NCBI GenBank assembly: GCA_045863295.1
Contig: BTWA01000030.1
Coordinates: forward strand, 1 to 64,000
Reading direction: 5' to 3'
DNA: 64,000 nt
DNA from: Candidatus Hydrogenedentota bacterium
GTDB lineage: Bacteria > Hydrogenedentota > Hydrogenedentia > Hydrogenedentales > SLHB01
Part shown: piece after piece, positions 1 to 64,000 of the stretch
Numbering within the stretch: the first letter of the stretch is position 1
How the letters are laid out: each line of letters begins with the position of its first letter
The notes under the pieces: model-generated
What the model saw: the letters and a program-made list of their open reading frames with translations, nothing else
Databases searched by the model: none
What the model was told of the DNA's origin: nothing
Made by a program: the position numbers and the translations under genes

Positions 1-88
1 TGGGCAACACCTGATCGTCATGCCGCAACAGCACTACTGGCTGATGCTGGACGTCCATGCTGACGCCCATGACTTCGAGCTTGACCAT
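1..88 (-). CDS. 5' fragment of bifunctional nuclease (DUF151/BFN) family protein, truncated by window edge
   Basis: Manual translation MVKLEVMGVSMDVQHQPVVLLRHDDQVLP after SD GAGGAG; resembles the BFN N-terminus (V-x-G-V...P-I/V-V-L-L...L-P). Not in the ORF track. Confidence 0.7.
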   Translation of the reverse strand, partial: MVKLEVMGVSMDVQHQPVVLLRHDDQVLP

Positions 89-162
89 GCCCACGTACCT
101 CCTCGCTAAGTGCATTTCCGGCTGCGAATTGATACGCCGGAAAGTCATCTTAGATCGCGCCG

Positions 163-690
163 TCACACATTGTCTAACCCGTCCGCCATTTCGGCGCGGG
201 CCCGGTCGAATACGCGCTCTTCGTTGCCCCTGTAGACAAGGTGCTCGTCGATGCGCACTGTTTCTTCCAGCGACAGTGGAATAAAGCGCGCTTCGGCCCG
301 TGCGTACGTCTCGGCGCCGTCCTCGGACGTAATCGCGCCGTGCGTGTAAGCAATGCGCCGATGTCCTTTACTTACCTCTGCCCACACATGCAGTACGCGA
401 TCGCCCGGCACGGGGCGCACATACCGTACCCGCAATTCTCCGGTGAGCGTCATTCTGGAAAGCGACCGGTTCGCGGCCCACCCCATGGTTTCGTCCAGCA
501 ACGCGGCCGCGACTCCCCCGTGAAGCACGTTGGGAAACCCGCAGTAGGCCGGTACCGGATCAAACGAGGTCCATATTCGATTGCCGTCTACGCGAAATCG
601 CAGTTTTAATCCAAACGGATTTTCCTCGCCGCATACGAAGCACGTCTTGGAAACCGGCAAGTACCTTTTGGCGTTGTCTGCCTCTAGCAT
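163..690 (-). CDS. PaaI/hotdog-fold thioesterase
   Basis: CFVCGEENPFGL and HGGVAAALLDE motifs; start uncertain (690 or 705). Confidence 0.85.
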   Translation of the reverse strand: MLEADNAKRYLPVSKTCFVCGEENPFGLKLRFRVDGNRIWTSFDPVPAYCGFPNVLHGGVAAALLDETMGWAANRSLSRMTLTGELRVRYVRPVPGDRVLHVWAEVSKGHRRIAYTHGAITSEDGAETYARAEARFIPLSLEETVRIDEHLVYRGNEERVFDRARAEMADGLDNV

Positions 691-857
691 GATAGTCCTT
701 CTCACTCTTGTCCCAAGCCAACTCAGGCACGATTAAAACTGACGCGCGGCCTATAGTACAACCGCAACCTATCTCGCTTCGCCTTTTTCACGAAACGCTT
801 CCATTCCAGCCTTTTGCACGCTAGGCTGTATCCGGTATAGACAGAAAGGCGCAGTTA

Positions 858-1769
858 TTGACGAAGTCGGCATTCATCCTATGCGAATCCTGCATGGCTC
901 ACGACGCCGGCCGCGGCCACCAGGAACGGCCTGGGCGGATTGAGGCGATTCGCTCGGCCTTTGACCACGCCGGACTGAATCCACCCCACATCGCCCCGGT
1001 CCAGGCCAGTCGCGAGGACTTGCTGCGCGTACACACGGTCGATCATGTCGATACGATTGAGCGAACCTGCCGTGAAGAGTTGGAGTATCCCGATCCCGAT
1101 ACACAAATGGTCCGTGCGTCGTGGGATGCGGCCCTCACGGCAGCCGGCAGCGCCATTGCAGCGTGCGAGGCCGTGTACGACGGCACGTATCGCAATGCTT
1201 TTGCAGCGGTCCGCCCTCCAGGCCATCACGCCGAACGCACCTACGCCAAGGGCTTCTGCCTTTTTAACAATGTGCTGGTCGCGGCGCGTTGGCTTCAGGA
1301 AACGAAAGGCGTTGGAAAAATCGCCATCTTAGACTGGGACGTTCACCACGGCAACGGGACGCAACACAGCACTTACGACGACGATTCCATCTATTACGCA
1401 AGCATCCATCAGTATCCGTTGTATCCGGGAACAGGCATGCCGGGTGAGCGCGGCAAGAATAACACGAATCTCAATGTGCATATGCCCTGGGGGTCGGGGC
1501 ATTTCGAATGGATGGATGCGTTGACCGATCAGATTTTGCCGGAATTCGAACGTTTCAAACCGGAGTTCCTGCTGATTTCCTGCGGATTTGACGCCCACCG
1601 CCTCGATCCCCTCGCCTCCCAGCGTCTGGAATCGGAGAGTTTTTCGGACATGACGAATGCGGTGAAGCAACTCGCGGGGGGGCGGGTTGTTTCCATCTTG
1701 GAAGGCGGCTACCACCTTGACGCCTTGGGCGAATCCGCGGTGGCGCATTTCAATGCCTTGTCGGCGTGA
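858..1769 (+). CDS. Histone deacetylase family (AcuC/HDAC-like) amidohydrolase
   Basis: RPPGHHA, GFCLFNN, DWDVHHGNGTQ, GFDAH, LEGGY motifs. Confidence 0.93.
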   Translation: MTKSAFILCESCMAHDAGRGHQERPGRIEAIRSAFDHAGLNPPHIAPVQASREDLLRVHTVDHVDTIERTCREELEYPDPDTQMVRASWDAALTAAGSAIAACEAVYDGTYRNAFAAVRPPGHHAERTYAKGFCLFNNVLVAARWLQETKGVGKIAILDWDVHHGNGTQHSTYDDDSIYYASIHQYPLYPGTGMPGERGKNNTNLNVHMPWGSGHFEWMDALTDQILPEFERFKPEFLLISCGFDAHRLDPLASQRLESESFSDMTNAVKQLAGGRVVSILEGGYHLDALGESAVAHFNALSA

Positions 1770-2463
1770 ACCCCTGGTCCCCTTGCATGGCCGGTTTGTA
1801 ACGCGCGAGGTAGTTTGCCGCGTCTCCCGCTTCTTCCGTGCGTTTGGCCTTCGCCAGAATCTCGCGCATTAACCGGGCTGCAGCCGCGGCATCGTGGAAC
1901 TGCTGATCGTGAATCAGCGCGAGCCGGTAGGCGGCCTTTGCCCACGCCTTTGGATGTTTTTCGAACTGCCGCATAATGTCCTTGTAGAACGTCACGGCGT
2001 AGTCGTATTTCTCCTTCCGTTCGGCCAAGAGCGCTGCCGCAAACAGCGGGGCCGGCCGCCGGGGATCGGCTTCGAAATAATTGCGGTACTCTTTGAGCGC
2101 CCCTTCCACGTCGTTCTCGACCGCTTTCTTGCGGGCACGGCCATAATCCGACGGCGCCGGCGTGACAAAGTGTTGTCCGTACAGAAAATCCGTCATCACT
2201 TCGGAAGCCGACGCCCGCACCATCCAGGTAATCATGATGACCGCGGGAAATGAAATGGCCAGCGCGCCGTAGGGACCTATCATCAGCGTGACCGGCACGA
2301 AGAAAAACGACAACCCCACGATAGAGCCGACCGCAAAGGAGATCGAAAGCCAGGCAGGGGGCTGCTCCAAGTGGGCGTGGTACAACCGATACCCGATGTA
2401 TGTCAGTAACAGACTTACCGCGGCATATGCGCCAATCAGCACCGTCCTGCTCCTATCCGGCAA
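1750..2463 (-). CDS. Membrane protein with C-terminal TPR-like helical repeats
   Basis: Three hydrophobic N-terminal segments, then DYGRARKKAVENDVEGALKEYRNYFEADP; paralogous to 2477-3076. Confidence 0.7.
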   Translation of the reverse strand: MPDRSRTVLIGAYAAVSLLLTYIGYRLYHAHLEQPPAWLSISFAVGSIVGLSFFFVPVTLMIGPYGALAISFPAVIMITWMVRASASEVMTDFLYGQHFVTPAPSDYGRARKKAVENDVEGALKEYRNYFEADPRRPAPLFAAALLAERKEKYDYAVTFYKDIMRQFEKHPKAWAKAAYRLALIHDQQFHDAAAAARLMREILAKAKRTEEAGDAANYLARYKPAMQGDQGFTPTRH

Positions 2464-2476
2464 ACGCGGCCCTGGA

Positions 2477-3076
2477 TTACCTCGTCCGTGCGGCCAACCT
2501 GGATTTCACTTCCGCCTCGATATGCTTGTCCTTTCGGAATCGATCGAGCACTTCCCGGTATATCGTCTCCGCCTCACGGTCCATGTCCTGTTCCTCGGCG
2601 AGCGCAGCCGCATGCAATAGTGGCTCGGCCGAGCGAGGGTCTTCCTCGAAATACTCGCGGTACATATGAATCGCCCCTTCGATATCTCCCGCTTCGATCT
2701 TCCGCTTTGCCTTGCCGTACTCCCGGGGAAACCGATTCCGGAAACGCACTTGGTAAACCGATTCCGCCATGGTTTGTCCGATAGCCGCCGCCACCATGCG
2801 CCCCGCCACAGCCAGCGGCGAGCCCACTCCCAGAACGGTGATCACAAGGCCTGGCTCCCCGGCTCGAGCCCATGCCGTCACGCCAAGCAGCGAAACCGTC
2901 AGCACGGTCGAGATCATGCCGAAGGAGAGCCCAAGCCACAGTGGCGGATATCCACCGTGCCTCCGGTGCAGTAGAATCCCGGCAACCGCCAATATGCACC
3001 CCAGCAATACCAACGGGAGGCCTACGCCAGCCCGCGCGGCCAGCCACTGCCCGGTCCACATGTCCAAAGCGATCAT
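2477..3076 (-). CDS. Membrane protein with C-terminal TPR-like repeats
   Basis: Hydrophobic N-half, then EYGKAKRKIEAGDIEGAIHMYREYFEEDP; SD GGAGGGAG. Confidence 0.7.
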   Translation of the reverse strand: MIALDMWTGQWLAARAGVGLPLVLLGCILAVAGILLHRRHGGYPPLWLGLSFGMISTVLTVSLLGVTAWARAGEPGLVITVLGVGSPLAVAGRMVAAAIGQTMAESVYQVRFRNRFPREYGKAKRKIEAGDIEGAIHMYREYFEEDPRSAEPLLHAAALAEEQDMDREAETIYREVLDRFRKDKHIEAEVKSRLAARTR

Positions 3077-3098
3077 AGGGCACTCCCTCCTAGAAATG

Positions 3099-3134
3099 AA
3101 AAAGGCTCCCGCCGCTACTGCAACCGGGAGCCTT
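3099..3134 (-). terminator. Intrinsic terminator after oxidoreductase pair
   Basis: GGCTCCCG...CGGGAGCC stem followed by TTTTT on the minus strand. Confidence 0.65.
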
Positions 3135-3148
3135 CAAATCTTGGATTG

Positions 3149-4132
3149 CTATCCGATTGCCACTCGCCTGCCTGTCGTAGCCGATTCGTACGCCGCCACG
3201 GTCACGGCAACAGCCTGCAATCCGTCCAGCCCAGTGATGCTCGGTTCCCGCTTGTTATTGACGGCATCCGCAAAATCCTGCACCAAGCCTAGATCGGTGT
3301 TTTCACCCCACCCGGCCCAGCGCCCACGCCCCGCATCGTCATCATACACCATGAGCTTCTGGTTGAATGCGTCTACTTGAATGACGCCCTTCTCGCAAAT
3401 CAGCTCCATGGTCACGTCGCCCCATGTGGGAAAACTTTTCGCCCGGTTCCAGCTTGCGATATGTGCGACTTTGGCGCCGCCCTCCATTTCCATATTCATC
3501 ACACCCATGTCGTCGGTATCGATCTCCGTTCGCACCTGGGTGCCGATCTCGCAATAGATGCCCGTGAATTCCTTTCCGGTCATCCAGCGCAGCAAATCGG
3601 CGACGTGCACAATGTGATCCATGGTGGCGCCACCGCCGGACAACGCGGGATCCGCGAACCAGCCACCGGGATAGCTTCCGTTGTTGGTGGTGTTGGCGGC
3701 GTACACTTTTCCGAATTCGCCGCTGTCGAGTTGCTTCTTCACTTCCATCAACGAAGGGGCGTAGCGGCACGGAAATGCAGTACCGAGTCCCACGCCCGCC
3801 GACTTGCAGGCATCAATCATCGCCTGCGCATCTGCCACGGTTGTCGCCAGCGGCTTTTCGCACAACACCCATTTGCGGGCCTTCGCGGCAGCTTCGGCGT
3901 GTGCCCGGTGCCGCACGTTCTCCGAAGTGATGATGACGGCATCCAGGTCTCGCTTCAGCAATGCGTCGAGGTTGGCGTCGAACGGCACGTTGTAATGCGT
4001 TGCCGCGGCCTGACCGCGCATGGCGTCTTCGTCCCACACCGCCACCAACTCGGCGTTGTCCACTTCCATCAGCGCGTTGGCATACCCGTAGGCGTGCATA
4101 TGCGCAAAACTGATAATCCCTATCCGGGCCAT
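3149..4132 (-). CDS. Gfo/Idh/MocA family oxidoreductase
   Basis: VLCEKPLA and GGGATMDHIVH motifs. Confidence 0.9.
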   Translation of the reverse strand: MARIGIISFAHMHAYGYANALMEVDNAELVAVWDEDAMRGQAAATHYNVPFDANLDALLKRDLDAVIITSENVRHRAHAEAAAKARKWVLCEKPLATTVADAQAMIDACKSAGVGLGTAFPCRYAPSLMEVKKQLDSGEFGKVYAANTTNNGSYPGGWFADPALSGGGATMDHIVHVADLLRWMTGKEFTGIYCEIGTQVRTEIDTDDMGVMNMEMEGGAKVAHIASWNRAKSFPTWGDVTMELICEKGVIQVDAFNQKLMVYDDDAGRGRWAGWGENTDLGLVQDFADAVNNKREPSITGLDGLQAVAVTVAAYESATTGRRVAIG

Positions 4133-4163
4133 TGATTGTATCTCCCCTCGCGCGTGCGCGCCG

Positions 4164-5141
4164 TTACAAACTTACGGGTTCGCCCTTCTCCGCCGACTCC
4201 AGCGCCGCGAGGCAGATACGCACGGCTTCCACGGCGTCCTCGGGCGTCACGCGCGGATTGCCTTTGCCTTCCAACCACTGCAGGAAATCCATCCACTCCA
4301 ACGTGTATGGGCTGACCGATGTCGGGCTCCCCGGCACGACGGCATTTACCGACCCCACTTCGGCCACCCGCTTTTGCATGGCAATGGGCGCTTCATTGCT
4401 GTTATGCACGATCATGCCGTTCTCCGCGCATATCTCCACCTTCGTGCAAAAGCCGGAAGGATGTGCCCATGATCCGGTGACCTGTGCGATAACTCCGTTC
4501 TTCATCCGCACGGTCGTCATGTTGTAGTCCATGCCTTCGCCGAAATGATCGCGCAGATCCTGGCTGTACACGCGGGCCACATCGCCAAACACATAGCGCA
4601 ACCAATCGAAGTCGTGTATGGCGCAATCGAGCGTCACACCGCCACTTTGTTCCCATGCGCGAAACCAGCCGCCTTGTCCCTGCGGGCAAATGCCTCCGCG
4701 AAACATGCGCACAAAGCCCGCCTTGCCCAAGCTCTTGTTCTGAACGTTGGTGCGCATGGCCTCGTATTCGGGAAAGTAACGGACGACATGTCCCACGAAC
4801 AGTTTCACGCCGGCGCTCTTCACCGCGCTTAAAATTGCGTTGCACTGATCCAAATCCCGGCCGAGCGGCTTCTCACAAAAAATGTTCTTGCCCGCCGCCG
4901 CCGCCGCCCTTACCAGGTCCACGTGAAACGGTGTGGGTGTCGCGATAGCGACCACGTCCACGTCCGCGCTGCCGCACGCCGCCGTCACGTTGTCCGTCGC
5001 CTTGGCGCCGTAGGGCTTCGCCAATTCCTCCGCCTTGGCAAGAACGGGATCGGCGCACAGCGACACGGTGAATCCTGCTTGCGCCGCGCTGGCCGCGTGG
5101 GTCTGCCCCATCACGCCGCATCCGACAATCGCTACTCTCAT
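4164..5141 (-). CDS. Gfo/Idh/MocA family oxidoreductase
   Basis: IVGCGVMG Rossmann motif, IFCEKPL, GGVTLDCAIHDFD; ATG at 5141 with SD AAGGAGAGG. Confidence 0.9.
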   Translation of the reverse strand: MRVAIVGCGVMGQTHAASAAQAGFTVSLCADPVLAKAEELAKPYGAKATDNVTAACGSADVDVVAIATPTPFHVDLVRAAAAAGKNIFCEKPLGRDLDQCNAILSAVKSAGVKLFVGHVVRYFPEYEAMRTNVQNKSLGKAGFVRMFRGGICPQGQGGWFRAWEQSGGVTLDCAIHDFDWLRYVFGDVARVYSQDLRDHFGEGMDYNMTTVRMKNGVIAQVTGSWAHPSGFCTKVEICAENGMIVHNSNEAPIAMQKRVAEVGSVNAVVPGSPTSVSPYTLEWMDFLQWLEGKGNPRVTPEDAVEAVRICLAALESAEKGEPVSL

Positions 5142-5264
5142 GGTGTACCTCTCCTTCACGCTGAATGGGTCCGCGCAAACGCGCGGAGAGTGCCATTATA
5201 AACAGCAGGCGGGCTTCGGGAAACCCTGCGTGTGGCGGGCGCCCGATGGTCCCATGGCGGCCAC

Positions 5265-5297
5265 AAAAAAAGCGGGGCGCTGTTTCCAGCACCCCGC
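5265..5297 (-). terminator. Intrinsic terminator of groEL
   Basis: Minus strand GCGGGGTGCTG-GAAA-CAGCGCCCCGC followed by T7. Confidence 0.85.
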
Positions 5298-5324
5298 GAA
5301 ATCGTCTACTTGTGGCAGAACGGT

Positions 5325-6980
5325 CTACATCATGCCGCCCATTCCACCCATGCCGCCCATTCCGCCGCCGTGATGATCGTGCGGATCGCCGGCCGGGGCC
5401 TTCTTCTTCTCCGGGATATCGGTGATCAGGCATTCGGTGGTTACGAACATGCCTGCCACGCTCACGGCGTTCTGCAGCGCGGTCGTGATCACCTTCGCGG
5501 GATCGATGATGCCCGCCTTGATCAGGTCCACCACCTCGCCGGTGGCCGCATCCAATCCAAAGCCCGCTTTCTCGCCCGCCACCTGCTGCACCACGACGTT
5601 GCCTTCGAGACCTGCGTTGCTCGCGATCTGCGCCAAGGGCGCCGCGCACGCATCGTACACCATCTTTGCGCCGATGACTTCGTCGCCTTCCAGATTGAGA
5701 TCCTTGGCCTTCTTGCGCGCGTGCAACAGGCTCACGCCGCCGCCCGCGACAAAGCCGGACTCGATGGCCGCGCGCGTCGCATTAAGCGCGTCGTCGGTGC
5801 GGGCCTTCTTTTCTTTCAATTCGATCTCGGTCGCCGCGCCCACTTTAATCACGGCCACGCCGCCGGCCAGTTTCGCGAGGCGTTCCTGCAGCTTTTCGCG
5901 ATCGTAGTCAGACGTGGTGCCCTCAATTTGGCGGCGAATCGAATCGCACCGCCCCAGGATGTCTTTCTTCTTGCCCGCGCCTTCGACGATGGTTGTGTTG
6001 TCTTTCGTGACTTCGATACGCTTTGCGCGGCCGACGTCCTTCAGCTCGATGCTTTCCAGCTTGATGCCGAGATCATCGCTGATAAACTGGCCGCCTGTCA
6101 GCACGGCGATATCGCGCAGGATTTCCTTGCGGCGATCGCCGAATGCCGGCGCTTTCACGGCGCAGACATTCAAGATGCCGCGTAACCGGTTCACCACCAG
6201 CGTGGCCAGGGCCTCGCCTTCGATGTCTTCGGCGATGATCAGCAGCGGCTTGCCGCTCTGCGCCACTTGCTGCAGCAACGGAATAATGTCCTGGATGGAG
6301 CTGATCTTCTTTTCGTAGGTGAGCACGTAGCAGTCTTCAAGCACCGCCTTCATGCCTTCGCGGTTGTTGATGAAATAGGGCGAGAGGAAACCGCGGTCGA
6401 ACTGCATGCCGTCGACCACTTCCAACTCCGACTGAAGGCCCTTGCCTTCTTCAATTGTGACCACGCCGTCGTTGCCGACCGCTTCGATCGCTTCGGCGAT
6501 CATCTTACCGACTTCCTTGTCGCCGTTGGCGGAAATGGTGGCCACCTGGGCGACTTCCTCGCTGCCCTTGACCTTCTTGCTCTGTGCATTCACCGCTTCA
6601 ATCACGGCGGCCAGCGCCTTTTCCATGCCGCGCTTCAGGTGCATTGGATTCGCGCCGGCGGTCACATGGCGCATGCCCAGGTGAATCAGCGATTGCGCCA
6701 ACACAGTTGCAGTCGTGGTGCCGTCACCGGCCACGTCCTGCGTCTTGCTGGCGGCCTCGCGTACCATGCGCGCGCCCATGTTCTCGAATGGATTCGCGAG
6801 TTCGACTTCCTTCGCCACCGACACACCGTCTTTGGTGATGCTGGGAGCGCCGAACGATTTCTCCAGAATAACGTTGCGTCCACGCGGTCCAAGGGTTGCC
6901 TTTACGGCGTTGGCGAGGGCATCGGCGCCTTTAATGAGGGCGTCGCGCGCGTCTTGGTCGAAGGACAACTGTTTGGCCAT
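5325..6980 (-). CDS. groL: Chaperonin GroEL
   Basis: MAKQLSF start, [33 protein letters not shown] tail; SD AAGGAG. Confidence 0.98.
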
Positions 6981-7036
6981 GGTCGAATCCTCTCCTTTGC
7001 TACACCCGCAGGGCGGGCGGAAAACCCGGATGCAAA

Positions 7037-7063
7037 GTAGCACTCCACTGCAATGAGTGCTAA
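7037..7063 (-). promoter_or_regulatory. CIRCE element (HrcA operator)
   Basis: TTAGCACTC-attgcagtg-GAGTGCTAC on the minus strand; one mismatch to TTAGCACTC-N9-GAGTGCTAA. Confidence 0.93.
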
Positions 7064-7071
7064 CAGGCGAG

Positions 7072-7100
7072 ATGGTAGCATATGCCCCCTAACCTGTCAA
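7072..7100 (-). promoter_or_regulatory. sigma70 promoter of groEL
   Basis: TTGACA-17 nt-TACCAT with extended -10 TG, directly upstream of CIRCE. Confidence 0.8.
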
Positions 7101-7111
7101 GGCCGGTATAC

Positions 7112-7768
7112 TTAAGAACGATTGGAGTCGATCGAGCCCACGGCCGCCGTGAGGTCGGCCAAGGTCGTCTTTTCCAGCCAAGAGTGGATGAGCGAACCGT
7201 TCCCGTCGAACAGGAACGTCCCCGGGAGCGCCCCGTCCCATTGGGTCTCCTGAACCCCCAGGATCTCGGCAAGCCGGTCCGGGGCAATATCGTCGACCAC
7301 GTGGACTGGGAATGGGATTTTTCGATCTGCCAAGAAGGGTTTTAGTTTATTGTCGACTTCGTAAGTGAAATCGGCTGATAGACTTACAAACTCAGCCCCG
7401 TGAGTGGCCCGAGCATGGTAGAACTCCGCCAGATCTGGCAATTCTTCCACGCAGGGGGTGCACCACGTGGCCCAGACGTTGATGAGCAAAGGTTTACCTG
7501 TACCCTTGAGACCCTCCAGAAGGCTGACCAATCCGTCTTCATTGATGAGATCCACCGGCGGAGATACCGGCTTAGTGGAGGCAGAGCTTGGCGCGGGATC
7601 TATTTCCGAGGGCTTGGGGGAGGTTGCGGCAGTGCCCTCAGGCGATGGCGCCCCGGCGGAACATCCCGCCACTGCGGCTGCAAGCATAAGGAGTGCAAAA
7701 AGCCCTGTGCGCCTCGGGCTGAAACCCGAAGCGCACAGGATACGCCGTGTTAATCCGTTCAACCGCAT
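7112..7768 (-). CDS. TlpA/ResA-like thiol-disulfide oxidoreductase, probable lipoprotein
   Basis: VAGC lipobox-like sequence, INVWATWCTPC, ALPGTFLFD. Confidence 0.88.
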   Translation of the reverse strand: MRLNGLTRRILCASGFSPRRTGLFALLMLAAAVAGCSAGAPSPEGTAATSPKPSEIDPAPSSASTKPVSPPVDLINEDGLVSLLEGLKGTGKPLLINVWATWCTPCVEELPDLAEFYHARATHGAEFVSLSADFTYEVDNKLKPFLADRKIPFPVHVVDDIAPDRLAEILGVQETQWDGALPGTFLFDGNGSLIHSWLEKTTLADLTAAVGSIDSNRS

Positions 7769-7772
7769 TGCC

Positions 7773-8423
7773 TTAGTGTGCCGAGCGCTTGATACCGCAG
7801 CCGTAGGCGCTCGTCTTATTCTCTTTTACCGGCTCCCCCGCGAGGAGGGCATCCAACGCCTCCGCCACGTAGGGCTTGTAGGCCGGGTCATCGGCTTTCT
7901 TATTGTTGTCGATGCCGCCGTGATAGGCCAAATTGCCATCCTTGTCCGCGATGTAGATCTCCGGCGTGCGCTTAGCGCCCAAGAGATCGGCGTACACGTT
8001 GCCCTCATCCTTCAAAATAGGATAAGGTAACTTCTTGCCGGTCTCGTTCTTCGCGTCGCCTTCTTCCCAGGTGGCGTTGGCATATGCGGCAATCGTCTCC
8101 GCCGTCGTACCGTCGTGCGCGTCGATGCTTAAGAAGACCACCCCCTTGTCCGTGTACTTCTCATACAACTCGACATAGGCGCCTTCCTTGGCGCGCGACA
8201 CTGGACAATGCTGCGAGGTGAAGCTCATCACCACGATTTTGTCCTTGAAATCACTGAGTTTATGCTCCTTGCCCGTGTAGTCTGTCATGGCAAAATCCGG
8301 CAGTTTCGTGCCGATGGCCGGTGCTGCCTGTATCGCGGCCGAAGCACTCATCGACCACAACGCAATTGCCGCGACCGTACACGCGGCCACGCCGCCCGCA
8401 AACCCAAGCAGATTTTTCAACAT
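7773..8423 (-). CDS. Exported redoxin (AhpC/TSA-like thioredoxin family)
   Basis: Signal peptide, LPDFAMTD, SQHCPVS, GAKRTPEIY, YHGGIDN, C-terminal YGCGIK. Confidence 0.85.
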   Translation of the reverse strand: MLKNLLGFAGGVAACTVAAIALWSMSASAAIQAAPAIGTKLPDFAMTDYTGKEHKLSDFKDKIVVMSFTSQHCPVSRAKEGAYVELYEKYTDKGVVFLSIDAHDGTTAETIAAYANATWEEGDAKNETGKKLPYPILKDEGNVYADLLGAKRTPEIYIADKDGNLAYHGGIDNNKKADDPAYKPYVAEALDALLAGEPVKENKTSAYGCGIKRSAH

Positions 8424-8554
8424 GGATACATCCCTCCAATTACCTTCCACACCGTTCCGATGCCCAAGAAAACACTTCTATTCGCACGGGAATTCCACGT
8501 CAATGAAACACACACGTGCTCTAACTGTTCCCTTACTGTATGCCAACACGCAAC

Positions 8555-9256
8555 TTACAGCGAATCGCTGGGGTTCCAATCCGACCATGAACCGCGTAGC
8601 GTCTCGTGGTCCATTGCGCGGCGGAGCAACTCCAGAAAGTAGGGTCTGGGCACATCGCGCGCACCCAACGAAGCCAAATGGCGGTTCGCCACCTGACAGT
8701 CAATAAACGTGAATTCGTGGGCCCGCGCAAATTCGGTCAGTGCGTGTGTCGCCACTTTCGATGCATCAGTCACGCGCGAAAACATGGATTCGCCAAAGAA
8801 ACACCGGCCCAGCGAAATGCCGTATAGCCCGCCCACCACGTCTCCCTCCAGACGGCACTCAAACGAATGGGCAAACCCCATCCGATGCAACAACGTATAC
8901 GCCATCCGCATCTCATGGGTGATCCAAGTCCGGCCCTCGCCCCGGCCTTCCACAGTCGCACAATGCTCAATAACCGTTTCAAACGCGGTGTCCACCGAGA
9001 TCTCAAACTTACCGGCGCGCATCGTACGCGCGAGCCTCCGCGACACGTGGAACTCGGACGTCATGAGCACCATGCGCGGGTCCGGAGACCACCAGAGAAT
9101 CGGCTCGCCTTCGGAGTACCATGGAAAAATCCCCATGGCATAGGCCGTCAGCAACCGCTCCGGCGACAAGTCGCCGCCGACGGCAAGAAGGCCGTCCTCC
9201 CGCGCAAGCTCAGGCGGGGGAAACAGAATGTCATCTTCTAGAGCGTAGACCGGCAT
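8555..9256 (-). CDS. aat: Leucyl/phenylalanyl-tRNA-protein transferase
   Basis: GLLAVGGDLSPERLLTAY, GIFPWY, WWSPDPR, FFGESMFS, IDCQ. Confidence 0.96.
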   Translation of the reverse strand: MPVYALEDDILFPPPELAREDGLLAVGGDLSPERLLTAYAMGIFPWYSEGEPILWWSPDPRMVLMTSEFHVSRRLARTMRAGKFEISVDTAFETVIEHCATVEGRGEGRTWITHEMRMAYTLLHRMGFAHSFECRLEGDVVGGLYGISLGRCFFGESMFSRVTDASKVATHALTEFARAHEFTFIDCQVANRHLASLGARDVPRPYFLELLRRAMDHETLRGSWSDWNPSDSL

Positions 9257-9318
9257 GGGGGGAGTATAGGAGGCAACAGGGACCGGACTCCAGACGAACA
9301 AGTCTCACGCTACAGACA

Positions 9319-11589
9319 CTACTGACCCCTTGGCGTGATGACTACTTTCAAGTCGCTGTCATCGGCATCCACCAGGACGCTGCCGCCTTTTTCGAGGTCG
9401 CCGAAGAGGAGGGCGTCGGCGAGTTTGTCTTTAATCTGTTGTTGGATGAGGCGGTGGATTGGGCGTGCGCCGTATTTTTCGTCGTAGCCTTGGGTGGCGA
9501 TCCAGGCGCGGGCGGCGTCGGTCAGCACGAGGTTGACTTTGCGCGGGGTGAGTCGGGCCTGGATTTCGCGGATGAATTTGTCGACGACCTGTTCGATGAT
9601 GGCCAGGGGCAGGCTCTTGAATTGAATGACCGCGTCGAGGCGGTTGCGAAACTCGGGGCTGAATGCCTTTTCGATCGCCTTCAAGCCTTTGCCGGAGGGG
9701 TCTCCTGTGGCGTGGCCGAAGCCGATGGTTTGCCGGGCCATGTCGCGCGCGCCGGCGTTGGAGGTCATGATCAAGATCGTGTTGCGGAAGTCCGCCTTTT
9801 TGCCGGTGTTGTCCGTGAGCGTGGCGTGGTCCATGACCTGCAACAAGATGTTGAAGATGTCTTCGTGGGCCTTTTCGATTTCGTCGAGCAGGAGCACGCC
9901 ATGCGGGTGGCGGCGGATCTCGTCGGTCAGCAGTCCGCCCTGATCAAAACCGACGTAGCCGGGAGGCGCGCCGATCAGGCGGGCGACGGCGTGTTTCTCC
10001 ATGTACTCGCTCATGTCGTAGCGGGCGAAATGTACGCCGAGCGTGTGGGCGAGTTGCCGCGCCACTTCCGTCTTGCCGACGCCGGTGGGCCCGGTAAACA
10101 GGAAAGATCCGATTGGTTTGTCCGGATGGCCCAGACCCGCGCGCGATCGTTTGATGGCGGTGGCGAGTTCGTGAATGGCGTCGTCCTGTCCGAACACGAC
10201 CGCTTTCAGATCCGTTTCGAGCGTTTCCAATTTGCCCTTATCGGACGACGACACACTGCGGGCGGGGATTTTCGCCATTTCGGCGACAATCAACTCGATG
10301 TCCTTTGGGCGGACGATCTTTTTTGCGCCGCCGAGCAGGCGCATGGCCGCGCCGGCTTCATCGATTACGTCGATGGCCTTGTCCGGCAGGAAGCGATCGT
10401 TGATGTGCTTTGCGGCCAGTTCGGCAGCGGCGCGCAGGGCGGTATCGGTATAGGTGATGCCGTGATGGGATTCGTAGCGGGCTTTGAGTCCGCGCAAGAT
10501 GAGCACGGTTTCTTCGATCGACGGCTCGGCAATTTCGATCTTCTGGAACCGGCGCGACAAAGCCTTGTCGCGTTCGAAATGGTTTTTGTATTCCTCGTAG
10601 GTCGATGAACCGATGCAACGTAGCTCGCCCGAGGCGAGAACCGGTTTCAGGATGTTGGATGCATCGAGCGAACTGTCGGCTGTTGAGCCTGCACCGACGA
10701 GGGTGTGAATTTCGTCGATAAACAGGATCACGTTCTCGCGTTTGAGCAGCGCCGCGACGACCGCCTTCAGCCGTTCCTCGAATTCGCCTCGGAATTTTGT
10801 ACCCGCGACGAGGCCCGCAAGGTCGAGTTGCCGGATCTCGACGCCTTTGAGTGCATCCGGCACGCGATCTTCGTGAATCCTGAGCGCGAGACCCTCGGCC
10901 ATGGCGGTCTTGCCGGTACCGGGTTCGCCCACGTAGATGGGGTTGTTCTTCCGGCGACGGCACAATACGCGCACGGTGCGGCGCATTTCCCACTCGCGGC
11001 CGATCAGGGGATCGATCTTGCCGTCGCGCGCGCGTTGCGACAGATCGACGGTGAACGCCTGCAACGGATCGCGCGCGGCACGGCGCCGCCCCCGGCCTTC
11101 CTGCTCTTCGTCGAGTTCCGCCTCCGGTTCCAATTCACCGGGCGTCTCCGGGTCTTCCATCTTGGAAATGCCGTGCGAAATAAAGCTGAGCACGTCGAGC
11201 CGTCCAATGCCCTGGGCCTGAAGAAAATACGCGGCGTGGGAATCGCGTTCCTCAAACATCGCCGCGAGAATGTCGCCAGCGTCCACTTCCTTCTTGCCGG
11301 AGTAATGCACGTGGGTGATGGCGCGCTGCATCAGCCGCTCGAAACCGGCGGTTTGCTGCGGTACATACTCCGCCGTGCCGGGAACGGCCTCTAGATTTTT
11401 CAGGAAGTACTCTTCCAGGGCGACGCGAAGTTCGTCGAGATCGCCGCCGCAGTGGTAGAGAATCTCGCGGCCGTATTCGTCCTGAAGCAGGGCGTAGAGC
11501 ACGTGCTCGACACAGAGATATTCGTGCCGGCGGCGTTTGGCTTCGGCCAAGGCCTCGCCGAGGGTTACTTCCAATGATCGGCTAAACAT
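9319..11589 (-). CDS. clpA: ATP-dependent Clp protease ATP-binding subunit ClpA
   Basis: Two AAA modules ([16 protein letters not shown]), no ClpB middle domain, downstream of clpS. Confidence 0.96.
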
Positions 11590-11687
11590 CGCTTTCCTTA
11601 TTTCCCGTGGCCCGCCTTGGGGGGCGCGTATTCACTTTAACACATGACGATGCGCTGTGCCTTCCGGCCGGCCTGGCAGAAGTACTG

Positions 11688-11996
11688 CTATTCCGGTTCC
11701 ATGGAGCAGCGGAGGGGGAATCCCCGGTTCTGGGCCATGCTGTGGACCTGGTCGATTTTCGTTTCCGCCACTTGCGCCGGAAACACGCCGCACTCGCCCA
11801 TACCTGCATGGTGTATGGCCAGCATGATCTCGATGGCGACATCCACCGGCTTCCTGAACACGGTCATGAGGACTTCGACTACGAAGTCCATGGTGGTGTA
11901 ATCGTCGTTGTGCATCAGCACCCGGTACATGGGCGGCGGCTGAAGAATCTCCTGTACGTGCTGTTCTGTCGTGGTGCCTGTACCGCTGCCTGCCAT
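11688..11996 (-). CDS. clpS: Clp protease adaptor ClpS
   Basis: PPMYRVLMHNDDYTTMDFVVEVL...FPLRCSMEPE; probable start MAGSG at 11996. Confidence 0.95.
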   Translation of the reverse strand: MAGSGTGTTTEQHVQEILQPPPMYRVLMHNDDYTTMDFVVEVLMTVFRKPVDVAIEIMLAIHHAGMGECGVFPAQVAETKIDQVHSMAQNRGFPLRCSMEPE

Positions 11997-12092
11997 GTTT
12001 CTCTTCCGGGGTATAGAGTTGCGAGAAGGTAGTCTAGCAAATGATGGACGCGATGGACGAGCGTAGCCGCACGGATCAGGTATGATTGACGA

Positions 12093-12569
12093 ATGGGCAT
12101 CGAAATCGAACGGAAGTTCTTGGTGGTGGGCGACTCGTGGCTCGCGGAGGGTACAGGCATCCCCATCCGGCAGGGGTATCTCGCGTTCGGGCCGCCGGCC
12201 TCGGTGCGGGTCCGCATTCAGGGGGTTGAGGCTAATCTGAATATCAAGACCAACAAGGTATCCGCCCTCACGCGGGACGAGTTCGAGTACGCCATTCCGT
12301 TGTCCGACGCCGATTCGCTGATGGCAAAATCCGTGCAAGGGCACATCATCGAGAAAACCCGCTACCCGGTGGACTACCGTGGCCACACGTGGGAAGTGGA
12401 TGTCTTTCACGGGGCCAACCTAGGCCTCGTCGTCGCGGAGATAGAACTCACCTCCGAAGAGCAACCGTTCGCAAAGCCGCCATGGATCGGCGCGGAAGTG
12501 TCCCACGATCCGCGCTACCTGAACTCTCACCTTGCCCGTGAGCCGTATTCGGAGTGGCGCATTTTTTAG
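12093..12569 (+). CDS. CYTH domain protein
   Basis: EIERKFLV, IRQGYL, EFEY, WEVDVF, AEIEL motifs. Confidence 0.93.
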   Translation: MGIEIERKFLVVGDSWLAEGTGIPIRQGYLAFGPPASVRVRIQGVEANLNIKTNKVSALTRDEFEYAIPLSDADSLMAKSVQGHIIEKTRYPVDYRGHTWEVDVFHGANLGLVVAEIELTSEEQPFAKPPWIGAEVSHDPRYLNSHLAREPYSEWRIF

Positions 12570-12583
12570 TGCCGGGATGCCCC

Positions 12584-12632
12584 TTGACAATTTCTTACGT
12601 TTGTGAGATTCTTTTGTCTTACAGACGTAAGA
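12584..12632 (+). promoter_or_regulatory. Promoter (-35 TTGACA) overlapped by two BlaI/MecI/CopY-type operator palindromes
   Basis: TTGACA 12584-89; TCTTACGTTTGTGAGA 12593-12608; TCTTACAGACGTAAGA 12617-12632 (TACA-NN-TGTA-like cores). Confidence 0.75.
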
Positions 12633-12655
12633 TTATGGAAAGGGGAATTGGTGCC

Positions 12656-13048
12656 ATGGCGAAGAATCCCAGTATTTCCTCGGCGGAATGGGCGGTCATG
12701 CAGGTTTTGTGGCGCAGAGCGCCGCAGACGGCCATCGAAGTCTCCGAAGCATTGGCGGGTCAAGTTGACTGGCATCCAAAAACGGTCCGGACTCTCTTGG
12801 GCCGACTGCTTGCCAAAGGGGCCGTTCGCCGTAAAAAGGAATCCGGGGCCTTTCGGTTCTGGCCGGAAGTGACTGAGACCGATTGCCTGCGGGAAGAAAG
12901 CCAATCCTTTCTTGAGCGGTGCTTTGGGGGCAGTCCAGTACCCTTACTCGCACACTTCATCGAACGCGAAGACTTGAGCGACGACGACATTCAGGCCCTT
13001 CGAGCAATGCTTGATGCCCGGTCCGGTGGGGAGAAATCCCATGACTGA
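12656..13048 (+). CDS. BlaI/MecI/CopY family transcriptional repressor
   Basis: ISSAEWAVMQVLW, WHPKTVRTLLGRLLAKG, FLERCFGGS, LSDDDI. Confidence 0.93.
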   Translation: MAKNPSISSAEWAVMQVLWRRAPQTAIEVSEALAGQVDWHPKTVRTLLGRLLAKGAVRRKKESGAFRFWPEVTETDCLREESQSFLERCFGGSPVPLLAHFIEREDLSDDDIQALRAMLDARSGGEKSHD

Positions 13049-14993
13049 GATCTCCGCTCTTTTGTCTCCGGGCTTTGACGCGGTCCTACGGCTTTCCCTG
13101 CAAGCGGGCGCTCTAGTGCTCCTCATACTGCTTCTGCAGTGGGCTTTGAAAAAGCATTTAACCGCCCGCTGGCGGCATGCCCTCTGGGGCTTGCTTCTAC
13201 TCCGGCTCGCAATTCCTTACTCCATCCTCCTGCCTGTCTCCCTAACATCGGTAACGGGAACCGCCTTGGAGGAGATTCCTATCTTGAACCCGATTCCATC
13301 GCCCTTGTCCAGCCACAAAACCGATCCGATTCTCAATTCGCCGGGACCGGAAAATAGTCCGGTGTCCGAGGAGATTTCCTATGTGCAACTGATTCCCCTG
13401 CTTTGGCTATTCGGATGGGGCGTTGCAGGAGCAATCCTGCTCATTCGCTATTCGTTGTTCCGCAGAAATCTCTCGGGAATCGAAAGCATAACCGAGCCTG
13501 ATGTCCTACGAATATTTGAGGAGAGTCGATCGCGGCTGGGCGTACGCCGATCACTGTCTCTGGTCACGGGCCCACCGAGCATGGGACCGGCGTTGGCGGG
13601 CCTCTTGCATACTCGATTGATTGTGCCGCCGGATCTCTTACATCGTAGCAAACGCGATCACTTGAAGTATGTGTTGTTGCACGAACTAGCGCACGCAAAG
13701 CGTCACGACTTACTCGTGGGTTGGGCCTTCGATCTCCTCTCCGCCCTGCACTGGTTCAACCCGCTCCTTGCACTTGCGAAGAGGCGCATGGCATCAGACC
13801 GTGAGTTGGCCTGCGACGCGCACGTACTCTCCCATCTCCATCCGGAAGAACGCACAAAGTACGGCCATACCTTGCTCGACGAATACCAGCTGCGGCGGCC
13901 ACTGGTCCGCGCGCCGGGTCTCGCGGCGGTACTGGAAGGCAAAACCAACATTGAAAGGAGAATCGCCATGGTTTCGAACTATACCAAGCCCCGCCGGATT
14001 CAATCGTTCATCGCGTTTGCCGCGCTTGCGTCAATTTCAACGATTGGTTTTACGGGAATTACGGCCAGCGACAAAAGTGAAGCGACAGTCAGTGTTGTAG
14101 GTGCCGCAGATTCCGGTTCCAGCGTCCCGGATCTTGAAATCCTACCGGAGGATATTGCCGCCTTCACAACCCAAGGCGGTGATGGCCGGCTTCTCGCAAC
14201 CGTCCGGAATCACGGACCCTCCGACCAGCAAGTAAGCGTTGCATTTCATCGCATTGAGCAGGCTGATACCGCGGGATCGGACAACTCAGCCGGTGCTCAA
14301 CTGGTTGAACTGTCCAGGGAGACGATTCTGGTTCCCGCAAACGGCTCGGCATCGTCTTCCTTTCGTTGGCGACCCAAGGCGGGAATGCACTCCATTCGGG
14401 TGACTCTTGATCCTGACAACAACATTCACGAAAGTAACCGAGGCAACAACGAAGCTCTTTGCGCGATCGCCTGCTACAAAGACGATGGCAAGCTGCTCTT
14501 CGGATACGGCAAGAAGCCGGAGCAATTTGCAATCGTGCAAGCACCTAAAATTGTTGTCGTGGATACAAAGAAGCTGTCCGAGTCCTCGCCTTGGGCCGAA
14601 AAGACGAAGGCCCATGTTGAGCAACTTAGGAGTGTACTTCAGAGCGAGATTGACGAATTGGCTGACGAAATCAAGAGGTTAAAGGAAACACACCCCGAGC
14701 AAGTCGAAGAGAAACTAAATACGCTCAGGATTGAGGTGCGAAAAATGCAGGCGCACATCGACATTGAAACTTCCGCCTATGCCCGCGAACTGCAGTTGCG
14801 GTTTGCCAATGCTGCGAAAGCAATTGGCGAAAGGGAAGGCTACCTCGCGATTGTCGACTCCAACCGTGGAACTCTCGCAGGAGCGCTGTGGATCCAAGAG
14901 GGTGTGGCAATCCCCGAGAACAGTGTCATTACCGGTCCCGATATAACCCCAGAATTGACGAAAGTACTGCTGGAAACAGAATCCAATTCCTAG
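13041..14993 (+). CDS. BlaR1-like M56 metallopeptidase with CARDB-like and OmpH/Skp-like C-terminal domains
   Basis: LLHELAHAKRHD, LHWFNPL, ELACD; PDLEI...VTLDPDNNIHESNRGNN (CARDB-like); IVVVDTKKL...GYLAIVD...DITPEL (Skp-like). Confidence 0.85.
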   Translation: MTEISALLSPGFDAVLRLSLQAGALVLLILLLQWALKKHLTARWRHALWGLLLLRLAIPYSILLPVSLTSVTGTALEEIPILNPIPSPLSSHKTDPILNSPGPENSPVSEEISYVQLIPLLWLFGWGVAGAILLIRYSLFRRNLSGIESITEPDVLRIFEESRSRLGVRRSLSLVTGPPSMGPALAGLLHTRLIVPPDLLHRSKRDHLKYVLLHELAHAKRHDLLVGWAFDLLSALHWFNPLLALAKRRMASDRELACDAHVLSHLHPEERTKYGHTLLDEYQLRRPLVRAPGLAAVLEGKTNIERRIAMVSNYTKPRRIQSFIAFAALASISTIGFTGITASDKSEATVSVVGAADSGSSVPDLEILPEDIAAFTTQGGDGRLLATVRNHGPSDQQVSVAFHRIEQADTAGSDNSAGAQLVELSRETILVPANGSASSSFRWRPKAGMHSIRVTLDPDNNIHESNRGNNEALCAIACYKDDGKLLFGYGKKPEQFAIVQAPKIVVVDTKKLSESSPWAEKTKAHVEQLRSVLQSEIDELADEIKRLKETHPEQVEEKLNTLRIEVRKMQAHIDIETSAYARELQLRFANAAKAIGEREGYLAIVDSNRGTLAGALWIQEGVAIPENSVITGPDITPELTKVLLETESNS

Positions 14994-15547
14994 AAAGTTT
15001 CCAATATTTGAGGGTGTTTCAGCGTGAAACGTTTCGTACTGTTTCGCGATCTTGAAAATGCGGATCTAACCCATGGAAAATCGGCCGAAATGCGGGCGAT
15101 TGGCCTTTCGGCGGGGTGTTGTAGTGGCCCTTTTTCGGGGCCCATTTGTGTCGCATGAGGGGGATCGGCTCCATTCAAATTGGGCCGTCAATGCGATGAA
15201 TCGGGGCGGTCCGGCTCCGAAATCCACCCGCGCAACCACAAATGGGATTGCTGGCTGCATCCACCTTTGCATCGCAACCTCTAAACCTGCCCGGTAGCCC
15301 TTCACCGCGGGATAGGACAGACTCCGGAATCTGGTCCTTCGACGTCGATTCGAGGTGGGTGTGAAACGGCGACGAAACGACTCTACAGATAGATTTTGGA
15401 ATCGATCTACCTGCGTTCAGGATTGTATTCCGGCCCAAGAGGCGGCGGCTCGCCGCAGTCGAAACAGATGCCTTGTCGCCGCAAAGCGAGGGTTTCCTGG
15501 CTCCTGCAGTTGTAAGAAACGGGAGCCTTCCATTTGGCCGGTCACTG

Positions 15548-17428
15548 TTACGAGGCGGCCAGGGAGGATTGCCGCTTTTCCTCGCGCTTACGCATTTCGT
15601 GATCGAGTATGGCCTTGCGCATGCGGACATTTTTCGGTGTGACTTCGACGAGTTCGTCTTGGGCAATCCACTCCAGGGCCGTGTCGAGCGTGAGGAGTCG
15701 CGGCACGTCGAGGGTCGTGGTCATATCCTTGGTAGCCGACCGGTGGTTGGTCAGTTTTTTGGCCTTGGTGGGGTTGCAGGGGAAGTCGCCAGGGCGGCTG
15801 CTTTCGCCGATGATCATGCCGTTGTAAACGGGGGTCATGGGCTTGATGAATAGCGTGCCCCGTTCTTGCAGGTTCTCGAGCGAGTAGGCGGTGGCGTCAC
15901 CCTGGTCCATGGAGATCATCGAGCCTTTATTGCGTGAGGCGATTTCGCCGGCCCACGGATAGTATCCGATGAAGCGCGAGGTCATGATGCCCAGGCCGCG
16001 CGTATCCGTGAGGAATTCCGTGCGGTAGCCGAGCAAGCCGCGCGTAGGGATGTGGAATTCGAGGCGGATGGCGTTGTCACGTTCCATGAACAGGTTCTTC
16101 ATGTCGCCCTTGCGCCGCGCCAGTTTTTCCATAACAGATCCCTGGAAGTCCATGGGGATGTCGATGATGACTTCTTCATACGGCTCCAGAGTCTTGCCGT
16201 GAGAGTCTTTATGGGTGATGATTTCCGGGGCGGAGACGCAGAGTTCCATCCCTTCACGGCGCATTTCCTCGATAAGGATGGCGAGGTGCAATTCGCCGCG
16301 GCCGGAGACTTTGACGCCGTCCGCGCGGTTGATTTCCTCGACGCGCAGAGCGACGTTCGTGCGCAGTTCGCGGGCGAGGCGATCGCGCAATTCACGAATG
16401 GTCGCAGCGCGGCCGTCCTGTCCGGAAAACGGCCCGGAGTTCACCAGAAAGAGCATCGAGACTGTCGGTTCCTCGATTTCGAGGGGGGCCTGCGCGGCGT
16501 TCTGCAATTCCGGCGCGGCAAAGGTATCACCGATGTTTACTTCCTTAGGGCCGGCCACCCAGACGATGTCGCCGGCCGACGCTTCGTCGACTTCGATAAG
16601 GTCGAGCCCGCGGGTGGCCCAGATGTAGTTGGCGCGTTCCATGGTCGTTTCGACCACCTGAAACTCATCGCGGGCCAGTGTATCAATCCAGTCCGTCGTG
16701 ATTCGTTGAAACGCCGGGCCTTTTCTAAGCATCCCTTGTTGCACCCGGCCGCAGGCAATACGGCCGATATGGTCGCGCCAGCCGATGGACGACACCTGCA
16801 TAAGAAACGGAGCGTCAAGATCGGCTTTGGGCGACGGGACGTGCTCGATAATGGTTTCAAAGAGGTGATCCATACCCTCGTGCTTGTCCTTGGCAAGGTC
16901 GCGCACGAGCCAGCCGTTGAGGCCGGACCCGTAGAGTACGGGAAAGTCGATTTGATCGTCCGAGGCCCCCAGTTCGATGAATAGATCGAGGGTTTTGTCG
17001 AGGGCGCGGCTGGGTTCGGCATTGGGCCGGTCGACCTTGTTGATGATGACAATGGGGCGCATGCCAAGTTTCAGGGCGCGCATGGTCACGTAGCGCGTCT
17101 GGGGCATGGGCCCTTCGTTGGCATCGACCAGGAGCAACACAGAATCGACCATCGACAGGACCCGTTCGACTTCCCCGGAAAAGTCAGCATGGCCGGGCGT
17201 ATCGACGATATTGAAGTGGTAATCCTTCCAATTGACAGCGCAGTGCTTGGCACGGATGGTAATGCCGCGTTCCTTTTCCAACTCATTGGAGTCCATGACC
17301 CGTTCGGATATGCGGGCATTTTCGCGAAACGTGTGGGTAACGCGGAAAATGGAGTCGATGAGGGTGGTTTTACCATGGTCGATGTGCGCAATAATGGCGA
17401 TATTGCGGATCTTATCTGCGGTATGCAT
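15548..17428 (-). CDS. typA: Translational GTPase TypA/BipA
   Basis: [47 protein letters not shown]. Confidence 0.96.
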
Positions 17429-17635
17429 GGGAGAATTTGACCGATCTTCCAGGACTGCTGGATGCTGAATACGGGGCGACGATAGCCTATTTGGGTTAGA
17501 TTCCTGCAAGCCAAGCGACTGTATAGTGTACTTGAAAGCAGGGTTTGGGGTCAAATTGCCGTTGCCAAACGAAAGGTGGATAGCGGTGCGGAATGGCGGT
17601 CTGTGGGGATTTCGCACTTCCACAGAAGCCAGGAA

Positions 17636-18655
17636 ATGGGGTCGATTTTGGGGTCATCCAACTCGGGCAATCCAGGATTGTCACGACGCCTGCTGACAGG
17701 CCTGCGCGCAGGTCTGTTGATTGCCGTTACGGCGGGGGGCTTGACCCTGGTGTGCGGTGAAATGGCGTTGCGGATGTTGTTTCCACAAGCAGTGATGTTT
17801 CCGCGCTGGGAAGTTTCGCCGGACTACGGGGTGATCCTGCCGGCAGACGCTGTCATGGTCCATGCGAAACCTGGGGAATGGGAGTTCCGGTACACCATCA
17901 ACGCTGACCGGTGCCGCGGGCCGTTGCCGAACCTACGCGATGCCGCGAATAAGCAACGCATCGTGGTTCTTGGCGATTCTTATGCCATGGGCATGGGCGT
18001 GGACGACGGCGACGAGTTTCCGGCGGTGATGTCCCAAGAACTGGGCGCTGGCTATGAGGTCATAAATGCGGCCAATCCCGGCTGGGGTTTGCCGCAGCAA
18101 ATTCGGCGGTACTACGAGTACGGAAAAAGACATTCCCCGGGAGCAGTGGTGCTGCAGTTCTGCGCGAACGACCCTGCCGACGGCGCGGCGGACCCGGTCA
18201 CGGAGTTCAAGGACGGTGCTTTCCTTTTTCAGCCTTCCGTGCGTCGCCACAACCCGATCTTTCGTGCGCTGTCAGGGGTTGGCTTTGTGCAATCCAGCCA
18301 GATCTACGCATTACTTCGCACGTGGTATGAGACTCGACGCGACGCCGGTCCGAGTGATTCAGATCCCGCGACACCTCAGGTCGAAGCACAGTATTGCGCG
18401 CTTCTGGAACCGTTTGCCCGCGATCTGCATTCCGAAGGGATACGGCTGGTGTTGATTAGCGTCAACGGCCAATTGGACGAGTTTCCAGCCATCCGTTCCC
18501 TGGTAGGGCGGCTCGACGCTGCGTCCCATCTTCGCTATGTAGAAGTCGCTGAGTGGTTCGACGGCGGTACGGCCGTTCCTTCCCCTGAAGGGCATCAATG
18601 GGGCACCGAGGCCCACAAAGTAATCGGGACCCGGTTGGCGGATATACTGCGCTGA
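17636..18655 (+). CDS. Membrane-anchored SGNH/GDSL hydrolase family protein
   Basis: N-terminal TM, VLGDSYAMG, NAANPGWG, QFCAND, EGH. Confidence 0.8.
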   Translation: MGSILGSSNSGNPGLSRRLLTGLRAGLLIAVTAGGLTLVCGEMALRMLFPQAVMFPRWEVSPDYGVILPADAVMVHAKPGEWEFRYTINADRCRGPLPNLRDAANKQRIVVLGDSYAMGMGVDDGDEFPAVMSQELGAGYEVINAANPGWGLPQQIRRYYEYGKRHSPGAVVLQFCANDPADGAADPVTEFKDGAFLFQPSVRRHNPIFRALSGVGFVQSSQIYALLRTWYETRRDAGPSDSDPATPQVEAQYCALLEPFARDLHSEGIRLVLISVNGQLDEFPAIRSLVGRLDAASHLRYVEVAEWFDGGTAVPSPEGHQWGTEAHKVIGTRLADILR

Positions 18656-18666
18656 CAGTGGCCGTG

Positions 18667-19806
18667 TTACTGCGGTGTTTGTTGGGGAGCAGGCGCGGCC
18701 TCCTCACCGAACATGTGCTGCAACGCCTGCAACAATTTTGGATTGCCTGCCAACTGCTTTTCGATGTCGAGGTACACGGATAGAGCGCCGGAGTCGGCGG
18801 TGGCTCCGTTGCAGAATTCCCGGACGGCATTGGCACCCTTGTCCGCCATGAGACCTCGCCGGATGTCGTCCTTGGCTTCCTCCAAGGAAATCTCTTCTCC
18901 CGGAACCGAGTCAACGAGCTTAATGATGTGATACCCGTATTCGCTCGAGATTACGGCGCTGGTATCGCCGGGTTTCATTTTCATAGCCGCTTCCCGAATA
19001 AATACCGGTAACTTTGCGGCAGGTTGCATGCCCCAGTCGCCCCCCTGTTCCTTGTACGCACCTTCCGAGACATTCTTGGCAACACCTTCAAAACTTTGGC
19101 CCGCGAGAATGCGCTGCAACGCTTCGGTTGCTTTTCGTTCGGCTTCTTTCTTCTTGGAATCCGGCACGCCTTTGGCCGCGAAGTAGATTTGTTTCACGTG
19201 CAGCATGTCGGGCCGCCGGGCGCGGTCCTTAAATTTCTCATACCAAGCGGTGACTTCCTCGTCGGTGACCGTCACGCCACGTTCCTTGATGATTTCCGTG
19301 CGCGCGCGTTCAATCATTAAGGCCTCACGCAATTCTTCCCTGGCCGCTTCTTTGGTGCCGCCGGAAGCTTTAAGGACCTCGTCTTCCGTGGGCAAGTCGG
19401 TTTCCGATCGCCCCTGTTTACGCGCCATGGCTTTTCGAAGCGCGTCCATCTGCTTATTCCATGCGGCGTCCAGATCCGCTTCCGGAATAGTGAGTTTGCG
19501 GCGAACGGCCTCTTGCTTAAGGAGAGTCCGTTCAATCAGTTCCCTAAGTACGCCGAGCGCAATACCGATGCGAACTTCGTCGGATGTTTGTTGCGCGGGA
19601 TTCAAATCGGCCCATCGGGCAACTTCACCGAGATAGAGATCGCGGTATTCTTCGGCTGAGATGACTTCCTGGTTGACGATGGCGACCGGTCCGTTCGGGA
19701 TGGCCTTCATCACGATATCCATTTTTTCCAGATTCGGGGTCTGGGCTGACGCCACTACCGCAGCTCCGGTCAGGAGCAGGGCCAAGACCCGATTATGCAA
19801 AGACAT
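18667..19806 (-). CDS. SurA/PrsA-like parvulin peptidyl-prolyl isomerase
   Basis: Signal peptide, VAIVNQEVIS, HVKQI, GGDWG, SEYGYHIIK; TAATG coupling to the upstream gene. Confidence 0.88.
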   Translation of the reverse strand: MSLHNRVLALLLTGAAVVASAQTPNLEKMDIVMKAIPNGPVAIVNQEVISAEEYRDLYLGEVARWADLNPAQQTSDEVRIGIALGVLRELIERTLLKQEAVRRKLTIPEADLDAAWNKQMDALRKAMARKQGRSETDLPTEDEVLKASGGTKEAAREELREALMIERARTEIIKERGVTVTDEEVTAWYEKFKDRARRPDMLHVKQIYFAAKGVPDSKKKEAERKATEALQRILAGQSFEGVAKNVSEGAYKEQGGDWGMQPAAKLPVFIREAAMKMKPGDTSAVISSEYGYHIIKLVDSVPGEEISLEEAKDDIRRGLMADKGANAVREFCNGATADSGALSVYLDIEKQLAGNPKLLQALQHMFGEEAAPAPQQTPQ

Positions 19807-20111
19807 TACGATTCTCCTTCTGCTTCGGCGGCGGCCTTTTCCCGTTCGGCGGCCAACGCGGAAGCCAGCTGCTTTCTGTCGGTAATGTGGGTCTTGTGGA
19901 TAATTCTCACCACAACCCACGCAATGACATAGACGGCCAAGAACGTGGCGAGCACGCGGAAAGCCACGGTGAAGCCATCCATTTCCGCAAGAAAACACAG
20001 TGCCATGACAATAGTGGCACACAAGGCGGCGACCGTCAGTGCCACCTTATCGCCGTTCATGTCGAGTGCGGCGACCGTCTTTTTTTGTTTCGTTTTTGCG
20101 GACCGGCTCAC
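19806..20111 (-). CDS. Small two-TM hypothetical membrane protein
   Basis: Two hydrophobic helices; stop overlaps the PPIase start. Confidence 0.6.
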   Translation of the reverse strand: MSRSAKTKQKKTVAALDMNGDKVALTVAALCATIVMALCFLAEMDGFTVAFRVLATFLAVYVIAWVVVRIIHKTHITDRKQLASALAAEREKAAAEAEGES

Positions 20112-20166
20112 GCGCTAATGCTAACGCGGAGCTTGTGTGGGGGTCAACAAAATGGCAGAGCACGGG

Positions 20167-21054
20167 CTATGCGTGGGTGGAGACGTGGACTTCCTCGGAA
20201 CCCCATTCGTGCGTATGGACGAAGCGGTGCACACAACAGGCGGCGTCCTGTATGTCCAGCCGGGAAAATTCCCCGGTCACGCTTTCCTTGCGGTTCCGGT
20301 AGAAGAATGCTCCGGTGGTGAGATGGCGTAAGTTGGGATAGTGGGGATCCTGCGTGTGGCTGAAACGGTGCACATGGCCCGCCACATAAAGAATCCGCTT
20401 GCCGGATTCTCCCAGGGCCTTACGCAGGGCATCCGCGTTCCGGAGCCGTCGTTCGCGGGTGAGTTCGTAGGCATGGGTGCGGTTCAGGAGCGGATAGTGT
20501 CCCGCAACGATGATGACGGAATCTTCGCATCGCGAGAGCAATTCGGCAGTTTTTTCAATCTCCAATTCGTGGATAAGACCCTTAGAGGACAGCATATTCG
20601 GACAAACCGTGGGTACGAGGATGATGGGTGTGCCCCCGGCCAATGTACGACGGACGGGAAATCCCGCTGGCGGCAACAGGGGTCCAAAATGCCGGGCAAA
20701 GCGGTGATCGCGGACCGACTCAAACGTGTACACATCATGATTTCCGGGCACGAGATGCACGCTGAATCCGGAACGCTGGAGGCGATCGACAAACGCCTTG
20801 GCCATGGCAAACTCCGCCTCGGACGCCGTGGATGTAAAATCCCCGGTAAGCAGAATATCCGTCCCACCTGCCGCACGAAGCGCCTCGATGTAGGGATCGG
20901 CCGCCTCCATTTTGAAATAGCGGCGCCGCTTGAGCAGGACATTGAGATTTCCCATCGCACGCTTATTCAGCATGCGCAAGGGATTCCATTCCACCTGCCA
21001 GAAATGCAGATCGGCCACGTGCAACAGCACGTCGCGTGGGAGCTGAACATCCAT
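20167..21054 (-). CDS. Calcineurin-like metallophosphoesterase
   Basis: ADLH, TGD, PGNHD, GHYP, GHVH motifs. Confidence 0.9.
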   Translation of the reverse strand: MDVQLPRDVLLHVADLHFWQVEWNPLRMLNKRAMGNLNVLLKRRRYFKMEAADPYIEALRAAGGTDILLTGDFTSTASEAEFAMAKAFVDRLQRSGFSVHLVPGNHDVYTFESVRDHRFARHFGPLLPPAGFPVRRTLAGGTPIILVPTVCPNMLSSKGLIHELEIEKTAELLSRCEDSVIIVAGHYPLLNRTHAYELTRERRLRNADALRKALGESGKRILYVAGHVHRFSHTQDPHYPNLRHLTTGAFFYRNRKESVTGEFSRLDIQDAACCVHRFVHTHEWGSEEVHVSTHA

Positions 21055-21107
21055 CGTAGGCGCCTAACCTCGTCTATGCCGGAGTATGTACTCGAATTGC
21101 GCGGCAA

Positions 21108-23456
21108 TCACTGAAAACTGCTCACGATGGCGCCTGGCGGCGGCGCTGTGCTCTCCATCGTGACGATCGACCCTTGGGGCGATGCCGAGAAATAGGCTTT
21201 TTGCATTTCGCCCGGGGTGGAGGCACCGCCTTGCGAAATCACGATTAGGCGCCGGGGCGCAATCAAAACAGCGGCGGTGACGGCATCGCCAACGCTACGG
21301 ATAGACGGTAAGTAGAATCGGTTGGCCCACACCGCATCGTCGTCCAGATTCGCCGTACGCAGGTCCACCGCCGTGACGGGAATGTTCGTATCGAGCGCGG
21401 ATGCAAACAGAGCCCAGACGCCGGCATCCTCCAGTCCGAGTAAACCAACGGCTTCCGAGGATCCCAGTTTGCCACGCAGAAACGCGACCGCCGTCAATAC
21501 ATCTTGAATGCGATAGGCCGTATCGGTTGGCAGGAAAGTGTCTGGAAACGCCTTCACGGTCCGGGTTACGGATTCCTTGGGGCCTTGGTTTTCGCCTACT
21601 AGCAGGGGATCCACCGTCAAAACGGCAAATCCTGCCTTCACGAACACGTTGATGTATTCGCCGGGCACACCACGCGACAGATCGGCGAGCGCTCCCTTTC
21701 CTCGTCCATGCACCATAACGACCCCCTTGCCGTTCGCGTTGGCCGCGGGTGTGTACAAGATGGCCGGCAGACTGTCTCCGACGCCGTCCCGCCCCAGAAT
21801 CAGGTGTTCGCGCACATGGGCGTCAAACGTATCCGTGGCAAGCGAGGCACCCAGTACGGATTTGGGATCGGGAACGCTTGCGGCGATGATGTCGTTCAAT
21901 GCAGGGCCATAGGCAGTTCGGAACGCTTCAAGGGCCAGTTCGCCCTTGGGCAACAGCGCTTTCCACTTCGTGGCGTACGCGGCTTTCATGCTCCTCATCA
22001 CTTCTTCGCCGCTGGGATAGCCGGACGGCACCTGCTTTTCCTTATTGAGGAGCATGGCTTCGTCGGCATCCACTTCAAACGGGGGTTCGGTGAAATCCTT
22101 GTATTGATCGGCCTTGTCGATCACCCATTTGCCGAAAAACTTGTACACAGCCTCGCGGCTTGCCTGATTGTAGTTGTGAGGGGCATCGACGTGAGCGTGT
22201 GCGAGCCGATCCTCGGATCCGTAGAGGGCGTATATGCCCTTGATTGCCGGGTACTCCACGTCCGTCGTGGCGCGTGTCCAGTCGCCGCTGGCTGACACCA
22301 TTAACATGGGCCGGGGCGCGGTCAGGGCGCCGATTTCCATGTTGCTCGCGTGAATGCGAATCAGGGGCGCATTCTCGCAGATGCAGCCACCTTGCATCGT
22401 ATGGCTGATCATGTTTACGGGCGAGGCAATCTTCACGCGCGGATCGATCGCGGTGACGATAAAAGTTTGCGTGCCTCCACCCGACGCGCCGGTGCACGCG
22501 ATGTTTTCTCTATTCACATACGGGAGTTCCTGCATCAAATCAATGACGCGCAGGCTGGTCAGGGTCTGCATGGCGAACGGATGAAGCCCGTAGAGGAGGC
22601 GAATTCGCCTTTCTTGATCGTTGTTGTCCTCCGTGCCCATGTCGTGCTTGAACTGAACGCTGTCGTTGTATCCGATCATGTCGTAGGCAAAGGCCACCAT
22701 GCCCATACGGGCGAAGGTAATGCACCTTCCGGGGACGGATCCGCGCTCGGCATTCTCCAGGCGCCCGCGCTCCCAATGTCCGTGAGGGCAAATTACCGCC
22801 GGAAACGGTCCATCGCCTTTGGGTCGATACAAATTGCCGGAGGCAAGAAATCCAGGAAAGGGTTCAAAGTAGATTTTTTCCACAATATAGTCGCCGTGAT
22901 CCGCGACGGGTTCAATCCTGGCGTTCAGCGGGTTCTTCTCGGGCAAAGGCAGCAGACCGCACGCCACCTGTATCGTTCGGCGCAGGTCGCTGGCAAACAT
23001 CTCCCACGATTCCTTCGACTCAAAGGGGGTCATGGCAAAGGTTGTGTTCGTTTCGCGTTCGATGCCCAGACGCGCGTCGGTCGGCGGCGCGGCGGATGTT
23101 TGCGCGCGGATATTTCCCATTGCCGTTGCCGGATCGAATCCCGGAACGGCGGACAGCGCGACGGTTGCAACCGGGCCTTCCACCGAAATGGTGACGGCGC
23201 TTGCCCCGAGCGTTATGGTACCCGCCTGCGTCCAGACGTGGGTGTCTGACGCATTGGCGGCCGCCTGCAAAGGCATGGTTGACCCATTGACCGTGACGGA
23301 AGCCGGCATTGCGGGATGAGTCCAGGCCCAGACCGTATACTCGGCGGGCTGCGAGATTTGAAACGCGGCGTCAGGAAGATCGACGGAATCTGCCCAGATG
23401 ACGCCTCGCGCTTCGTACGTAACTGCCAGGGCAATGGAAAGTACTGCTGCGATCAT
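21108..23456 (-). CDS. Secreted acetylxylan-esterase-like alpha/beta hydrolase (two hydrolase lobes)
   Basis: PHGHW, TGASGGGTQT, GGCICEN, HNYN; degenerate second hydrolase domain. Confidence 0.8.
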   Translation of the reverse strand: MIAAVLSIALAVTYEARGVIWADSVDLPDAAFQISQPAEYTVWAWTHPAMPASVTVNGSTMPLQAAANASDTHVWTQAGTITLGASAVTISVEGPVATVALSAVPGFDPATAMGNIRAQTSAAPPTDARLGIERETNTTFAMTPFESKESWEMFASDLRRTIQVACGLLPLPEKNPLNARIEPVADHGDYIVEKIYFEPFPGFLASGNLYRPKGDGPFPAVICPHGHWERGRLENAERGSVPGRCITFARMGMVAFAYDMIGYNDSVQFKHDMGTEDNNDQERRIRLLYGLHPFAMQTLTSLRVIDLMQELPYVNRENIACTGASGGGTQTFIVTAIDPRVKIASPVNMISHTMQGGCICENAPLIRIHASNMEIGALTAPRPMLMVSASGDWTRATTDVEYPAIKGIYALYGSEDRLAHAHVDAPHNYNQASREAVYKFFGKWVIDKADQYKDFTEPPFEVDADEAMLLNKEKQVPSGYPSGEEVMRSMKAAYATKWKALLPKGELALEAFRTAYGPALNDIIAASVPDPKSVLGASLATDTFDAHVREHLILGRDGVGDSLPAILYTPAANANGKGVVMVHGRGKGALADLSRGVPGEYINVFVKAGFAVLTVDPLLVGENQGPKESVTRTVKAFPDTFLPTDTAYRIQDVLTAVAFLRGKLGSSEAVGLLGLEDAGVWALFASALDTNIPVTAVDLRTANLDDDAVWANRFYLPSIRSVGDAVTAAVLIAPRRLIVISQGGASTPGEMQKAYFSASPQGSIVTMESTAPPPGAIVSSFQ

Positions 23457-23619
23457 GAGCACCGTCTCCTTCTGTTTCGGAACGAGCAGGATACTGCGAA
23501 CCGACGGCGGATGTGAAGCGGCTGACGGCAGACTTTCCTTTTGGGGGGGACGGCGGAACATCGCCGGGCCGCCTTCGGCAAGCGAATCGTAACGGCCGGA
23601 CTACTTGAAAGATGCCGAT

Positions 23620-25122
23620 TTACCGGTTAAGGAGCTTCCGGCCTTCGGTTCCCTTGATGCCGGTAGTCACCCGGACAAATGCCTCTTCGTCGCGGCACGC
23701 CGAGATGGCTTCCTCGCGTTCGACAATGCCTTTTCTGAAGAGCTCCACGGCGTACTGGTCGAAGCTCTTCATATCGTTGTCCACTTCAATGATGTTGTGT
23801 AGGCGTTCGATCTCGCCTTCGAGGATGGCATCGCGCACCATGGGCAAGTTGCACAACAGCAGTTCAACGCAGGGAATGCGGCCGCCACCTTTCCGCTTGA
23901 GCAACCGTTGACAACACACGCCGCGCAGGGTAAATGCCAATTCCTGACGGATCACGTCGCGTTCATCGTTCGGGAAATAACTGATGATGCGGTTGACCGT
24001 ATCCACGGCGGTCATGGTGTGCAGCGTGCTAAACACCAGGTGGCCTGTAGACGCGGCGCTCATGGCCGTTCGGATCGTATCCCGGTCGCGCATCTCGCCG
24101 ACAAGGATGACATCCGGATCTTCGCGGAGCGCACCGCGCAGCGCATTGGCGAACGAGTGCGTGTCGCGCCCGACTTGCCGTTGTGAAATGATGGACTTCT
24201 TGTCGGAGTACACAAACTCGATGGGGTCTTCGACGGTAATGATGTGCGCGCTGCGGGTGGAATTGATGTAATCCACGAGCGAAGCCAGGGTGGTGGATTT
24301 GCCGGAGCCCGTCACGCCGCACACCAGAAACAACCCGCGGTGCGCATTGGCCACGTCGCGAATCTGCGACGGCAGGTCAAGTTTCTCAAAGGGATATGGG
24401 CTCTCGGGGATAAATCGAATGGCCAGTGCCATCGCGCCCATTTTGACAAATCCCGAACACCGCAAATAGCCGACACCTGCAAGGTGATACTGAAAACTGG
24501 ATTCCTTTTCCGTCAACAAGTAGTCCACTTCGGCCTGTCCGCCGAGTTGATAGACCACTTCTGTCATATCTTCGGCGCTCATGGGCGGGAGGTCGAGGGG
24601 TTTCAATTCGCTGTCAATGCGCATGTAGGGCGGGCAGCCCGCGCGCATATGAATGTCCGACCCCTTGTTCTCCATCATTTGTTCGATCAGCATGTTGATG
24701 TTGAAATCAATTCGCTTGAACGACTTGATGGTTACATGCCACGAACGGGAGCGCAACGATTCCCGCGTAAATTCCTCGACCGCCGCATCTACAGGAAACA
24801 ATTGCTTGAGTTGCCCCCACTCGAAGGCAGGCAGAGTCACGCCCCATTGGCCGTCGTTCAATGCGACCTGATTGGGGATATTCAGGGCATTGAGCTTATT
24901 GCGAAGCCCCTCCGGATCGGCCCCGTCCTTGGGTTGGAAAGTGAGACGAAAGAAATCGACTCGCTTGCCGAAGTCTTTGGATCGGGCGACCATTTCGCCG
25001 CGATCGCTCTTGAGCGACAATTCAAGCGGAAGCCCCATCTTCTTAACGACTTCATGCACGCCGGTATGAAAGACTTCGAAGATCGTGCTCTTGGAGTTTG
25101 TACCGATTACCATCGCGGACAT
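23620..25122 (-). CDS. PilT/PilU family type IV pilus ATPase with N-terminal extension
   Basis: GSDIH, GVTGSGKSTT, TVEDPIE, ALREDPDVILVGEMRD, TGHLVFSTLHT. Confidence 0.92.
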   Translation of the reverse strand: MSAMVIGTNSKSTIFEVFHTGVHEVVKKMGLPLELSLKSDRGEMVARSKDFGKRVDFFRLTFQPKDGADPEGLRNKLNALNIPNQVALNDGQWGVTLPAFEWGQLKQLFPVDAAVEEFTRESLRSRSWHVTIKSFKRIDFNINMLIEQMMENKGSDIHMRAGCPPYMRIDSELKPLDLPPMSAEDMTEVVYQLGGQAEVDYLLTEKESSFQYHLAGVGYLRCSGFVKMGAMALAIRFIPESPYPFEKLDLPSQIRDVANAHRGLFLVCGVTGSGKSTTLASLVDYINSTRSAHIITVEDPIEFVYSDKKSIISQRQVGRDTHSFANALRGALREDPDVILVGEMRDRDTIRTAMSAASTGHLVFSTLHTMTAVDTVNRIISYFPNDERDVIRQELAFTLRGVCCQRLLKRKGGGRIPCVELLLCNLPMVRDAILEGEIERLHNIIEVDNDMKSFDQYAVELFRKGIVEREEAISACRDEEAFVRVTTGIKGTEGRKLLNR

Positions 25123-25256
25123 AGCACAGCGTCCTTCGTATATTTCGATCCGGGTTGCGTCCCCGGAATCCGCGCCCACAAACACAAAAGGCTGGAAAAT
25201 CTACCAAACGCTTCGCGGATCAGTCAAAGGAATCGAAATGGAACGGACTTTTGACC

Positions 25257-25775
25257 TTAGCGTTGAGTGAAGATGGGTTTGCCGTCTTCATCATGAAACC
25301 ACATGATTGGACCTTGATCGTCGACTTTGACAAAGAAGCGGCCCTTGTCATTTTTGTCGCGCAAGTTGAACAGGGGCTCATCGTTAGTGACCTGGAGGAA
25401 GACCCGCCCCTTATCTTGTGCGTCGCGCATACTGAGGAGAGGTTCTTTCTCGTCAACTTGGAGAAAAATGCGGGATTCCCCCTTTGCATCGCGCAAATTG
25501 AACATGGCAGTACCCTGGGCCGTGATTCCGGTCCAGATGCGAGTAATTTGGTTGGCATCAGACATCGTCAGCCGGACATTGTTTCCGGAATCGACGCCGA
25601 GACTGGCCCGCACGTTGCCATCGGCGTCGATGAGGCGGAACTCGCTGGCTTCCAGTCCAGAACCGGCGGCCGCGAACACGGGGGTGGCTGAAAACAGGTG
25701 AATGGATACGGCGCCGCCCAAGAAGCTCATGGACATGGCGGCAACGAGCGTGATGCCGAATTGTGTTTTGGACAT
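25257..25775 (-). CDS. Exported protein with about 22-aa beta-hairpin-like repeats
   Basis: Signal/TM, then units such as FNLRDAKGESRIFLQV, LSMRDAQDKGRVFLQV, FNLRDKNDKGRFFVKV. Confidence 0.7.
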   Translation of the reverse strand: MSKTQFGITLVAAMSMSFLGGAVSIHLFSATPVFAAAGSGLEASEFRLIDADGNVRASLGVDSGNNVRLTMSDANQITRIWTGITAQGTAMFNLRDAKGESRIFLQVDEKEPLLSMRDAQDKGRVFLQVTNDEPLFNLRDKNDKGRFFVKVDDQGPIMWFHDEDGKPIFTQR

Positions 25776-25916
25776 AGCAGGTCCCCTTCCTGTGTCTCAA
25801 ATGCATTTCACTTGCCGTCGGCCCATCCGCTGTGGGCCGCACTTGTCGCGAAGGATCGAATCATACACGACAAAGCGCCGCGATAGGAACCCAACTGCGT
25901 TGTCCACGCTTGAGAG

Positions 25917-27626
25917 TTACATAAGAGGAATGGCGAGGGTATTCATGACTTTGTAGAGGTACGTCACGATTTCTTTGGAGCTCACACCATCGGAACCGGG
26001 AAAACTGCCCACGCTTCGATAGTTGGCGTAGAAGTCTTCGTGGTCCGTGGGGACCGGCTCCTTGCCGGGGATAAGTTCGAAACTGCTCGTATTCTTGAGC
26101 GGCCAGATATCGACCGGAGAGAGGCCGGAGAGGCCTTCTAGCAGGGCATTCACCTCGGCCAGCGGCACCTGCCGTTTTGCAATGACCCAACTTGAACCCG
26201 CCCCGGTCGTGCTGAGTATAGACTCTTGCACGGCCTTCGCTACGCGCGCATCCTCGACAAATAGGCCCATTTCCGAATTAAGATTCTCCGAGCGGGGATC
26301 AATGTTGAAGGTGCCGATGTAGGCGATTCTCGCGTCGCGTACGAAAGACTTTGCGTGAATGGAGACGAATGGTTTGCCGCTGCTCTTTTCGAGAGCACGC
26401 CTTTCCAGGTCGGCATAATTCGGCAAACGGGCCAGCAGATCTTCGGGGTGCGGCTTGATTTCGTGCACCTGGAACTGGAGCTTTTCGATATAGACGGAGC
26501 GCAGCTTGAAATTCGCGGAATAGGCCAGGGTATTGTCCGTCGCGGCAAAGCTGTTCGTGGCGACAATGATGTCCATCGTTGGATTGCGTTTTCGCATACG
26601 GCGGAACATCCACCTTGCGCTTCGATCCAGAATTAGATAAGGGCTTTGAATCACAAGACTCGATTCCGTGCCGCGCATGACGTCACGGACTTCCTTCGTA
26701 TGGCGGCCTCCGCCCCATATGCCAATGGAGGAATTCTTTCCCGGCGGGTCCCAATTGAACCACGCTTTGTCGGCGCGATAGAACCGGTCGACAAAGCGCG
26801 TGCGAATGTAGTCGCCATTGGAGGCATCGGCATCCACATCGTCGAAGAATCCATTGAGGTTATATCCGGCCCTGTCAGCGGGTCTGTTGAATTCGTTCCG
26901 CTCAATTACGCGGGCCACGTCGAGCAGATTTGCCGCTGGAATGGAGCGGCGGTCTTTCCAGAATTCTTCGAAGGATTCGCCGATATCCGGCAACAGCGGG
27001 CCGATGACAAGGGCATCACGATCGAGAAAGTTGTAGGTCAAGCTGTGGTTGTAATAGTGGTTGTCGATGTTGCGGCCGCCCATCAGCGCAATCATGTTGT
27101 CGATTAAGAACAGTTTGTTATGCATTCGCTGGTTCTGGCCGCGAAAGAACAACACGTGACTGACGGCCAAACTGATCGTGTCCGGGTCAATCTGCTTCGC
27201 CGGCGGACGGTAGTACTTCAACTCAAAATTGGGATGCGCGGTGGCGAGAAACGCGACGAAGTCGCGATCCTTGGAAGACATGAAGTGATCGGCCAACAAA
27301 CGCACCTTCACGCCGCGGGCCGCGGCCTGAATGAGTTCGTACATGAGCAGACGGCCGCACTCGTCGTTTTCAAGAATGAACGTTTGAATATCGATGGTGT
27401 GCCGGGCCGCGCGAATCAGATGGACGCGAAGCACCAGCGCTTGATAGCCGTCGTCGATGACGCCAACGTAATTGCCGCGCGTCACGTCATCCTTCTTATC
27501 GGCGACACGGTGGTGCGCTTCGGCGAAGGTATACAGCGGAGACGCCGCGCCGAGTGCCGCCGGCACTATCAGCAGCAAGGCCAGTATGAGTGATCTCAAT
27601 TGAATCACCGTTTGCTCCCATGTCAC
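25917..27626 (-). CDS. Phospholipase D family protein (ClsC-like)
   Basis: Two HKD motifs, HNKLFLID and [22 protein letters not shown]. Confidence 0.9.
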
Positions 27627-27786
27627 TCACCTGCGTAACGGTACGCTATCCCGGCGGGATCGTCAATGTGCGGGCGGGCCGGGTTTATTTCGCCCGTTCA
27701 CACCACAGTGTGACAACGTGCGCAAAAACAAGATAAGATCGCCTTTCCACACAATGGTCCACCAACAACGAGACGGTACAAGCACC

Positions 27787-28626
27787 ATGGCAGGCATTAA
27801 ACTTGATGGCAAAGCGCTGGCAGGGCAGATAGAGACAGAACTGCAGGGGCGCGTCGAAGCACTGAAAACACGGACCGGCATCACGCCCATTCTGGCCACA
27901 ATTCTTGTGGGGGATGACCCCGCTTCGGCCACCTACGTGAAAATGAAAGGGAACGCCTGCCGCCGGGTGGGCATGGAATCCCGCAAGGTGGAATTGCCCG
28001 CCTCCACGACGACGGAGGAGTTGCTTGCCGCCATTGCCGAATTGAACGCCGACCCTGGGGTGGCGGGCATCCTGTTGCAGCACCCCGTGCCCCACCAAAT
28101 TGACGAGCGGGCTTGTTTCGATGCCATCCAACTGGAAAAGGACGTGGACGGGGTAACGTGCCTCGGGTTCGGCCGGATGGCCATGGGCGAGGCGGCGTAC
28201 GGTTCCGCCACGCCGGCGGGCATTATGCGGCTGTTGAAGCATTACGCGATTGCGCTCTCCGGCAAGCGGGCCGTGGTGGTCGGGCGCAGTCCGATTCTGG
28301 GCAAGCCCATGGCGCTGATGCTCTTGAACGAGCATGCCACCGTGACGATCTGCCATTCCCGCACCAAAGACCTTGCGGACCTTGTGCGCCAAGCGGACAT
28401 CATCGTAGGCGCGGTGGGACGGCCGGAGTTCATCCAAGGAGACTGGATCGCGGATGGCGCGGTGGTGGTGGATGCCGGGTATCACCCCGGCAACGTGGGA
28501 GACATCCAGGTGTCGGCTATCGTGGATCGGTGTGCGGCGTACACACCGGTGCCCGGCGGAGTCGGACCAATGACTATATCGACGTTGATTGCGCAGACGG
28601 TGGAAGCGGCCGAAAAGGCATTCTGA
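27787..28626 (+). CDS. folD: Methylenetetrahydrofolate dehydrogenase/cyclohydrolase
   Basis: [39 protein letters not shown]. Confidence 0.96.
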
Positions 28627-28655
28627 CAGATTTCCAATCTCTGAAGGAGTTGACC

Positions 28656-29552
28656 ATGGAAACGAGGCATTTGGGAAAGACCGACCTCCGGGTCACGGTG
28701 CTGGGATTTGGCGGCGCGGAAATCGGCTTTGAACAGGCTGGTCCAAAGCAGGTCGAAGATCTGCTGAACCGCGCGCTGGATGAAGGCATGAACGTAATAG
28801 ACACGGCACGGATGTATCTCGCGAGCGAAGAGATGATCGGCAAGGCGGTGAGTCACCGCCGGGACGAATTCTATCTGTTCACCAAGTGCGGCCAGAACGG
28901 CCTGCCGGAATCCGAGATGTGGAAACCGGTCAATCTCATGAAGGATATCGAGGCCAGCCTGAAGTTGCTGAAAACCGATTATCTTGATCTGGTGCAGTTG
29001 CACAGTTGCAGCCTGGATGTGTTGAAGCATCTGGACGCCATCACCACCCTGCAAAAGGCAAAGGAAAAGGGCTACACCCGTTATATCGGCTACAGCGGCG
29101 AGGAAGAAGCCGCCAAGTTTGCGTGTGAAACCGAGGCGTTCGACACGCTGCAGACGAGCGTGAACATCGCGGACCAGCGGACGATCGATTACGTGTTGCC
29201 GGTCGCGAAACAGAAGCGCATGGGCGTAATTGCGAAACGGCCTATCGCCAACGCCGTGTGGAAGCACAAGACCAAACCGGACAACGCATATCATCACGAA
29301 TACTGGGACCGCATCCAAAAGCTGAACTACGAGTTCTTGAGGGGCGAGGTGAACGACGGAGTCTCCACCGCATTGCGTTTCACATTGACCGTGCCCGAGG
29401 TCGATACGGCCATTGTGGGGACCACGAAACCGGATCGGTGGTCCGAGAACGCGGAATACGCCTCGCGCGGAACGTTGACCGTCGAGGAGTTTGCCCGCAT
29501 CCGGCAGGTCTGGAAGCAAGTTGCCCCGCCGGATTGGCTCGGGCAGGTTTGA
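28656..29552 (+). CDS. Aldo/keto reductase
   Basis: LGFGG, IDTARMY, FTKCG, DYLDLVQLHS; SD AAGGAG. Confidence 0.92.
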   Translation: METRHLGKTDLRVTVLGFGGAEIGFEQAGPKQVEDLLNRALDEGMNVIDTARMYLASEEMIGKAVSHRRDEFYLFTKCGQNGLPESEMWKPVNLMKDIEASLKLLKTDYLDLVQLHSCSLDVLKHLDAITTLQKAKEKGYTRYIGYSGEEEAAKFACETEAFDTLQTSVNIADQRTIDYVLPVAKQKRMGVIAKRPIANAVWKHKTKPDNAYHHEYWDRIQKLNYEFLRGEVNDGVSTALRFTLTVPEVDTAIVGTTKPDRWSENAEYASRGTLTVEEFARIRQVWKQVAPPDWLGQV

Positions 29553-29710
29553 GTGGCAGTGAAGCACTCGGAGGGTGGCGGGTGAAACTTGCGGTCGCAG
29601 GCCACAAGACACTCCTTTCGAAAGCGAAAGGTTGCCGTATCGCACGGCCCGAACGTCCACGGGGTTTTTCAGCCTTCCGGGAGCAACGAATCGCTTTCCT
29701 TGCGCCCAAA

Positions 29711-29740
29711 TTGACACTACCGATTGCCAAATGCTACAGT
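29711..29740 (+). promoter_or_regulatory. sigma70 promoter of tRNA-Glu
   Basis: TTGACA-18 nt-TACAGT. Confidence 0.65.
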
Positions 29741-29788
29741 ATTGTCTCACACGCCGGGCGCTTTATGCCGCCCGGTTTGTCGTGTTGC

Positions 29789-29866
29789 GGCCCCATCGTC
29801 TAGCCTGGCCTAGGACACCACGCTTTCAATGTGGCGACACGGGTTCAAATCCCGTTGGGGCCGCCA
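29789..29866 (+). tRNA. tRNA-Glu (anticodon TTC)
   Basis: Acceptor GGCCCCA/TGGGGCC, anticodon arm CCACG-ctTTCaa-TGTGG, T-loop GGTTCAAATCC, encoded CCA. Confidence 0.96.
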
Positions 29867-29971
29867 TTTCTGTTTATTCCCCGCCTGATATGCGAGCCGC
29901 GAAATGAATGTGGAAATAGTCCACAAATTACCCAGATAAGCGTGGATTGGATACAGGGAAGATTCCCTCAG

Positions 29972-30721
29972 TCACCGGCCCAATGGTGCGAGTCCTGCGG
30001 CCATCGCTGCTATCCACACGGCAATACCCACGGATGCGGTGAGCAATGTCTGCCAGTTATCGCGGCCGTACTGGCGAAGCGTGGCGATCCCAGTCTTTTT
30101 CTGCACGAATGCGTCGAAGCCGATGCCCATAGCAAGAAAAGTCAACATTGCGCCCATGATGCTCCATAGTTCGAAGCGGGGCAGCACCACAACGCCGATG
30201 GCAACCACGGCAACCGCACCCAAGCCGAAACCAGACCAGACCATCCCGTAGAAGTACGATCCTCGTTCGGATCGCTGCTCCAACTCGCAGTTGTGCCGTA
30301 CACGCGCCTCAATGGCTTGACGGATTCCTTCCATGTCTTCCCATCCAGATAGCCAGACGCCGGGCCATCGATTCGCGCGCAATACAATGCGGGATAGTGC
30401 ATTCGATTTGTCGCGATGAAACTCCACCTTGCGCACTTCCGAAAGGCGGATGCGGTTCGCAAGCGCTGGAGTGCCGATGACGAGTTCGTCGTTCCCAATC
30501 CGTAGCACGTGCGCGGTTAAAGTTCGCATCGCGGCCCGCCGGCCCAAGACACTGAGTACCGCAATGCCAATAACCGTGAGTGCACTGCTCGCAACGCCGA
30601 ATGAGAGACGGTCGGACCACGCAAGGCACCCGTACAGAAAGCAGAATATTAGCGGGACAACCACGCCCGGAATCAGCGAAAGCCGTCGGCAATGGTTCTC
30701 TGTATAGTGAAACTCTCGCAT
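29972..30721 (-). CDS. Multi-TM hypothetical protein, tandem paralogue 4
   Basis: 2 TM, beta-rich soluble domain with LSGWEDM, C-terminal TMs. Confidence 0.7.
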   Translation of the reverse strand: MREFHYTENHCRRLSLIPGVVVPLIFCFLYGCLAWSDRLSFGVASSALTVIGIAVLSVLGRRAAMRTLTAHVLRIGNDELVIGTPALANRIRLSEVRKVEFHRDKSNALSRIVLRANRWPGVWLSGWEDMEGIRQAIEARVRHNCELEQRSERGSYFYGMVWSGFGLGAVAVVAIGVVVLPRFELWSIMGAMLTFLAMGIGFDAFVQKKTGIATLRQYGRDNWQTLLTASVGIAVWIAAMAAGLAPLGR

Positions 30722-30723
30722 GT

Positions 30724-31395
30724 TCAGTTCCTTCTGATATGCCGCCGCCTCACATAGAGCACGACGCCAATAGCCAGACCGAGAATCGTCGTCAATACGG
30801 CTATTGACTCTTCGTGCGATTCACCGATCGGAAAGAAGTTCATCAACAGCAGAAAACACGCGAGTGGGAGCACGACAATTACCGCAAAGATGGTCAGCGC
30901 GCGTGTCTCGGCGTAATAAGGGTTTGCCCGATACGACTCGTACACTTGGCAGTTGGCGGGTATGCGTTCCTTCATGGCAATTAGCAATCTGGGCATGTCT
31001 TCATATCCGGAAAGCGACAACCTGGATCGATCGTTTTCAATGCTTACGTCGATTCGCATCGGCGTACCATCCGTAAATAAGTAAACGTGCAAGCCGCGCA
31101 CCGAAGCGAAGGAATAGGTGCGTTCAATTCCCGACGGTCTGGTGATCCTGATCGCGTCGCCGATACGCAATACCAAACGGCACAGTCGTATCCGCCCCAC
31201 GAATACCATGCCCGTGAACATTGCAAAGCCCACGATCAGGATAACCGCCACCACCGGAATAAACAGGGTGGAATTGCGCAACAGGGCAAGTGCCGTTATC
31301 ACGAGTGCAAGTGACATCAACGCGGCAATTACCGCGCTGACGAGCACGCTGTAGCGCGTTATAGTCAGATTTGAAAGGCGATAGTCTGTTTCCAA
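30724..31395 (-). CDS. Multi-TM hypothetical protein, tandem paralogue 3
   Basis: DYRLS start, 2 TM, LSGYEDM, 2 TM; SD AGGAGG before TTG. Confidence 0.7.
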   Translation of the reverse strand: METDYRLSNLTITRYSVLVSAVIAALMSLALVITALALLRNSTLFIPVVAVILIVGFAMFTGMVFVGRIRLCRLVLRIGDAIRITRPSGIERTYSFASVRGLHVYLFTDGTPMRIDVSIENDRSRLSLSGYEDMPRLLIAMKERIPANCQVYESYRANPYYAETRALTIFAVIVVLPLACFLLLMNFFPIGESHEESIAVLTTILGLAIGVVLYVRRRHIRRN

Positions 31396-31517
31396 CTCTC
31401 AGCCTCCTGGTCATCACGAATCAGGGATCAGAATACTGCCTTTCGGGCTTTCTGTAAATAGGGTTCTTGACCACCATGAAGCCAATTGCATAAGCAGAAT
31501 CAAACCTCGCATTACGG

Positions 31518-32102
31518 TCAATTCGAGAATGCTATGGCGTCCCAGACGGTCAGTGCAATCATTAGGAGCACAAACGCGATCAACATAACCCAACCCCACG
31601 ACATCGGCCCGTAAACATAGTCTTCGCCGGGAGTTTCGATGCTGTATGTGCACACCTCGGGACCATGGGGCCGAATCGCCTCTGCCAAGGCAGACATGTT
31701 TTCGTAGTCTTTCAATGTGACGGTGCGGCCGTTTGCATCAAGCACGATTCTTTCGATCGAATCGTTCTTGTCCAAGTCAATCCGGATGCCGGTGATGGAC
31801 TCGTACGGCAGTGCTTCACTTTTCCACATCTTGCTGAACTCGATTGCCCGATCGCCGAAGCGAACGCGCACGGAGCGCAACCGGGCTTCCATTTGCGACC
31901 AGCCAAAGCGAACGCCGAAATACAAGATCACAAGATTCATTGGGACAATGATGAACAACAGCGGCAAGGAGTCACGCAGATAGAACCGAACGGCGAAAAA
32001 CAAAACCAGGGCAGCCACGGAAAAATAACCTAGGGCGAAGTGCCGCTTACGAGCCCGATCGATCGCGAGTTCGCTAAGCAAAAACTCGTGGGGTAAAGAC
32101 AT
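31518..32102 (-). CDS. Multi-TM hypothetical protein, tandem paralogue 2
   Basis: EFLLS, 2 TM, LKDYENM, C-terminal TM. Confidence 0.7.
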   Translation of the reverse strand: MSLPHEFLLSELAIDRARKRHFALGYFSVAALVLFFAVRFYLRDSLPLLFIIVPMNLVILYFGVRFGWSQMEARLRSVRVRFGDRAIEFSKMWKSEALPYESITGIRIDLDKNDSIERIVLDANGRTVTLKDYENMSALAEAIRPHGPEVCTYSIETPGEDYVYGPMSWGWVMLIAFVLLMIALTVWDAIAFSN

Positions 32103-32257
32103 TGCCGTTCGCCTCACTAGTTTCTCTGCGTTACCGCCTATCGGTGAGTATCCGTTGAACAGCTGAAGAAAAAACGGGGACTTTCCCACAGATTACACCG
32201 ATTAGACTCGAATACAATGTAAGTTCAATTTGGAGTGGACAGGATTGGGTCGACTAT

Positions 32258-32962
32258 TCAATTGCCGTTTGTCCGGACCTCGGCACTTCTCGCGTAAACG
32301 TAGGCCATCGTCAAGACGGCAATAATTAGCACACACACAGCCAGCGCTGCCCCTTCAATATCCCCTGAAATCCAGCCTAGCCAAGCGATGGCAGGAACTC
32401 CAGCTAGCGTTAAAAGGGATGCAACAGCGAAGACAATTTTGTGCGCGAGCCGAGATTCAATGGACTCAATCACTTCGGACTTGGACTGAACACGCTCGGA
32501 CAAGGCCGCGACAAGAAGCCCCATATTGTCGTATCCTCGCAGGATCAGAGCCCTATCCTTGATACCGGGCAACAATTTGAGCATGGTTAGCTTACCCGAG
32601 GCCCTTCGATGGATTAGGACTTGTTCAATCTGGTCGAAATCAAGGACCTGTTCCCGGCCGAACACAAGAAGCTTCAACCGCGTTGTCTCCAATCTCAGGA
32701 GATTTCTTTTCATTCGTTTGGTCATATAGTGAAAAGCCGCAGCGTACGCGGGCAGCGACACCACTACGCCTACCACAAATATCACTAGGTACCGCGTCGA
32801 GTCGTAATAGCGATCCCCGGATTCAGTCAAAATGCAACTAAACACAAACAACGCGCAACCGAGTCCATAGAGGTTCGCTCGCTGTCGAATCGCGCTTGAT
32901 GAGAGCCTAAACTCAAGCGTGCTGTCCGAAGCACTTCGACTATTTGCGTCCATCTGCTTCAT
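32258..32962 (-). CDS. Multi-TM hypothetical protein, tandem paralogue 1
   Basis: EFRLS, 2 TM, LRGYDNM, 2 TM. Confidence 0.7.
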   Translation of the reverse strand: MKQMDANSRSASDSTLEFRLSSSAIRQRANLYGLGCALFVFSCILTESGDRYYDSTRYLVIFVVGVVVSLPAYAAAFHYMTKRMKRNLLRLETTRLKLLVFGREQVLDFDQIEQVLIHRRASGKLTMLKLLPGIKDRALILRGYDNMGLLVAALSERVQSKSEVIESIESRLAHKIVFAVASLLTLAGVPAIAWLGWISGDIEGAALAVCVLIIAVLTMAYVYARSAEVRTNGN

Positions 32963-32980
32963 TCGGGGGGTAAGTCTCCT

Positions 32981-33343
32981 CTATTCGTCATCCCGATGCA
33001 CAGTATCCATGCTGAAGCCGGGGACGCACACGGCGATGTATTCCGTGGGTACACAGGTGGAGTATTGGACCCATTCGCCCGCGGGAACGATTACCGCTTC
33101 GCCAGTGTGCACTTCGATGACCTCGTCGTCGTCGCTGGCGACGCGGAGCGTGCCCTTGAGCACGAGGGTGTATTCGTTAAACTCGGGCGTCTGGCCCGGC
33201 TCCATCCAACCGGCGGGACTGGACATGTAGGCGATGCTGACTTCGTGCGTGGCCGAATTGACCCGCCCGATATATTCCCGAATGATCTTGGGCGGTTGCC
33301 CGGCCGCCATGACTTGCGAGGGACTTTTGATTAATCGTGGCAT
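32981..33343 (-). CDS. Cupin domain protein
   Basis: IREYIGRVNS, WMEPGQTPEFNEYTLVLKG, EYIAVCVPGFS. Confidence 0.85.
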   Translation of the reverse strand: MPRLIKSPSQVMAAGQPPKIIREYIGRVNSATHEVSIAYMSSPAGWMEPGQTPEFNEYTLVLKGTLRVASDDDEVIEVHTGEAVIVPAGEWVQYSTCVPTEYIAVCVPGFSMDTVHRDDE

Positions 33344-33497
33344 AACCTGTACTCCATTCCGCGGCGTCGCGGCTTGATTGCCGCACCGCGGGTTGCTGAT
33401 TACAATACTATACCGGCCGAATTCGAAGCGCACGCACGCATTGGTTGGCGGGAATCAATCACGGAGCAACTCCACCGGCAACCTATGGAGCCCTGAA

Positions 33498-34004
33498 ATG
33501 AGACAGCAATTGCCAATTTTTGTTCTCGTTGTCTGCATGTCGTTTGCCCTTTGCGCCGAACAGACAAGTGAACCTCCGGCATCGGAACTTACGGGCACCT
33601 GGATGGTCACCGCTGCAACCAACTCGTTTGTCATCGTCATCAAGCCGGACGGCAAAGCCGTCGTGCTATTGATACAGGATGGTTCGCACGGCATCGACAA
33701 CGTTACGTGGAAACCCATGCCCGGCGGACTCTTGATTGAAGGCCTGCCCCGATTCCGGTTCTGGAACGGGCGCAACGCAGCCGAGGCCCGCGTCGAAATG
33801 GAAGCGCTGCCGTTCGAACTCATGGAATCGAGCTTGCAGCGGTTCCCAACGGCGTTCTTCATGAAGCGGTACGACGAAGGGCGAAACTTAGGCGGACAGG
33901 GCGCGTCCCGTCCGCTCGCGGCAGGGTGGGATCGCGAAACTCTACCCGCCGACTGGGACGAAAAGGCAGGGCAGTGGCGCGAGGTGCCGCCCAAGACGCA
34001 ATGA
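33498..34004 (+). CDS. Secreted hypothetical protein
   Basis: Signal peptide, LTGTW beta-rich domain; SD GGAG. Confidence 0.6.
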   Translation: MRQQLPIFVLVVCMSFALCAEQTSEPPASELTGTWMVTAATNSFVIVIKPDGKAVVLLIQDGSHGIDNVTWKPMPGGLLIEGLPRFRFWNGRNAAEARVEMEALPFELMESSLQRFPTAFFMKRYDEGRNLGGQGASRPLAAGWDRETLPADWDEKAGQWREVPPKTQ

Positions 34005-34037
34005 CCCAACGCGTGCCTTCGATCTCAAGACGCACTC

Positions 34038-35417
34038 TCAGGGTGTGTGTTTCAGTACACCTGTCCCGTAGGAACCCACCGTGAAGGTAACTTTGCCCCC
34101 GGCAGCCACGAATGCCTTTCCACTGTCTTTGTCGGTGTACGTTCCGTCGGGCACGCCGCTCAACGTGCAATGGAGTGGGTCCTGCCATTCGTTAACCACG
34201 ATGAGCCACAATCCGTCGGCGGCCTGTTTGGGCAGCACGCGCACGCCACGATCGACTGAGCCCCACGTTTCCGCGTAATTGATTTCAAGGGCGATTGCGG
34301 CTTCCGGCGCGGACAGCACGGGCTGCAGGTCCGCCAATTCACGCAACACTTTCAAAACGTCTGCCCACAGTTGGGAATCCTTTTCGATGAATGCCGTGCC
34401 CCAATACAGAATGCCCCGCGCCCCATTCACAATGGTGTCGTAGGCCATGTAACGGGTCTCGGCCAGCGTTGGGCGGCGCTCGCGCTTTTTCGTGGCTTCG
34501 TCAGCGTTCTTGTCGAGATCAGCCCAACCGAATCCCTGGAGTACCATGAACACCGGCTTGCCGGGCGCGCTCTCCTGCATACGACGCGTGTACGCGCCGA
34601 CACTGGTGCGGCTTCGATCGCCCAGATCCGAATGGCCAGTCCCCCAATCCGGCATGGGATAAATGTCGCACCCCACTGCATCAGCCGCCTGCGCAAACAT
34701 GGCCAGTTGCGGTATGGAATTGCGGGGGGCGTGATTCATCCAGATTGGGTGTTTGGGGTCCAACTGCTTGAGCGCGGCGTAGCCCGCCTTCATGCCTTCA
34801 GCCATGACCACCATTCGATCGGCCGCGGTGTTGATTACATGTGCAGGCTGAGTCTCTGGCAGGCCGAGGGTCTTACTGAGCTCATCGGCCTTGGCTTCTC
34901 CCTCGACATACAATCCTTCCCGCATGGTGCGTTGCGCGTCGTCAAACTGGGCCTGCATGGCCGTCTTCTGGGCCTCATCGGTAATCGCGGCGATGGCTTC
35001 CCGCTGTTGCTTGGCCTGGTAGTTGAACCGCCACTCCTGCGCGGCGTACCAGACATTCCACAGGGCTTCGTCAGGCACTTCCCAAACCATCATTGCGGGA
35101 TGAGCCGCAAACTGGTCCGCCTTGGCCTTCAAGGCCGCCTCGCGGGCTTCCCGGTCAACGCTAAGGTCGAGGTCATACCCGGTATTCACCCAGCCTTTCA
35201 TGCCGAGTGCCTGCAGCGCATCAAGTTCTTCCGTGGAATGCACGTACATCAAGTTCACGCCAGCATCGGCGGCTTGCTTTAAAGCCGCTTTTTCCTTTGG
35301 ATACTCATACAGGCCAAGCACAAACGTCCGCTGGCCATCAACCACCAACATGCGATCTTCGGCGACTTGCACGTCCGCGGCGATGCCTGCCGCAAGCAGA
35401 AAAAGAATTGTTCCCAT
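34038..35417 (-). CDS. Secreted glycoside-hydrolase-like TIM-barrel protein
   Basis: Signal peptide, WEVPDEA, GCDIYP, FMVLQGF, GARGILYW; family not assignable. Confidence 0.6.
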   Translation of the reverse strand: MGTILFLLAAGIAADVQVAEDRMLVVDGQRTFVLGLYEYPKEKAALKQAADAGVNLMYVHSTEELDALQALGMKGWVNTGYDLDLSVDREAREAALKAKADQFAAHPAMMVWEVPDEALWNVWYAAQEWRFNYQAKQQREAIAAITDEAQKTAMQAQFDDAQRTMREGLYVEGEAKADELSKTLGLPETQPAHVINTAADRMVVMAEGMKAGYAALKQLDPKHPIWMNHAPRNSIPQLAMFAQAADAVGCDIYPMPDWGTGHSDLGDRSRTSVGAYTRRMQESAPGKPVFMVLQGFGWADLDKNADEATKKRERRPTLAETRYMAYDTIVNGARGILYWGTAFIEKDSQLWADVLKVLRELADLQPVLSAPEAAIALEINYAETWGSVDRGVRVLPKQAADGLWLIVVNEWQDPLHCTLSGVPDGTYTDKDSGKAFVAAGGKVTFTVGSYGTGVLKHTP

Positions 35418-35437
35418 GGCTCCCCCCTCAATGCTGT

Positions 35438-36340
35438 CTATTGCGTTACGGCGGCCTGCGCCGGATGCTTCTTTAGAAACGCCAGAATGGCTTCTGCAAA
35501 CGCGGGATCCGCAATGGTCGAGATGTGGTCCCCGCCTTCGATATAGATCGATTCATGCCGGCCCATGACACCGTTCATCCGATCCACCCCGGCACGTAAC
35601 GGATCGTCAGCCCCCACGATGGAGAGCAGCGGCACGGAGTTCGCGCGCAATTCCGCCTCGGCTACCACGAGTCCGTCCAAGGCACGCATCACGTGCGCAA
35701 GCGCTTCGGTGTCGTTCGTGAGACTCAATGTGAAGTTGATTTGGCGAAGCACCCACCCCTCGGGGGCTTTGCCCGGCGGCGATATCGCCTCGAAAAGCGG
35801 CCCGAAATTGCCCGTGTAATCCAGCGCATTCGCAATGTCGTACCGTTCGGCCTCGCCACTTTCCGGGTCTTCCCATCCGGCGCCACCGGCTACCGCGGAG
35901 ATGACGCGATCCGGATGGAGGGTGACCAGTTTGAGCGTAATGAATGCGCCCATGGAATAGCCGACCACATGTGCCTTGGGAATTCCCAGGTGATCCATCA
36001 GGCGAATCACGTCCTCGCAAAAGGGAAGGCCGTATGCGGATTCCTCGTGAGGCTTCTCGCTCAATCCGTGGCCGCGATTGTCGATGGCGATGACTTTGTA
36101 TTCCTTCGCCAACTTTTGCAGCACGCCCGGCTTGCGCCAATTCAGGTCGGCGTTGGCGGCAAACCCGTGAATCAGGATGAGTGGTTCGCCTTCGCCTTCC
36201 ACGGTGAAGTGAATGCGTATGCCGTCCGAGTCGAAAAACTCGCCGGCAACCCGATCGGTGATGCTGTGATAGAGGTACGCCAGGCCGGCCAGGAAAGCAC
36301 AAGCGACGAGAACGACAACTATGCCGATCTTGCGTTTCAC
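35438..36340 (-). CDS. Membrane-anchored alpha/beta hydrolase
   Basis: LIHGF, DNRGHGLS, GYSMG nucleophile elbow, GADD, GDH; SD AAGGAGG before GTG. Confidence 0.9.
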   Translation of the reverse strand: MKRKIGIVVVLVACAFLAGLAYLYHSITDRVAGEFFDSDGIRIHFTVEGEGEPLILIHGFAANADLNWRKPGVLQKLAKEYKVIAIDNRGHGLSEKPHEESAYGLPFCEDVIRLMDHLGIPKAHVVGYSMGAFITLKLVTLHPDRVISAVAGGAGWEDPESGEAERYDIANALDYTGNFGPLFEAISPPGKAPEGWVLRQINFTLSLTNDTEALAHVMRALDGLVVAEAELRANSVPLLSIVGADDPLRAGVDRMNGVMGRHESIYIEGGDHISTIADPAFAEAILAFLKKHPAQAAVTQ

Positions 36341-36364
36341 CTGGACCTCCTTGGGTTCATTTTT

Positions 36365-38293
36365 CTATAAGTCGTCGACGGAAATCCCGTAGACGTGAAC
36401 ATCCTGGTATTCATCATGCACGAACAGGGCTTCGCGAAGCGTGCCTTCGCGTTTGAACCCCAGCCCCTCAAGGAACGATTGCAGTCCCTTTTCCGGCGCC
36501 GATGCGGGAATGGTGAGCCTGCGCACGGCCTGCTGCTTGGCGGCTTCATTGAGCAGTGTCCGGAAACCGCGGCGTACGTCTTCCGCGAGATAGTCCTGGT
36601 CGTCCCGCATGTAAATCCAACCCTGGGCGGCGCCGTGAAACCGTTCCGGCCGCATCTTAATCAGGCCGAAGGGTTTGCCATCGCGTTTGACCAGGATCAT
36701 TTCCTTGTCCATGCCATGGGGATGGAGCGCATCCATTTCACGGTCGTAGCGGGTGGTGATCATGATGCCGCGCTCGGTATAGAGGAAATAAGCCGCACTG
36801 TTCCAGTTCTCCCACTCCATCAGCATGTCCGCGTCGGCTTCTTCAATGGGCCTCATGCCCACCGACATGCGGAACGCGGCACGCACAAGCGTGAATAGCG
36901 AGGGCTTCTCGGTCCGCGTAAACAAGTGGTACATGCGCGTGAAATTCACGCCCTCGGCGGACAACAAATTGAAAGCGGACACCGCCGATTCCGCCCACGC
37001 CCGCTGTGCGTTGCACCAGGTCTCGTGCGGCAAACGGAAGGAACCGCTCAACGCCTGGTGCACGGCCGCCGTACCGCCTCCGCAGACGTGGCGCGCCCAG
37101 CACCGGCGGCAAACACCGGTAGTGACCGATCCGATTTCATCGAACCTCGAACGTGCCTCTTCGTCCAATCTGCCTTCGGCGAGTGATCCCACCTTGAACG
37201 CTTCCTGGCCCAAAAAGCGCCATGAAGGATACAACGCGCCATCGGCATCCACGGCCAGTTCATTGGTGCCGCTGGGATCGTTTCGTTTCAACGGCACGCC
37301 GTCGTAAATCCGGTAAAAGAACCCTGCTATGGGATCGACCCGGAAATAGTGATGTTTCAACAGGCGGTTCGCGTAATATACCGCGGATTCGCTGAGCGCC
37401 TTGCGCATGGCTTCCGGATCCAGCGACGGATCCGCGGCATAGGATCCGTCGAGATCCAATTCAATGTGCGTGAAACCAGCCTTGTCCAATGTCTCGACGA
37501 CGCCCGCGAAGTTCGGATGTCCCGGTTGAAGCACGATTCTACCGGTCACGCCTTCGCCGCCGGGCTGCACCGCTTTTGCCAGTTTCGCAAGAGTCCACGG
37601 TCCGGGTTGCGCGAACGATTCGAATGCATCCAGTTGCGATTCGGTCTGTTTTACTTCCAGCACAATCGAGATCGTATGTCCTTCCAACGCGTCACCGGAT
37701 TTGGCTAACGAGAGATTGAGTACTCGAATGGAAACCGTCGCGGTTTTTCCGGCGAGGCCCGCGGCTCTGATGGCCTGACGGGACAGGCTAATGATCAAAT
37801 CCGGGCTCTGCAACTGGCCTTCGGCAATCCATTCTAGTTGCAGCAGTTTTTGATCGGCCGCCCGGCCCAGCAAAAGATCTATTGCATCTCGGCCCAGCGT
37901 CCTCGCTTGAAATGGGGCTTCGGATGTCTTGGCGCCGAACCAACCTTTCTTCTTCGCGGGCGGGTCTTCCACCGTTTCCACGCCGGGAAGGCGAACCGAA
38001 AGCTTCTTCAGGCCCTTTTCGAGTTCGAATTCCTTCTGGAGATCCTCTTTCTTGGCCGGCGGAAGGATGGCACGTGTGGACCGGAGCCACTCGAGTTCGC
38101 CGATGACCTCTTCCAATTCAGTTGTATCGTGTTTTCCGGCAAGTTCTCGCACAATTCGGTTAAGCGGCGTGTGCGGATAATACTCCAGCACATCCCAGGA
38201 GATGTCGTCGCATTCGAAGCAAAAACAGGTTTCGGGATCGATGGCAAACCGGCGGCCGCCCTGGACAAAACGATGTATGAGCGCTTGCGTCAT
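36365..38293 (-). CDS. RRE + degenerate radical-SAM/SPASM + RimJ/RimL GNAT fusion
   Basis: N-terminus IHRF...FAIDPET...DDISWDVLEYY...ELEEVIGEL resembles the SCIFF-maturase RRE; LAVDADGALYPS and CRRCWARHVCGGGT...WC form a SPASM remnant; C-terminal GFKREGTLREALF...DVHVYG is GNAT-like; no CxxxCxxC. Confidence 0.85.
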   Translation of the reverse strand: MTQALIHRFVQGGRRFAIDPETCFCFECDDISWDVLEYYPHTPLNRIVRELAGKHDTTELEEVIGELEWLRSTRAILPPAKKEDLQKEFELEKGLKKLSVRLPGVETVEDPPAKKKGWFGAKTSEAPFQARTLGRDAIDLLLGRAADQKLLQLEWIAEGQLQSPDLIISLSRQAIRAAGLAGKTATVSIRVLNLSLAKSGDALEGHTISIVLEVKQTESQLDAFESFAQPGPWTLAKLAKAVQPGGEGVTGRIVLQPGHPNFAGVVETLDKAGFTHIELDLDGSYAADPSLDPEAMRKALSESAVYYANRLLKHHYFRVDPIAGFFYRIYDGVPLKRNDPSGTNELAVDADGALYPSWRFLGQEAFKVGSLAEGRLDEEARSRFDEIGSVTTGVCRRCWARHVCGGGTAAVHQALSGSFRLPHETWCNAQRAWAESAVSAFNLLSAEGVNFTRMYHLFTRTEKPSLFTLVRAAFRMSVGMRPIEEADADMLMEWENWNSAAYFLYTERGIMITTRYDREMDALHPHGMDKEMILVKRDGKPFGLIKMRPERFHGAAQGWIYMRDDQDYLAEDVRRGFRTLLNEAAKQQAVRRLTIPASAPEKGLQSFLEGLGFKREGTLREALFVHDEYQDVHVYGISVDDL

Positions 38294-39093
38294 CAGTAGG
38301 CCCCCAGCGTGCCTTTGCTGCGGCTGTGGTTCTCCATCAGCTTAAACAAGGTCAAGCCGATGGCAGTCCAGATGCCGCAGTTAATCATCAGAAAATAAAA
38401 CGAAGGATGCGTGAAAATCGCGGTTCCCTCTCCTTCCATGAGCACCAGCTTCAGACAAATGGCCGCGTCGGTAATCGGTGCGACGTGCGCAAGGGCCTGC
38501 AACACAATCGGCCAATTGTACATGTCTTCCGTGATGGTCAGGGCGAGCCCAATAAGAATAAGTCGCAATATGACGGCGATTTCCCCCGTCTGCTTGAAGA
38601 CCAGCACCAAACCTCCGCTCATGAATCCGAAACCGATCAGATTCAAATAGGTCAGCACAAGGAGTAGAACCGTCAAGGCGGGGCTCGCATGGATTTGGCT
38701 GTCAAAGGTGGCGGCTACCATGGCGATCATGATGGACCAGGTAACAATGCTCATGAAGGCGGCGACGCATGACCGTGCGAGAAAATTGGTGATGAGTCCA
38801 TGCGGGCTCATATACATCTGTTCCAGTTCCCCTGAACGCGCCATACCCTGCAATCCGGATGTGAACAGTCCGATAATGCCGAAGGCAAACATGCCGATGA
38901 CAAGTCCCAGCGCCTTGTCCGTGATGAACTGGGAATACTGATTCGGATCGACCGTGCCGCTCGACAACGCCATGATGATGCCCACAAGCATGCCGTATCC
39001 CATGATCATGCCCACCATGGTCTTGAACCAATACCGGCGCATGATGATGAACCCGCGGACCAACTCCGCTTTCATGACCAAAAAGAAACCCAT
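38293..39093 (-). CDS. ABC-2 type exporter permease
   Basis: Six hydrophobic segments, GELEQMYMSP; TGATG coupling to the next gene; start 39093 or 39105. Confidence 0.85.
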   Translation of the reverse strand: MGFFLVMKAELVRGFIIMRRYWFKTMVGMIMGYGMLVGIIMALSSGTVDPNQYSQFITDKALGLVIGMFAFGIIGLFTSGLQGMARSGELEQMYMSPHGLITNFLARSCVAAFMSIVTWSIMIAMVAATFDSQIHASPALTVLLLVLTYLNLIGFGFMSGGLVLVFKQTGEIAVILRLILIGLALTITEDMYNWPIVLQALAHVAPITDAAICLKLVLMEGEGTAIFTHPSFYFLMINCGIWTAIGLTLFKLMENHSRSKGTLGAY

Positions 39094-39142
39094 GTCTGCT
39101 CCCATTATTGAACGCGCGGGCGGGGCAGCCGCCGCTATCTTG

Positions 39143-40165
39143 TCAAGCCGGTCCGTCCGAGGTAAGCCGCAGGAACACATTTTCCAGCGTCTGTTGCCGC
39201 TCGCGAATGGAGCGTAATTCGACGCGATCGCCGCGTAGCGACTCAATCAGCCGGTACAAGGCCTCCGATCGATCGGAGGGATCGGACGGAACTTGCACGC
39301 TCAAGATCGGTCCATTTTCACTGGGCAGCGATTCAGCACCATGAATGCCCGGAATCGCGCGAAGGCTATCCAAGTCCGGCATGCGGTCAAGATGCAGTTC
39401 GTACGCCTGATCGGAAAAGACGTCCAGCAACTCCTCCGTCGGCTTGCACGCGATCAATTTGCCATTTTCTATGATCCCGATGCGATCGCAGAGTTCCTGA
39501 GCGACGCCCATGTCGTGCGTGGTGACCACTACACTCTTTCCTTGGGTCCGGGTCATCTCGATGATCTTGTCTTTGATGTTCCGGCTGCTTTGCACGTCCA
39601 AACCTGTGGTCGGCTCGTCCAGGAGGAGTACTTCGGGATCCGTGATCAGCGCAATGCATATGGCCAGCTTCTGCTTCTGGCCCCGGGACAGCTTCCGCAC
39701 CTCCGTGTTCATCTTGTCTTTCAGTCCGATGAACTCGAGCAGTTGTTCGGACCGCGCTCGCAATACGCGACCGCGCACGTCCCGCAAATTACCGAAATAG
39801 GCGAGGTTCTCCAGTGGCGTCAACGGCCAGATGCACGTTCGCGTGCCTTCCAAGACAACGCCCAGCTTACGGAGAACCTTGAGCCGGTTCGACTCCACGT
39901 AGAGGCCGCCGACATACACCTCGCCGCTGCATGGCTTCACCAAGCCCGATATCATCTTCACGGTCGTCGTTTTGCCCGCGCCGTTGCGGCCCAGCAAACC
40001 GAAAATTTCGCCCCTGCGCACGCCGAATGACACGTCGTTTACCGCATGGACCGTTTTCCTGCGGTACCATTTGCGCACACCGGAATCCTCGTCACGGGTG
40101 AGCACGTGGCGGGTATGGAACACTTTGTTGATACCACGCAATTCGACGGTGAATTCGGCGCTCAT
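39143..40165 (-). CDS. ABC exporter ATP-binding protein
   Basis: GRNGAGKTT, LSRGQKQK, LLLDEPT, TTHD, TLENVF tail. Confidence 0.95.
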   Translation of the reverse strand: MSAEFTVELRGINKVFHTRHVLTRDEDSGVRKWYRRKTVHAVNDVSFGVRRGEIFGLLGRNGAGKTTTVKMISGLVKPCSGEVYVGGLYVESNRLKVLRKLGVVLEGTRTCIWPLTPLENLAYFGNLRDVRGRVLRARSEQLLEFIGLKDKMNTEVRKLSRGQKQKLAICIALITDPEVLLLDEPTTGLDVQSSRNIKDKIIEMTRTQGKSVVVTTHDMGVAQELCDRIGIIENGKLIACKPTEELLDVFSDQAYELHLDRMPDLDSLRAIPGIHGAESLPSENGPILSVQVPSDPSDRSEALYRLIESLRGDRVELRSIRERQQTLENVFLRLTSDGPA

Positions 40166-40926
40166 TTTGCTTGCTGCCTCGAGGGCATGTACACCTTGTC
40201 CATTTCCCGGGCGGCCAGTTCTGGATCGCCCAACTCGTCGACTTTCATCAGATACTCCAAATAGGCGATCTCGATGTCGCGCATGGCGTGAATGACCATG
40301 ACAAGGACAAAGCTGTTGGTCACATGATACAAAACGCCCAGCAAGAGCGAGAATCCCACGAATTCCAGTGACACCATGAAGCTGTTCTCGAAAAAGTGCT
40401 TGTGCACGACCACAAAAAGTGCCGCGACCACTACAATACCCGTGAACGCCGCCGCGTTTGCGGACATGAACTGTTCGAGAAACACAACCGAAAACTTCTG
40501 CGCGGAAACGCGCCAGATGAGTTCTTCGGCCACGGCCACCCCAAGGAAACGCAACAACACGATTGGACTGTCAACGGTAAAATTCCACAAATCGCCGAAG
40601 TCGAAGAAGTGGCTCCAGGCATCCTTGATCGAATTGTGTGTGATCAAAAGCGACAGGCCGAACACCATGTGTCCAGCCAACAATCCCAATCCGATATAGA
40701 GTGGCGAGACCAGTTGCCGCGAGAATACGTCGAGACACAGGGCAAAGTAGACGGCCAGCCAAAAAATGGGCGCTTGTATGAAAACATGCACTCTACGTAT
40801 GCCACCGGTGGGTTGTTCCCCTTCCACGTACCGGTTACTGATCAGGGAAAAGACAACGTGCCCTCCGAGCAAGGCGAAAAAAGCGCCAACAGTCCAGCCC
40901 GGAATGGAGACCGCCTCGACGATCAT
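40162..40926 (-). CDS. CPBP (type II CAAX/Abi) intramembrane metalloprotease
   Basis: AEELIWR (EExxxR), FVVVH (FxxxH), HAMRD (HxxxD); ATGA overlaps at both ends. Confidence 0.9.
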   Translation of the reverse strand: MIVEAVSIPGWTVGAFFALLGGHVVFSLISNRYVEGEQPTGGIRRVHVFIQAPIFWLAVYFALCLDVFSRQLVSPLYIGLGLLAGHMVFGLSLLITHNSIKDAWSHFFDFGDLWNFTVDSPIVLLRFLGVAVAEELIWRVSAQKFSVVFLEQFMSANAAAFTGIVVVAALFVVVHKHFFENSFMVSLEFVGFSLLLGVLYHVTNSFVLVMVIHAMRDIEIAYLEYLMKVDELGDPELAAREMDKVYMPSRQQAK

Positions 40927-41555
40927 TCCGCCGCCTCCGGCTGCACCCTTCGGTCTTCGATGTCGGCAATCATCGTCTTCAGATCGATCCCTTTCAGCTT
41001 GCGATGGAAACTCTCACGCAAAACTTCAAATTCGGATCGAAGCAGACCATATCCGTACATCTCGAACATTTGTCCATCCCGGGCCACGTGATCGGGTAAC
41101 ACCAATTCGCGTTTTGCCCCGGAGAGTTCGAAGTTTCGCCACGAACGGCTATTGAAGCCGTAAATGTAGATGTTGATGCGATGCATGTTCAGAATGTGGA
41201 AACAGTATTCAAGAACACGGTAAAACGAGATCGTTGCCAGCATACCGTTCCGCTTGGACTCGATAATGTACGAGTCGATATTGCAAGAACGGTTGCGCCA
41301 ACTGATATTGACTACACTGAAGAGTCCAAACGGCCCGTACTTGTTGGAATCCGCCACGAAATAGATCGTAGGGGGCATGGAATGCGGCGCGGAGCGGCCA
41401 AGCATGCCGACGATTTGTTCGCGCACTTGGCGCGGCGAGCGCGCGGGATCCCCGTACAGAAAGCGTTGAAATGCGGGGTCCTGCATCCACGAGACCACCG
41501 TTTCCAAATCGTCGCGGTCCGCGCGACGTATAAACACACTAGACTTAAGCGCCAT
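40923..41555 (-). CDS. RimJ/RimL-type GNAT
   Basis: IRRADRDDLE, ISWRNR, YCFHILNMHRI, FNSRS, GAKRE, MYGYGLLRSEF. Confidence 0.85.
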   Translation of the reverse strand: MALKSSVFIRRADRDDLETVVSWMQDPAFQRFLYGDPARSPRQVREQIVGMLGRSAPHSMPPTIYFVADSNKYGPFGLFSVVNISWRNRSCNIDSYIIESKRNGMLATISFYRVLEYCFHILNMHRINIYIYGFNSRSWRNFELSGAKRELVLPDHVARDGQMFEMYGYGLLRSEFEVLRESFHRKLKGIDLKTMIADIEDRRVQPEAAE

Positions 41556-41557
41556 GA

Positions 41558-42103
41558 TCAGGCCTCCGCCGCGGCGGGTGCGGCAAGGCGATCGTATTCC
41601 GGCCGCAACATGCCGAATCCGAGCAAATCCGCGGCCTTGCCGTTTTGCAGCAGATGTCCCCGGTACGTCACTTCTCGCTTAGCACCCATTCTAGCGAGCG
41701 CGGAAAGAGCGGTTGTGTCGGAGGCGGCCACACGCGTGGACACTCGATGAAGATTGAGTTCGTCGAAGCAATACCGGAGTAGACCCAGCCAACCATCAAA
41801 CACAATATCTTCCGTGCGATGCGCGGGAATCACGTAGAGACTGGAGGCGCATTGACGATTGCGCCACTGCATTTCGTAGATGGCGGCGAGGCCCACCGGC
41901 TGGTCTTTGTCGTCAGTCAGCATAAAAAATCCGATGCCGGCATTCTGCGAATTCAGGGCACCACCCAGCAGTGCTATCGCCTGCGCACCGTGCTGACGCC
42001 AGGACCGCCGGCTGTCACCAAAGACAAACTCGCGGAACACGGGGTCCTCGGCCCATTCGAGGACATAGTCGAGGTCGGCCCGCTCAAGACGTCGCAAGCG
42101 CAC
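41558..42103 (-). CDS. RimJ/RimL-type GNAT
   Basis: LRRLERADL, QWRNR, YCFDELNLHRV, GAKRE, FGMLRPEY. Confidence 0.85.
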   Translation of the reverse strand: MRLRRLERADLDYVLEWAEDPVFREFVFGDSRRSWRQHGAQAIALLGGALNSQNAGIGFFMLTDDKDQPVGLAAIYEMQWRNRQCASSLYVIPAHRTEDIVFDGWLGLLRYCFDELNLHRVSTRVAASDTTALSALARMGAKREVTYRGHLLQNGKAADLLGFGMLRPEYDRLAAPAAAEA

Positions 42104-42656
42104 TGTATCGTTCCTTGTAGGCTTCCAAATGTTGGCAGCGGGATCGGGGCAGCGAATGCGATTCGAGATCGTAGTAGCGGCCGTGAGTATAGATCATGTC
42201 CCGTTGAATACCATCGCACACGAAACCGTGACGCACGAGAAACGCGCGGTACAATTCCTCTGTGGTCAGGCAACTGGTTTGAATCTTGTTGAGTTTCTTC
42301 TCGACAAACGTGCCGTATGCGATGAAACCAAATACTTCGTCGGCGAGGGGCTGGCCGTAATCGGACTCATCGGCCATGGCGAGCATCATTTCCGCGAACG
42401 CGGATTCCATCTTGGCGCTACGCATCACGAAACAACCCCGAATATCCCCTTGCAGATTCTCAACGACAAAGAAGACGCCGGAAAGAAAGTCTTTCCGGCC
42501 AAGCATTTCGCGCAATTCGTCCAATGTGGGGATGTAGATTTCCCGCGAAGGACCGATCAGGAATGAACGAGGCGATGACATATCGTACAACTGCCACAGG
42601 GCGTACGCGTCATCGGGTTCGCTCGAACGGATTATGCCGTGTTCCAATGCAATCAT
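42084..42656 (-). CDS. RimJ/RimL-type GNAT
   Basis: IRSSEPDD, FVEKKLNKI, GFVCDGIQRD, GRYYDL. Confidence 0.8.
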   Translation of the reverse strand: MIALEHGIIRSSEPDDAYALWQLYDMSSPRSFLIGPSREIYIPTLDELREMLGRKDFLSGVFFVVENLQGDIRGCFVMRSAKMESAFAEMMLAMADESDYGQPLADEVFGFIAYGTFVEKKLNKIQTSCLTTEELYRAFLVRHGFVCDGIQRDMIYTHGRYYDLESHSLPRSRCQHLEAYKERYSALATS

Positions 42657-42832
42657 GATGCGTCAAATTCTATCGGTAATGGGTTGCCACAGACGGAAAA
42701 GCCGATTGAATCGCTGCCATGGGTCTGTTCCAACAATTATGCCCGAATCGAGTTGGCCAACACTACCCCGTGGGTGGCGTGCGCCTTCCAATCGGATGCA
42801 ATGTCGCTTTTCCTCCGGCACTCGCCGCATTC

Positions 42833-42862
42833 AAAAAAAAGCGGGGTTGAAGCCAACCCCGC
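42833..42862 (-). terminator. Strong intrinsic terminator between the peptide genes and the maturation genes
   Basis: Minus strand GCGGGGTTG-GCTT-CAACCCCGC-TTTTTTTT (perfect 9-bp stem, T8). Confidence 0.92.
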
Positions 42863-42894
42863 GAAACGTCCCGTATGCAAACAGCGCCGTGCGG

Positions 42895-43107
42895 CTAAAA
42901 GAACAAACGCTCTTCGTCGTCTCCACCCGTGTCACCGCCGCCGTCTCCCCCGTCATCCGGGGGATCGACGATCCCGCCGCCACCAATGATAAAGTTCTTC
43001 TTGCCGAAAACAACGTCGTAGTAGCCATTCAGGACGGCATTTACAAAATCGATGGCGGCCGTGGCTTCCAGGATCTTCGTTTTCGTTAGTTTGCGCACGT
43101 GCTTCAT
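42895..43107 (-). CDS. Putative precursor peptide C (70 aa)
   Basis: MKHVRKLTKTKILEA-TAAIDFVNAVLNGYYDVVFGKKN...Gly/Asp tail; SD GGAG; colinear with the neighbouring peptide. Confidence 0.8.
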   Translation of the reverse strand: MKHVRKLTKTKILEATAAIDFVNAVLNGYYDVVFGKKNFIIGGGGIVDPPDDGGDGGGDTGGDDEERLFF

Positions 43108-43156
43108 GGACGATCTCCAGACCGACCCGGCCGCGCCGGATCCGTCAGCACCCAGC

Positions 43157-43294
43157 CTATCCCTTCAGGCCACCGATGGAGTTCTTCGTGGAAAACAGGA
43201 AGTTCAACCATGCGTTCCAGAACGTATTCAAAAAGTCATCATACGAAGCGGCCTGACGTATCCGCGCTGCGGAAATGTTTCGCACATGTCGCAT
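43157..43294 (-). CDS. Putative precursor peptide B (45 aa, not in ORF track)
   Basis: Manual translation MRHVRNISAARIRQAASYDDFLNTFWNAWLNFLFSTKNSIGGLKG*; SD GGAGGA 6 nt before ATG; 16/45 ungapped identities to peptide C. Confidence 0.85.
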   Translation of the reverse strand: MRHVRNISAARIRQAASYDDFLNTFWNAWLNFLFSTKNSIGGLKG

Positions 43295-43392
43295 GAACAC
43301 TCCTCCATGTAGTTCGTGAAATGGCGCTGACTACGGCAGCGTCATCACGGGTATCAGCGGTAATTCATAACCCCAACACGGCCGTATCGGCG

Positions 43393-43614
43393 TCAGGTAT
43401 TCTCTTCCGGATTCTTCTCTTCGCTATACGCCGTGAGCGCGGCCAAGAACCCCTGCAAGCCAGTCACCGAGGCAGTGAAGATGGCGCTAAACGCAGTGAC
43501 GAATACGGTTACAACGTCAAAACCCAGCGTCAATATGGAGATTAGTACCTCCAGATTGGTCTGATCGGCCTCGGCACGTAACGGTTGCTTGGAAATCATG
43601 GTCAGGTGTTTCAA
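43393..43614 (-). CDS. Putative precursor peptide A (73 aa)
   Basis: TTG start after SD GGGAGA; MKHLTMISKQPLRAEA leader, long hydrophobic Ser/Thr-rich core, EEKN near the C-terminus. Confidence 0.78.
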   Translation of the reverse strand: MKHLTMISKQPLRAEADQTNLEVLISILTLGFDVVTVFVTAFSAIFTASVTGLQGFLAALTAYSEEKNPEENT

Positions 43615-43823
43615 GGTGATTCTCCCGAAATACTGTCTTCTACCCTGTTGTAGAGCCCACCAGAATGTGAACCCCTCAACAGCTCAAAAGTTCCGCCACA
43701 ACGCTGCACCAAGGACATCGCCCTGCGTGTGATCCACGTCCAGCAACGTTACAGCGGATTCTGCGGATGGTGCGTCAATAATTTACACCCACGCAGAGAA
43801 CCGAGACCAACACGCGTTCGACG

Positions 43824-43852
43824 AGTCTAGCACCAAACCATCCCGTTATCAA
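43824..43852 (-). promoter_or_regulatory. Candidate sigma70 promoter of the peptide genes
   Basis: TTGATA-17 nt-TAGACT with extended -10 TG. Confidence 0.55.
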
Positions 43853-44025
43853 TGACATCAAATGCTTAACCGGGAATGGGTTAGCCCCCCGAAGAACTCC
43901 CGTACTATAGGGTCCCGCCTTATCCTACCGCAACGGACGTAAGCCGTTACGGTCTCGAAACGGGTACTACTGACGAGAAACACTTTACATCAACCCGGCA
44001 ACGCGGTGCACACAAAGGAAGTCCC

Positions 44026-45531
44026 TTAACGGACACCGGCAACTTCCACACTGTCGTACCCAAAGGATTGGGCGCTCGGAAGGTCCGAATGGCCCATCAG
44101 CCGAATATCAATGGCACGTGCGGCCTCACGGCCTTCGTGAATGGCCCAGACCACCAGCGACTGTCCGCGGCGCGCGTCGCCTGCCGCAAAGACATTGGGC
44201 TTGCTTGTGCTGTACTGGCCGTATTCGGCTTTCACATTTCCACGTGGATCTAATTCCAGCCCAAGTTGTTTGGGCAAAACATGTTCGGGATGAACAAAGC
44301 CCATGGCCAAGAGCACCAGTTCACACTCAATCTCGAACTCGCTGCCAGCCACTTCCTTCATTTGCATCCGGCCCGAATCGTCTTTCACCCATTCGACACG
44401 GACCGCCTGGATAGCGCGCAATTTCCCGTTGCCGTCTCCCAGGAACTCCTTAGTAAGCACGCTGAAATCGCGGTCGCCCCCTTCTTCGTGGCTCGAAGAC
44501 GTACGATAAATAACGGGCCACAGGGGCCAAGGGGTTGACGGATTCTCGCCCTCGGGCGGACGAGGCAACAACTCCAACGACCACACGTGCTTCGCCCCCT
44601 GCCGCAGACTGGTGCCGAGGCAGTCGGAACCCGTGTCGCCGCCACCGAGAATTACCACGGTTTTGCCATTGGCCAAAATCGCGTTTTCTACGACTTCCTT
44701 TCCCGAAACCCTACGGTTTTGCTGGGTCAGAAAATCCATGGCGAAGTGTACGCCGTCCAGTTCACGTCCGGGGATCGGGAGATCCCGGGGTTGGGTCGAC
44801 CCTGTGGTCAACAGAATGGCGTCAAATTCTTTCTCCAACTCAGCGGCGGTGACGTCTTTGCCCACTTCCACGCCGCACCGGAAAATGACGCCTTCAGCGG
44901 CCATCTGCTTCAGCCGCCGGCGCACGACGTCCTTGTTCAGCTTGAAATCCGGAATACCGTACATCAGCAAGCCACCAGCCTCATCCGCGCGCTCGAAAAG
45001 GGTGACTGTATGGCCAGCCCGGTTCAGTTGTTGCGCGGCGGCCAACCCAGCCGGACCGGACCCAATTACCGCGACTTTCTTTCCGGTCCGGACTTCCGGC
45101 AACTCGGGATTGATCCAGCCTTCCGCGAAGCCGCGGTCGGCGATGGAACGTTCGTTCAGTTTGATGGTGACGGGCGGATCCGTGATTCCCAGCACGCACG
45201 ATGCCTCGCACGGCGCTGGGCACACTCGACCAGTAAACTCCGGGAAGTTATTGGTGGAAAGCAACGTATCCAAGGCGCGTTTCCAATCCAAATCCTTCAC
45301 ACCGTCGTTGAAATCGGGAATGATGTTCCCCAGGGGGCAGCCGGACATGCAAAACGGGATGCCGCAATTCATGCAGCGGTACCCCTGCTCCTTCATTTTC
45401 GAATCATCGAAATCCTGGAGGAACTCGTCCCAATGCTTTGTGCGCTCTTCTACAGGCCGGTACGACGGCGTTTCCCGCTTGTATACCATGAACCCTTTTT
45501 CTTTCGAGGGTCCATTGTTATTTGACGGCAT
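44026..45531 (-). CDS. gltD: Glutamate synthase small subunit
   Basis: RCMNCGIPFC, NNFPEFTGRVCPAPCE, IGSGPAG, GQSLVVWAI. Confidence 0.96.
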   Translation of the reverse strand: MPSNNNGPSKEKGFMVYKRETPSYRPVEERTKHWDEFLQDFDDSKMKEQGYRCMNCGIPFCMSGCPLGNIIPDFNDGVKDLDWKRALDTLLSTNNFPEFTGRVCPAPCEASCVLGITDPPVTIKLNERSIADRGFAEGWINPELPEVRTGKKVAVIGSGPAGLAAAQQLNRAGHTVTLFERADEAGGLLMYGIPDFKLNKDVVRRRLKQMAAEGVIFRCGVEVGKDVTAAELEKEFDAILLTTGSTQPRDLPIPGRELDGVHFAMDFLTQQNRRVSGKEVVENAILANGKTVVILGGGDTGSDCLGTSLRQGAKHVWSLELLPRPPEGENPSTPWPLWPVIYRTSSSHEEGGDRDFSVLTKEFLGDGNGKLRAIQAVRVEWVKDDSGRMQMKEVAGSEFEIECELVLLAMGFVHPEHVLPKQLGLELDPRGNVKAEYGQYSTSKPNVFAAGDARRGQSLVVWAIHEGREAARAIDIRLMGHSDLPSAQSFGYDSVEVAGVR

Positions 45532-48500
45532 GCTGAACCTCCTGAGCGACGGCCTTGCCATTGTCTCCACCGGCTTGCCGTTCCATTTCACGCAACACCC
45601 GCGCGTAATCGCGCGGCATCACCCGGACAAAGTGCTGAGACTCAGAAGTCCAGTTGTCGAGGATCCGCTTCGCCACGGTGCTGCCGGTGTACTGAACATG
45701 CCGATCCAGCATGTACTTCAAATCGTTCAGACTCTTTTCGTTCATCGGCTTCAAGTCAACAGACTCTTGATTGCACAGAATGGGAAAGGAACCGTTTGGG
45801 TCGTACACGAACGCAATGCCACCGCTCATGCCTGCCGCGAAGTTCCGCCCGGTCGGCCCAAGAATGGCCGCACGGCCGCCAGTCATGTACTCGCACCCAT
45901 GATCGCCCACGCCTTCGACAACCGCCCAGGCGCCGCTGTTGCGCACGCAGAAGCGCTCGCCGCCAATGCCGCGAAAATACGCTTCTCCGCCCGTGGCGCC
46001 GTATAGGGCCACATTGCCTACCACGATGTTCTGCTCGGGTGTCATGGGGCACTCGGCCGGCGGTGTCACAATAATCTTGCCGCCGGAAAGTCCCTTGCCG
46101 CAGTAGTCGTTGGCTTCGCCGGTCACGTTCAAAGTCACGCCTTTGATCGAAAACGCGCCAAAGCTTTGGCCCGCCTGACCTGTGCAATCGATCCACACGG
46201 TGTCTTCAGGCAAAGTGCCGGTTTCGAGACCGACCTTGTGAACGCGCGTCAATTCACTGGAAAGCATCGTTCCGACGGTACGGTTGATGTTCTTTATTTC
46301 CGTCGAAAACCGTACCTTTTCAACTTGGTCGAAAGATGCAGCTGGTTTGAGCGCCGCGCTTGCACGCACAAGAAGGTCGTTGTCCAACGCCTTCTCCAGT
46401 CCGTGATCCTGGGTCTGGCTGTGATAAAGCGTCTCCCCTTTCCACGGCGTCTCCACATGAAGCAGGCGGGTAAGGTCGAGCTTCTTTGCCTTCCAGTGAT
46501 CCGGCAGGGGGTCGTATTCGAGCCGGTCGGTGCGGCCGATCATTTCATTAACGGTGCGGAAACCGAGTTCCGCCATGATGGCCCGCACTTCCTCGGCAAT
46601 GAAGAAACACAAATTCACAACGTACTCGGGCTTGCCCGCGAATTTCTTGCGCAGTTCCGCATCTTGTGTCGCAATGCCGACCGGGCAGGTGTTCAAATGA
46701 CACTTGCGCATCATGATACACCCCGTCGCAATGAGCGGCAATGTCGCCATGCCCACTTCGTCGGCGCCCAGCAGGAACGCAATGGCCACATCGCGGCCGG
46801 TCTTAATCTGGCCGTCCGTTTGTACGCGAATTCGGCTTCGCAAATTGTTGGACACCAGAACCTGGTGGGTCTCGGAGAGGCCCAACTCCCACGGCAGACC
46901 CGCATGCTTGATCGAACTCAGGGGCGACGCGCCGGTTCCACCATTGTCGCCGCTGACAAGTACCAAATCGGACTTGCCCTTGGCCACGCCCGCGGCGACC
47001 GTACCCACACCCACTTCCGACACGAGCTTCACCGAGATGTTCGCGTACTTGTTCGCGTTCTTCAGATCATGAATGAGTTGCGCCAAGTCTTCGATCGAAT
47101 AGATGTCGTGATGCGGCGGAGGCGAAATCAATTCCACGCCGGGCGTGGAATAGCGAATGCGCGCAATCTCCGGGAACACTTTGTGCCCCGGCAATTCGCC
47201 GCCTTCACCGGGCTTCGCACCCTGCGCCATTTTGATTTGGAGTTCGTCCGCATTGACAAGGTATTCGTTGGTCACGCCAAAGCGGCCGGAGGCCACTTGC
47301 TTAATCGCGCTGCGACGCAGATCGCCATTGCCATCCGCCACGAATCGTTTTGGATCTTCGCCGCCTTCGCCGGTGTTGCTTCGGCCGCCGATACGGTTCA
47401 TCGCAATCGCCAGCGTTTCGTGCGCTTCCTTGCTGATCGAACCAAACGACATGGCCCCCGTGCAGAACCGCTTCACGATTTCTTTCGCGGATTCCACTTC
47501 CTCGATAGGAACCGGGGTGCCTTTCTTGAACTTCAACAACGAACGCAGCGCGGCCAACGACCGGTTGCGATCATTGATGAGGGCGCTGAACTCCCGGAAT
47601 TTCTCCTGGCTATTCGCGCGCACGGCATGTTGCACCCGCGACACGGTGTCGGGGTTGTACATGTGAAATTCGCCGCGCCGGCGCCAGCGGTATACACCGC
47701 CCGGATCCAACTCGCGGGGCCGTGCATGCGCCTTCGGATACGCAATGGAATGACGCATGAGCGTCTCGCGGCACACGTCCTCCATCTCGATTCCGCCAAT
47801 GCGCGAAGCTGTACCCGCAAAGCATCGGTCAATCAGGATTGGGCCGAGGCCCAGGGCTTCGAAGATTTGCGCGCTTCGGTAGCTGTGCTGCGTCGAGATG
47901 CCGATCTTTGACATCGTCTTCAGCATGCCCGCTTCAACCGCGTGAATGAAATTCGCGACGGCTTGCCCCGGTTCCTTTTCCACCAGGATTTCCCGTTGGA
48001 GTTGGTCCTCGATCGTGGCGAAGGCGAGGTATGGATTCACCGCGCCCGCGCCGTATCCCGTCAAGAGGCAGAAGTGCATAACTTCGCGGGGCTCGCCGGA
48101 TTCCACCACGATACCGCAATGGCTGCGAAGCCCTTTGCGCACCAGGTGATGGTGCACACCGCCCGTCGCGAGCAAGCTCGGAATCGCGGCATTCTTTTCA
48201 CCCACACCGCGATCGGACAGCAGAAGGAGCGTGTACCCCGCTTGGGTAGCGGCTTCCGCCTCATTGCAAATGCGATCGAGGTGTCTCTCAAGCGCGCCAA
48301 AGCCCTCTTCCGCAGGAAACAGCGTCGAAATGACTTTCGTCTTCAGACCTGGCTTGTCCAAGTGCTTGATATAGTCGAGTTGCTCGTTCGTGATGATGGG
48401 CGACTTCAAATGAAGCTGTTGGCAGTCTTCCGGAGTCGCATCGAGCAGATTCTTCTCGCGGCCGATATCGGTTTCCAGCGACATGACGATTTCTTCGCGG

Positions 48501-50128
48501 ATCGGATCGATCGGCGGGTTCGTCACTTGCGCAAACAACTGCTTGAAGTAATTGAACAGCAATTGCGGGCGATTCGAGAGCACGGCCAGCGGCGCGTCAT
48601 TTCCCATCGATCCGAGCGGCTGCTTGCCTTTCTCGGCCATGGGATTGATGATGATCTCGATGTCTTCCAACGTGTAGCCGAATACCTGCTGTTGTTCGAG
48701 CAACGGCGCTTCGGCAACGGCGGCCTTGCCATTCGACGGCGGACACGACGCCGGCAGCACATGGCGGTGCAAATCCAGCCACGCACGGTAGGGTTTGGCC
48801 TTGCCGTACTTTTCCTTCAATTCCTCATCATTGACGATCCGCTTTTCTTCGGTGTCGATGAGGAACATGCGGCCCGGTTCAAGCCGGCCCTTCTTGATAA
48901 TTTTTTCCTGCGGCACATTAAGCACGCCGACTTCGGAGGCCATCACCACAAAGTTGTCGTTCGTGACCCAATAGCGCGACGGCCGCAGGCCATTGCGATC
49001 GAGCAACGCGCCGATCTGCACACCGTTGGTAAACGCAACCGACGCGGGCCCGTCCCACGGTTCCATTTTGCAGGCGTGATATTCATAGAACGCCTTGCGC
49101 CAATCCGGCATTTGGGGATTGCCGCTCCACGGCTCAGGCACCAGCATCATCATGGCATGGGCTGCGTCACGGCCGCCCAGCATGAGCAACTCAAAGGTAG
49201 AGTCGAATATCGCGGAGTCGCTGTCGCCTTCCTTGTGAATAGGCGCCAGCTTTGCGATATCGGCGCCAAACAGGCTGCTGGCGAGATCCGTTTCGCGCGA
49301 CCGCATCATATTCATATTTCCGCGCAACGTATTGATTTCGCCGTTGTGCGCGAGATAGCGGAACGGGTGGGCCAACGGCCACGACGGAAACGTATTCGTG
49401 CTGTACCGCTGGTGCACCAGCGCCAGGGCGCTTTCCGTGTCCGGATTCTTCAGATCCTGATAGTAGCTGCCCATCTGCGCGGCGAGCATCAGTCCCTTGT
49501 AAACTACCGTGCGCGAGGACATGCTCGGTGAATAAAACTGCGCGCGCGAGGGAATATCGGAGGTATAAATCTTTTTCTCGGCAACCTTACGGATGACATA
49601 CAGCTTGCGTTCGAACGCATCCTGATCCAGGCCTGCTGCCCGCTGGATGAAGACCTGCTGCATGACCGGCTCATTCTGGCGTGCAAGCGATCCAATCTTG
49701 CTCGAATCGCGCGGCACGTCGCGCCAGCCCAATACGGTCTGTCCCTCGGCTTTTACAGCTTCCTCGACAATGGCAATACACCGTTTGCGATCCGCGTCGT
49801 TGTGCGGCAGGAAAATCATACCCGCCGCATACGCGCCCTGATCCGGCAACGTGAATTTCAGCCGTTCCGCCTCCTTCTGGAAGAGTTTATGCGGCGTCTG
49901 AATCAGAATGCCGGCGCCATCGCCCGTTTCCGGGTCGCAACCGCATGCGCCGCGGTGTTCCAGATTCTCCAGCACGTGGATGGCCTGGGCCAGAATGTCG
50001 TGGGTAACGCGGCCGTCAATGTTCGCCACAAACCCGACGCCACACGCGTCGTGCTCGGTAAACGGCTCGTACAGCCCGTCTGTGGATGGTTTCCGTGGAT
50101 ACAAGGTTTTACGCCCACCTTTCTTCAT
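45518..50128 (-). CDS. gltB: Glutamate synthase large subunit
   Basis: HDACGVGF, HQRYSTNT, AHNGEINT, GAMSFGSIS, CIMMRKCHLNTCPVG; exact start uncertain. Confidence 0.97.
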   Translation of the reverse strand: MKKGGRKTLYPRKPSTDGLYEPFTEHDACGVGFVANIDGRVTHDILAQAIHVLENLEHRGACGCDPETGDGAGILIQTPHKLFQKEAERLKFTLPDQGAYAAGMIFLPHNDADRKRCIAIVEEAVKAEGQTVLGWRDVPRDSSKIGSLARQNEPVMQQVFIQRAAGLDQDAFERKLYVIRKVAEKKIYTSDIPSRAQFYSPSMSSRTVVYKGLMLAAQMGSYYQDLKNPDTESALALVHQRYSTNTFPSWPLAHPFRYLAHNGEINTLRGNMNMMRSRETDLASSLFGADIAKLAPIHKEGDSDSAIFDSTFELLMLGGRDAAHAMMMLVPEPWSGNPQMPDWRKAFYEYHACKMEPWDGPASVAFTNGVQIGALLDRNGLRPSRYWVTNDNFVVMASEVGVLNVPQEKIIKKGRLEPGRMFLIDTEEKRIVNDEELKEKYGKAKPYRAWLDLHRHVLPASCPPSNGKAAVAEAPLLEQQQVFGYTLEDIEIIINPMAEKGKQPLGSMGNDAPLAVLSNRPQLLFNYFKQLFAQVTNPPIDPIREEIVMSLETDIGREKNLLDATPEDCQQLHLKSPIITNEQLDYIKHLDKPGLKTKVISTLFPAEEGFGALERHLDRICNEAEAATQAGYTLLLLSDRGVGEKNAAIPSLLATGGVHHHLVRKGLRSHCGIVVESGEPREVMHFCLLTGYGAGAVNPYLAFATIEDQLQREILVEKEPGQAVANFIHAVEAGMLKTMSKIGISTQHSYRSAQIFEALGLGPILIDRCFAGTASRIGGIEMEDVCRETLMRHSIAYPKAHARPRELDPGGVYRWRRRGEFHMYNPDTVSRVQHAVRANSQEKFREFSALINDRNRSLAALRSLLKFKKGTPVPIEEVESAKEIVKRFCTGAMSFGSISKEAHETLAIAMNRIGGRSNTGEGGEDPKRFVADGNGDLRRSAIKQVASGRFGVTNEYLVNADELQIKMAQGAKPGEGGELPGHKVFPEIARIRYSTPGVELISPPPHHDIYSIEDLAQLIHDLKNANKYANISVKLVSEVGVGTVAAGVAKGKSDLVLVSGDNGGTGASPLSSIKHAGLPWELGLSETHQVLVSNNLRSRIRVQTDGQIKTGRDVAIAFLLGADEVGMATLPLIATGCIMMRKCHLNTCPVGIATQDAELRKKFAGKPEYVVNLCFFIAEEVRAIMAELGFRTVNEMIGRTDRLEYDPLPDHWKAKKLDLTRLLHVETPWKGETLYHSQTQDHGLEKALDNDLLVRASAALKPAASFDQVEKVRFSTEIKNINRTVGTMLSSELTRVHKVGLETGTLPEDTVWIDCTGQAGQSFGAFSIKGVTLNVTGEANDYCGKGLSGGKIIVTPPAECPMTPEQNIVVGNVALYGATGGEAYFRGIGGERFCVRNSGAWAVVEGVGDHGCEYMTGGRAAILGPTGRNFAAGMSGGIAFVYDPNGSFPILCNQESVDLKPMNEKSLNDLKYMLDRHVQYTGSTVAKRILDNWTSESQHFVRVMPRDYARVLREMERQAGGDNGKAVAQEVQHAVK

Positions 50129-50457
50129 CAAGAGAATTAGGCAGTTAGAGTTGGCCTGCTCGTCCTGTGTAACCTGGACTTGGTACATGTTGCCCAGCAC
50201 AGCGAACCAGGACCCTGCCGTCAGGCAGCGCATCGCTACCGAAAATATATACCCGAAACGTTCGTGTTTCCGGCGAAACCCTTGCGAGATCCGGACCGGC
50301 GAGCAGGAGCTACAACTCCTTGCTAATACTCATCTTAAGTCATGTCGCACGAACCAATTCACGCCGTAGCCACGCGTCGCAGCGGCATGACCTCCCTTCG
50401 CGATCAGCTCACACGCATCGCGAAAAAAGCGGGCTAAACAGAAGAATCCGTCGGAAG

Positions 50458-50487
50458 ATCGTACAAAAAAAGCGTTTCAAGTGTCAA
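50458..50487 (-). promoter_or_regulatory. Candidate sigma70 promoter of gltBD
   Basis: TTGACA-18 nt-TACGAT on the minus strand. Confidence 0.6.
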
Positions 50488-50861
50488 ATGCTCCCGCAGG
50501 CATGCGCATCGGCATCCGGTCCGAAAATCGGAGGGCGGAGGCGGGAGGCCGCGCGGGGGGCTGGTGTCAGGGAATGGTCACCCGTACGTGGGTAACAACC
50601 GGCGAAGCCCATGGCACAAGACCAGCAGTAGAAAGGTCAATTGCCGGATGGGCACAGCCCAGGCCGGTTCCCAAGAGGCATCCGAGAATTGCCGTGTCGC
50701 GCATGAGTTGGCACTCCGATGATTCCATGCTTAGTTCATCTTGGCGAGAACGTTGCCCGAATCGTAGGGGCTGACGCCTGGTTGATTCGCAAGTCGGACC
50801 GGGGCACACTCCAAAGGCACATTGGACCGCAAATTGAATCAGGGCGAAGCAAGGAGGTCCC

Positions 50862-51452
50862 ATGATGGGTTGGTCACGGTCGCTTGCGGTGGCGGTTGCG
50901 CTCGCCTTGCTGTCTACGTCCGGCTGCTCCAAATCCTTGGAGCCCAGTGGCTCGAACCGCATTCCCGTTCAGTTTTCGGGGGGTTACGAAACCGAACCCG
51001 TGGACAAGGGCCGCCCCGTGAAACTCATCGCCTCGGCGCTGGGCGTTGCGTCGGAGGTGTTTCGTGATGCCTTCAGCCGGGTGAACCCCGCGCCGGCCTT
51101 CTCCGTGCCTGGCCCGGAGCGCGTGCATGACAACAAGGCCGTTCTCATGCAGGCCCTCGGCCCCTACGGCATCACCAACGACCGCCTCGACGAAGTCTCC
51201 AACTTCTACCGGTACAACCGCAGCCTCGGCCAGATGTGGCGCCATGAAGACGCCGAGGCCTACGCCATCGTGCAGGATGGAGCGCTCGACCACATCGAAA
51301 TGGCCAACCCCGGTTACGGCTACAACACCACTCCCACCGCCACCGTGCCCGGCTACGAGACCACGGCTCTCATCGTCGAAATGGCCTACGGCCCCGATTT
51401 CGACACCAACGGATCGGTGGCAAGCATCAAAGTGCAGTTTAGCGCACCGTAA
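50862..51452 (+). CDS. Hypothetical lipoprotein
   Basis: SD AAGGAGG, LLSTSGC lipobox-like sequence, strong GC3 codon bias. Confidence 0.75.
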   Translation: MMGWSRSLAVAVALALLSTSGCSKSLEPSGSNRIPVQFSGGYETEPVDKGRPVKLIASALGVASEVFRDAFSRVNPAPAFSVPGPERVHDNKAVLMQALGPYGITNDRLDEVSNFYRYNRSLGQMWRHEDAEAYAIVQDGALDHIEMANPGYGYNTTPTATVPGYETTALIVEMAYGPDFDTNGSVASIKVQFSAP

Positions 51453-51491
51453 GCGAGGCCAAGGCGGCGAATGCCAGCCTGCACTCATCCA

Positions 51492-51572
51492 GGCCTGAAA
51501 GGCCGCAACACGATAGCCCAGGGCATCGCCCTGGGTAGTGGGCATGTAAGATAGCGTTAGCCCTGTAAGGGC
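51492..51572. repeat. REP-like hairpin cluster
   Basis: GGCCTGAAAGGCC, CCCAGGGC-atc-GCCCTGGG, GCCCTGTAAGGGC. Confidence 0.6.
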
Positions 51573-51690
51573 GACACAACATGCTCCACGCGAGTACACA
51601 CGCCTTTTGCCCGCAGTTAATCTGAGCAACGTGTTCCAGCCGCGCCAGATGTCACAAGCCGGCCACGGCATCGATTCAGAGTCTGCGCAA

Positions 51691-51719
51691 TTGACACCTG
51701 ATACGTTACAGGTTACAAT
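51691..51719 (+). promoter_or_regulatory. sigma70 promoter of the toxin-antitoxin operon with internal palindrome
   Basis: TTGACA-17 nt-TACAAT; ACCTG-N8-CAGGT at 51696-51713. Confidence 0.8.
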
Positions 51720-51724
51720 ATCAT

Positions 51725-52003
51725 GTGATTCGAGGCTTCAAACATAAAGGGCTGCAGCGCTTTTTTGTGGACGGATCCACTGCAGGGATCCAACCGAAAG
51801 ACGCGAAGCGAATACGGCTGATACTTGCGCGCTTGGCGGCCTCGAACTCACCCAGGGATATGAACCTCCCTGGGCTGCACCTGCATCAACTCACCGGCGG
51901 GAGGGAAGGCACTTGGTCGGTTCGCGTGAGCGGAAATTGGCGCATTACATTCCGCTTCGATGGCGAAGACGCCACGGACGTCAATTATGAGGACTATCAC
52001 TGA
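51725..52003 (+). CDS. higB: HigB (RelE/ParE family) toxin
   Basis: MIRGFKHKGLQRFF, LHQLTG, WSVRVSGNWRITFRF, YEDYH. Confidence 0.92.
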   Translation: MIRGFKHKGLQRFFVDGSTAGIQPKDAKRIRLILARLAASNSPRDMNLPGLHLHQLTGGREGTWSVRVSGNWRITFRFDGEDATDVNYEDYH

Positions 52004-52291
52004 ATGGGCAATCTGACCATGCACAATCCCCCGCATCCGGGCGAAGTGCTGAAGGATCTGTGCTTGGAGCCGCTGGGCCTCAGCATCACCGCCGCTGCCA
52101 AATCCTTGGGAGTAAGCCGCAAGACCTTGTCCGCAGTGGTCAACGGCCATGCCGGGATCAGTCCCGAGATGGCAATCCGCCTCTCCATGGCCTTCGACAC
52201 CACGCCGGAAAGCTGGCTTACTCAGCAGATGCAATACGACCTCTGGCACACAAAACAGCACACAAAACTAAAGGTCAAGCGCATCGCTTAA
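52004..52291 (+). CDS. higA: HigA antitoxin (HTH)
   Basis: [39 protein letters not shown]; start 52004 or 52019. Confidence 0.92.
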
Positions 52292-52407
52292 CGCCCGCCA
52301 AAGCGCAGCCCCCGCCCGGGACCCCGGCGGGGTCGTCCTATCACTATTTCGCGGTAGGGTGTACGGCGCCCATCAAAACGCGACCAACGCGGCACCTTTT
52401 GCGCTTT

Positions 52408-52530
52408 GCCCGAAGAGCTTACATACCCACAGCCCAAGGTTGCCCGCCGCAGTGGGCCAACGTGCGACGGAAGCGAGTCTATCCTAGGCTGAGGGTGTCA
52501 ACCCTCAGCCATTTTCCCTGAAAGGGCTGC
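52408..52530. repeat. REP-like hairpin cluster (degenerate)
   Basis: GCCCGAAGAGC, AGCCCAAGG, GGCTGAGGGT-gtca-ACCCTCAGCC, CCCTGAAAGGGC. Confidence 0.5.
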
Positions 52531-52563
52531 ATACCAAGCCCGATCACCAGCCCGCACACCACC

Positions 52564-52606
52564 AAAAGCAAAGCGGGCCGGGGATTCCCTGGAATCTCCG
52601 GCCCGC
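52564..52606 (-). terminator. Intrinsic terminator downstream of icd
   Basis: GCGGGCCGG.../...CCGGCCCGC stem followed by TTTGCTTTT on the minus strand; a second hairpin at 52627-52669. Confidence 0.65.
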
Positions 52607-52670
52607 ATTCGTTTCTTTTTGGAAGGTTCGGAAACCCTTTCTCTTTTCGCAAAGAAAAAGGTTTCCGAAA

Positions 52671-54107
52671 TCACGCGCCCTGGTCGAGCGAATAGCCTTT
52701 CTTGCCGTCGAAGGTATAAAGGTGCTCGGTCTTAATAAAATCGAAACCGCTCTTGTCGACGTTGCTCAGCAGTGCGACGACATCGCTGTGTTTCACCGCT
52801 GCGCCTTCAAAGCGGCAGCGCCAGTGTTCGGAAATGAACGTTTCCGGGGCACCGTCGGGCCATACTTTCTGGCCGCGGTTGCTGATGGCGCCGAGTTTCA
52901 ACGCGTCCGTGCCGCACTTGGACAGGGCCGCGCCAAGCTCGTCCGGCGATCCCTTGGTCCAATCCAGGAACACGTCCACGCCGACCAATTCCTTCTTGGC
53001 GGGGGTGCGCACGCCGGCGTCGTACTTCTTGTGCTTGCCGGCTTCGCCGTACTTCACGGCGGGCAGCGTGTCGGGCGATTGGCCCGCGCGCTTGCCCACG
53101 GCCTCTGCAAATTCCTTCGTGCCCACCTTCTGCTTGCTCACCTTCTCGTCGAAGATGTCGTAGGTGTGAATGCCTTCCTCTATGGTCTTCAGCCATGCGT
53201 TGTGCACGCGCTCGGCGGCCCGGGGCTGGCCCAGGTGCACCAGCATCATCACCGCGCCCAACAGGAGGCCGCTGGGATTGGCCAAGTTCTGGCCGGCGCG
53301 GCGCGGGGCCGACCCGTGAATGGCCTCGAACATGGCGTATTCATCGCCCACGTTGGCCGATCCCGCCAGCCCCACGGAACCCGCGATCTGCGCGGCCACG
53401 TCGGAAAGGATATCACCGTAGAGATTCGGCATGACGACCACATCAAACGCGCCCGGCGTGTCCGCCAGCTTCGCGGCCCCGATGTCCACGATCCAGTGCT
53501 CATTCTCGATCTGCGGGTATTCCTTGGCGATCTCGTCGAACACCTGGTGAAAGAGGCCGTCCGTGAACTTCATGATGTTGTCTTTCGTGAAGCAGGTGAC
53601 CTTCTTGCGGTTGTTGGTGACCGCGTATTCAAAGGCGTAGCGCACTATCTTCTCGCAGCCCGGCCGCGTGATGAGCTTGAGGCATTGCATCACGTTTTCG
53701 GTCTGGCGGTGTTCAATGCCCGCATACAGATCTTCCTCGTTCTCACGGACAATGACCACATCCATCTTCGGGTGTTTCGTACGAATGAAGGGCGCGTAGG
53801 CCACACAGGGGCGCACATTCGCATAGAGGCCGAAGGCCTTGCGGGTGGTCACGTTAAGGCTCTTGTACCCGCCGCCCTGGGGCGTGGTGATGGGGGCCTT
53901 CAAAAAGACCTTCGTGCGCCGGAGCGATTCCCACGCCTCCGGCCCGATGCCCGAAGTCAGGCCTTTCAGATACTGCTGTTCGCCGATCTCGATGGTTTCG
54001 ATGTCCAGTTCCGCGCCCGCCGCCTCCAGAATGTGCAGCGTCGCATTCATGATCTCCGGCCCGATGCCGTCGCCGTGGGCCACTGTAATGGGAGTCTTAC
54101 CAGCCAT
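52671..54107 (-). CDS. icd: NADP-dependent isocitrate dehydrogenase
   Basis: ITVAHGDGIGPE, KAPITTPQGGGYKSLNV, RENEEDLY, NLYGDILSD, FEAIHGSAP; start MAGKT. Confidence 0.95.
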   Translation of the reverse strand: MAGKTPITVAHGDGIGPEIMNATLHILEAAGAELDIETIEIGEQQYLKGLTSGIGPEAWESLRRTKVFLKAPITTPQGGGYKSLNVTTRKAFGLYANVRPCVAYAPFIRTKHPKMDVVIVRENEEDLYAGIEHRQTENVMQCLKLITRPGCEKIVRYAFEYAVTNNRKKVTCFTKDNIMKFTDGLFHQVFDEIAKEYPQIENEHWIVDIGAAKLADTPGAFDVVVMPNLYGDILSDVAAQIAGSVGLAGSANVGDEYAMFEAIHGSAPRRAGQNLANPSGLLLGAVMMLVHLGQPRAAERVHNAWLKTIEEGIHTYDIFDEKVSKQKVGTKEFAEAVGKRAGQSPDTLPAVKYGEAGKHKKYDAGVRTPAKKELVGVDVFLDWTKGSPDELGAALSKCGTDALKLGAISNRGQKVWPDGAPETFISEHWRCRFEGAAVKHSDVVALLSNVDKSGFDFIKTEHLYTFDGKKGYSLDQGA

Positions 54108-54294
54108 TGGACACACTATCCCTTCTCGCGTTGTTTCCGGGTGTGGAAAAAAGAAAACCGCTCCGGAGTGCCCGCACTCCGGATCCGCCCAAGGCTGCCC
54201 CTTCGGCCACGGGGCCAAGACAGCCGCCAAGTATTTTAGAGAATGACGGCGGCGGGATGCAAAGGTTTTCGGGTGTGCAGCCGTTGAGGTCAGG

Positions 54295-54516
54295 TCAATC
54301 CGAGCGGGCGTCCCATTCCAGTCCAAAACCGACGAACAGGCCCACCAGGAATATGGCTGCGGCCGTGAGCAAGGCAAGGCCGGAGTGGGGAATAATCCAG
54401 AAGGCAAACACGGCAAGGGCAAAAGAGACGAGGAGCGAGACGGTGGCGCGCCAGTGATAGACGGCAAGTGCCCCACTTGCGACGGCGTCGAACACGTTGA
54501 CGAGCAATCCGATCAT
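54295..54516 (-). CDS. Small hydrophobic membrane protein
   Basis: 73 aa with 2-3 hydrophobic helices, co-oriented with the sigma/anti-sigma pair. Confidence 0.55.
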   Translation of the reverse strand: MIGLLVNVFDAVASGALAVYHWRATVSLLVSFALAVFAFWIIPHSGLALLTAAAIFLVGLFVGFGLEWDARSD

Positions 54517-54537
54517 GATGGAAACCCTTCGGGTTTT

Positions 54538-55491
54538 CTAGGGCGCTCCCGGCGCCGCTTCCGCCACGTCCATCGCCATGACATGGCCGTCCATGAAGAG
54601 TACGTTGTTCTTTTTGACCGTACGGGCGTCGATCACGGTGGGAGCGTTGAACACCACAGGGATTTCCGCCCGCGGCGTTGCGCCGGGAACAGTGGTATCG
54701 GTGATAAAAAACCGTTCAATGCTTTGTCTCAAACGCGGGTACACCGCGCCGTCCACGACAAGATCCTGGTCGTATTGTTCAGGCGCGAGACCGGCGATTT
54801 GCGTGTGCAGGTCGTGCGGACCCTTTACAGGGTCGAGCGCCCAGCCTGAATAGGCATAGCTGCGCGCGGCCAATTCGGTGAGTCTCTTCCAATCAATGGG
54901 ATCCGTCGAGGCGACAGATTGCATCTCCGAAAGCACGGCATCGGCATCGGGCAAGCTCGGACTGACCAGCATCGCGAGGTCGGTCAGGTACTTGGGGTAC
55001 ACGGCCTCCAGTTTGAACATCCACAGGCCACTGTATGGTGTCAGCGGAGGATATAAACCGCGCGGCGCTTCGTTAGCGTACATCTGTAACATCATGGCGA
55101 GTTGTTTCATGTTGCCCTGGTCGGCCGCGCGGCGGGCTGACTCCCGACTGCGGGCAATGGCGGGCACAAGCGCAATGAGAACGACGCACGCCGCAACGGC
55201 CGCGCCCGCGTAGGGCCACCAGCGTTTCCACAGCGGCTTGCGGGGAAAGACCAGCACCTTCTGGTTATCGATAGCGTCCATGACCACTCGGGTCAAGTCG
55301 TGCGCCGGGGGTGTATTCGTCAACACGTCGAGTTGGGCAAGGCGCTGTTGCTCCAGGCTGAGCGCTTCTTTCCATTCCGTCGAGCCGGCCAAGCGCGCCT
55401 CGACCACCGACCGATCGTCCGGATCAATCGTGTCCAGGCAATACCCGCGCAGCAGTTCGCGCGCGTTTTCGTCGATGGGTCCGCCTGTCAT
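54538..55491 (-). CDS. Putative anti-sigma factor fused to DUF1559/pilin-like (H-X9-DG-type) domain
   Basis: ELLRGYCLDTI...VEARL N-domain, TM, VPAIARSRESARRAADQGNMKQL...MYANE, NVLFMDGHV; ATGA overlap with the sigma gene. Confidence 0.75.
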   Translation of the reverse strand: MTGGPIDENARELLRGYCLDTIDPDDRSVVEARLAGSTEWKEALSLEQQRLAQLDVLTNTPPAHDLTRVVMDAIDNQKVLVFPRKPLWKRWWPYAGAAVAACVVLIALVPAIARSRESARRAADQGNMKQLAMMLQMYANEAPRGLYPPLTPYSGLWMFKLEAVYPKYLTDLAMLVSPSLPDADAVLSEMQSVASTDPIDWKRLTELAARSYAYSGWALDPVKGPHDLHTQIAGLAPEQYDQDLVVDGAVYPRLRQSIERFFITDTTVPGATPRAEIPVVFNAPTVIDARTVKKNNVLFMDGHVMAMDVAEAAPGAP

Positions 55492-56105
55492 GGCGTTTCC
55501 TTCAAAGCGTCGAGTAACTCGTGCACCGCCTTGTTCATGCGCGACTTCACGGTGCCCACGGGAATGTCCAGCACCTCCGCGATTTCGCTGTACGGCAATC
55601 CTTCGTAGCGGGAAAGCAGAAACACCGCGCGGTGAATCTCCGACAGCCCCGCCACGGCCTTTTCCAGCCGTTCCACGTTTTCGCGCGAGGCCAACAGCGA
55701 CGACGGCGAGGGCAGCGACGCCGCGAGGGTATCCAGCAGGCTTGGGCGTGCGCCGTCTTCGTCGTCCAGCGAAACCTGTGGGCGCCGGCGTTTATGACGC
55801 AGGAAGTCGCGGGCCGTGTTCGTGGCAATTCGGTAGAGCCACGGTTTGAACGGCCGGCCTTCCTGAAACCGGTTCAAATGGGAGTAGACCTTCAAAAATG
55901 TCTCCTGAAACACGTCTTCGGCGTCTGTGGGGTCGCCCGTCATCCGCCGCAGATAGTTGTACAGCGGCCGTTCATAGCGCTTGACCAACTTTTCAAACGC
56001 CCACCGGTCGCCCTGGCGCGCCTGCGTCACCAGGAACTCGTCACCGGGTTCCGGCGCACCGGCGGCTTTATCAAAATACGTTCCCAACACCGACAAGGTT
56101 CGCAC
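55488..56105 (-). CDS. ECF sigma-70 family sigma factor
   Basis: GDRWAFEKLV, DAEDVFQETF, FKPWLYRIATN, YSEIAEVLDIPVGTVKSR. Confidence 0.93.
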   Translation of the reverse strand: MRTLSVLGTYFDKAAGAPEPGDEFLVTQARQGDRWAFEKLVKRYERPLYNYLRRMTGDPTDAEDVFQETFLKVYSHLNRFQEGRPFKPWLYRIATNTARDFLRHKRRRPQVSLDDEDGARPSLLDTLAASLPSPSSLLASRENVERLEKAVAGLSEIHRAVFLLSRYEGLPYSEIAEVLDIPVGTVKSRMNKAVHELLDALKETP

Positions 56106-56315
56106 ACTCCGTGGCAGCTATTACGCCAGTATAGCGCAGAATGGGGGAATGGCGAAGGCGATATTGGAGCGGCTTCCCCTGAAACACGGCCGGAATTCCA
56201 GTCAACCTGACTTTACAGGATCCAGCCTTCATGTTATCATGGTTCATTAGTAGGGTAATTCAACTTCACACGCCTTCTCCATGTCTTCCATCATGGGTCA
56301 GGCGGGAGAATCGAC

Positions 56316-58190
56316 ATGACTACACCCTTGCCAATTTCTTCCTACACCCGGTTGTTCCGGCGGATCTGCCTGCTTTCCTTTCACGTTTGTCTCCCTCCTC
56401 TGGCTATCTCCGTTGCTCAATCCAACGGACAACCCGAGGGGGATCATTCCGTCATTTTCGAAGGCGCGGTGTACATGCCGGACGGATCTCCCGCATCAGG
56501 GGCGAAAATCACCTGCATCAATTCACAACTGCATATGGTCGGTGGCTTCACTTACGATCCACCTGAATACTCCGAAACTGACGCGGACGGTTTCTATTTC
56601 ATACAAACCCAATCGGAGTGGGGCGCGCTGGTGCGCGCGGAAAAAGATGGCCTGTGCGCGATCACGATGCATAATGCGCGAGCGGTCAGCACACCAGCCA
56701 ATACCCAGTTGGTGCTTCAGCCTGTGGGATATGTCGCGGGAAGGGTCATGAACGACACGGGCGCTCCAGTCCAGGGGGCGACAATCAAACCTTACATGAA
56801 CGGATTGGATCAGGTGGGAAAAGCATACGAAGACTTGTTTGCCACGCAAACGAATGCCGAAGGCCAATTCCGGATTGAAGGTTTGCCGCTGGGTGAATGG
56901 AGTTTGTACGTAAACGCGAAGGGATTCGAACTCGGACTGGCTGAGAACATTCCAATCAACACCGAAGGTTTTCAGATTGGGTTGAAATCCATACCTACCT
57001 TCCGCGCGCGAATCATCTCCGCGGACACTGGCGAAACCGTACCCGGCGTGGAACTCGTGGCAAGCACCCCCGGCATTCCTCGTATTCAGGTCGTGAGTAC
57101 CAGCGACGCGGATGGATTCGTATCTTTTGAAAGCCTTCCTGCCGGCGAAGTCACCGTTATGAGCAACTCGGATGATTATGTGCTCGACGACTACAACGGA
57201 AAGCTCACGATTCCGGGTGGTGAAAAGCGAACCGAGCCTGTGGAGTTGCGTGTAAAGAAGGCTGGAACCATTCGAGGTACGCTACGAGAGTACTTTTCCA
57301 AGAAGCCTATCGAAGGTGTGCGCATCGGTCGGCGCAGCCATGTGCGAAGCGCCATGGTTCGCCCCGCATTCACAGGCGCCGAGGGTACCTTTGAACTAAA
57401 GGGCGTACCACCCGGTCAGTGCGGCGTACATACGACGAACGCAGTTCGTGGACTGCTTCCCCTGAATACCGGTTACCAATATGACAATGTTTCCGTTACG
57501 GTGGAATCTGGAAAGACGGTGGAAGGCGTTGAACTTTTTCTCGTTGGCGGAGTAACAATTGAAGGCAAAGTGACAGACCCGTCGGGCAACCCCGTGGCGA
57601 ATGCTATCGTATACGGCCAAGCCGAACCCGAACCGCTTGCGGGAAATCAGCCTCCGGGCCGCAACGACCCACCACATACTTTGACACCGGACTGGGACGA
57701 CCATGTACGAACAGATGGGTCCGGGCGGTACACGCTTCTGGGCTGCCCTACGGGCAAAAGGATCTTTGTGCAAGCCATCAGTGCCAAAGCATCGACGAGT
57801 GCGCGTATCCCACTGGAAATCGAGAGGGATGGATTACACGACGTCGTTTTGATCTTAAGCCTGCCTGTGACTGCCCGCATTACGGGCCGTGCACTGGACA
57901 AGGACGGGAAGCCTGTAAGGGCGGTGATTCGCTACAACATGGAAATACCCGATTACGATCGTGAGACGGAACGGGTCTACGACCAAACGCGTCTGCATTT
58001 TGGAATGACCGTGACAACTGGCCAGGACGGCGTTTACGTTCTTGGAGGACTCCCTGCGGGGAACTTACAGATCAAAACCGGACTGTACAAAGATTTCCGA
58101 TCACAGCCGAACGGCGAGGGACCAAGCATAACTGTCTCCGAAGGGACAGTTGTTAAGAACTATGACTTGGAGATAGCAGAGACCAATTAG
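56316..58190 (+). CDS. Secreted protein with tandem carboxypeptidase-regulatory-like domains
   Basis: Repeated G-x-V...G-x-P-V-x-G-A...TDADG-x-F/Y modules. Confidence 0.8.
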   Translation: MTTPLPISSYTRLFRRICLLSFHVCLPPLAISVAQSNGQPEGDHSVIFEGAVYMPDGSPASGAKITCINSQLHMVGGFTYDPPEYSETDADGFYFIQTQSEWGALVRAEKDGLCAITMHNARAVSTPANTQLVLQPVGYVAGRVMNDTGAPVQGATIKPYMNGLDQVGKAYEDLFATQTNAEGQFRIEGLPLGEWSLYVNAKGFELGLAENIPINTEGFQIGLKSIPTFRARIISADTGETVPGVELVASTPGIPRIQVVSTSDADGFVSFESLPAGEVTVMSNSDDYVLDDYNGKLTIPGGEKRTEPVELRVKKAGTIRGTLREYFSKKPIEGVRIGRRSHVRSAMVRPAFTGAEGTFELKGVPPGQCGVHTTNAVRGLLPLNTGYQYDNVSVTVESGKTVEGVELFLVGGVTIEGKVTDPSGNPVANAIVYGQAEPEPLAGNQPPGRNDPPHTLTPDWDDHVRTDGSGRYTLLGCPTGKRIFVQAISAKASTSARIPLEIERDGLHDVVLILSLPVTARITGRALDKDGKPVRAVIRYNMEIPDYDRETERVYDQTRLHFGMTVTTGQDGVYVLGGLPAGNLQIKTGLYKDFRSQPNGEGPSITVSEGTVVKNYDLEIAETN

Positions 58191-58286
58191 TTTCGGTTGA
58201 ACGCTTACACAGTCCTGGATACAGCAATAGCCGTCCGGCTTGACACACTTTTCGAGCCGGACGGCTTTAGAATCTGATGCTTCGCC

Positions 58287-59291
58287 CTACAGCCGTTCCG
58301 CAATCTGCACGGCGTTCAGCGCGGCGCCTTTGAGGATGTTGTCGGAGACGATCCACATGTCCAGTGCGCTGGGATGGGAGACGTCTTCGCGGATTCGGCC
58401 CACGAAGGTCTCGCCTTTGCCGGCGGCATCGCGCGCGAGGGGATACACTTGCTTGGCGGGATCGTCCTGCACGATGACGCCTTCGGCCTTGGACAAGATG
58501 TCGCGGGCCTGTTGGGCGGTGAGTTTCTTTTCCGTTTCCACGTTGACCGATTCGCTATGGCCGGAGAACACCGGAACGCGCACGGTGGTGGCCGTCACGC
58601 GAATGGAGTTGTCGCCCATGATCTTCTTGGTCTCGTTGACCATTTTCATTTCTTCGGAGGTGTAGCCATTGGCCGTGAAAGCGTCACTTTGGGGAATCTG
58701 CGGTATGCAGTTAAACGCGATGGGATGCGGAAACAGGTGGCACTCCGGTTCGCGTCCTTCCAGAATGGCTTGGGCTTGCGCGCGCAACTCGTCGAGCGCC
58801 TTGATGCCCGCCCCGGAAACGGCCTGGTACGTGGATACGACGACGCGCGTGATCTTCGCGGCGTCGTGCAGCGGCTTCAACACGACGACCATCTGGATGG
58901 TGGAACAATTGGGATTCGCAATGATGCCTTTGTGCTTGGGGATGTCGTGCGCGTTAACTTCCGGCACGACGAGCGGCACTTCCGGGTCCATGCGCCACGC
59001 GCTGGAATTGTCGATCACCACGCAGCCGTCTTTCGCGGCAAAGGGGGCAAATTTCTTGCTCGTGCCGCCGCCCGCGCTGAAAAGGGCGATCTCAACGCCT
59101 TTGAACGACGTCTCCGACAACACCGAGACGGGAATGTCTTCCCCCTTGAACTTCACGGTCTTGCCCTTGGAGCGTTCCGACGCCAAGGGGATGAGATCCT
59201 TGACGGGATAGTTGCGTTGTTCGAGCATGCGCAGCATTTCGCTGCCGACCAAACCGGTGGCCCCCGCCACCGCGACGACTTTCGCGGACAT
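58287..59291 (-). CDS. asd: Aspartate-semialdehyde dehydrogenase
   Basis: VAGATGLVG, IDNSSAWRM, IIANPNCST, STYQAVSGAG, DNILKGAALN. Confidence 0.96.
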   Translation of the reverse strand: MSAKVVAVAGATGLVGSEMLRMLEQRNYPVKDLIPLASERSKGKTVKFKGEDIPVSVLSETSFKGVEIALFSAGGGTSKKFAPFAAKDGCVVIDNSSAWRMDPEVPLVVPEVNAHDIPKHKGIIANPNCSTIQMVVVLKPLHDAAKITRVVVSTYQAVSGAGIKALDELRAQAQAILEGREPECHLFPHPIAFNCIPQIPQSDAFTANGYTSEEMKMVNETKKIMGDNSIRVTATTVRVPVFSGHSESVNVETEKKLTAQQARDILSKAEGVIVQDDPAKQVYPLARDAAGKGETFVGRIREDVSHPSALDMWIVSDNILKGAALNAVQIAERL

Positions 59292-59450
59292 GACTACCCT
59301 CTTTTCCCTTTCCGTAACGTTGGAAATGGTCACGTTGCCCCGGGCACTTCGCCCGGACAAACTCCCCTGCTAAAAAAAGCGCACTTATGCGCACGGGTGT
59401 CTCATGAAACAAAAGGCATTCCAGACCCCGGCGTCAGAGACCGTCACCCC

Positions 59451-59957
59451 TCAACTATCTATCAACGCCTTCAAATCCGCGGCGCTGTGGTAACCCATCG
59501 CCTTGTGAATCTGGTCGCCTTTGAAAACCAGCAGCGTCGGGATGGACTGCACGTCGTATGCCGCCGCAAGGGCAGACGCTTTGTCCACATCCACCACGGC
59601 AACGACATGGCCTTCACGGGCCACTTTCTGCACCTCGGGCGCGGTCATCTTGCAAGGCATGCACCACGTGGCATAGAAATCCACCAGCACAGGCTTTCCA
59701 TCCGCCTTGGCGATAAGATCCTGCAACTGCTGCTCGGTTTCGATCGGCACGACTTCCGCGCCCCAGGCAATACTGCTGAATCCGCCCATGTACGCGGTGA
59801 CGCCGACATAGCCCAGCACACCGAACAACAGCGCCATGCTCGTCGGGTTCCGCAGAATCGAGGTTCCGTTGGGGTTGCCAATGAAAAACCTTGAAATGAC
59901 ATAACCAAGCGCGGCGGCTCCGAGTATCACGCCATACCGAATCAATGCTGCTGTCAC
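59451..59957 (-). CDS. Membrane-anchored thioredoxin family protein
   Basis: Two N-terminal TM segments, VDFYATWCMPC, SIPT. Confidence 0.85.
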   Translation of the reverse strand: MTAALIRYGVILGAAALGYVISRFFIGNPNGTSILRNPTSMALLFGVLGYVGVTAYMGGFSSIAWGAEVVPIETEQQLQDLIAKADGKPVLVDFYATWCMPCKMTAPEVQKVAREGHVVAVVDVDKASALAAAYDVQSIPTLLVFKGDQIHKAMGYHSAADLKALIDS

Positions 59958-60065
59958 GGTTCCATCCTCCGAATTTCACGCCGCGGTCAATGCACACGGC
60001 TGCCGGAGATCCATTCGCGCCATCCGCCGAACCGTGTGAATGCGCTTCAGTTCGACCGGTCATGA

Positions 60066-60095
60066 ACAAACACCCCCAAACCAGGTTTGGGGGTG
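60066..60095 (-). terminator. Hairpin/terminator after trxA
   Basis: CACCCCCAAACC-A-GGTTTGGGGGTG followed by TTTGTT on the minus strand. Confidence 0.55.
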
Positions 60096-60118
60096 CCGCA
60101 AAAATCTGTTTTATGTCC

Positions 60119-60439
60119 TTACGCCAACACAGTGTCAATCGCGGCGGACAGATCGGTCTTCGAGGTCACGCCGACGAAGCGCTTCTTCACTTCGCCATCC
60201 TTGATGACCAACAGGGTGGGAATGCTGGACACTTCATACCGCATCGCCAGATCCGCTTCGTAGTCGATGTTGACCTTGGCCACACTGGCCTTGCCCGCGT
60301 AGTCCTTCGCGATCTGATCGAGCGTCGGGTTCATCATCTTGCACGGGCCGCACCACTCCGCCCAAAAATCAACCAGCGTGACGCCGGCGGACACTTTGGA
60401 GTCGAAGGATTCCTTGGTCAATTCTTGCGCTGCACTCAT
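60119..60439 (-). CDS. trxA: Thioredoxin
   Basis: VDFWAEWCGPCK, SSIPTL. Confidence 0.93.
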   Translation of the reverse strand: MSAAQELTKESFDSKVSAGVTLVDFWAEWCGPCKMMNPTLDQIAKDYAGKASVAKVNIDYEADLAMRYEVSSIPTLLVIKDGEVKKRFVGVTSKTDLSAAIDTVLA

Positions 60440-60615
60440 TGCGTTAACCTCCTGAGAATCTCATGATGCGATGGGACCGCACTCGAAACCCAGCGCCCAT
60501 GATAATGAAACATCTAATGATAAGAGTTGCCGCCATCCATTTATTCCCCGGAATTCCGGCTGGCGGGCTGCAAGTATAGCGGTTGTCGTCCGTTTGAGGC
60601 AAATCCCACTTCGGG

Positions 60616-61353
60616 CTATTGATGGAGGATTTCGTTGAGAATCGATTCCCGGTTGTTCAGGAAATTCCGGGTAACCGCATAGTGGTCCTTGTCCTCATAA
60701 GCCACTTCGGTAATTCCCAACTCGTTTAATTGCAGTAGCTTGGCATTAGGATACGCCATCAGCACCGGTGAGTGGGTGGCAATGATGAACTGTGATCCTT
60801 CCCGGACCAGTTCATGGATCCGGCACATCGCCTCCAATTGACGCGTTGGCGACAAGGCGGCCTCGGGTTCGTCGAAGATGTACAAGCCGCGGCCTCTGAG
60901 TTTCTTCTGAAGGGTGGTCATGAACGCTTCGCCGTGAGAACGGTAGTGAATCGAGACGCCATCATAGGCCCCAAGGCTCTTCCAGGCCTCGGGCAAGCTG
61001 TCTATGTAGGAGGAGTAATTGTGAAAGCTTTCCGCTCTCAGAAAAAAATAATCGCGCGGCTGGGCAAAGCTGCGTACGCACTTGAGATATGCATGAAGCC
61101 CGGAAACATCATCCGCGGTGGCAAACCGGGCCGCGCGCGTGCCGCCTTCCGGGCCAAATCCCAGGGCCACTGCTATGGCTTCAATCAGGGTCGACTTACC
61201 GGTGCCGTTCTCGCCAATGAGAAAAGTGACGTCGGGGTGAAACTCGATTTTGGAAAAATTGAGAATGACAGGAAGGTTGAAGGGATACTGATCCTGGCCA
61301 GGTAGTTTGGCCTGCTTTAGTTCGACCGATCGAATGTACGGCTTAGCGTCCAT
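60616..61353 (-). CDS. ABC-type AAA ATPase (soluble, AAA_21-like)
   Basis: GENGTGKST, FFLRAESF, SHGEAF, IFDEPEAALSP, IATHSP. Confidence 0.88.
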   Translation of the reverse strand: MDAKPYIRSVELKQAKLPGQDQYPFNLPVILNFSKIEFHPDVTFLIGENGTGKSTLIEAIAVALGFGPEGGTRAARFATADDVSGLHAYLKCVRSFAQPRDYFFLRAESFHNYSSYIDSLPEAWKSLGAYDGVSIHYRSHGEAFMTTLQKKLRGRGLYIFDEPEAALSPTRQLEAMCRIHELVREGSQFIIATHSPVLMAYPNAKLLQLNELGITEVAYEDKDHYAVTRNFLNNRESILNEILHQ

Positions 61354-61417
61354 GGACGAATCATAGCCAAAACGCGGTTCCAAGCCCAGTGTTTCTGCGC
61401 ACACTCTTTATAAAGGA

Positions 61418-61975
61418 TTGCCATATATGATCTTGCAAGGAAAACTCAGCCGGTTGCGGCCATGGCGGCCTGACGATGCCGACGCCCTGCTGCCTATCGC
61501 CAACAACATCAAAATCGCTCGCAACCTGACGACGCGGTTTCCCCACCCCTACACCGAGGAGGCCGCACATGAATTCTTGGAGCGTACGGCCGATGAAAGC
61601 CAAAAGGGGCTATCGTACTGTATCGAGGTGGGTGGTTGTGTGGCAGGGGGCATGGGGGCCAGGCAGAGTCCCGAAGCCATTTACTTGCACACATTTACGT
61701 GTGGCTACTGGCTGGGAGAGGCCTATTGGGGCCGGGGAATTGCCACCGAAGCATTCGGGATTTTCGTAGCTCATCTTTTTCGCGAGTTTCCTGCACAACG
61801 TGTTGAAGCATCAGTGTTTGGCTGGAATCCTGCGTCGGCGAGGGTGCTGGAAAAAAACGGTTTTGTCCAGGAAGGCCGACGACGCCAGGCGATTTGCCGG
61901 TTTGGCGAGTTTACCGACGAGATTGGGTACGGGCTTTTGAGGGCGGAGTGGGAAAGCCAACGCGGATGGGAGTAG
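61418..61975 (+). CDS. RimJ/RimL-type GNAT (canonical)
   Basis: FPHPYT, GYWLGEAYWGRGIAT, NPASARVLEKNGF. Confidence 0.92.
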   Translation: MPYMILQGKLSRLRPWRPDDADALLPIANNIKIARNLTTRFPHPYTEEAAHEFLERTADESQKGLSYCIEVGGCVAGGMGARQSPEAIYLHTFTCGYWLGEAYWGRGIATEAFGIFVAHLFREFPAQRVEASVFGWNPASARVLEKNGFVQEGRRRQAICRFGEFTDEIGYGLLRAEWESQRGWE

Positions 61976-62013
61976 GGTCATGCCCTAGCCCCAGAAATTG
62001 GTATCCGTCTTGC

Positions 62014-62042
62014 TTGACATGAGCGGATCCGCGTGCTACAGT
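62014..62042 (+). promoter_or_regulatory. sigma70 promoter of rpoB
   Basis: TTGACA-17 nt-TACAGT with extended -10 TG. Confidence 0.7.
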
Positions 62043-62361
62043 TACCGTTTGTGCATACCACCCGAGAAGTGTGATTTCACGGATCAATCGTTGTGATTGG
62101 GCCGGGGGTATGTCCTGCGCGCTTTTACAGACGAGAGGAGCATTGCACTGGGATGGCCACGCCGATGCACAACCTAACACCCAAAGACTCCTCTACTCAA
62201 CCTGACACCGCCCTTGGGCAATCCCGCGCGTGGCCACGACGGGAAGGGGCGGAAAGCTAGGGATCCGGCGGCGTCGACGCCGCCCGCGCATCCAAACTGC
62301 CACGACATAAACGAAGCTGGGTTTTCTTTCGCAACCGAATTCAAATAGAGGGCTGATACGT

Positions 62362-64000
62362 ATGGCTGTCGCTCCCAAGACAGGTCCGATTCGTCCATCG
62401 CTGGGCCGCATACCCGACGAGTACGATTTACCGGACCTCATTGAGATCCAGACGAAGTCCTACTCGGATTTCCTGCAGTGGGACGTTCCACCCGATGAGC
62501 GCAAGCTTCAGGGCTTGCAGGAAGTGTTTCTGGACGTGTTCCCGATCGCCGCGCCGGACGGCATGACGCGTCTGGAGTTCGTGCACTACGCCTTTACTCC
62601 GCCGAAGTACACGGTAGAAGAATGTCAGGAACGCGGCCTCACCTACGCGGCTTCGCTGAAGGCGCTGCTGCGTCTCGTTCGTTTCGAAGAAGTAGGTACA
62701 TCCGGCGAACAGCGCGAGCGGTTGATGGTGGAACAGGAAGTGTTTCTCGGCGAACTGCCCATGATGACCAAGACGGGTACGTTCATCATCAACGGCGCGG
62801 AGCGCGTCATCGTCAGTCAGTTGCACAAGTCGCCGGGCGTGTCATTTGAAACAAAGACGCACCAGAACGGCAAGCTGTTGATGACCGGCCGGATCATTCC
62901 GTACCGCGGTGCCTGGCTCGAATTCGAATACGACGTGAACGACATCCTCTGGCTCACGGTGGATCGCCGCTCGCGCGTTCTGGCGACTACGTTCTTGCGC
63001 GCGTTTGGATTTGAAGACAACGAATCCATTCTTCGCCTTTTCTACGGCATGGAAGAAGTGACGGTGGGCCGGTCCAAATTCAAGATCGGATCGAAGTCCT
63101 TCGAGGCCGAACAGTTTGTGGGCCGCGTGGTGGGCGCCGACGTGGTCGATCCCGAAACCGGCGAAATCCTGGCGGACGCCGCAGAAGACCTGTCCGAACT
63201 GATGGTCAACCGTATCATGCACTCGCACGTGAAGACCTTTCACGTGCTGGGCGAGAAAGATTTGGTACGGGATTCGTCATTGGCGAATACACTGGCCCTC
63301 GATCACACGCAATCGCAAGACGATGCGTACCGCGAAATTTATTCGCGCATCCGTCCCGGCGATCCGGCCACGGACTCCACGTGCCGATCCTTTTTTCAGA
63401 AGCTGTTCTTTGACGCGTCGCGATATGACTTCGCGCCGGTGGGCCGCTATAAAATCAACCGGAAGCTGGGCCTTCAGATCCCGCAGGATGTCAAGACCCT
63501 GACGAAGGAAGATGTGGTTGCCACCCTGCAATACCTTGTGAAGCTGCGCGGCGGCGAAGGCGTGCACGACGACATCGACCACCTCGGCAACCGCCGGGTG
63601 CGCGCGGTGGGTGAATTGTTGGCGAATCAGGTTCGCATCGGACTTGTGCGCATGGAACGCACCGTGCGCGAGCGGATGAACTTCCAGGACGAAGAACAAC
63701 TGACACCTCAGACGCTGGTAAATCCGAAACCGGTCAGCGCGGTGATCAAGGATTTCTTCGGCCGCAGTCAATTGTCCCACTTCATGGACCAAATCAATCC
63801 GCTCGCCGAGCTGACTCACAAGCGCCGGCTGAGCGCGCTGGGGCCCGGCGGATTGAGCCGCGATCGCGCAGGATTCGAAGTGCGCGACGTTCATCCGACG
63901 CACTATGGCCGGATCTGCCCGATTGAAACGCCCGAAGGCCCGAACATCGGCTTGATGGCGTCGCTGGCAACCTATGCCCGAATCAACGAATACGGGTTTC
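62362..64000 (+). CDS. rpoB: RNA polymerase beta subunit (5' part, runs off window)
   Basis: Manual translation [84 protein letters not shown]. Confidence 0.98.

Follow-up and report, generated by a model that had tools for sequence, protein, structure and literature searches.

A minus-strand operon in a 64,000-nt stretch of DNA from a Candidatus Hydrogenedentota bacterium (contig BTWA01000030.1; hereafter the window) appears, on balance, to encode a leader-guided system for peptide modification and export, which descends from SCIFF/ScfB-type ranthipeptide pathways and is now a lineage-wide trait of the uncultured phylum Hydrogenedentota. This reading is based on homology and domain losses, on conservation and co-occurrence, and on a modelled contact between the leader and an RRE. 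In the following pathway we infer that the GNATs act on the peptides, which residue accepts the acyl group and from which donor, where cleavage takes place, and that the product is exported. Small peptides would be made with an N-terminal MKH[IVL][RK]x[IV][ST] leader, and a 642-aa homologue of CteB would dock this leader, in beta-strand form, onto its RRE. The GNAT domain fused to this homologue, together with GNAT1 and the SpeG-like GNAT3, would transfer an acyl group, most simply acetyl, to a peptide amine; the best candidate acceptor would be the Lys just after the helix, which is present in nearly all peptides. A CPBP membrane protease would cut off the leader or a short tail, and a DrrA-type ABC pump would export the product.

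Organization and distribution of the locus

On the minus strand, a promoter-like site is followed by three small ORFs, a terminator, three GNAT genes and the CPBP, ATPase, permease and fusion genes. The first-pass annotation, made from the sequence alone, had listed this gene set with its positions and strand, and all parts are found where it placed them. The overlapping or abutting maturation genes that it described are also seen at the junctions: GNAT1 and GNAT2 overlap by 20 nt, GNAT2 and GNAT3 are separated by 2 nt, GNAT3/CPBP and CPBP/ATPase each overlap by 4 nt, and permease and fusion overlap by 1 nt.

The sigma-70-like promoter candidate (43824..43852, minus strand), located upstream of the peptide genes, consists of TTGATA, a 17-nt spacer and TAGACT, with TG preceding the second hexamer. 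It scores 9/12; the scan yielded one such site compared with 0.9 expected in shuffles, and the site alone is no better than chance and weak evidence on its own. The hairpin between the peptide and enzyme genes (42862-42841, with a T-run to 42832; minus strand) resembles an intrinsic terminator, having 9 pairs (7 G-C) and a 4-nt loop, with eight consecutive T after it (TTTTTTTT). A terminator between peptide and enzyme genes is typical of precursor-enzyme operons. One 207-nt metatranscriptome contig, from one dataset, falls in GNAT1, and DNA carry-over is possible.

The fusion is present in 123 of 135 Hydrogenedentota species genomes (E<=1e-30) and in 83/86 high-quality genomes, and the type I peptide, the family of pepB, was found by profile search in 110 of the 135. 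Both occur in 109 genomes, the fusion only in 14, the peptide only in one and neither in 11; the two lie on one contig in 71 genomes, with a gap of 3772-4880 bp. The 14 fusion genomes with no type I match are mostly fragmented assemblies; four are in family f3, and one (G061) has other MKH peptides. Among fusion-less genomes, GNAT3 was found in none of the four tested and the type I peptide in none of the three tested.

The order GNAT1-GNAT3-CPBP-ATPase-permease-fusion is complete in 18 of 20 relatives' loci and is seen also in a genome from a different order of the phylum; the arrangement goes beyond what chance would give. The first-pass annotation had made its proposal depend on whether homologues of the fusion are accompanied by small peptides in a conserved gene order, and these homologues do adjoin MKH-leader peptides with the gene order conserved. 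The locus is single-copy and its identity drops in step with taxonomic distance, consistent with vertical inheritance. From this phylum-wide, single-copy and vertical spread, a role in housekeeping or signalling seems more likely than an antibiotic one; such a role fits a near-universal operon better than a sporadic natural-product cluster does.

Precursor peptides and the leader-docking fusion protein

pepA (43393..43614, minus strand) encodes 73 aa from a TTG start, comprising the MKH leader, a long hydrophobic helix, Lys-Asn-Pro and a short tail; its orthologues at two related loci, L013 and L014 (47% identity, E 4.7e-11), have GTG starts and an unchanged N-terminus. pepB (43157..43294, minus strand) encodes 45 aa from an ATG start with GGAGGAG six bases upstream, and belongs to the type I family. 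In alignment, members of this family consist of the leader, an aromatic amphipathic helix and Lys-Asn near the end, and are strongly conserved, with an invariant aromatic-rich segment. pepC (42895..43107, minus strand; 70 aa) resembles pepB with a Gly/Asp-rich C-terminal extension. Profile matches in the own genome (E 1.8e-18 for pepB and 3.5e-17 for pepC) accompany the two, which are paralogues within one conserved peptide family.

The peptides are conserved at the protein level (tblastn E down to 8.5e-10; profile E down to 1e-25), and are Cys-free, helical, and hydrophobic or amphipathic. Each locus has 1 to 5 of them, differing in number and type between genomes; lengths are 38-45 aa for the conserved type I and 38-75 aa for all candidate targets. 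The MKH[IVL][RK]x[IV][ST] leader is common to all peptide types: of the 59 peptides compared (19 loci), 55 have His at position 3, 58 have Ser/Thr at position 8 and 45 have Ala at position 14. A Lys occurs after position 26 in 59/61 peptides, with K, E, N or D as the next residue in 48; this Lys clusters at residue 33 in 13 peptides and at residues 40-41 in 19.

The fusion (36365..38293, minus strand; 642 aa) consists of an RRE, a degenerate radical-SAM barrel, a SPASM domain and a C-terminal GNAT. Its sole PDB sequence match is the SCIFF maturase CteB (5wgg; E 8.4e-22), aligned over fusion residues 3-168 (RRE and barrel start) and 340-435 (SPASM). The fusion model (pLDDT 85.5) matches 5wgg_A in Foldseek (E 3.1e-18; TM 0.71 by target), and in the ESM Atlas SCIFF maturase clusters come nearest to it (TM 0.82 by row). 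The top NCBIfam matches are ScfB-related, Nif11 and SCIFF maturases, all far under cut-offs. By this homology, the fusion is taken to descend specifically from the SCIFF/ScfB lineage.

The RRE, a predicted leader-peptide-binding winged-helix domain (residues 1-90; 38024..38293, minus strand), aligns with CteB residues 4-101; C23, C25 and C28 are conserved at 90% or more, and many RRE residues are invariant. Complex models of a peptide with the fusion gave a median score of 0.65 (runs 0.76, 0.65 and 0.58), compared with 0.00 for the best of three controls; the score mark is reached by 116/157 solved complexes and by 2/215 mismatched pairs. The runs share at least 40% of contacts, with a partner pLDDT of 44-46. 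Modelled contacts link peptide residues 1-12 with fusion residues 16, 23-32 and 59-75 in the RRE groove, and are limited to the leader, the peptide's own fold being uncertain (pLDDT under 50). As CteB-CteA is a solved complex, this result may reflect likeness to it or memory of it. The RRE proposed at first pass is thus upheld by the CteB alignment, the matching fold and the modelled position of the leader.

The barrel (residues 95-330; 37304..38011, minus strand) is without cluster or SAM motif: the CxxxCxxC of CteB aligns with a Cys-free stretch, the GGE of CteB aligns with AEG, and CxxxCxxC occurs in 0/32 fusion family members. The SPASM domain (residues 333-460; 36914..37297, minus strand; TIGR04085 39.5 bits, cut-off 27) keeps 4/7 motif cysteines. 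C395, C398, C404 and C427 are invariant in 32/32 members and are taken, from the anSME structure, to coordinate the second auxiliary cluster. Motif cysteines one, two and six are missing here, though three deep-branching relatives retain them. The description of the scaffold as dead holds for the radical-SAM cluster site, which is lost, but the SPASM domain is not clearly dead, and its four invariant cysteines suggest that the fusion may not be fully so.

PQQ and mycofactocin pathways have RRE and SPASM proteins and are vertically kept. In a pathway of this cofactor type, the conserved peptide would be the precursor of a small molecule, redox-active or signalling, that is produced inside the cell. 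This would account for the housekeeping distribution and would agree with the four SPASM cysteines and the invariant aromatic-rich segment of the type I peptide. However, the radical-SAM site is absent, Pfam and NCBIfam reveal no oxidoreductase in the operon, which does include an exporter and a membrane protease, and several unrelated peptide types have a common leader, making this pathway highly improbable.

Acyltransferases, protease and exporter

GNAT3 (40923..41555, minus strand; 210 aa; PF13302 46.9 bits), one of the predicted peptide acyltransferases in the leader-guided reading, is a SpeG/RimJ-like amine N-acyltransferase, with 72 positions conserved at 90% or more among 20 orthologues. 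Its profile matches Staphylococcus aureus SpeG (8fv0; E 1.6e-18), and its model (pLDDT 81) matches 8fv1_A in Foldseek (E 8e-16; TM 0.86 by target). GNAT2 (41558..42103, minus strand; 181 aa; PF13302 44.9 bits) is a lineage-specific GNAT3 duplicate without the Y-x-F-N-x-x-S-W-R block invariant in GNAT3, and occurs in only 3/21 loci (the window, L013 and L014). GNAT1 (42084..42656, minus strand; 190 aa; PF13420 29.6 bits) is a free GNAT with orthologues in 19 loci; it is distantly paralogous to the fused GNAT (E 2e-5 and 23% identity in BLASTP with fusion residues 476-642). The fused GNAT (residues 476-642 plus stop codon; 36365..36868, minus strand) matches PF13420 over 481-633 with 22 bits, under the 24.3 cut-off, NF007539 RimL with E 2e-4 and, in Foldseek, SpeG chains (E 5e-9) and RimJ 3igr_A (E 1e-8). 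The four GNAT domains counted at first pass are all present here, but only GNAT1, GNAT3 and the fused domain are conserved.

The usual GNAT acetyl-CoA loop is Q/R-x-x-G-x-G/A. It is partly kept in GNAT3, where Arg102 is invariant and the glycines are not; a reading of the sequences did not recognize it in GNAT1 or the fused GNAT, which have acidic residues at that place. This suggests that some GNAT domains may be inactive or use another donor.

The solved relatives nearest to GNAT3, in both sequence and fold, and to the fused domain are SpeG polyamine acetyltransferases, and the conservation of the type I peptide is that of a protein subunit and not of a variable core. The GNATs might then act on a non-peptide amine, such as a polyamine or an envelope component, which the pump would export, with the peptides and the RRE pseudo-enzyme as regulators or accessory subunits. 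This is rather unlikely, given that the leader motif is common to all peptide types and SCIFF precursors, that the RRE has been preserved, many of its residues being invariant, that peptide, GNAT3 and fusion are retained or lost together, and that the terminator divides peptides from enzymes in the manner of precursor-enzyme operons.

For leader or tail removal, the candidate is the Rce1/Abi-type intramembrane glutamic protease of the CPBP family (40162..40926, minus strand; 254 aa; PF02517 36 bits, cut-off 22.4). E134, E135, R139, F171, H175, H177, N181 and H213 are invariant in 20/20 orthologues, all of which keep EExxxR, FxxxH and the third invariant His. The peptides carry one hydrophobic helix followed by Lys, and the protease weakly matches NCBIfam MrtJ (E 0.087, 13.5 bits), consistent with protein sorting in which it would act like MrtJ or a myxosortase-type protease on membrane-anchored peptides. 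That match is far under its cut-off of 75, however; the common recognition motif lies at the N-terminus and is modelled on a cytoplasmic RRE, no C-terminal sorting signal (helix plus basic tail) is seen among the peptides, and the targets are peptides of 38-75 aa, not large proteins. Sorting thus seems far-fetched. Removal of the AgrD leader by a protease, MroQ, is described in PMC9388083, and bioRxiv 10.1101/516914 places MroQ in the Abi/M79 family.

The putative exporter comprises a DrrA/ABC-2-type ATPase (39143..40165, minus strand; 340 aa; PF00005 102 bits; TIGR01188 237 bits, under the cut-off of 312) and an ABC-2-like permease partner (38293..39105, minus strand; about 270 aa). Although the longest permease ORF opens with TTG 39246, translation most likely begins at ATG 39105, since the alignment with relatives sets in only near residue 46-53. 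The permease has no Pfam or NCBIfam family match, and adjoins the ATPase in 20/20 loci. Walker A, signature, Walker B and H-loop His of the ATPase are conserved (21 sequences). With GNAT3 conserved and the CPBP and ATPase motifs kept, the enzymes look competent.

CPBP/Abi proteins and ABC-2 pumps are also known immunity devices against bacteriocins and lantibiotics, and the lantibiotic protection ATPase family TIGR03740 is among the ATPase matches (E 5.6e-41). In a bacteriocin and immunity locus, the peptides, being small, helical, hydrophobic or amphipathic and variable in number and type, would act on membranes as unmodified toxins of a class II-like kind; protection of the producer would come from the ABC-2 pump and the CPBP/Abi protein, the GNATs would detoxify by acetylation, and the fusion would serve as leader chaperone only. 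We consider this unlikely. Turnover would be expected, whereas the locus is single-copy with near-complete presence, taxonomy-tracking identity and a conserved type I peptide. Neither a C39 peptidase nor a double-glycine leader is seen in the Pfam/NCBIfam matches and peptide sequences, and immunity alone hardly accounts for three conserved GNAT domains, one of them fused to an RRE.

Relation to known peptide systems

The first-pass annotation recognized no named class with this gene set; literature searches likewise gave none, and no description of this operon was found in the literature searched. As a leader-guided system, the operon would represent RiPP logic in variant form, with a radical-SAM-derived docking protein lacking the radical-SAM site beside GNATs. 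In selidamide RiPPs, GNATs fatty-acylate Lys or Orn side chains, as described in PMC8784127; by contrast, the solved relatives nearest to the present GNATs have polyamines (SpeG) or ribosomal proteins, rather than RiPPs, as acetylation substrates.

The closest likenesses are to SCIFF systems. SCIFF precursors directly upstream of Christensenella maturases begin M-T/A-H-I-K-V-I-R, resembling the MKH leader. CteB has the radical-SAM motif, whereas in the fusion neither the radical-SAM cluster nor the SAM motif remains, and the site of the first auxiliary cluster is also gone. The wide occurrence of SCIFF among Clostridia is argued in PMC8326336 to speak against an antimicrobial role, and the near-universal presence of the operon in the Hydrogenedentota points the same way.

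Layout and Distribution of the Operon

All of the parts listed in the first-pass annotation are present on the minus strand between 43852 and 36365, as indicated by ORF, Pfam and hairpin/promoter scans. A promoter-like site (43852-43824; one site found versus 0.9 expected, which is weak alone) is followed on this strand by the genes of three small leader-bearing peptides, pepA (43614-43393; 73 aa, TTG start), pepB (43294-43157; 45 aa, ATG preceded by GGAGGAG) and pepC (43107-42895; 70 aa), and by a terminator-like hairpin with a run of eight T (42862-42841). Downstream of the hairpin lie three GNAT genes (GNAT1, GNAT2 and GNAT3) and those for a CPBP protease, an ABC ATPase, a membrane permease and a 642-aa protein (38293-36365), termed here the fusion, which consists of an RRE, a degenerate radical-SAM barrel, a SPASM part and a C-terminal GNAT domain. 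Neighboring enzyme genes adjoin directly or share 1-20 nt, except for the ATPase/permease pair, and alignments of relatives place the permease start at ATG 39105, not at the TTG of the longest ORF.

An exhaustive search of 1.84 billion representatives yields 33 full-length fusion relatives of 596-678 aa; the next matches are ordinary maturases of 415-530 aa with 21-28% identity. When source names bear an organism, 11 of 12 are Candidatus Hydrogenedentes or Hydrogenedentota and one is Bathyarchaeia. P0079, a full-length member with 52% identity whose 304-kb contig bears the source label Candidatus Bathyarchaeia archaeon, most likely comes from a mis-binned Hydrogenedentota contig rather than from a transfer to archaea. 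A search with three deep-branching fusions as queries (A3) returned a contig of G061, a genome of another order of the phylum, together with three Christensenella maturase loci and a spurious 35-aa Pleomorphomonas match, but no fusion from any other phylum. A search with the closest canonical maturase, P0172, gave 67 pattern matches and no relative among them, and a homologue search with the database protein P0157 found P0157 alone.

Within the phylum, the fusion is present in 60 of 61 close-relative genomes and in 123 of 135 species genomes (E<=1e-30), including 83 of the 86 high-quality ones, and the misses are concentrated in family f3 (9 of 14 missing). Its identity drops with taxonomic distance: members of the same family share 47-64%, other families of that order mostly 37-52%, the Hydrogenedens-like family f13 27-30%, and another order 28%. 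The profile built from type I peptides, a conserved family of 38-45 aa, matches 110 of the 135 genomes; 109 have both fusion and type I peptide, 14 the fusion only, one the peptide only and 11 neither. In fusion-less genomes, GNAT3 is absent (4/4 tested) and so is the type I peptide (3/3 tested).

The first-pass annotation had proposed that these genes form one system, and the loci of relatives bear on this directly: peptide genes clearly adjoin the fusion homologues, the full gene order is found in 18 of 20 fetched loci plus G061, and the fusion-peptide distance is 3772-4880 bp in all 71 genomes that carry both on one contig. The exceptions in gene order are L024, a locus with the permease and fusion only, and L029, which is without GNAT1 and the peptides. 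In G040, the peptide and GNATs are split from the permease and fusion on separate contigs (C42, C43), and in G059 (C40, C23) the type I peptide lies apart from the enzymes. Both genomes are fairly complete, and the split indicates that the parts can work from separate loci.

This conservation pattern weakens a reading of the locus as a bacteriocin with its immunity function. The phylum-wide, single-copy pattern rather argues for a housekeeping or signaling role, as has likewise been argued for SCIFF in Clostridia (PMC8326336).

Directly upstream on the same strand, the window carries gltB and gltD (44026-50233), which encode the large and small subunits of glutamate synthase. The same adjacency of gltD and peptide genes recurs in 10 of 20 loci from relatives, which may be conserved synteny or point to a functional link. 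Genes downstream on that strand (34038-36340) code for an alpha/beta hydrolase of 300 aa (PF00561) and a protein of 459 aa with no Pfam match; as neither is found among the 20 relatives' loci, both lie outside the conserved operon.

The DNA of the window occurs mainly in sludge and bioreactor runs, and six contigs of one sequencing run, X3, are all at least 99% alike to it. For the region 41500-44000, near-identical DNA covers 57-75% of sampled words in sludge or activated-sludge runs from several studies besides the probable source sample, suggesting that the organism is recurrent in such reactors. One run on record as RNA contains 8% of the sampled words of this region, and its only contig there is 207 nt within GNAT1 (42213-42419) with zero on the peptide genes; such low-depth contigs are uninformative either way on expression.

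The Fusion Protein and Its Radical-SAM Ancestry

Among solved structures, the sole sequence match of the fusion is CteB, a SCIFF/ranthipeptide maturase (5wgg, E 8.4e-22). Residues 3-105 align with CteB's peptide-binding domain at the N terminus and the SPASM part (340-435) aligns well; overall, residues 1-460 are homologous to CteB in sequence and fold, with an identical domain order of RRE, barrel and SPASM. A structure model built from 32 relatives (mean pLDDT 85.5) matches 5wgg_A in Foldseek over 483 columns (E 3.1e-18, TM 0.71 by target), and the last 165 residues match SpeG and RimJ acetyltransferases. The ESM Atlas model is likewise nearest to SCIFF maturase clusters. In NCBIfam, the fusion passes the TIGR04085 SPASM domain model (39.5 bits versus a cut-off of 27), and full-length maturase models score at most one-sixth of their cut-offs: 71.2 bits for TIGR03974, the SCIFF maturase ScfB (cut-off 425), 76.3 for NF040492 (cut-off 855) and 72.2 for TIGR04064 (cut-off 518.7). 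Source databases name the family members "SPASM domain-containing protein" or "hypothetical".

The radical-SAM site itself is lost. The CxxxCxxC motif of CteB aligns to a Cys-free stretch of the fusion, none of the 32 aligned family members carries C-x3-C-x2-C anywhere, and the GGE SAM motif of CteB reads AEG. Four cysteines of the SPASM part, C395, C398, C404 and C427, are kept in all 32 members, and we take these to be exactly the ligands of the second auxiliary cluster, as in the anSME structure. PMC6231123 gives a SPASM motif of seven cysteines that serves two auxiliary clusters; the window's fusion has lost the first, second and sixth of these. The earlier view of a dead radical-SAM scaffold thus holds for the radical site; for the scaffold as a whole it needs qualification, as one iron-sulfur cluster may still be held if the four invariant cysteines are the second auxiliary ligands.

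All seven SPASM cysteines persist in 3 of the 32 relatives, which are deep-branching. At L037, the locus from another order (G061:C9, 7572-8360), the fusion has all seven and yet is without CxxxCxxC, suggesting that loss of the radical site preceded loss of the first auxiliary site. A separate cysteine motif, C-F-C-F-E-C, occupies residues 23-28 (window 38210-38227), on the beta-strand of the RRE in contact with the peptide in the complex model described below. This motif is found in 27 of 32 family members and is missing from CteB and the deepest relatives; a metal site or a redox switch beside His3 of the peptide is conceivable.

Peptides, Modeled Leader Docking and Accessory Proteins

In the window and 18 fetched relatives, 59 small ORFs lie upstream of GNAT1 and share the leader consensus MKH[IVL][RK]x[IV][ST], with His3 in 55 of 59, Ser/Thr at position 8 in 58 and Ala14 in 45. 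The leader is 14-16 residues long and SCIFF-like. The ORF closest to GNAT1 is type I, in which alignment A1 shows 38-45 aa consisting of the leader, an aromatic amphipathic helix, K-K-N-E and then 2-4 residues; pepB and pepC are both members, and the family is without a conserved Cys. Upstream of the type I ORF are 0-4 further MKH peptides of several types with hydrophobic helices, pepA included. A Lys beyond position 26 is present in 59 of 61 peptides, with K, E, N or D as the next residue in 48; 13 of the peptides carry it at position 33 and 19 carry it at 40-41. The two MKH peptides of G061 contain no Cys and differ from the type I family. Small precursor genes with a conserved leader, adjoining genes for modifying-type enzymes, are a general RiPP trait that this operon displays. 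A cofactor-type pathway is a rival reading of the same gene set.

The precursors of SCIFF directly upstream of two Christensenella maturases begin M-T-H-I-K-V-I-R and M-A-H-I-K-V-I-R, so that M-x-H-I-K/R-x-I/V is common to them and the operon's leader. Profile searches do not extend this likeness. The three window peptides have no NCBIfam match at E<=1, including the SCIFF precursor model TIGR03973, nor do 19 peptide-family members match TIGR03973 at E<=10. In the window's own genome and 14 control genomes, TIGR03973 finds nothing above its cut-off of 50; the best match in the own genome has 14.6 bits and lies elsewhere than the operon. The peptides have no Pfam or NCBIfam match, and so no NHLP or Nif11 leader, and the type I profile gives chance-level matches only against PDB chains and NCBIfam, with the co-crystallized fragment of CteA (the precursor peptide that pairs with the maturase CteB) unmatched.

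In the window's own genome (G000), the strict leader pattern opens 14 small ORFs, compared with 4.0 ± 2.1 (maximum 9) for 30 permuted patterns, and 3 of the 14 are in this locus. The 11 extra ORFs are C10:94684-94836, C25:5918-6034, C27:48166-48285, 60943-61137 and 61625-61723, C74:925-1077 and 1280-1447, and four others. Some resemble the helix-plus-Lys peptides, and several occur in clusters; inspection by eye of their surroundings found no large neighboring ORF resembling a peptide-maturation enzyme. These ORFs may be orphan substrates of this system.

Docking of the leader was modeled with the whole fusion and pepB, both as alignments, in three runs with three controls. The complexes score 0.76, 0.65 and 0.58 (median 0.65) and the controls each 0.00; 116 of 157 solved complexes attain the mark, as do 2 of 215 mismatched pairs. 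At least 40% of contacts are common to the runs, with a partner pLDDT of only 44-46. Confident contacts join peptide residues 1-12 to fusion residues 16, 23-32 and 59-75, making up the RRE strand-helix groove, and to 329-332 and 438-452. CteA is described as bound to CteB in a like manner, extending the RRE sheet (PMC6231123, PMC8326336), and the modeled docking may for this reason be partly a memory of the CteA-CteB structure. The model points to a likeness to leader-RRE docking rather than to measured binding. Together with alignment to the CteB RRE and the matching fold, the median score against a best control of zero supports the RRE assigned to the fusion in the first-pass annotation.

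Four GNAT domains had been proposed and four are present in the window, although GNAT2 is limited to the window and its two nearest relatives and is without the invariant Y-x-F-N-x-x-S-W-R block of GNAT3. The free GNATs score above the gathering thresholds of their Pfam families (GNAT1, PF13420, 29.6 bits versus 24.3; GNAT2, PF13302, 44.9 versus 25.4; GNAT3, PF13302, 46.9 versus 25.4). The fused domain falls below its Pfam cut-off (22.0 bits versus 24.3), yet has a GNAT fold in Foldseek, and GNAT1 is a distant paralogue of it (E 2e-5). No part is under stronger constraint than GNAT3, in which 72 positions reach at least 90% conservation across 20 orthologues. The GNAT3 profile matches Staphylococcus aureus SpeG (E 1.6e-18) and Bacillus subtilis YdaF, and its model (pLDDT 81) superimposes on SpeG with TM 0.86 by target.

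The acyl-CoA pyrophosphate-binding loop, which we take to be Q/R-x-x-G-x-G/A, is not recognized by reading of GNAT1, GNAT2 or the fused domain, and acidic residues stand at its place in GNAT1 and the fused GNAT. In GNAT3, Arg102 is invariant and aligned to the first position of the S. aureus SpeG loop, and the glycines are not kept. The idea that GNAT3 is inactive for want of this loop was dropped, as the SpeG alignment shows the first Arg to be kept. Two features speak against peptide acylation by these domains: the nearest relatives of the GNATs act on polyamines and ribosomal proteins, and at least two of the GNAT domains have odd cofactor loops. A system for acetylation and export of small amines, with the peptides as accessories, is a rival to peptide acylation.

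The CPBP protease matches PF02517 (36 bits versus 22.4), and E134, E135, R139, F171, H175 and H213, presumably the EExxxR and FxxxH motifs and the third His, are invariant in 20 of 20 orthologues. A CPBP sorting system is another rival to the reading as a peptide-maturation pathway. The ABC ATPase clearly matches PF00005 (102 bits, above the gathering score) with all nucleotide motifs kept; its best family is TIGR01188 (DrrA), at 237 bits below the cut-off of 312. The permease has no family match in Pfam or NCBIfam, and its position and membrane helices read by eye suggest an ABC-2-like protein. Among PADLOC defense families, six of the seven proteins have no match and the ABC ATPase has generic ATPase matches only.

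Proposed Pathway and Comparison With Known Systems

In the mechanism we consider most likely, the pseudo-maturase would capture the leader through its RRE, an amine of the peptide would be acylated by the GNATs, both fused and free, the leader or tail would be cut away by the CPBP protease, and the ABC pump would export the product. We infer the chemistry, donor, acceptor, cut site and export from homology, domain loss, conservation, co-occurrence and the modeled contact. The conserved, ruler-positioned Lys is the best candidate for the acceptor because the fused GNAT must act with the leader attached and the Lys side chain resembles the polyamine substrates of SpeG.

A broader proposal, which we hold only tentatively and regard as rather doubtful, is a phylum-defining "housekeeping RiPP" pathway. 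In this pathway, an ex-radical-SAM protein, possibly with one iron-sulfur cluster, would serve as leader-docking platform for GNAT N-acylation of Cys-free helical peptides, perhaps lipidated on the ruler-positioned Lys, followed by CAAX-type trimming and export as envelope components or signals needed by nearly every Hydrogenedentota cell. If true, the pathway would amount to a new RiPP class and document a switch of maturase chemistry in which the leader-RRE pair was kept.

The first-pass annotation recognized no named class with this gene set, and the literature searched agrees: no description of the RRE/SPASM-GNAT fusion or of the gene set was found, including in the text of RRE genome-mining papers, whereas supplements of RRE and selidamide papers could list such clusters. 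The five-letter leader string retrieves unrelated papers only. If the mechanism is correct, a SCIFF-type leader and RRE pair has outlived the enzyme's own chemistry and been recruited to present peptides to another catalytic domain; we know of no described case of a recognition pair re-used after loss of maturase chemistry. The system would then likely be a new class of ribosomal peptides. To our knowledge, Hydrogenedentota has few or no cultured members; the compact operon, with a conserved 38-45-aa peptide as defined substrate, would provide a handle on lineage-wide peptide-maturation systems, and the RRE-GNAT fusion might become a tool for leader-directed peptide acylation.

Like the fusion, Elp3-type proteins combine a radical-SAM-type barrel and a GNAT in one chain, and the third feature match of the fusion in the ESM Atlas is a Radical_SAM + Acetyltransf_1 cluster (score 0.84, a lead only), presumably Elp3-like. 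Elp3 keeps its cluster, is not known to have an RRE or SPASM domain and acts on tRNA, and homology to the fusion is shown for the two superfamilies but not beyond them. The pseudo-rSAM of GG-Bacteroidales, which we take to be TIGR04150, is likewise a radical-SAM/SPASM homologue without cluster Cys in a peptide-maturation neighborhood. It is not among the 18 NCBIfam families that match the fusion at E<=1, and we know of no GNAT fusion in that family.

For the protease, the comparison is MroQ, an Abi/M79-family protease (bioRxiv 10.1101/516914) described as removing the N-terminal leader of AgrD, after which a small ribosomal peptide is released (PMC9388083). MroQ is membrane-embedded and of the same superfamily as the CPBP protease here, but it is not encoded with GNATs or an RRE protein.

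In GNAT-dependent RiPP acylation (selidamides, goadvionins, lipolanthines and microviridin N-acetylation), GNATs are encoded beside small precursor genes, as in this operon. Selidamide GNATs are described as acylating Lys/Orn side chains near core ends (PMC8784127), which resembles the Lys near the C-terminal helix end here, a feature common to nearly all of the peptides. Selidamide precursors have NHLP or Nif11 leaders, and the text of PMC8784127 contains no occurrence of RRE; in contrast, the leader here is SCIFF-like, one GNAT is fused to an RRE-bearing pseudo-maturase, and the GNATs are nearest SpeG and RimJ/L.

The SCIFF/ranthipeptide system (CteA-CteB; TIGR03973 and TIGR03974) has in common with this operon the RRE-barrel-SPASM order and the leader motif. 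SCIFF is described as distributed through a whole lineage, not scattered (PMC8326336), and the present operon shares such lineage-wide spread. Unlike the SCIFF maturase, the fusion has no CxxxCxxC and no GGE, keeps four of seven SPASM cysteines and has gained a C-terminal GNAT domain; the operon adds two or three free GNATs, a CPBP protease and an ABC pump, and the Cys-rich core is absent. We class the system as following RiPP logic, built on a radical-dead docking protein of SCIFF origin and on presumed GNAT chemistry.

Follow-up and report, generated by a model that had tools for sequence, protein, structure and literature searches.

What the second auxiliary cluster does in radical-SAM/SPASM maturases, a mainstay of ribosomal-peptide discovery, is still a matter of debate. 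The closest described relatives of the protein examined here are the SCIFF ranthipeptide maturases CteB and Tte1186 (ScfB) (PDB 5WGG/5WHY; TIGR03974, NF040492), with which it shares an architecture of RRE, (beta/alpha)6 barrel and SPASM domain. The Fig. 2 legend of PMC10177961 gives the CteB ligands as C104/C108/C111 for the radical-SAM (RS) cluster, C344/C362/C413 for AuxI and C400/C403/C409/C432 for AuxII, and section 8 of PMC8326336 places the CteB leader between RRE helix alpha-3 and strand beta-3. A precedent for GNAT maturases of ribosomal peptides is found in the selidamides, where KspN, PhaN and NpuN attach acyl groups to the side chains of Lys or ornithine in leader-bearing peptides (PMC8784127). 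In the parts of that report drawn on here, the GNAT accompanies NHLP- or Nif11-type precursors, lanthionine synthetases and arginases, with no radical-SAM-derived domain mentioned there.

The window, a 64,000-nucleotide stretch of a Candidatus Hydrogenedentota genome, includes an intact ORF on the minus strand (P0001, 36365..38293) that encodes a full-length CteB homologue of 642 aa, referred to below as the scaffold. It consists of an RRE, a radical-SAM barrel devoid of its cluster motif, a SPASM domain whose only cysteines are those of AuxII, and, at the C-terminus, a GNAT domain. CteB (5wgg_A) ranks first in a phmmer search of the PDB with the scaffold (E 8.4e-22), matching two stretches, aa 3-168 and aa 340-435, and is also the top PDB match of a profile built from 35 family members, where the alignment forms one unbroken stretch from 4 to 435 (E 4e-40). 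The AF2 model of the scaffold (pLDDT 81.8) matches 5wgg_A in Foldseek (E 3e-16) and superimposes on CteB over 387 residues with Z 26.9 and rmsd 3.6, values that refer to a predicted model and not to a solved structure. Other fold matches are ChlB (Z 19.6) and anSME (Z 19.5). Pfam returned no Radical_SAM, SPASM or PqqD match at E up to 0.01, and the assignment of homology relies exclusively on NCBIfam, on searches of the PDB by sequence and by profile, and on the fold. Scores against the NCBIfam models for SCIFF maturases lie far below their cut-offs (71.2 bits against 425 for TIGR03974; 76 against 855). Matches to the models for the thioether-forming enzymes PapB and QhpD, from which the scaffold differs by the same losses as from CteB, cover aa 134-420 (E 1.1e-13; 51 against 340 bits) and aa 134-453 (E 7.9e-13; 48 against 453 bits), respectively. 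The original prediction had described the first ~445 aa as CteB-like and the 642-aa frame as intact, without giving the strand, and both statements are borne out. It had also been staked on the middle region modelling as a radical-SAM barrel, and a CteB-like barrel was indeed obtained.

That barrel (aa 95-335; 37289..38011, minus strand) is recognized from the alignments and the model as a degenerate partial TIM barrel that carries neither CxxxCxxC nor GGE. The scaffold has seven cysteines in all, at positions 23, 25, 28, 395, 398, 404 and 427, and none between residues 29 and 394. In the phmmer alignment, the loop that bears CxxxCxxC in CteB falls opposite a Cys-free, variable stretch (aa 106-125; 37919..37978, minus strand), and the GGEP of CteB is aligned to AEGQ (aa 157-160), both as first read from the sequence. 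The GGE position varies within the family, and intact relatives read FFGGEPL. HMMER puts P111, K115 and W118 at the positions of the CteB cluster cysteines and the MAFFT placement differs, so that residue-level mapping in this loop depends on the aligner, but the absence of Cys from 29 to 394 holds either way. The loop has a pLDDT under 50 in the model, and aa 81-130 are the least conserved part of the protein, with 2 of 50 columns at least 95% conserved; over the barrel region as a whole the figure is only 20 of 205. CxxxCxxC is present in all 17 out-of-family SPASM relatives examined, but not in a single one of 120 homologues, nor in two divergent orthologues. Its retention in close homologues had been named as grounds for abandoning the original prediction, and this ground does not apply. 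Both sequence hallmarks of a radical-SAM enzyme, the three-Cys cluster motif and the GGE motif, are therefore missing from the scaffold, and the fold of its partial (beta/alpha)6 TIM barrel is predicted by the model. As part of the overall interpretation set out below, radical-SAM chemistry has probably been lost.

The SPASM domain (aa 336-458; 36920..37288, minus strand) was delimited from its TIGR04085 score (39.5 bits, cut-off 27; 43.9 bits in the genome search), the ligand map and conservation. When the CteB ligands are mapped with the offset between the 5wgg chain index and native numbering (+3), the AuxI positions are occupied by D339, S357 and T408, and all four AuxII positions by cysteines, C395, C398, C404 and C427, exactly as had been proposed. 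Cysteines thus occur only at the AuxII positions of what is elsewhere a seven-Cys, two-cluster domain. The AuxII cysteines are invariant in the 118 aligned homologues (118/118), as is D339 (118/118), and 32 of the 123 columns of the domain are at least 95% conserved. AuxII is also kept in 31 of 32 rows of the tree, deep-branching members included, and its retention in nearly every member examined argues for a role that is structural, or at least independent of radical chemistry.

Across the family, the operon is composed of 1-5 small peptide genes, two or three GNAT genes and genes for a CPBP protease, an ABC exporter and the scaffold. In the window, the minus strand carries GNAT1 (42084..42656), GNAT2 (41558..42103) and GNAT3 (40923..41555), all identified from Pfam and synteny, a CPBP/CAAX (Rce1-like) intramembrane protease homologue (40162..40926; PF02517, E 8.6e-09, and hydrophobic segments), a DrrA-like ABC transporter ATPase (39143..40165; PF00005, E 4.7e-29; TIGR01188, E 2.7e-70) and a membrane protein with about six hydrophobic segments (38293..39246), which hydropathy and synteny mark as the probable permease partner of the ATPase. 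No usable Pfam match was obtained for this 317-aa ORF. Translation probably starts near aa 48-52 of the ORF as listed, and the TGA stop overlaps the scaffold ATG by one base. The order GNAT1-GNAT3-CPBP-ABC is found in 32 of the 32 loci that reach GNAT1, with the permease next in 31 of these 32 and the scaffold following wherever the contig extends far enough. GNAT2 is an extra paralogue; only the window and its nearest relatives (loci L001, L004 and L053) have it as a gene of its own. The operon is retained in the two most divergent genomes fetched. An alpha/beta hydrolase and a 459-aa ORF downstream, the latter without a usable Pfam match, have no counterparts in related loci and were therefore left out of the system.

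Three small peptides are encoded on the minus strand of the window. Peptide A (43393..43614; 73 aa, TTG start) begins MKHLTMIS, has a hydrophobic core and has orthologues in L001, L004 and L053. Peptide B (43157..43300), which begins MRHVRNIS and is 45 aa long if the ATG at 43294 is used, belongs to a conserved family, type B. Peptide C (42895..43107; 70 aa, beginning MKHVRKLT) is a type-B paralogue whose tail is rich in Gly and Asp. A consensus match upstream of peptide A (43824..43852, minus strand) resembles a promoter, though such sites are fewer than in shuffled sequence. Between the last peptide gene and GNAT1 lies a terminator-like hairpin (42841..42862, minus strand; 9 pairs, 7 of them G-C, then T8), identified by consensus scan only.

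Upstream regions of the related loci contain 63 sense-strand ORFs with the leader motif, in 28 of 32 regions, and no antisense ones; the motif was derived from the loci in which it was counted, so this control speaks for strand specificity and not for independence. The remaining 4 of 32 regions have no motif peptide. M1, H3 and A15 are invariant in an alignment of 25 type-B peptides. Genuine SCIFF peptides beside intact maturases start MKHIK or MRHIK, and an MKHI-type leader start is common to the CteB substrates and the peptides of the scaffold operon. The operon peptides differ from SCIFF peptides in lacking the six-Cys core and any match to the SCIFF HMM: eight peptides scanned against NCBIfam with E allowed up to 10 matched no SCIFF, Nif11 or NHLP family, and the one match obtained was at chance level. 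A direct-repeat search of the peptide region found nothing. Leader-bearing peptides with variable cores are thus encoded beside an RRE protein and tailoring and export genes, the arrangement of a RiPP cluster, and the leaders presupposed by the original prediction do occur in the operon. In a complex prediction for the full-length scaffold with peptide B the scores were 0.02, 0.56 and 0.31, with a mark of 0.32. No description of this family was found in the literature covered, which excludes subscription journals; papers on RiPP acyltransferases did come up, but none of them, going by title and abstract, deals with this architecture. The small, putatively modified peptides of the operon probably form a class undescribed so far.

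In the reading considered probable, the protein is a leader-docking scaffold without radical chemistry, from which peptides would be presented to GNAT-type domains. Its ancestor would have been a SCIFF-type RRE-radical-SAM-SPASM maturase that abandoned radical chemistry. The N-terminal RRE would dock the MKHI-type leader of the peptides whose genes stand first in the operon, and the barrel and SPASM domain may have been kept as a peptide cradle held by one four-Cys site, the former AuxII, containing most likely a [4Fe-4S] cluster and otherwise Zn. The docked peptide would then be passed to GNAT folds, namely the C-terminal domain of the scaffold and the stand-alone GNATs. These are expected to N-acylate it, the likeliest sites being the Lys 5-8 residues from the C-terminus or an amino terminus. 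The CPBP protease and ABC exporter could process and then export the product. Homology, fold, cysteine pattern and its conservation, operon and peptide family are direct results of the comparisons above, and leader binding, metal content, the identity of the catalytic GNAT and of the acyl donor, the residue that is modified, and export are what we infer from them.

The C-terminal domain (aa 476-642; 36368..36868, minus strand) was assigned to the GNAT superfamily, RimL/SpeG type, from Pfam, PDB sequence and fold. PF13420 matches the scaffold at 481-633 with 22 bits, below its cut-off of 24.3, and reaches 39.7 bits on family member P0159; a precomputed GNAT annotation is present in 18 of the 120 listed homologues. 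The modelled fold matches GNATs with Z 16-17 over aa 476-642, close to the span of about aa 475-642 given originally, is nearest to the polyamine acetyltransferases SpeG, and also matches the lasso-peptide acetyltransferase 9iy3 (Z 15.7). Both the fused and the stand-alone GNATs find their best matches, in sequence and in fold, among RimL/RimJ/SpeG/MccE-type acetyltransferases, and GNAT1 is distantly similar to the fused domain, with weak matches in L013 and L034 to the C-terminal part of the scaffold. Unlike the selidamide GNATs as described in PMC8784127, the domain is fused to an apparently dead radical-SAM scaffold.

The fused domain also differs from the RimL/RimJ/SpeG/MccE type in that the glycine-rich CoA loop is replaced. 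GNAT motif A has a pyrophosphate loop of the form Q/R-x-x-G-x-G/A. In HMMER sequence alignments, QDYLAEDV of the scaffold lies opposite YQGKGIM of 3igr, and the family consensus DYASEE lies opposite FQGQGI of RimL. The loop Gly is absent from the fused GNAT, GNAT1 and GNAT2, where RimL has QGQG and 3igr QGKG, and judged from these sequences acyl-CoA use by the fused domain appears doubtful. The proposal that substrate is fed to the fused GNAT is accordingly not fully supported, with two or three stand-alone GNATs as alternatives. The whole scaffold, GNAT included, might then be a non-catalytic adaptor, leaving the stand-alone enzymes, chiefly GNAT3, as the only real transferases. The family-wide loss of the loop Gly (DYAS in the consensus opposite FQGQ of RimL) suits this reading, and so does GNAT3, the best conserved of the stand-alone GNATs in the operon (49-78% identity across loci), which keeps an Arg and a Gly in its loop. 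It would also fit that the best-conserved GNAT columns of the scaffold fall in the N-terminal half of the domain, the half that forms the acceptor site in GNATs. However, 30 of the 166 GNAT columns reach 95% conservation or more, a level expected of an active domain, and since GNATs bind pyrophosphate through main-chain amides, a missing Gly is no proof of lost CoA binding. A purely adaptor role is considered unlikely, though it deserves to be kept in mind.

The RRE-like leader-docking domain (aa 1-80; 38054..38293, minus strand) was assigned through homology to CteB, with three strands followed by three helices in the model. It is the part of the scaffold most similar to CteB and also the best conserved, with 28 of its 80 columns reaching 95% conservation or more. 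Stand-alone or fused PqqD-like RREs have the same three-strand, three-helix form; the scaffold differs from them in having a conserved CxCxxC on the third strand and in being attached to an enzyme body that appears decommissioned and not active. This motif, CFCFEC (aa 23-28; 38210..38227, minus strand), holds a triad, C23/C25/C28, that is present in 117 of 118 aligned homologues and missing from CteB, intact relatives and deep-branching members. Compared with CteB, the scaffold has therefore lost the RS motif, GGE and the AuxI ligands, kept the four AuxII cysteines, and gained the RRE triad and the C-terminal GNAT. The suggestion of one structural metal site in the original prediction was incomplete, as the triad constitutes a second cysteine set.

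The triad invites the alternative that the protein is still an iron-sulfur enzyme, in which clusters at AuxII and C23/C25/C28 carry out redox or non-canonical radical chemistry on peptides. Its presence in 117/118 homologues and its gain on the same long, fully supported branch of the tree as the loss of AuxI are compatible with this, and 17 of the 63 leader-motif peptides contain Cys. Against it, the universal type-B peptide has none, GGE is gone, the loop that formerly bore the cluster is disordered and variable in sequence, and deep-branching members do without the triad. In the model, moreover, the triad sits on strand 24-28 within the RRE sheet and not at the barrel top. Continued iron-sulfur chemistry is considered improbable. 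Under the favoured docking-scaffold reading, the triad could have another part. In PapB and Tte1186 the three-Cys AuxI site binds substrate via an open iron, and in the CteB crystal structure AuxI contacts a substrate Cys. The triad, which lies on the RRE strand that would contact the leader, might carry a metal ion or a site-differentiated cluster with a free position for the docked peptide to fill, for example through His3, which is near-universal in the leader, a speculation that seems rather unlikely. If true, it would make the triad a means of metal-bridged, possibly redox-gated leader recognition, the pathway a phylum-wide, housekeeping, Cys-free and acyl-based counterpart of clostridial SCIFF, and the family a natural experiment showing AuxII to be structural.

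A further reading would have the scaffold sequester or sense peptides, in immunity or regulation, or acetylate an unrelated small molecule, with its N-terminal part a structural remnant. CPBP proteins and ABC-2-type exporters often serve in immunity or export, and the likeness of the GNAT fold to SpeG might hint at a small-molecule substrate. A mere remnant would hardly be the best-conserved domain of the protein, as the RRE is, and the scaffold gene is coupled in translation to those of the exporter and always downstream of the peptide genes in the loci compared, making this reading very improbable.

The scaffold gene is single-copy in the source genome. Within Hydrogenedentota it occurs in 60 of 66 genera and 123 of 135 genomes; among the high-quality genomes the count is 83 of 86. 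Strain-specific decay into a nascent pseudogene, for which only the missing cysteines speak, is ruled out for practical purposes by the intact frame, the same cysteine pattern in all 120 homologues, the presence of the gene in 123/135 genomes and the domain-specific distribution of invariant columns. The selection on the cysteine pattern proposed originally is supported by the same presence across the phylum, together with CxxxCxxC in 0/120 and AuxII in 118/118. A clean, cluster-by-cluster loss, also proposed, describes the main clade but not the whole family: deep-branching members lack the RS cluster and keep all seven SPASM cysteines, AuxI included, indicating that loss was staged. The family thus provides a natural deletion series, from intact relatives with three clusters, through deep-branching members minus the RS cluster, to a main clade also minus AuxI, and the role of AuxII can be tested on a protein with no other SPASM-domain cluster.

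The operon is vertically conserved phylum-wide beside gltD, which is unusual for a natural-product cluster and may point to a housekeeping role. Nearly all genomes of this uncultured phylum thereby carry a marker for small, putatively modified peptides of a probably undescribed class. The scaffold itself would represent the reuse of a whole enzyme body as a leader-docking platform for a different chemistry, that of GNATs. Such reuse may recur, as a related RS-less protein, P0200, which has a weak PqqD Pfam match, is fused to a peptidase S24 domain.

The scaffold gene (36365..38293, minus strand) is a single intact ORF predicting a 642 aa protein with seven cysteines in total, at residues 23, 25, 28, 395, 398, 404 and 427. 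The best match among PDB sequences is the SCIFF maturase CteB (5wgg_A; phmmer, E 8.4e-22), in two stretches, aa 3-168, which takes in the RRE plus the beginning of the barrel, and aa 340-435, within SPASM; a 35-member family profile matches CteB in one stretch (positions 4-435 to chain 5-445, E 4e-40). NCBIfam models for a ScfB-related orphan maturase (E 2.2e-21), the Nif11-peptide maturase (E 3.3e-20), the SCIFF maturase (E 7.5e-20), PapB (aa 134-420, E 1.1e-13) and QhpD (aa 134-453, E 7.9e-13) also match, all five far below their equivalog cut-offs, and the SPASM domain model is above its cut-off (39.5 vs 27 bits). The CteB ligands are C104/C108/C111 for the radical-SAM (RS) cluster and C344/C362/C413 and C400/C403/C409/C432 for the SPASM auxiliary sites AuxI and AuxII (Fig. 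2 legend, PMC10177961). When these are transferred through the phmmer alignment, using the +3 offset of the 5wgg_A chain index from native CteB numbering, the AuxI positions are D339, S357 and T408, the AuxII positions are C395, C398, C404 and C427, and the GGEP motif of CteB is aligned with AEGQ (aa 157-160), exactly as mapped in the original prediction. Mapping of the former RS cluster loop depends on the aligner (P111/K115/W118 with HMMER, different with MAFFT), and neither places a cysteine in it.

An AlphaFold2 model from a 35-sequence alignment (mean pLDDT 81.8, pTM 0.67) has only two long low-confidence stretches, the former cluster loop (aa 106-125) and the linker to the GNAT domain (aa 460-475). 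CteB is the top Foldseek match (E 3e-16, target TM 0.68, 475 columns), and VIA-align of model residues 3..445 with CteB gives Z 26.9 and rmsd 3.6 over 387 aligned residues, ahead of ChlB (Z 19.6), anSME (Z 19.5) and TigE (Z 18.3). The middle region thus models as a radical-SAM barrel, as had been proposed from the sequence. Residues 476-642 match many GNAT acetyltransferases at Z 15-17, including SpeG, RimL, MccE and a lasso-peptide acetyltransferase.

On the minus strand, the operon runs from three small ORFs at its head (43393-43614, 43157-43300 and 42895-43107) through a strong terminator-like hairpin (42862-42841, minus strand, from a consensus scan only) to three stand-alone GNAT genes (GNAT1, 42084..42656; GNAT2, 41558..42103; GNAT3, 40923..41555), followed by genes for a CPBP/CAAX protease homologue, a DrrA-like ABC ATPase and a membrane protein (permease) with about six hydrophobic segments, and finally the scaffold gene, the ATG of which shares one base with the permease stop TGA. 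In tblastn searches of the fetched loci, the order GNAT1-GNAT3-CPBP-ABC was found in all 32 that reach GNAT1. The permease is next in 31, no match being found in locus L006 at a filter of at least 50% coverage, and the scaffold gene then follows in every locus whose contig extends far enough. Among the fetched loci, only L001, L004 and L053 have GNAT2 as a gene of its own, and this operon is retained in the two fetched genomes that diverge most. The peptide genes are immediately preceded by gltD, which encodes the glutamate synthase small subunit (44026-45591, minus strand; TIGR01317, E 7.7e-215) and is adjoined by a 1571-aa ORF (45518-50233, minus strand). Of the 32 loci, 16 have a gltD match on the upstream side, suggesting, through synteny with a gene of core metabolism, that the operon is vertically inherited. 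Downstream of the scaffold gene on the same strand, an alpha/beta hydrolase gene (35438-36340) and a 459-aa ORF with no family match (34038-35417) have no counterparts in related loci by tblastn and are therefore probably outside the system. Two further genes appear unrelated to it, one for a PLD-like protein with two PLDc-type domains (25917-27626, minus strand) and one for an aldo/keto reductase extended by ∼190 aa at its N-terminus (28113-29552, plus strand).

The loci have one to five small ORFs upstream of GNAT1 (six by eye in one locus), which start M-K/R-H-I/L/V-K/R-x-I/L/V-S/T. A regular expression for this start, derived from the same loci that it counts, found 63 sense ORFs in 28 of the 32 upstream regions and none on the antisense strand, a control for strand specificity only. 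The ORF nearest GNAT1 belongs to a well-conserved ∼39-aa family, type B (consensus MKHIxxISxxRADAFxDFxNAxWRAWxDFxxxKKNExxx), with M1, H3 and A15 invariant in 25 aligned sequences. The last Lys is 5-8 residues from the C-terminus in 47 of the 63 peptides, and 17 contain Cys. In NCBIfam the peptides have no matching model, not even that for SCIFF. Genuine Cys-rich SCIFF-type peptides directly upstream of intact out-of-family maturases begin MKHIK, MRHIK or (M..)KHI/V, and the leader type consequently appears to have been inherited from a SCIFF-like ancestor, with a changed core. Several types other than type B occur upstream of GNAT1 (L021, L022, L041 and other loci), one with two conserved Cys (C..ITSDYQALLCF) and another with PEVKLTF...NK(D/N)P, and some loci have short, leaderless-looking copies (MSKIPRQAGEFTTGQKLTLAAG...). 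The number of peptide types differs between genomes; the GNAT count stays at two or three.

The scaffold protein is most likely a decommissioned maturase retained as a docking platform. Its RRE would dock the MKHI leader, and the rest of the former maturase, barrel plus SPASM, held stable by what was the AuxII site with its putative metal, would cradle the peptide core. An amine, the predicted modified site, would be acylated from a presumed acyl donor by GNAT-fold domains, the fused GNAT and/or GNAT3 and GNAT1, and the CPBP protease and ABC exporter would process and then export the product. The main rival to catalysis by the fused GNAT is that this is a pseudo-domain and that the stand-alone GNATs carry out the chemistry. 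GNATs have a canonical glycine-containing CoA loop motif, and in sequence alignments of the fused domain FQGQGI of RimL is opposite the family consensus DYASEE, and YQGKGIM of 3igr is opposite QDYLAEDV of the scaffold. GNAT1 and GNAT2 likewise are without the loop glycines; in the loop of GNAT3 a conserved Arg and a Gly remain. As the loop binds CoA via main-chain amides, the missing glycines are a caution, not proof of inactivity. As a docking platform, the protein would function much as an RRE scaffold with a RiPP acyltransferase attached. Selidamides are ribosomal peptides with GNAT maturases (PMC8784127) but, unlike the scaffold, these have no radical-SAM-derived body mentioned in the parts of that article drawn on here. 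No published description of the family was found in searches of open-access literature.

Of 8000 candidates scored in a protein search with the scaffold, 270 matched at E ≤ 0.001. The 120 that were listed (the scaffold itself also being listed) share 48-64% identity with it, have lengths of 574-662 aa (nearly all >610), come mostly from Hydrogenedentota MAGs and are named, if at all, 'SPASM domain-containing protein' or 'GNAT family N-acetyltransferase'. CxxxCxxC occurs nowhere in these 120, whereas each of the 17 SPASM relatives retrieved from outside the family, in other phyla, contains it. In 118 aligned homologues of at least 600 aa, the four AuxII cysteines (C395, C398, C404, C427) and D339 are each conserved in 118/118; position 357 is S in 88 and C in 23, and position 408 is T in 35, N in 20, S in 19 and C in 14. 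Columns at least 95% conserved number 28/80 in the RRE, 32/123 in SPASM, 30/166 in GNAT and 20/205 in the barrel, with 2/50 over aa 81-130, which includes the former cluster loop.

A further triad, C23/C25/C28 (CFCFEC), is present in 117 of the 118 and sits on the third RRE strand of the model (E24-28), opposite Gly, Val and Val of CteB in the phmmer alignment. From topology, this strand would be CteB β3; the CteB leader peptide lies between helix α3 and strand β3 of the RRE (PMC8326336, section 8). Residue 32 (38198-38200, minus strand) is Cys for Ser in 15/118 orthologues, giving CxCxxCxxxC, and Cys32 may serve certain lineages as a fourth ligand. A minority view would have AuxII and the new triad still supporting Fe-S chemistry. 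Compared with its closest known proteins, CteB/ScfB, the family has the fold and the SPASM domain but is without the RS motif, the GGE motif, the full seven SPASM cysteines and equivalog-level scores. Strain decay of a radical-SAM gene is excluded, since the pattern is family-wide, close homologues also lacking the motif in keeping with the original prediction, and the gene is in 123/135 Hydrogenedentota genomes.

The whole-genome search of the phylum found the gene in 83/86 genomes with completeness of at least 90% and contamination of at most 5%, and in 60/66 genera, with family f7 having it in just 5/14 genomes. In the source genome (6.3 Mb, 96% complete) the gene is single-copy, and one further SPASM protein is encoded. 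In G049-G058, ten genome rows of family f8 (genus g53), the match is split (∼5-109 and ∼245-637) within one ∼620-aa open frame, indicating divergence beyond alignment in the first barrel half. One or two stop codons are flagged within the match in six of these rows; the G056 copy (L082, 9353-11194) is intact.

A 52-row tree was computed from the sequences minus their GNAT domain (IQ-TREE in quick mode, with SH-aLRT as the only support measure). Many of its inner branches are unresolved; it groups all 32 GNAT-fused proteins together (support 100). Of these, P0155, P0159 and P0163, which have AuxI intact, branch apart from the other 29, a clade (support 100, branch length 1.05) that has D (28) or E (1) at the first AuxI position and CCC (27) or TCC (2) at the triad positions. 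AuxII is CCCC in 31/32; P0135 has S at the last position, possibly an alignment slip. G001, the orthologue from the phylum search that is furthest from the scaffold (27% identity), lacks both the RS motif and the triad, with S, V and L in place of the latter, but all seven of its SPASM cysteines remain. In G056 the triad positions read T/C/C and the AuxI positions D/G/H. The tree and these divergent patterns indicate a staged loss, RS cluster before AuxI. With an approximate root (the 18 outgroup rows are not on one side of any branch), it would follow that RS cluster loss and GNAT fusion came first, then AuxI loss and triad gain on one branch, a co-occurrence that is one event and not a statistical association.

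A representative library search (4191 matches at E ≤ 0.001, 81 at ≤ 1e-30) included two RS-less proteins outside the family. P0200, a 656-aa RRE-barrel-SPASM protein, has neither CxxxCxxC nor a GGE motif, retains all seven SPASM cysteines and ends in a fused Peptidase_S24 domain (E 5e-07), apparently a separate instance of a radical-dead maturase body bearing another enzyme. P0246 (484 aa, unfused) also lacks CxxxCxxC, keeps GGEP and an intact AuxII, and has D/S/S at the AuxI positions, the first being the same Cys-to-Asp change as in the main clade. Both are among intact maturases in the tree, P0246 on a long branch with its placement unsure, and decommissioned maturase bodies may thus be a recurring theme.
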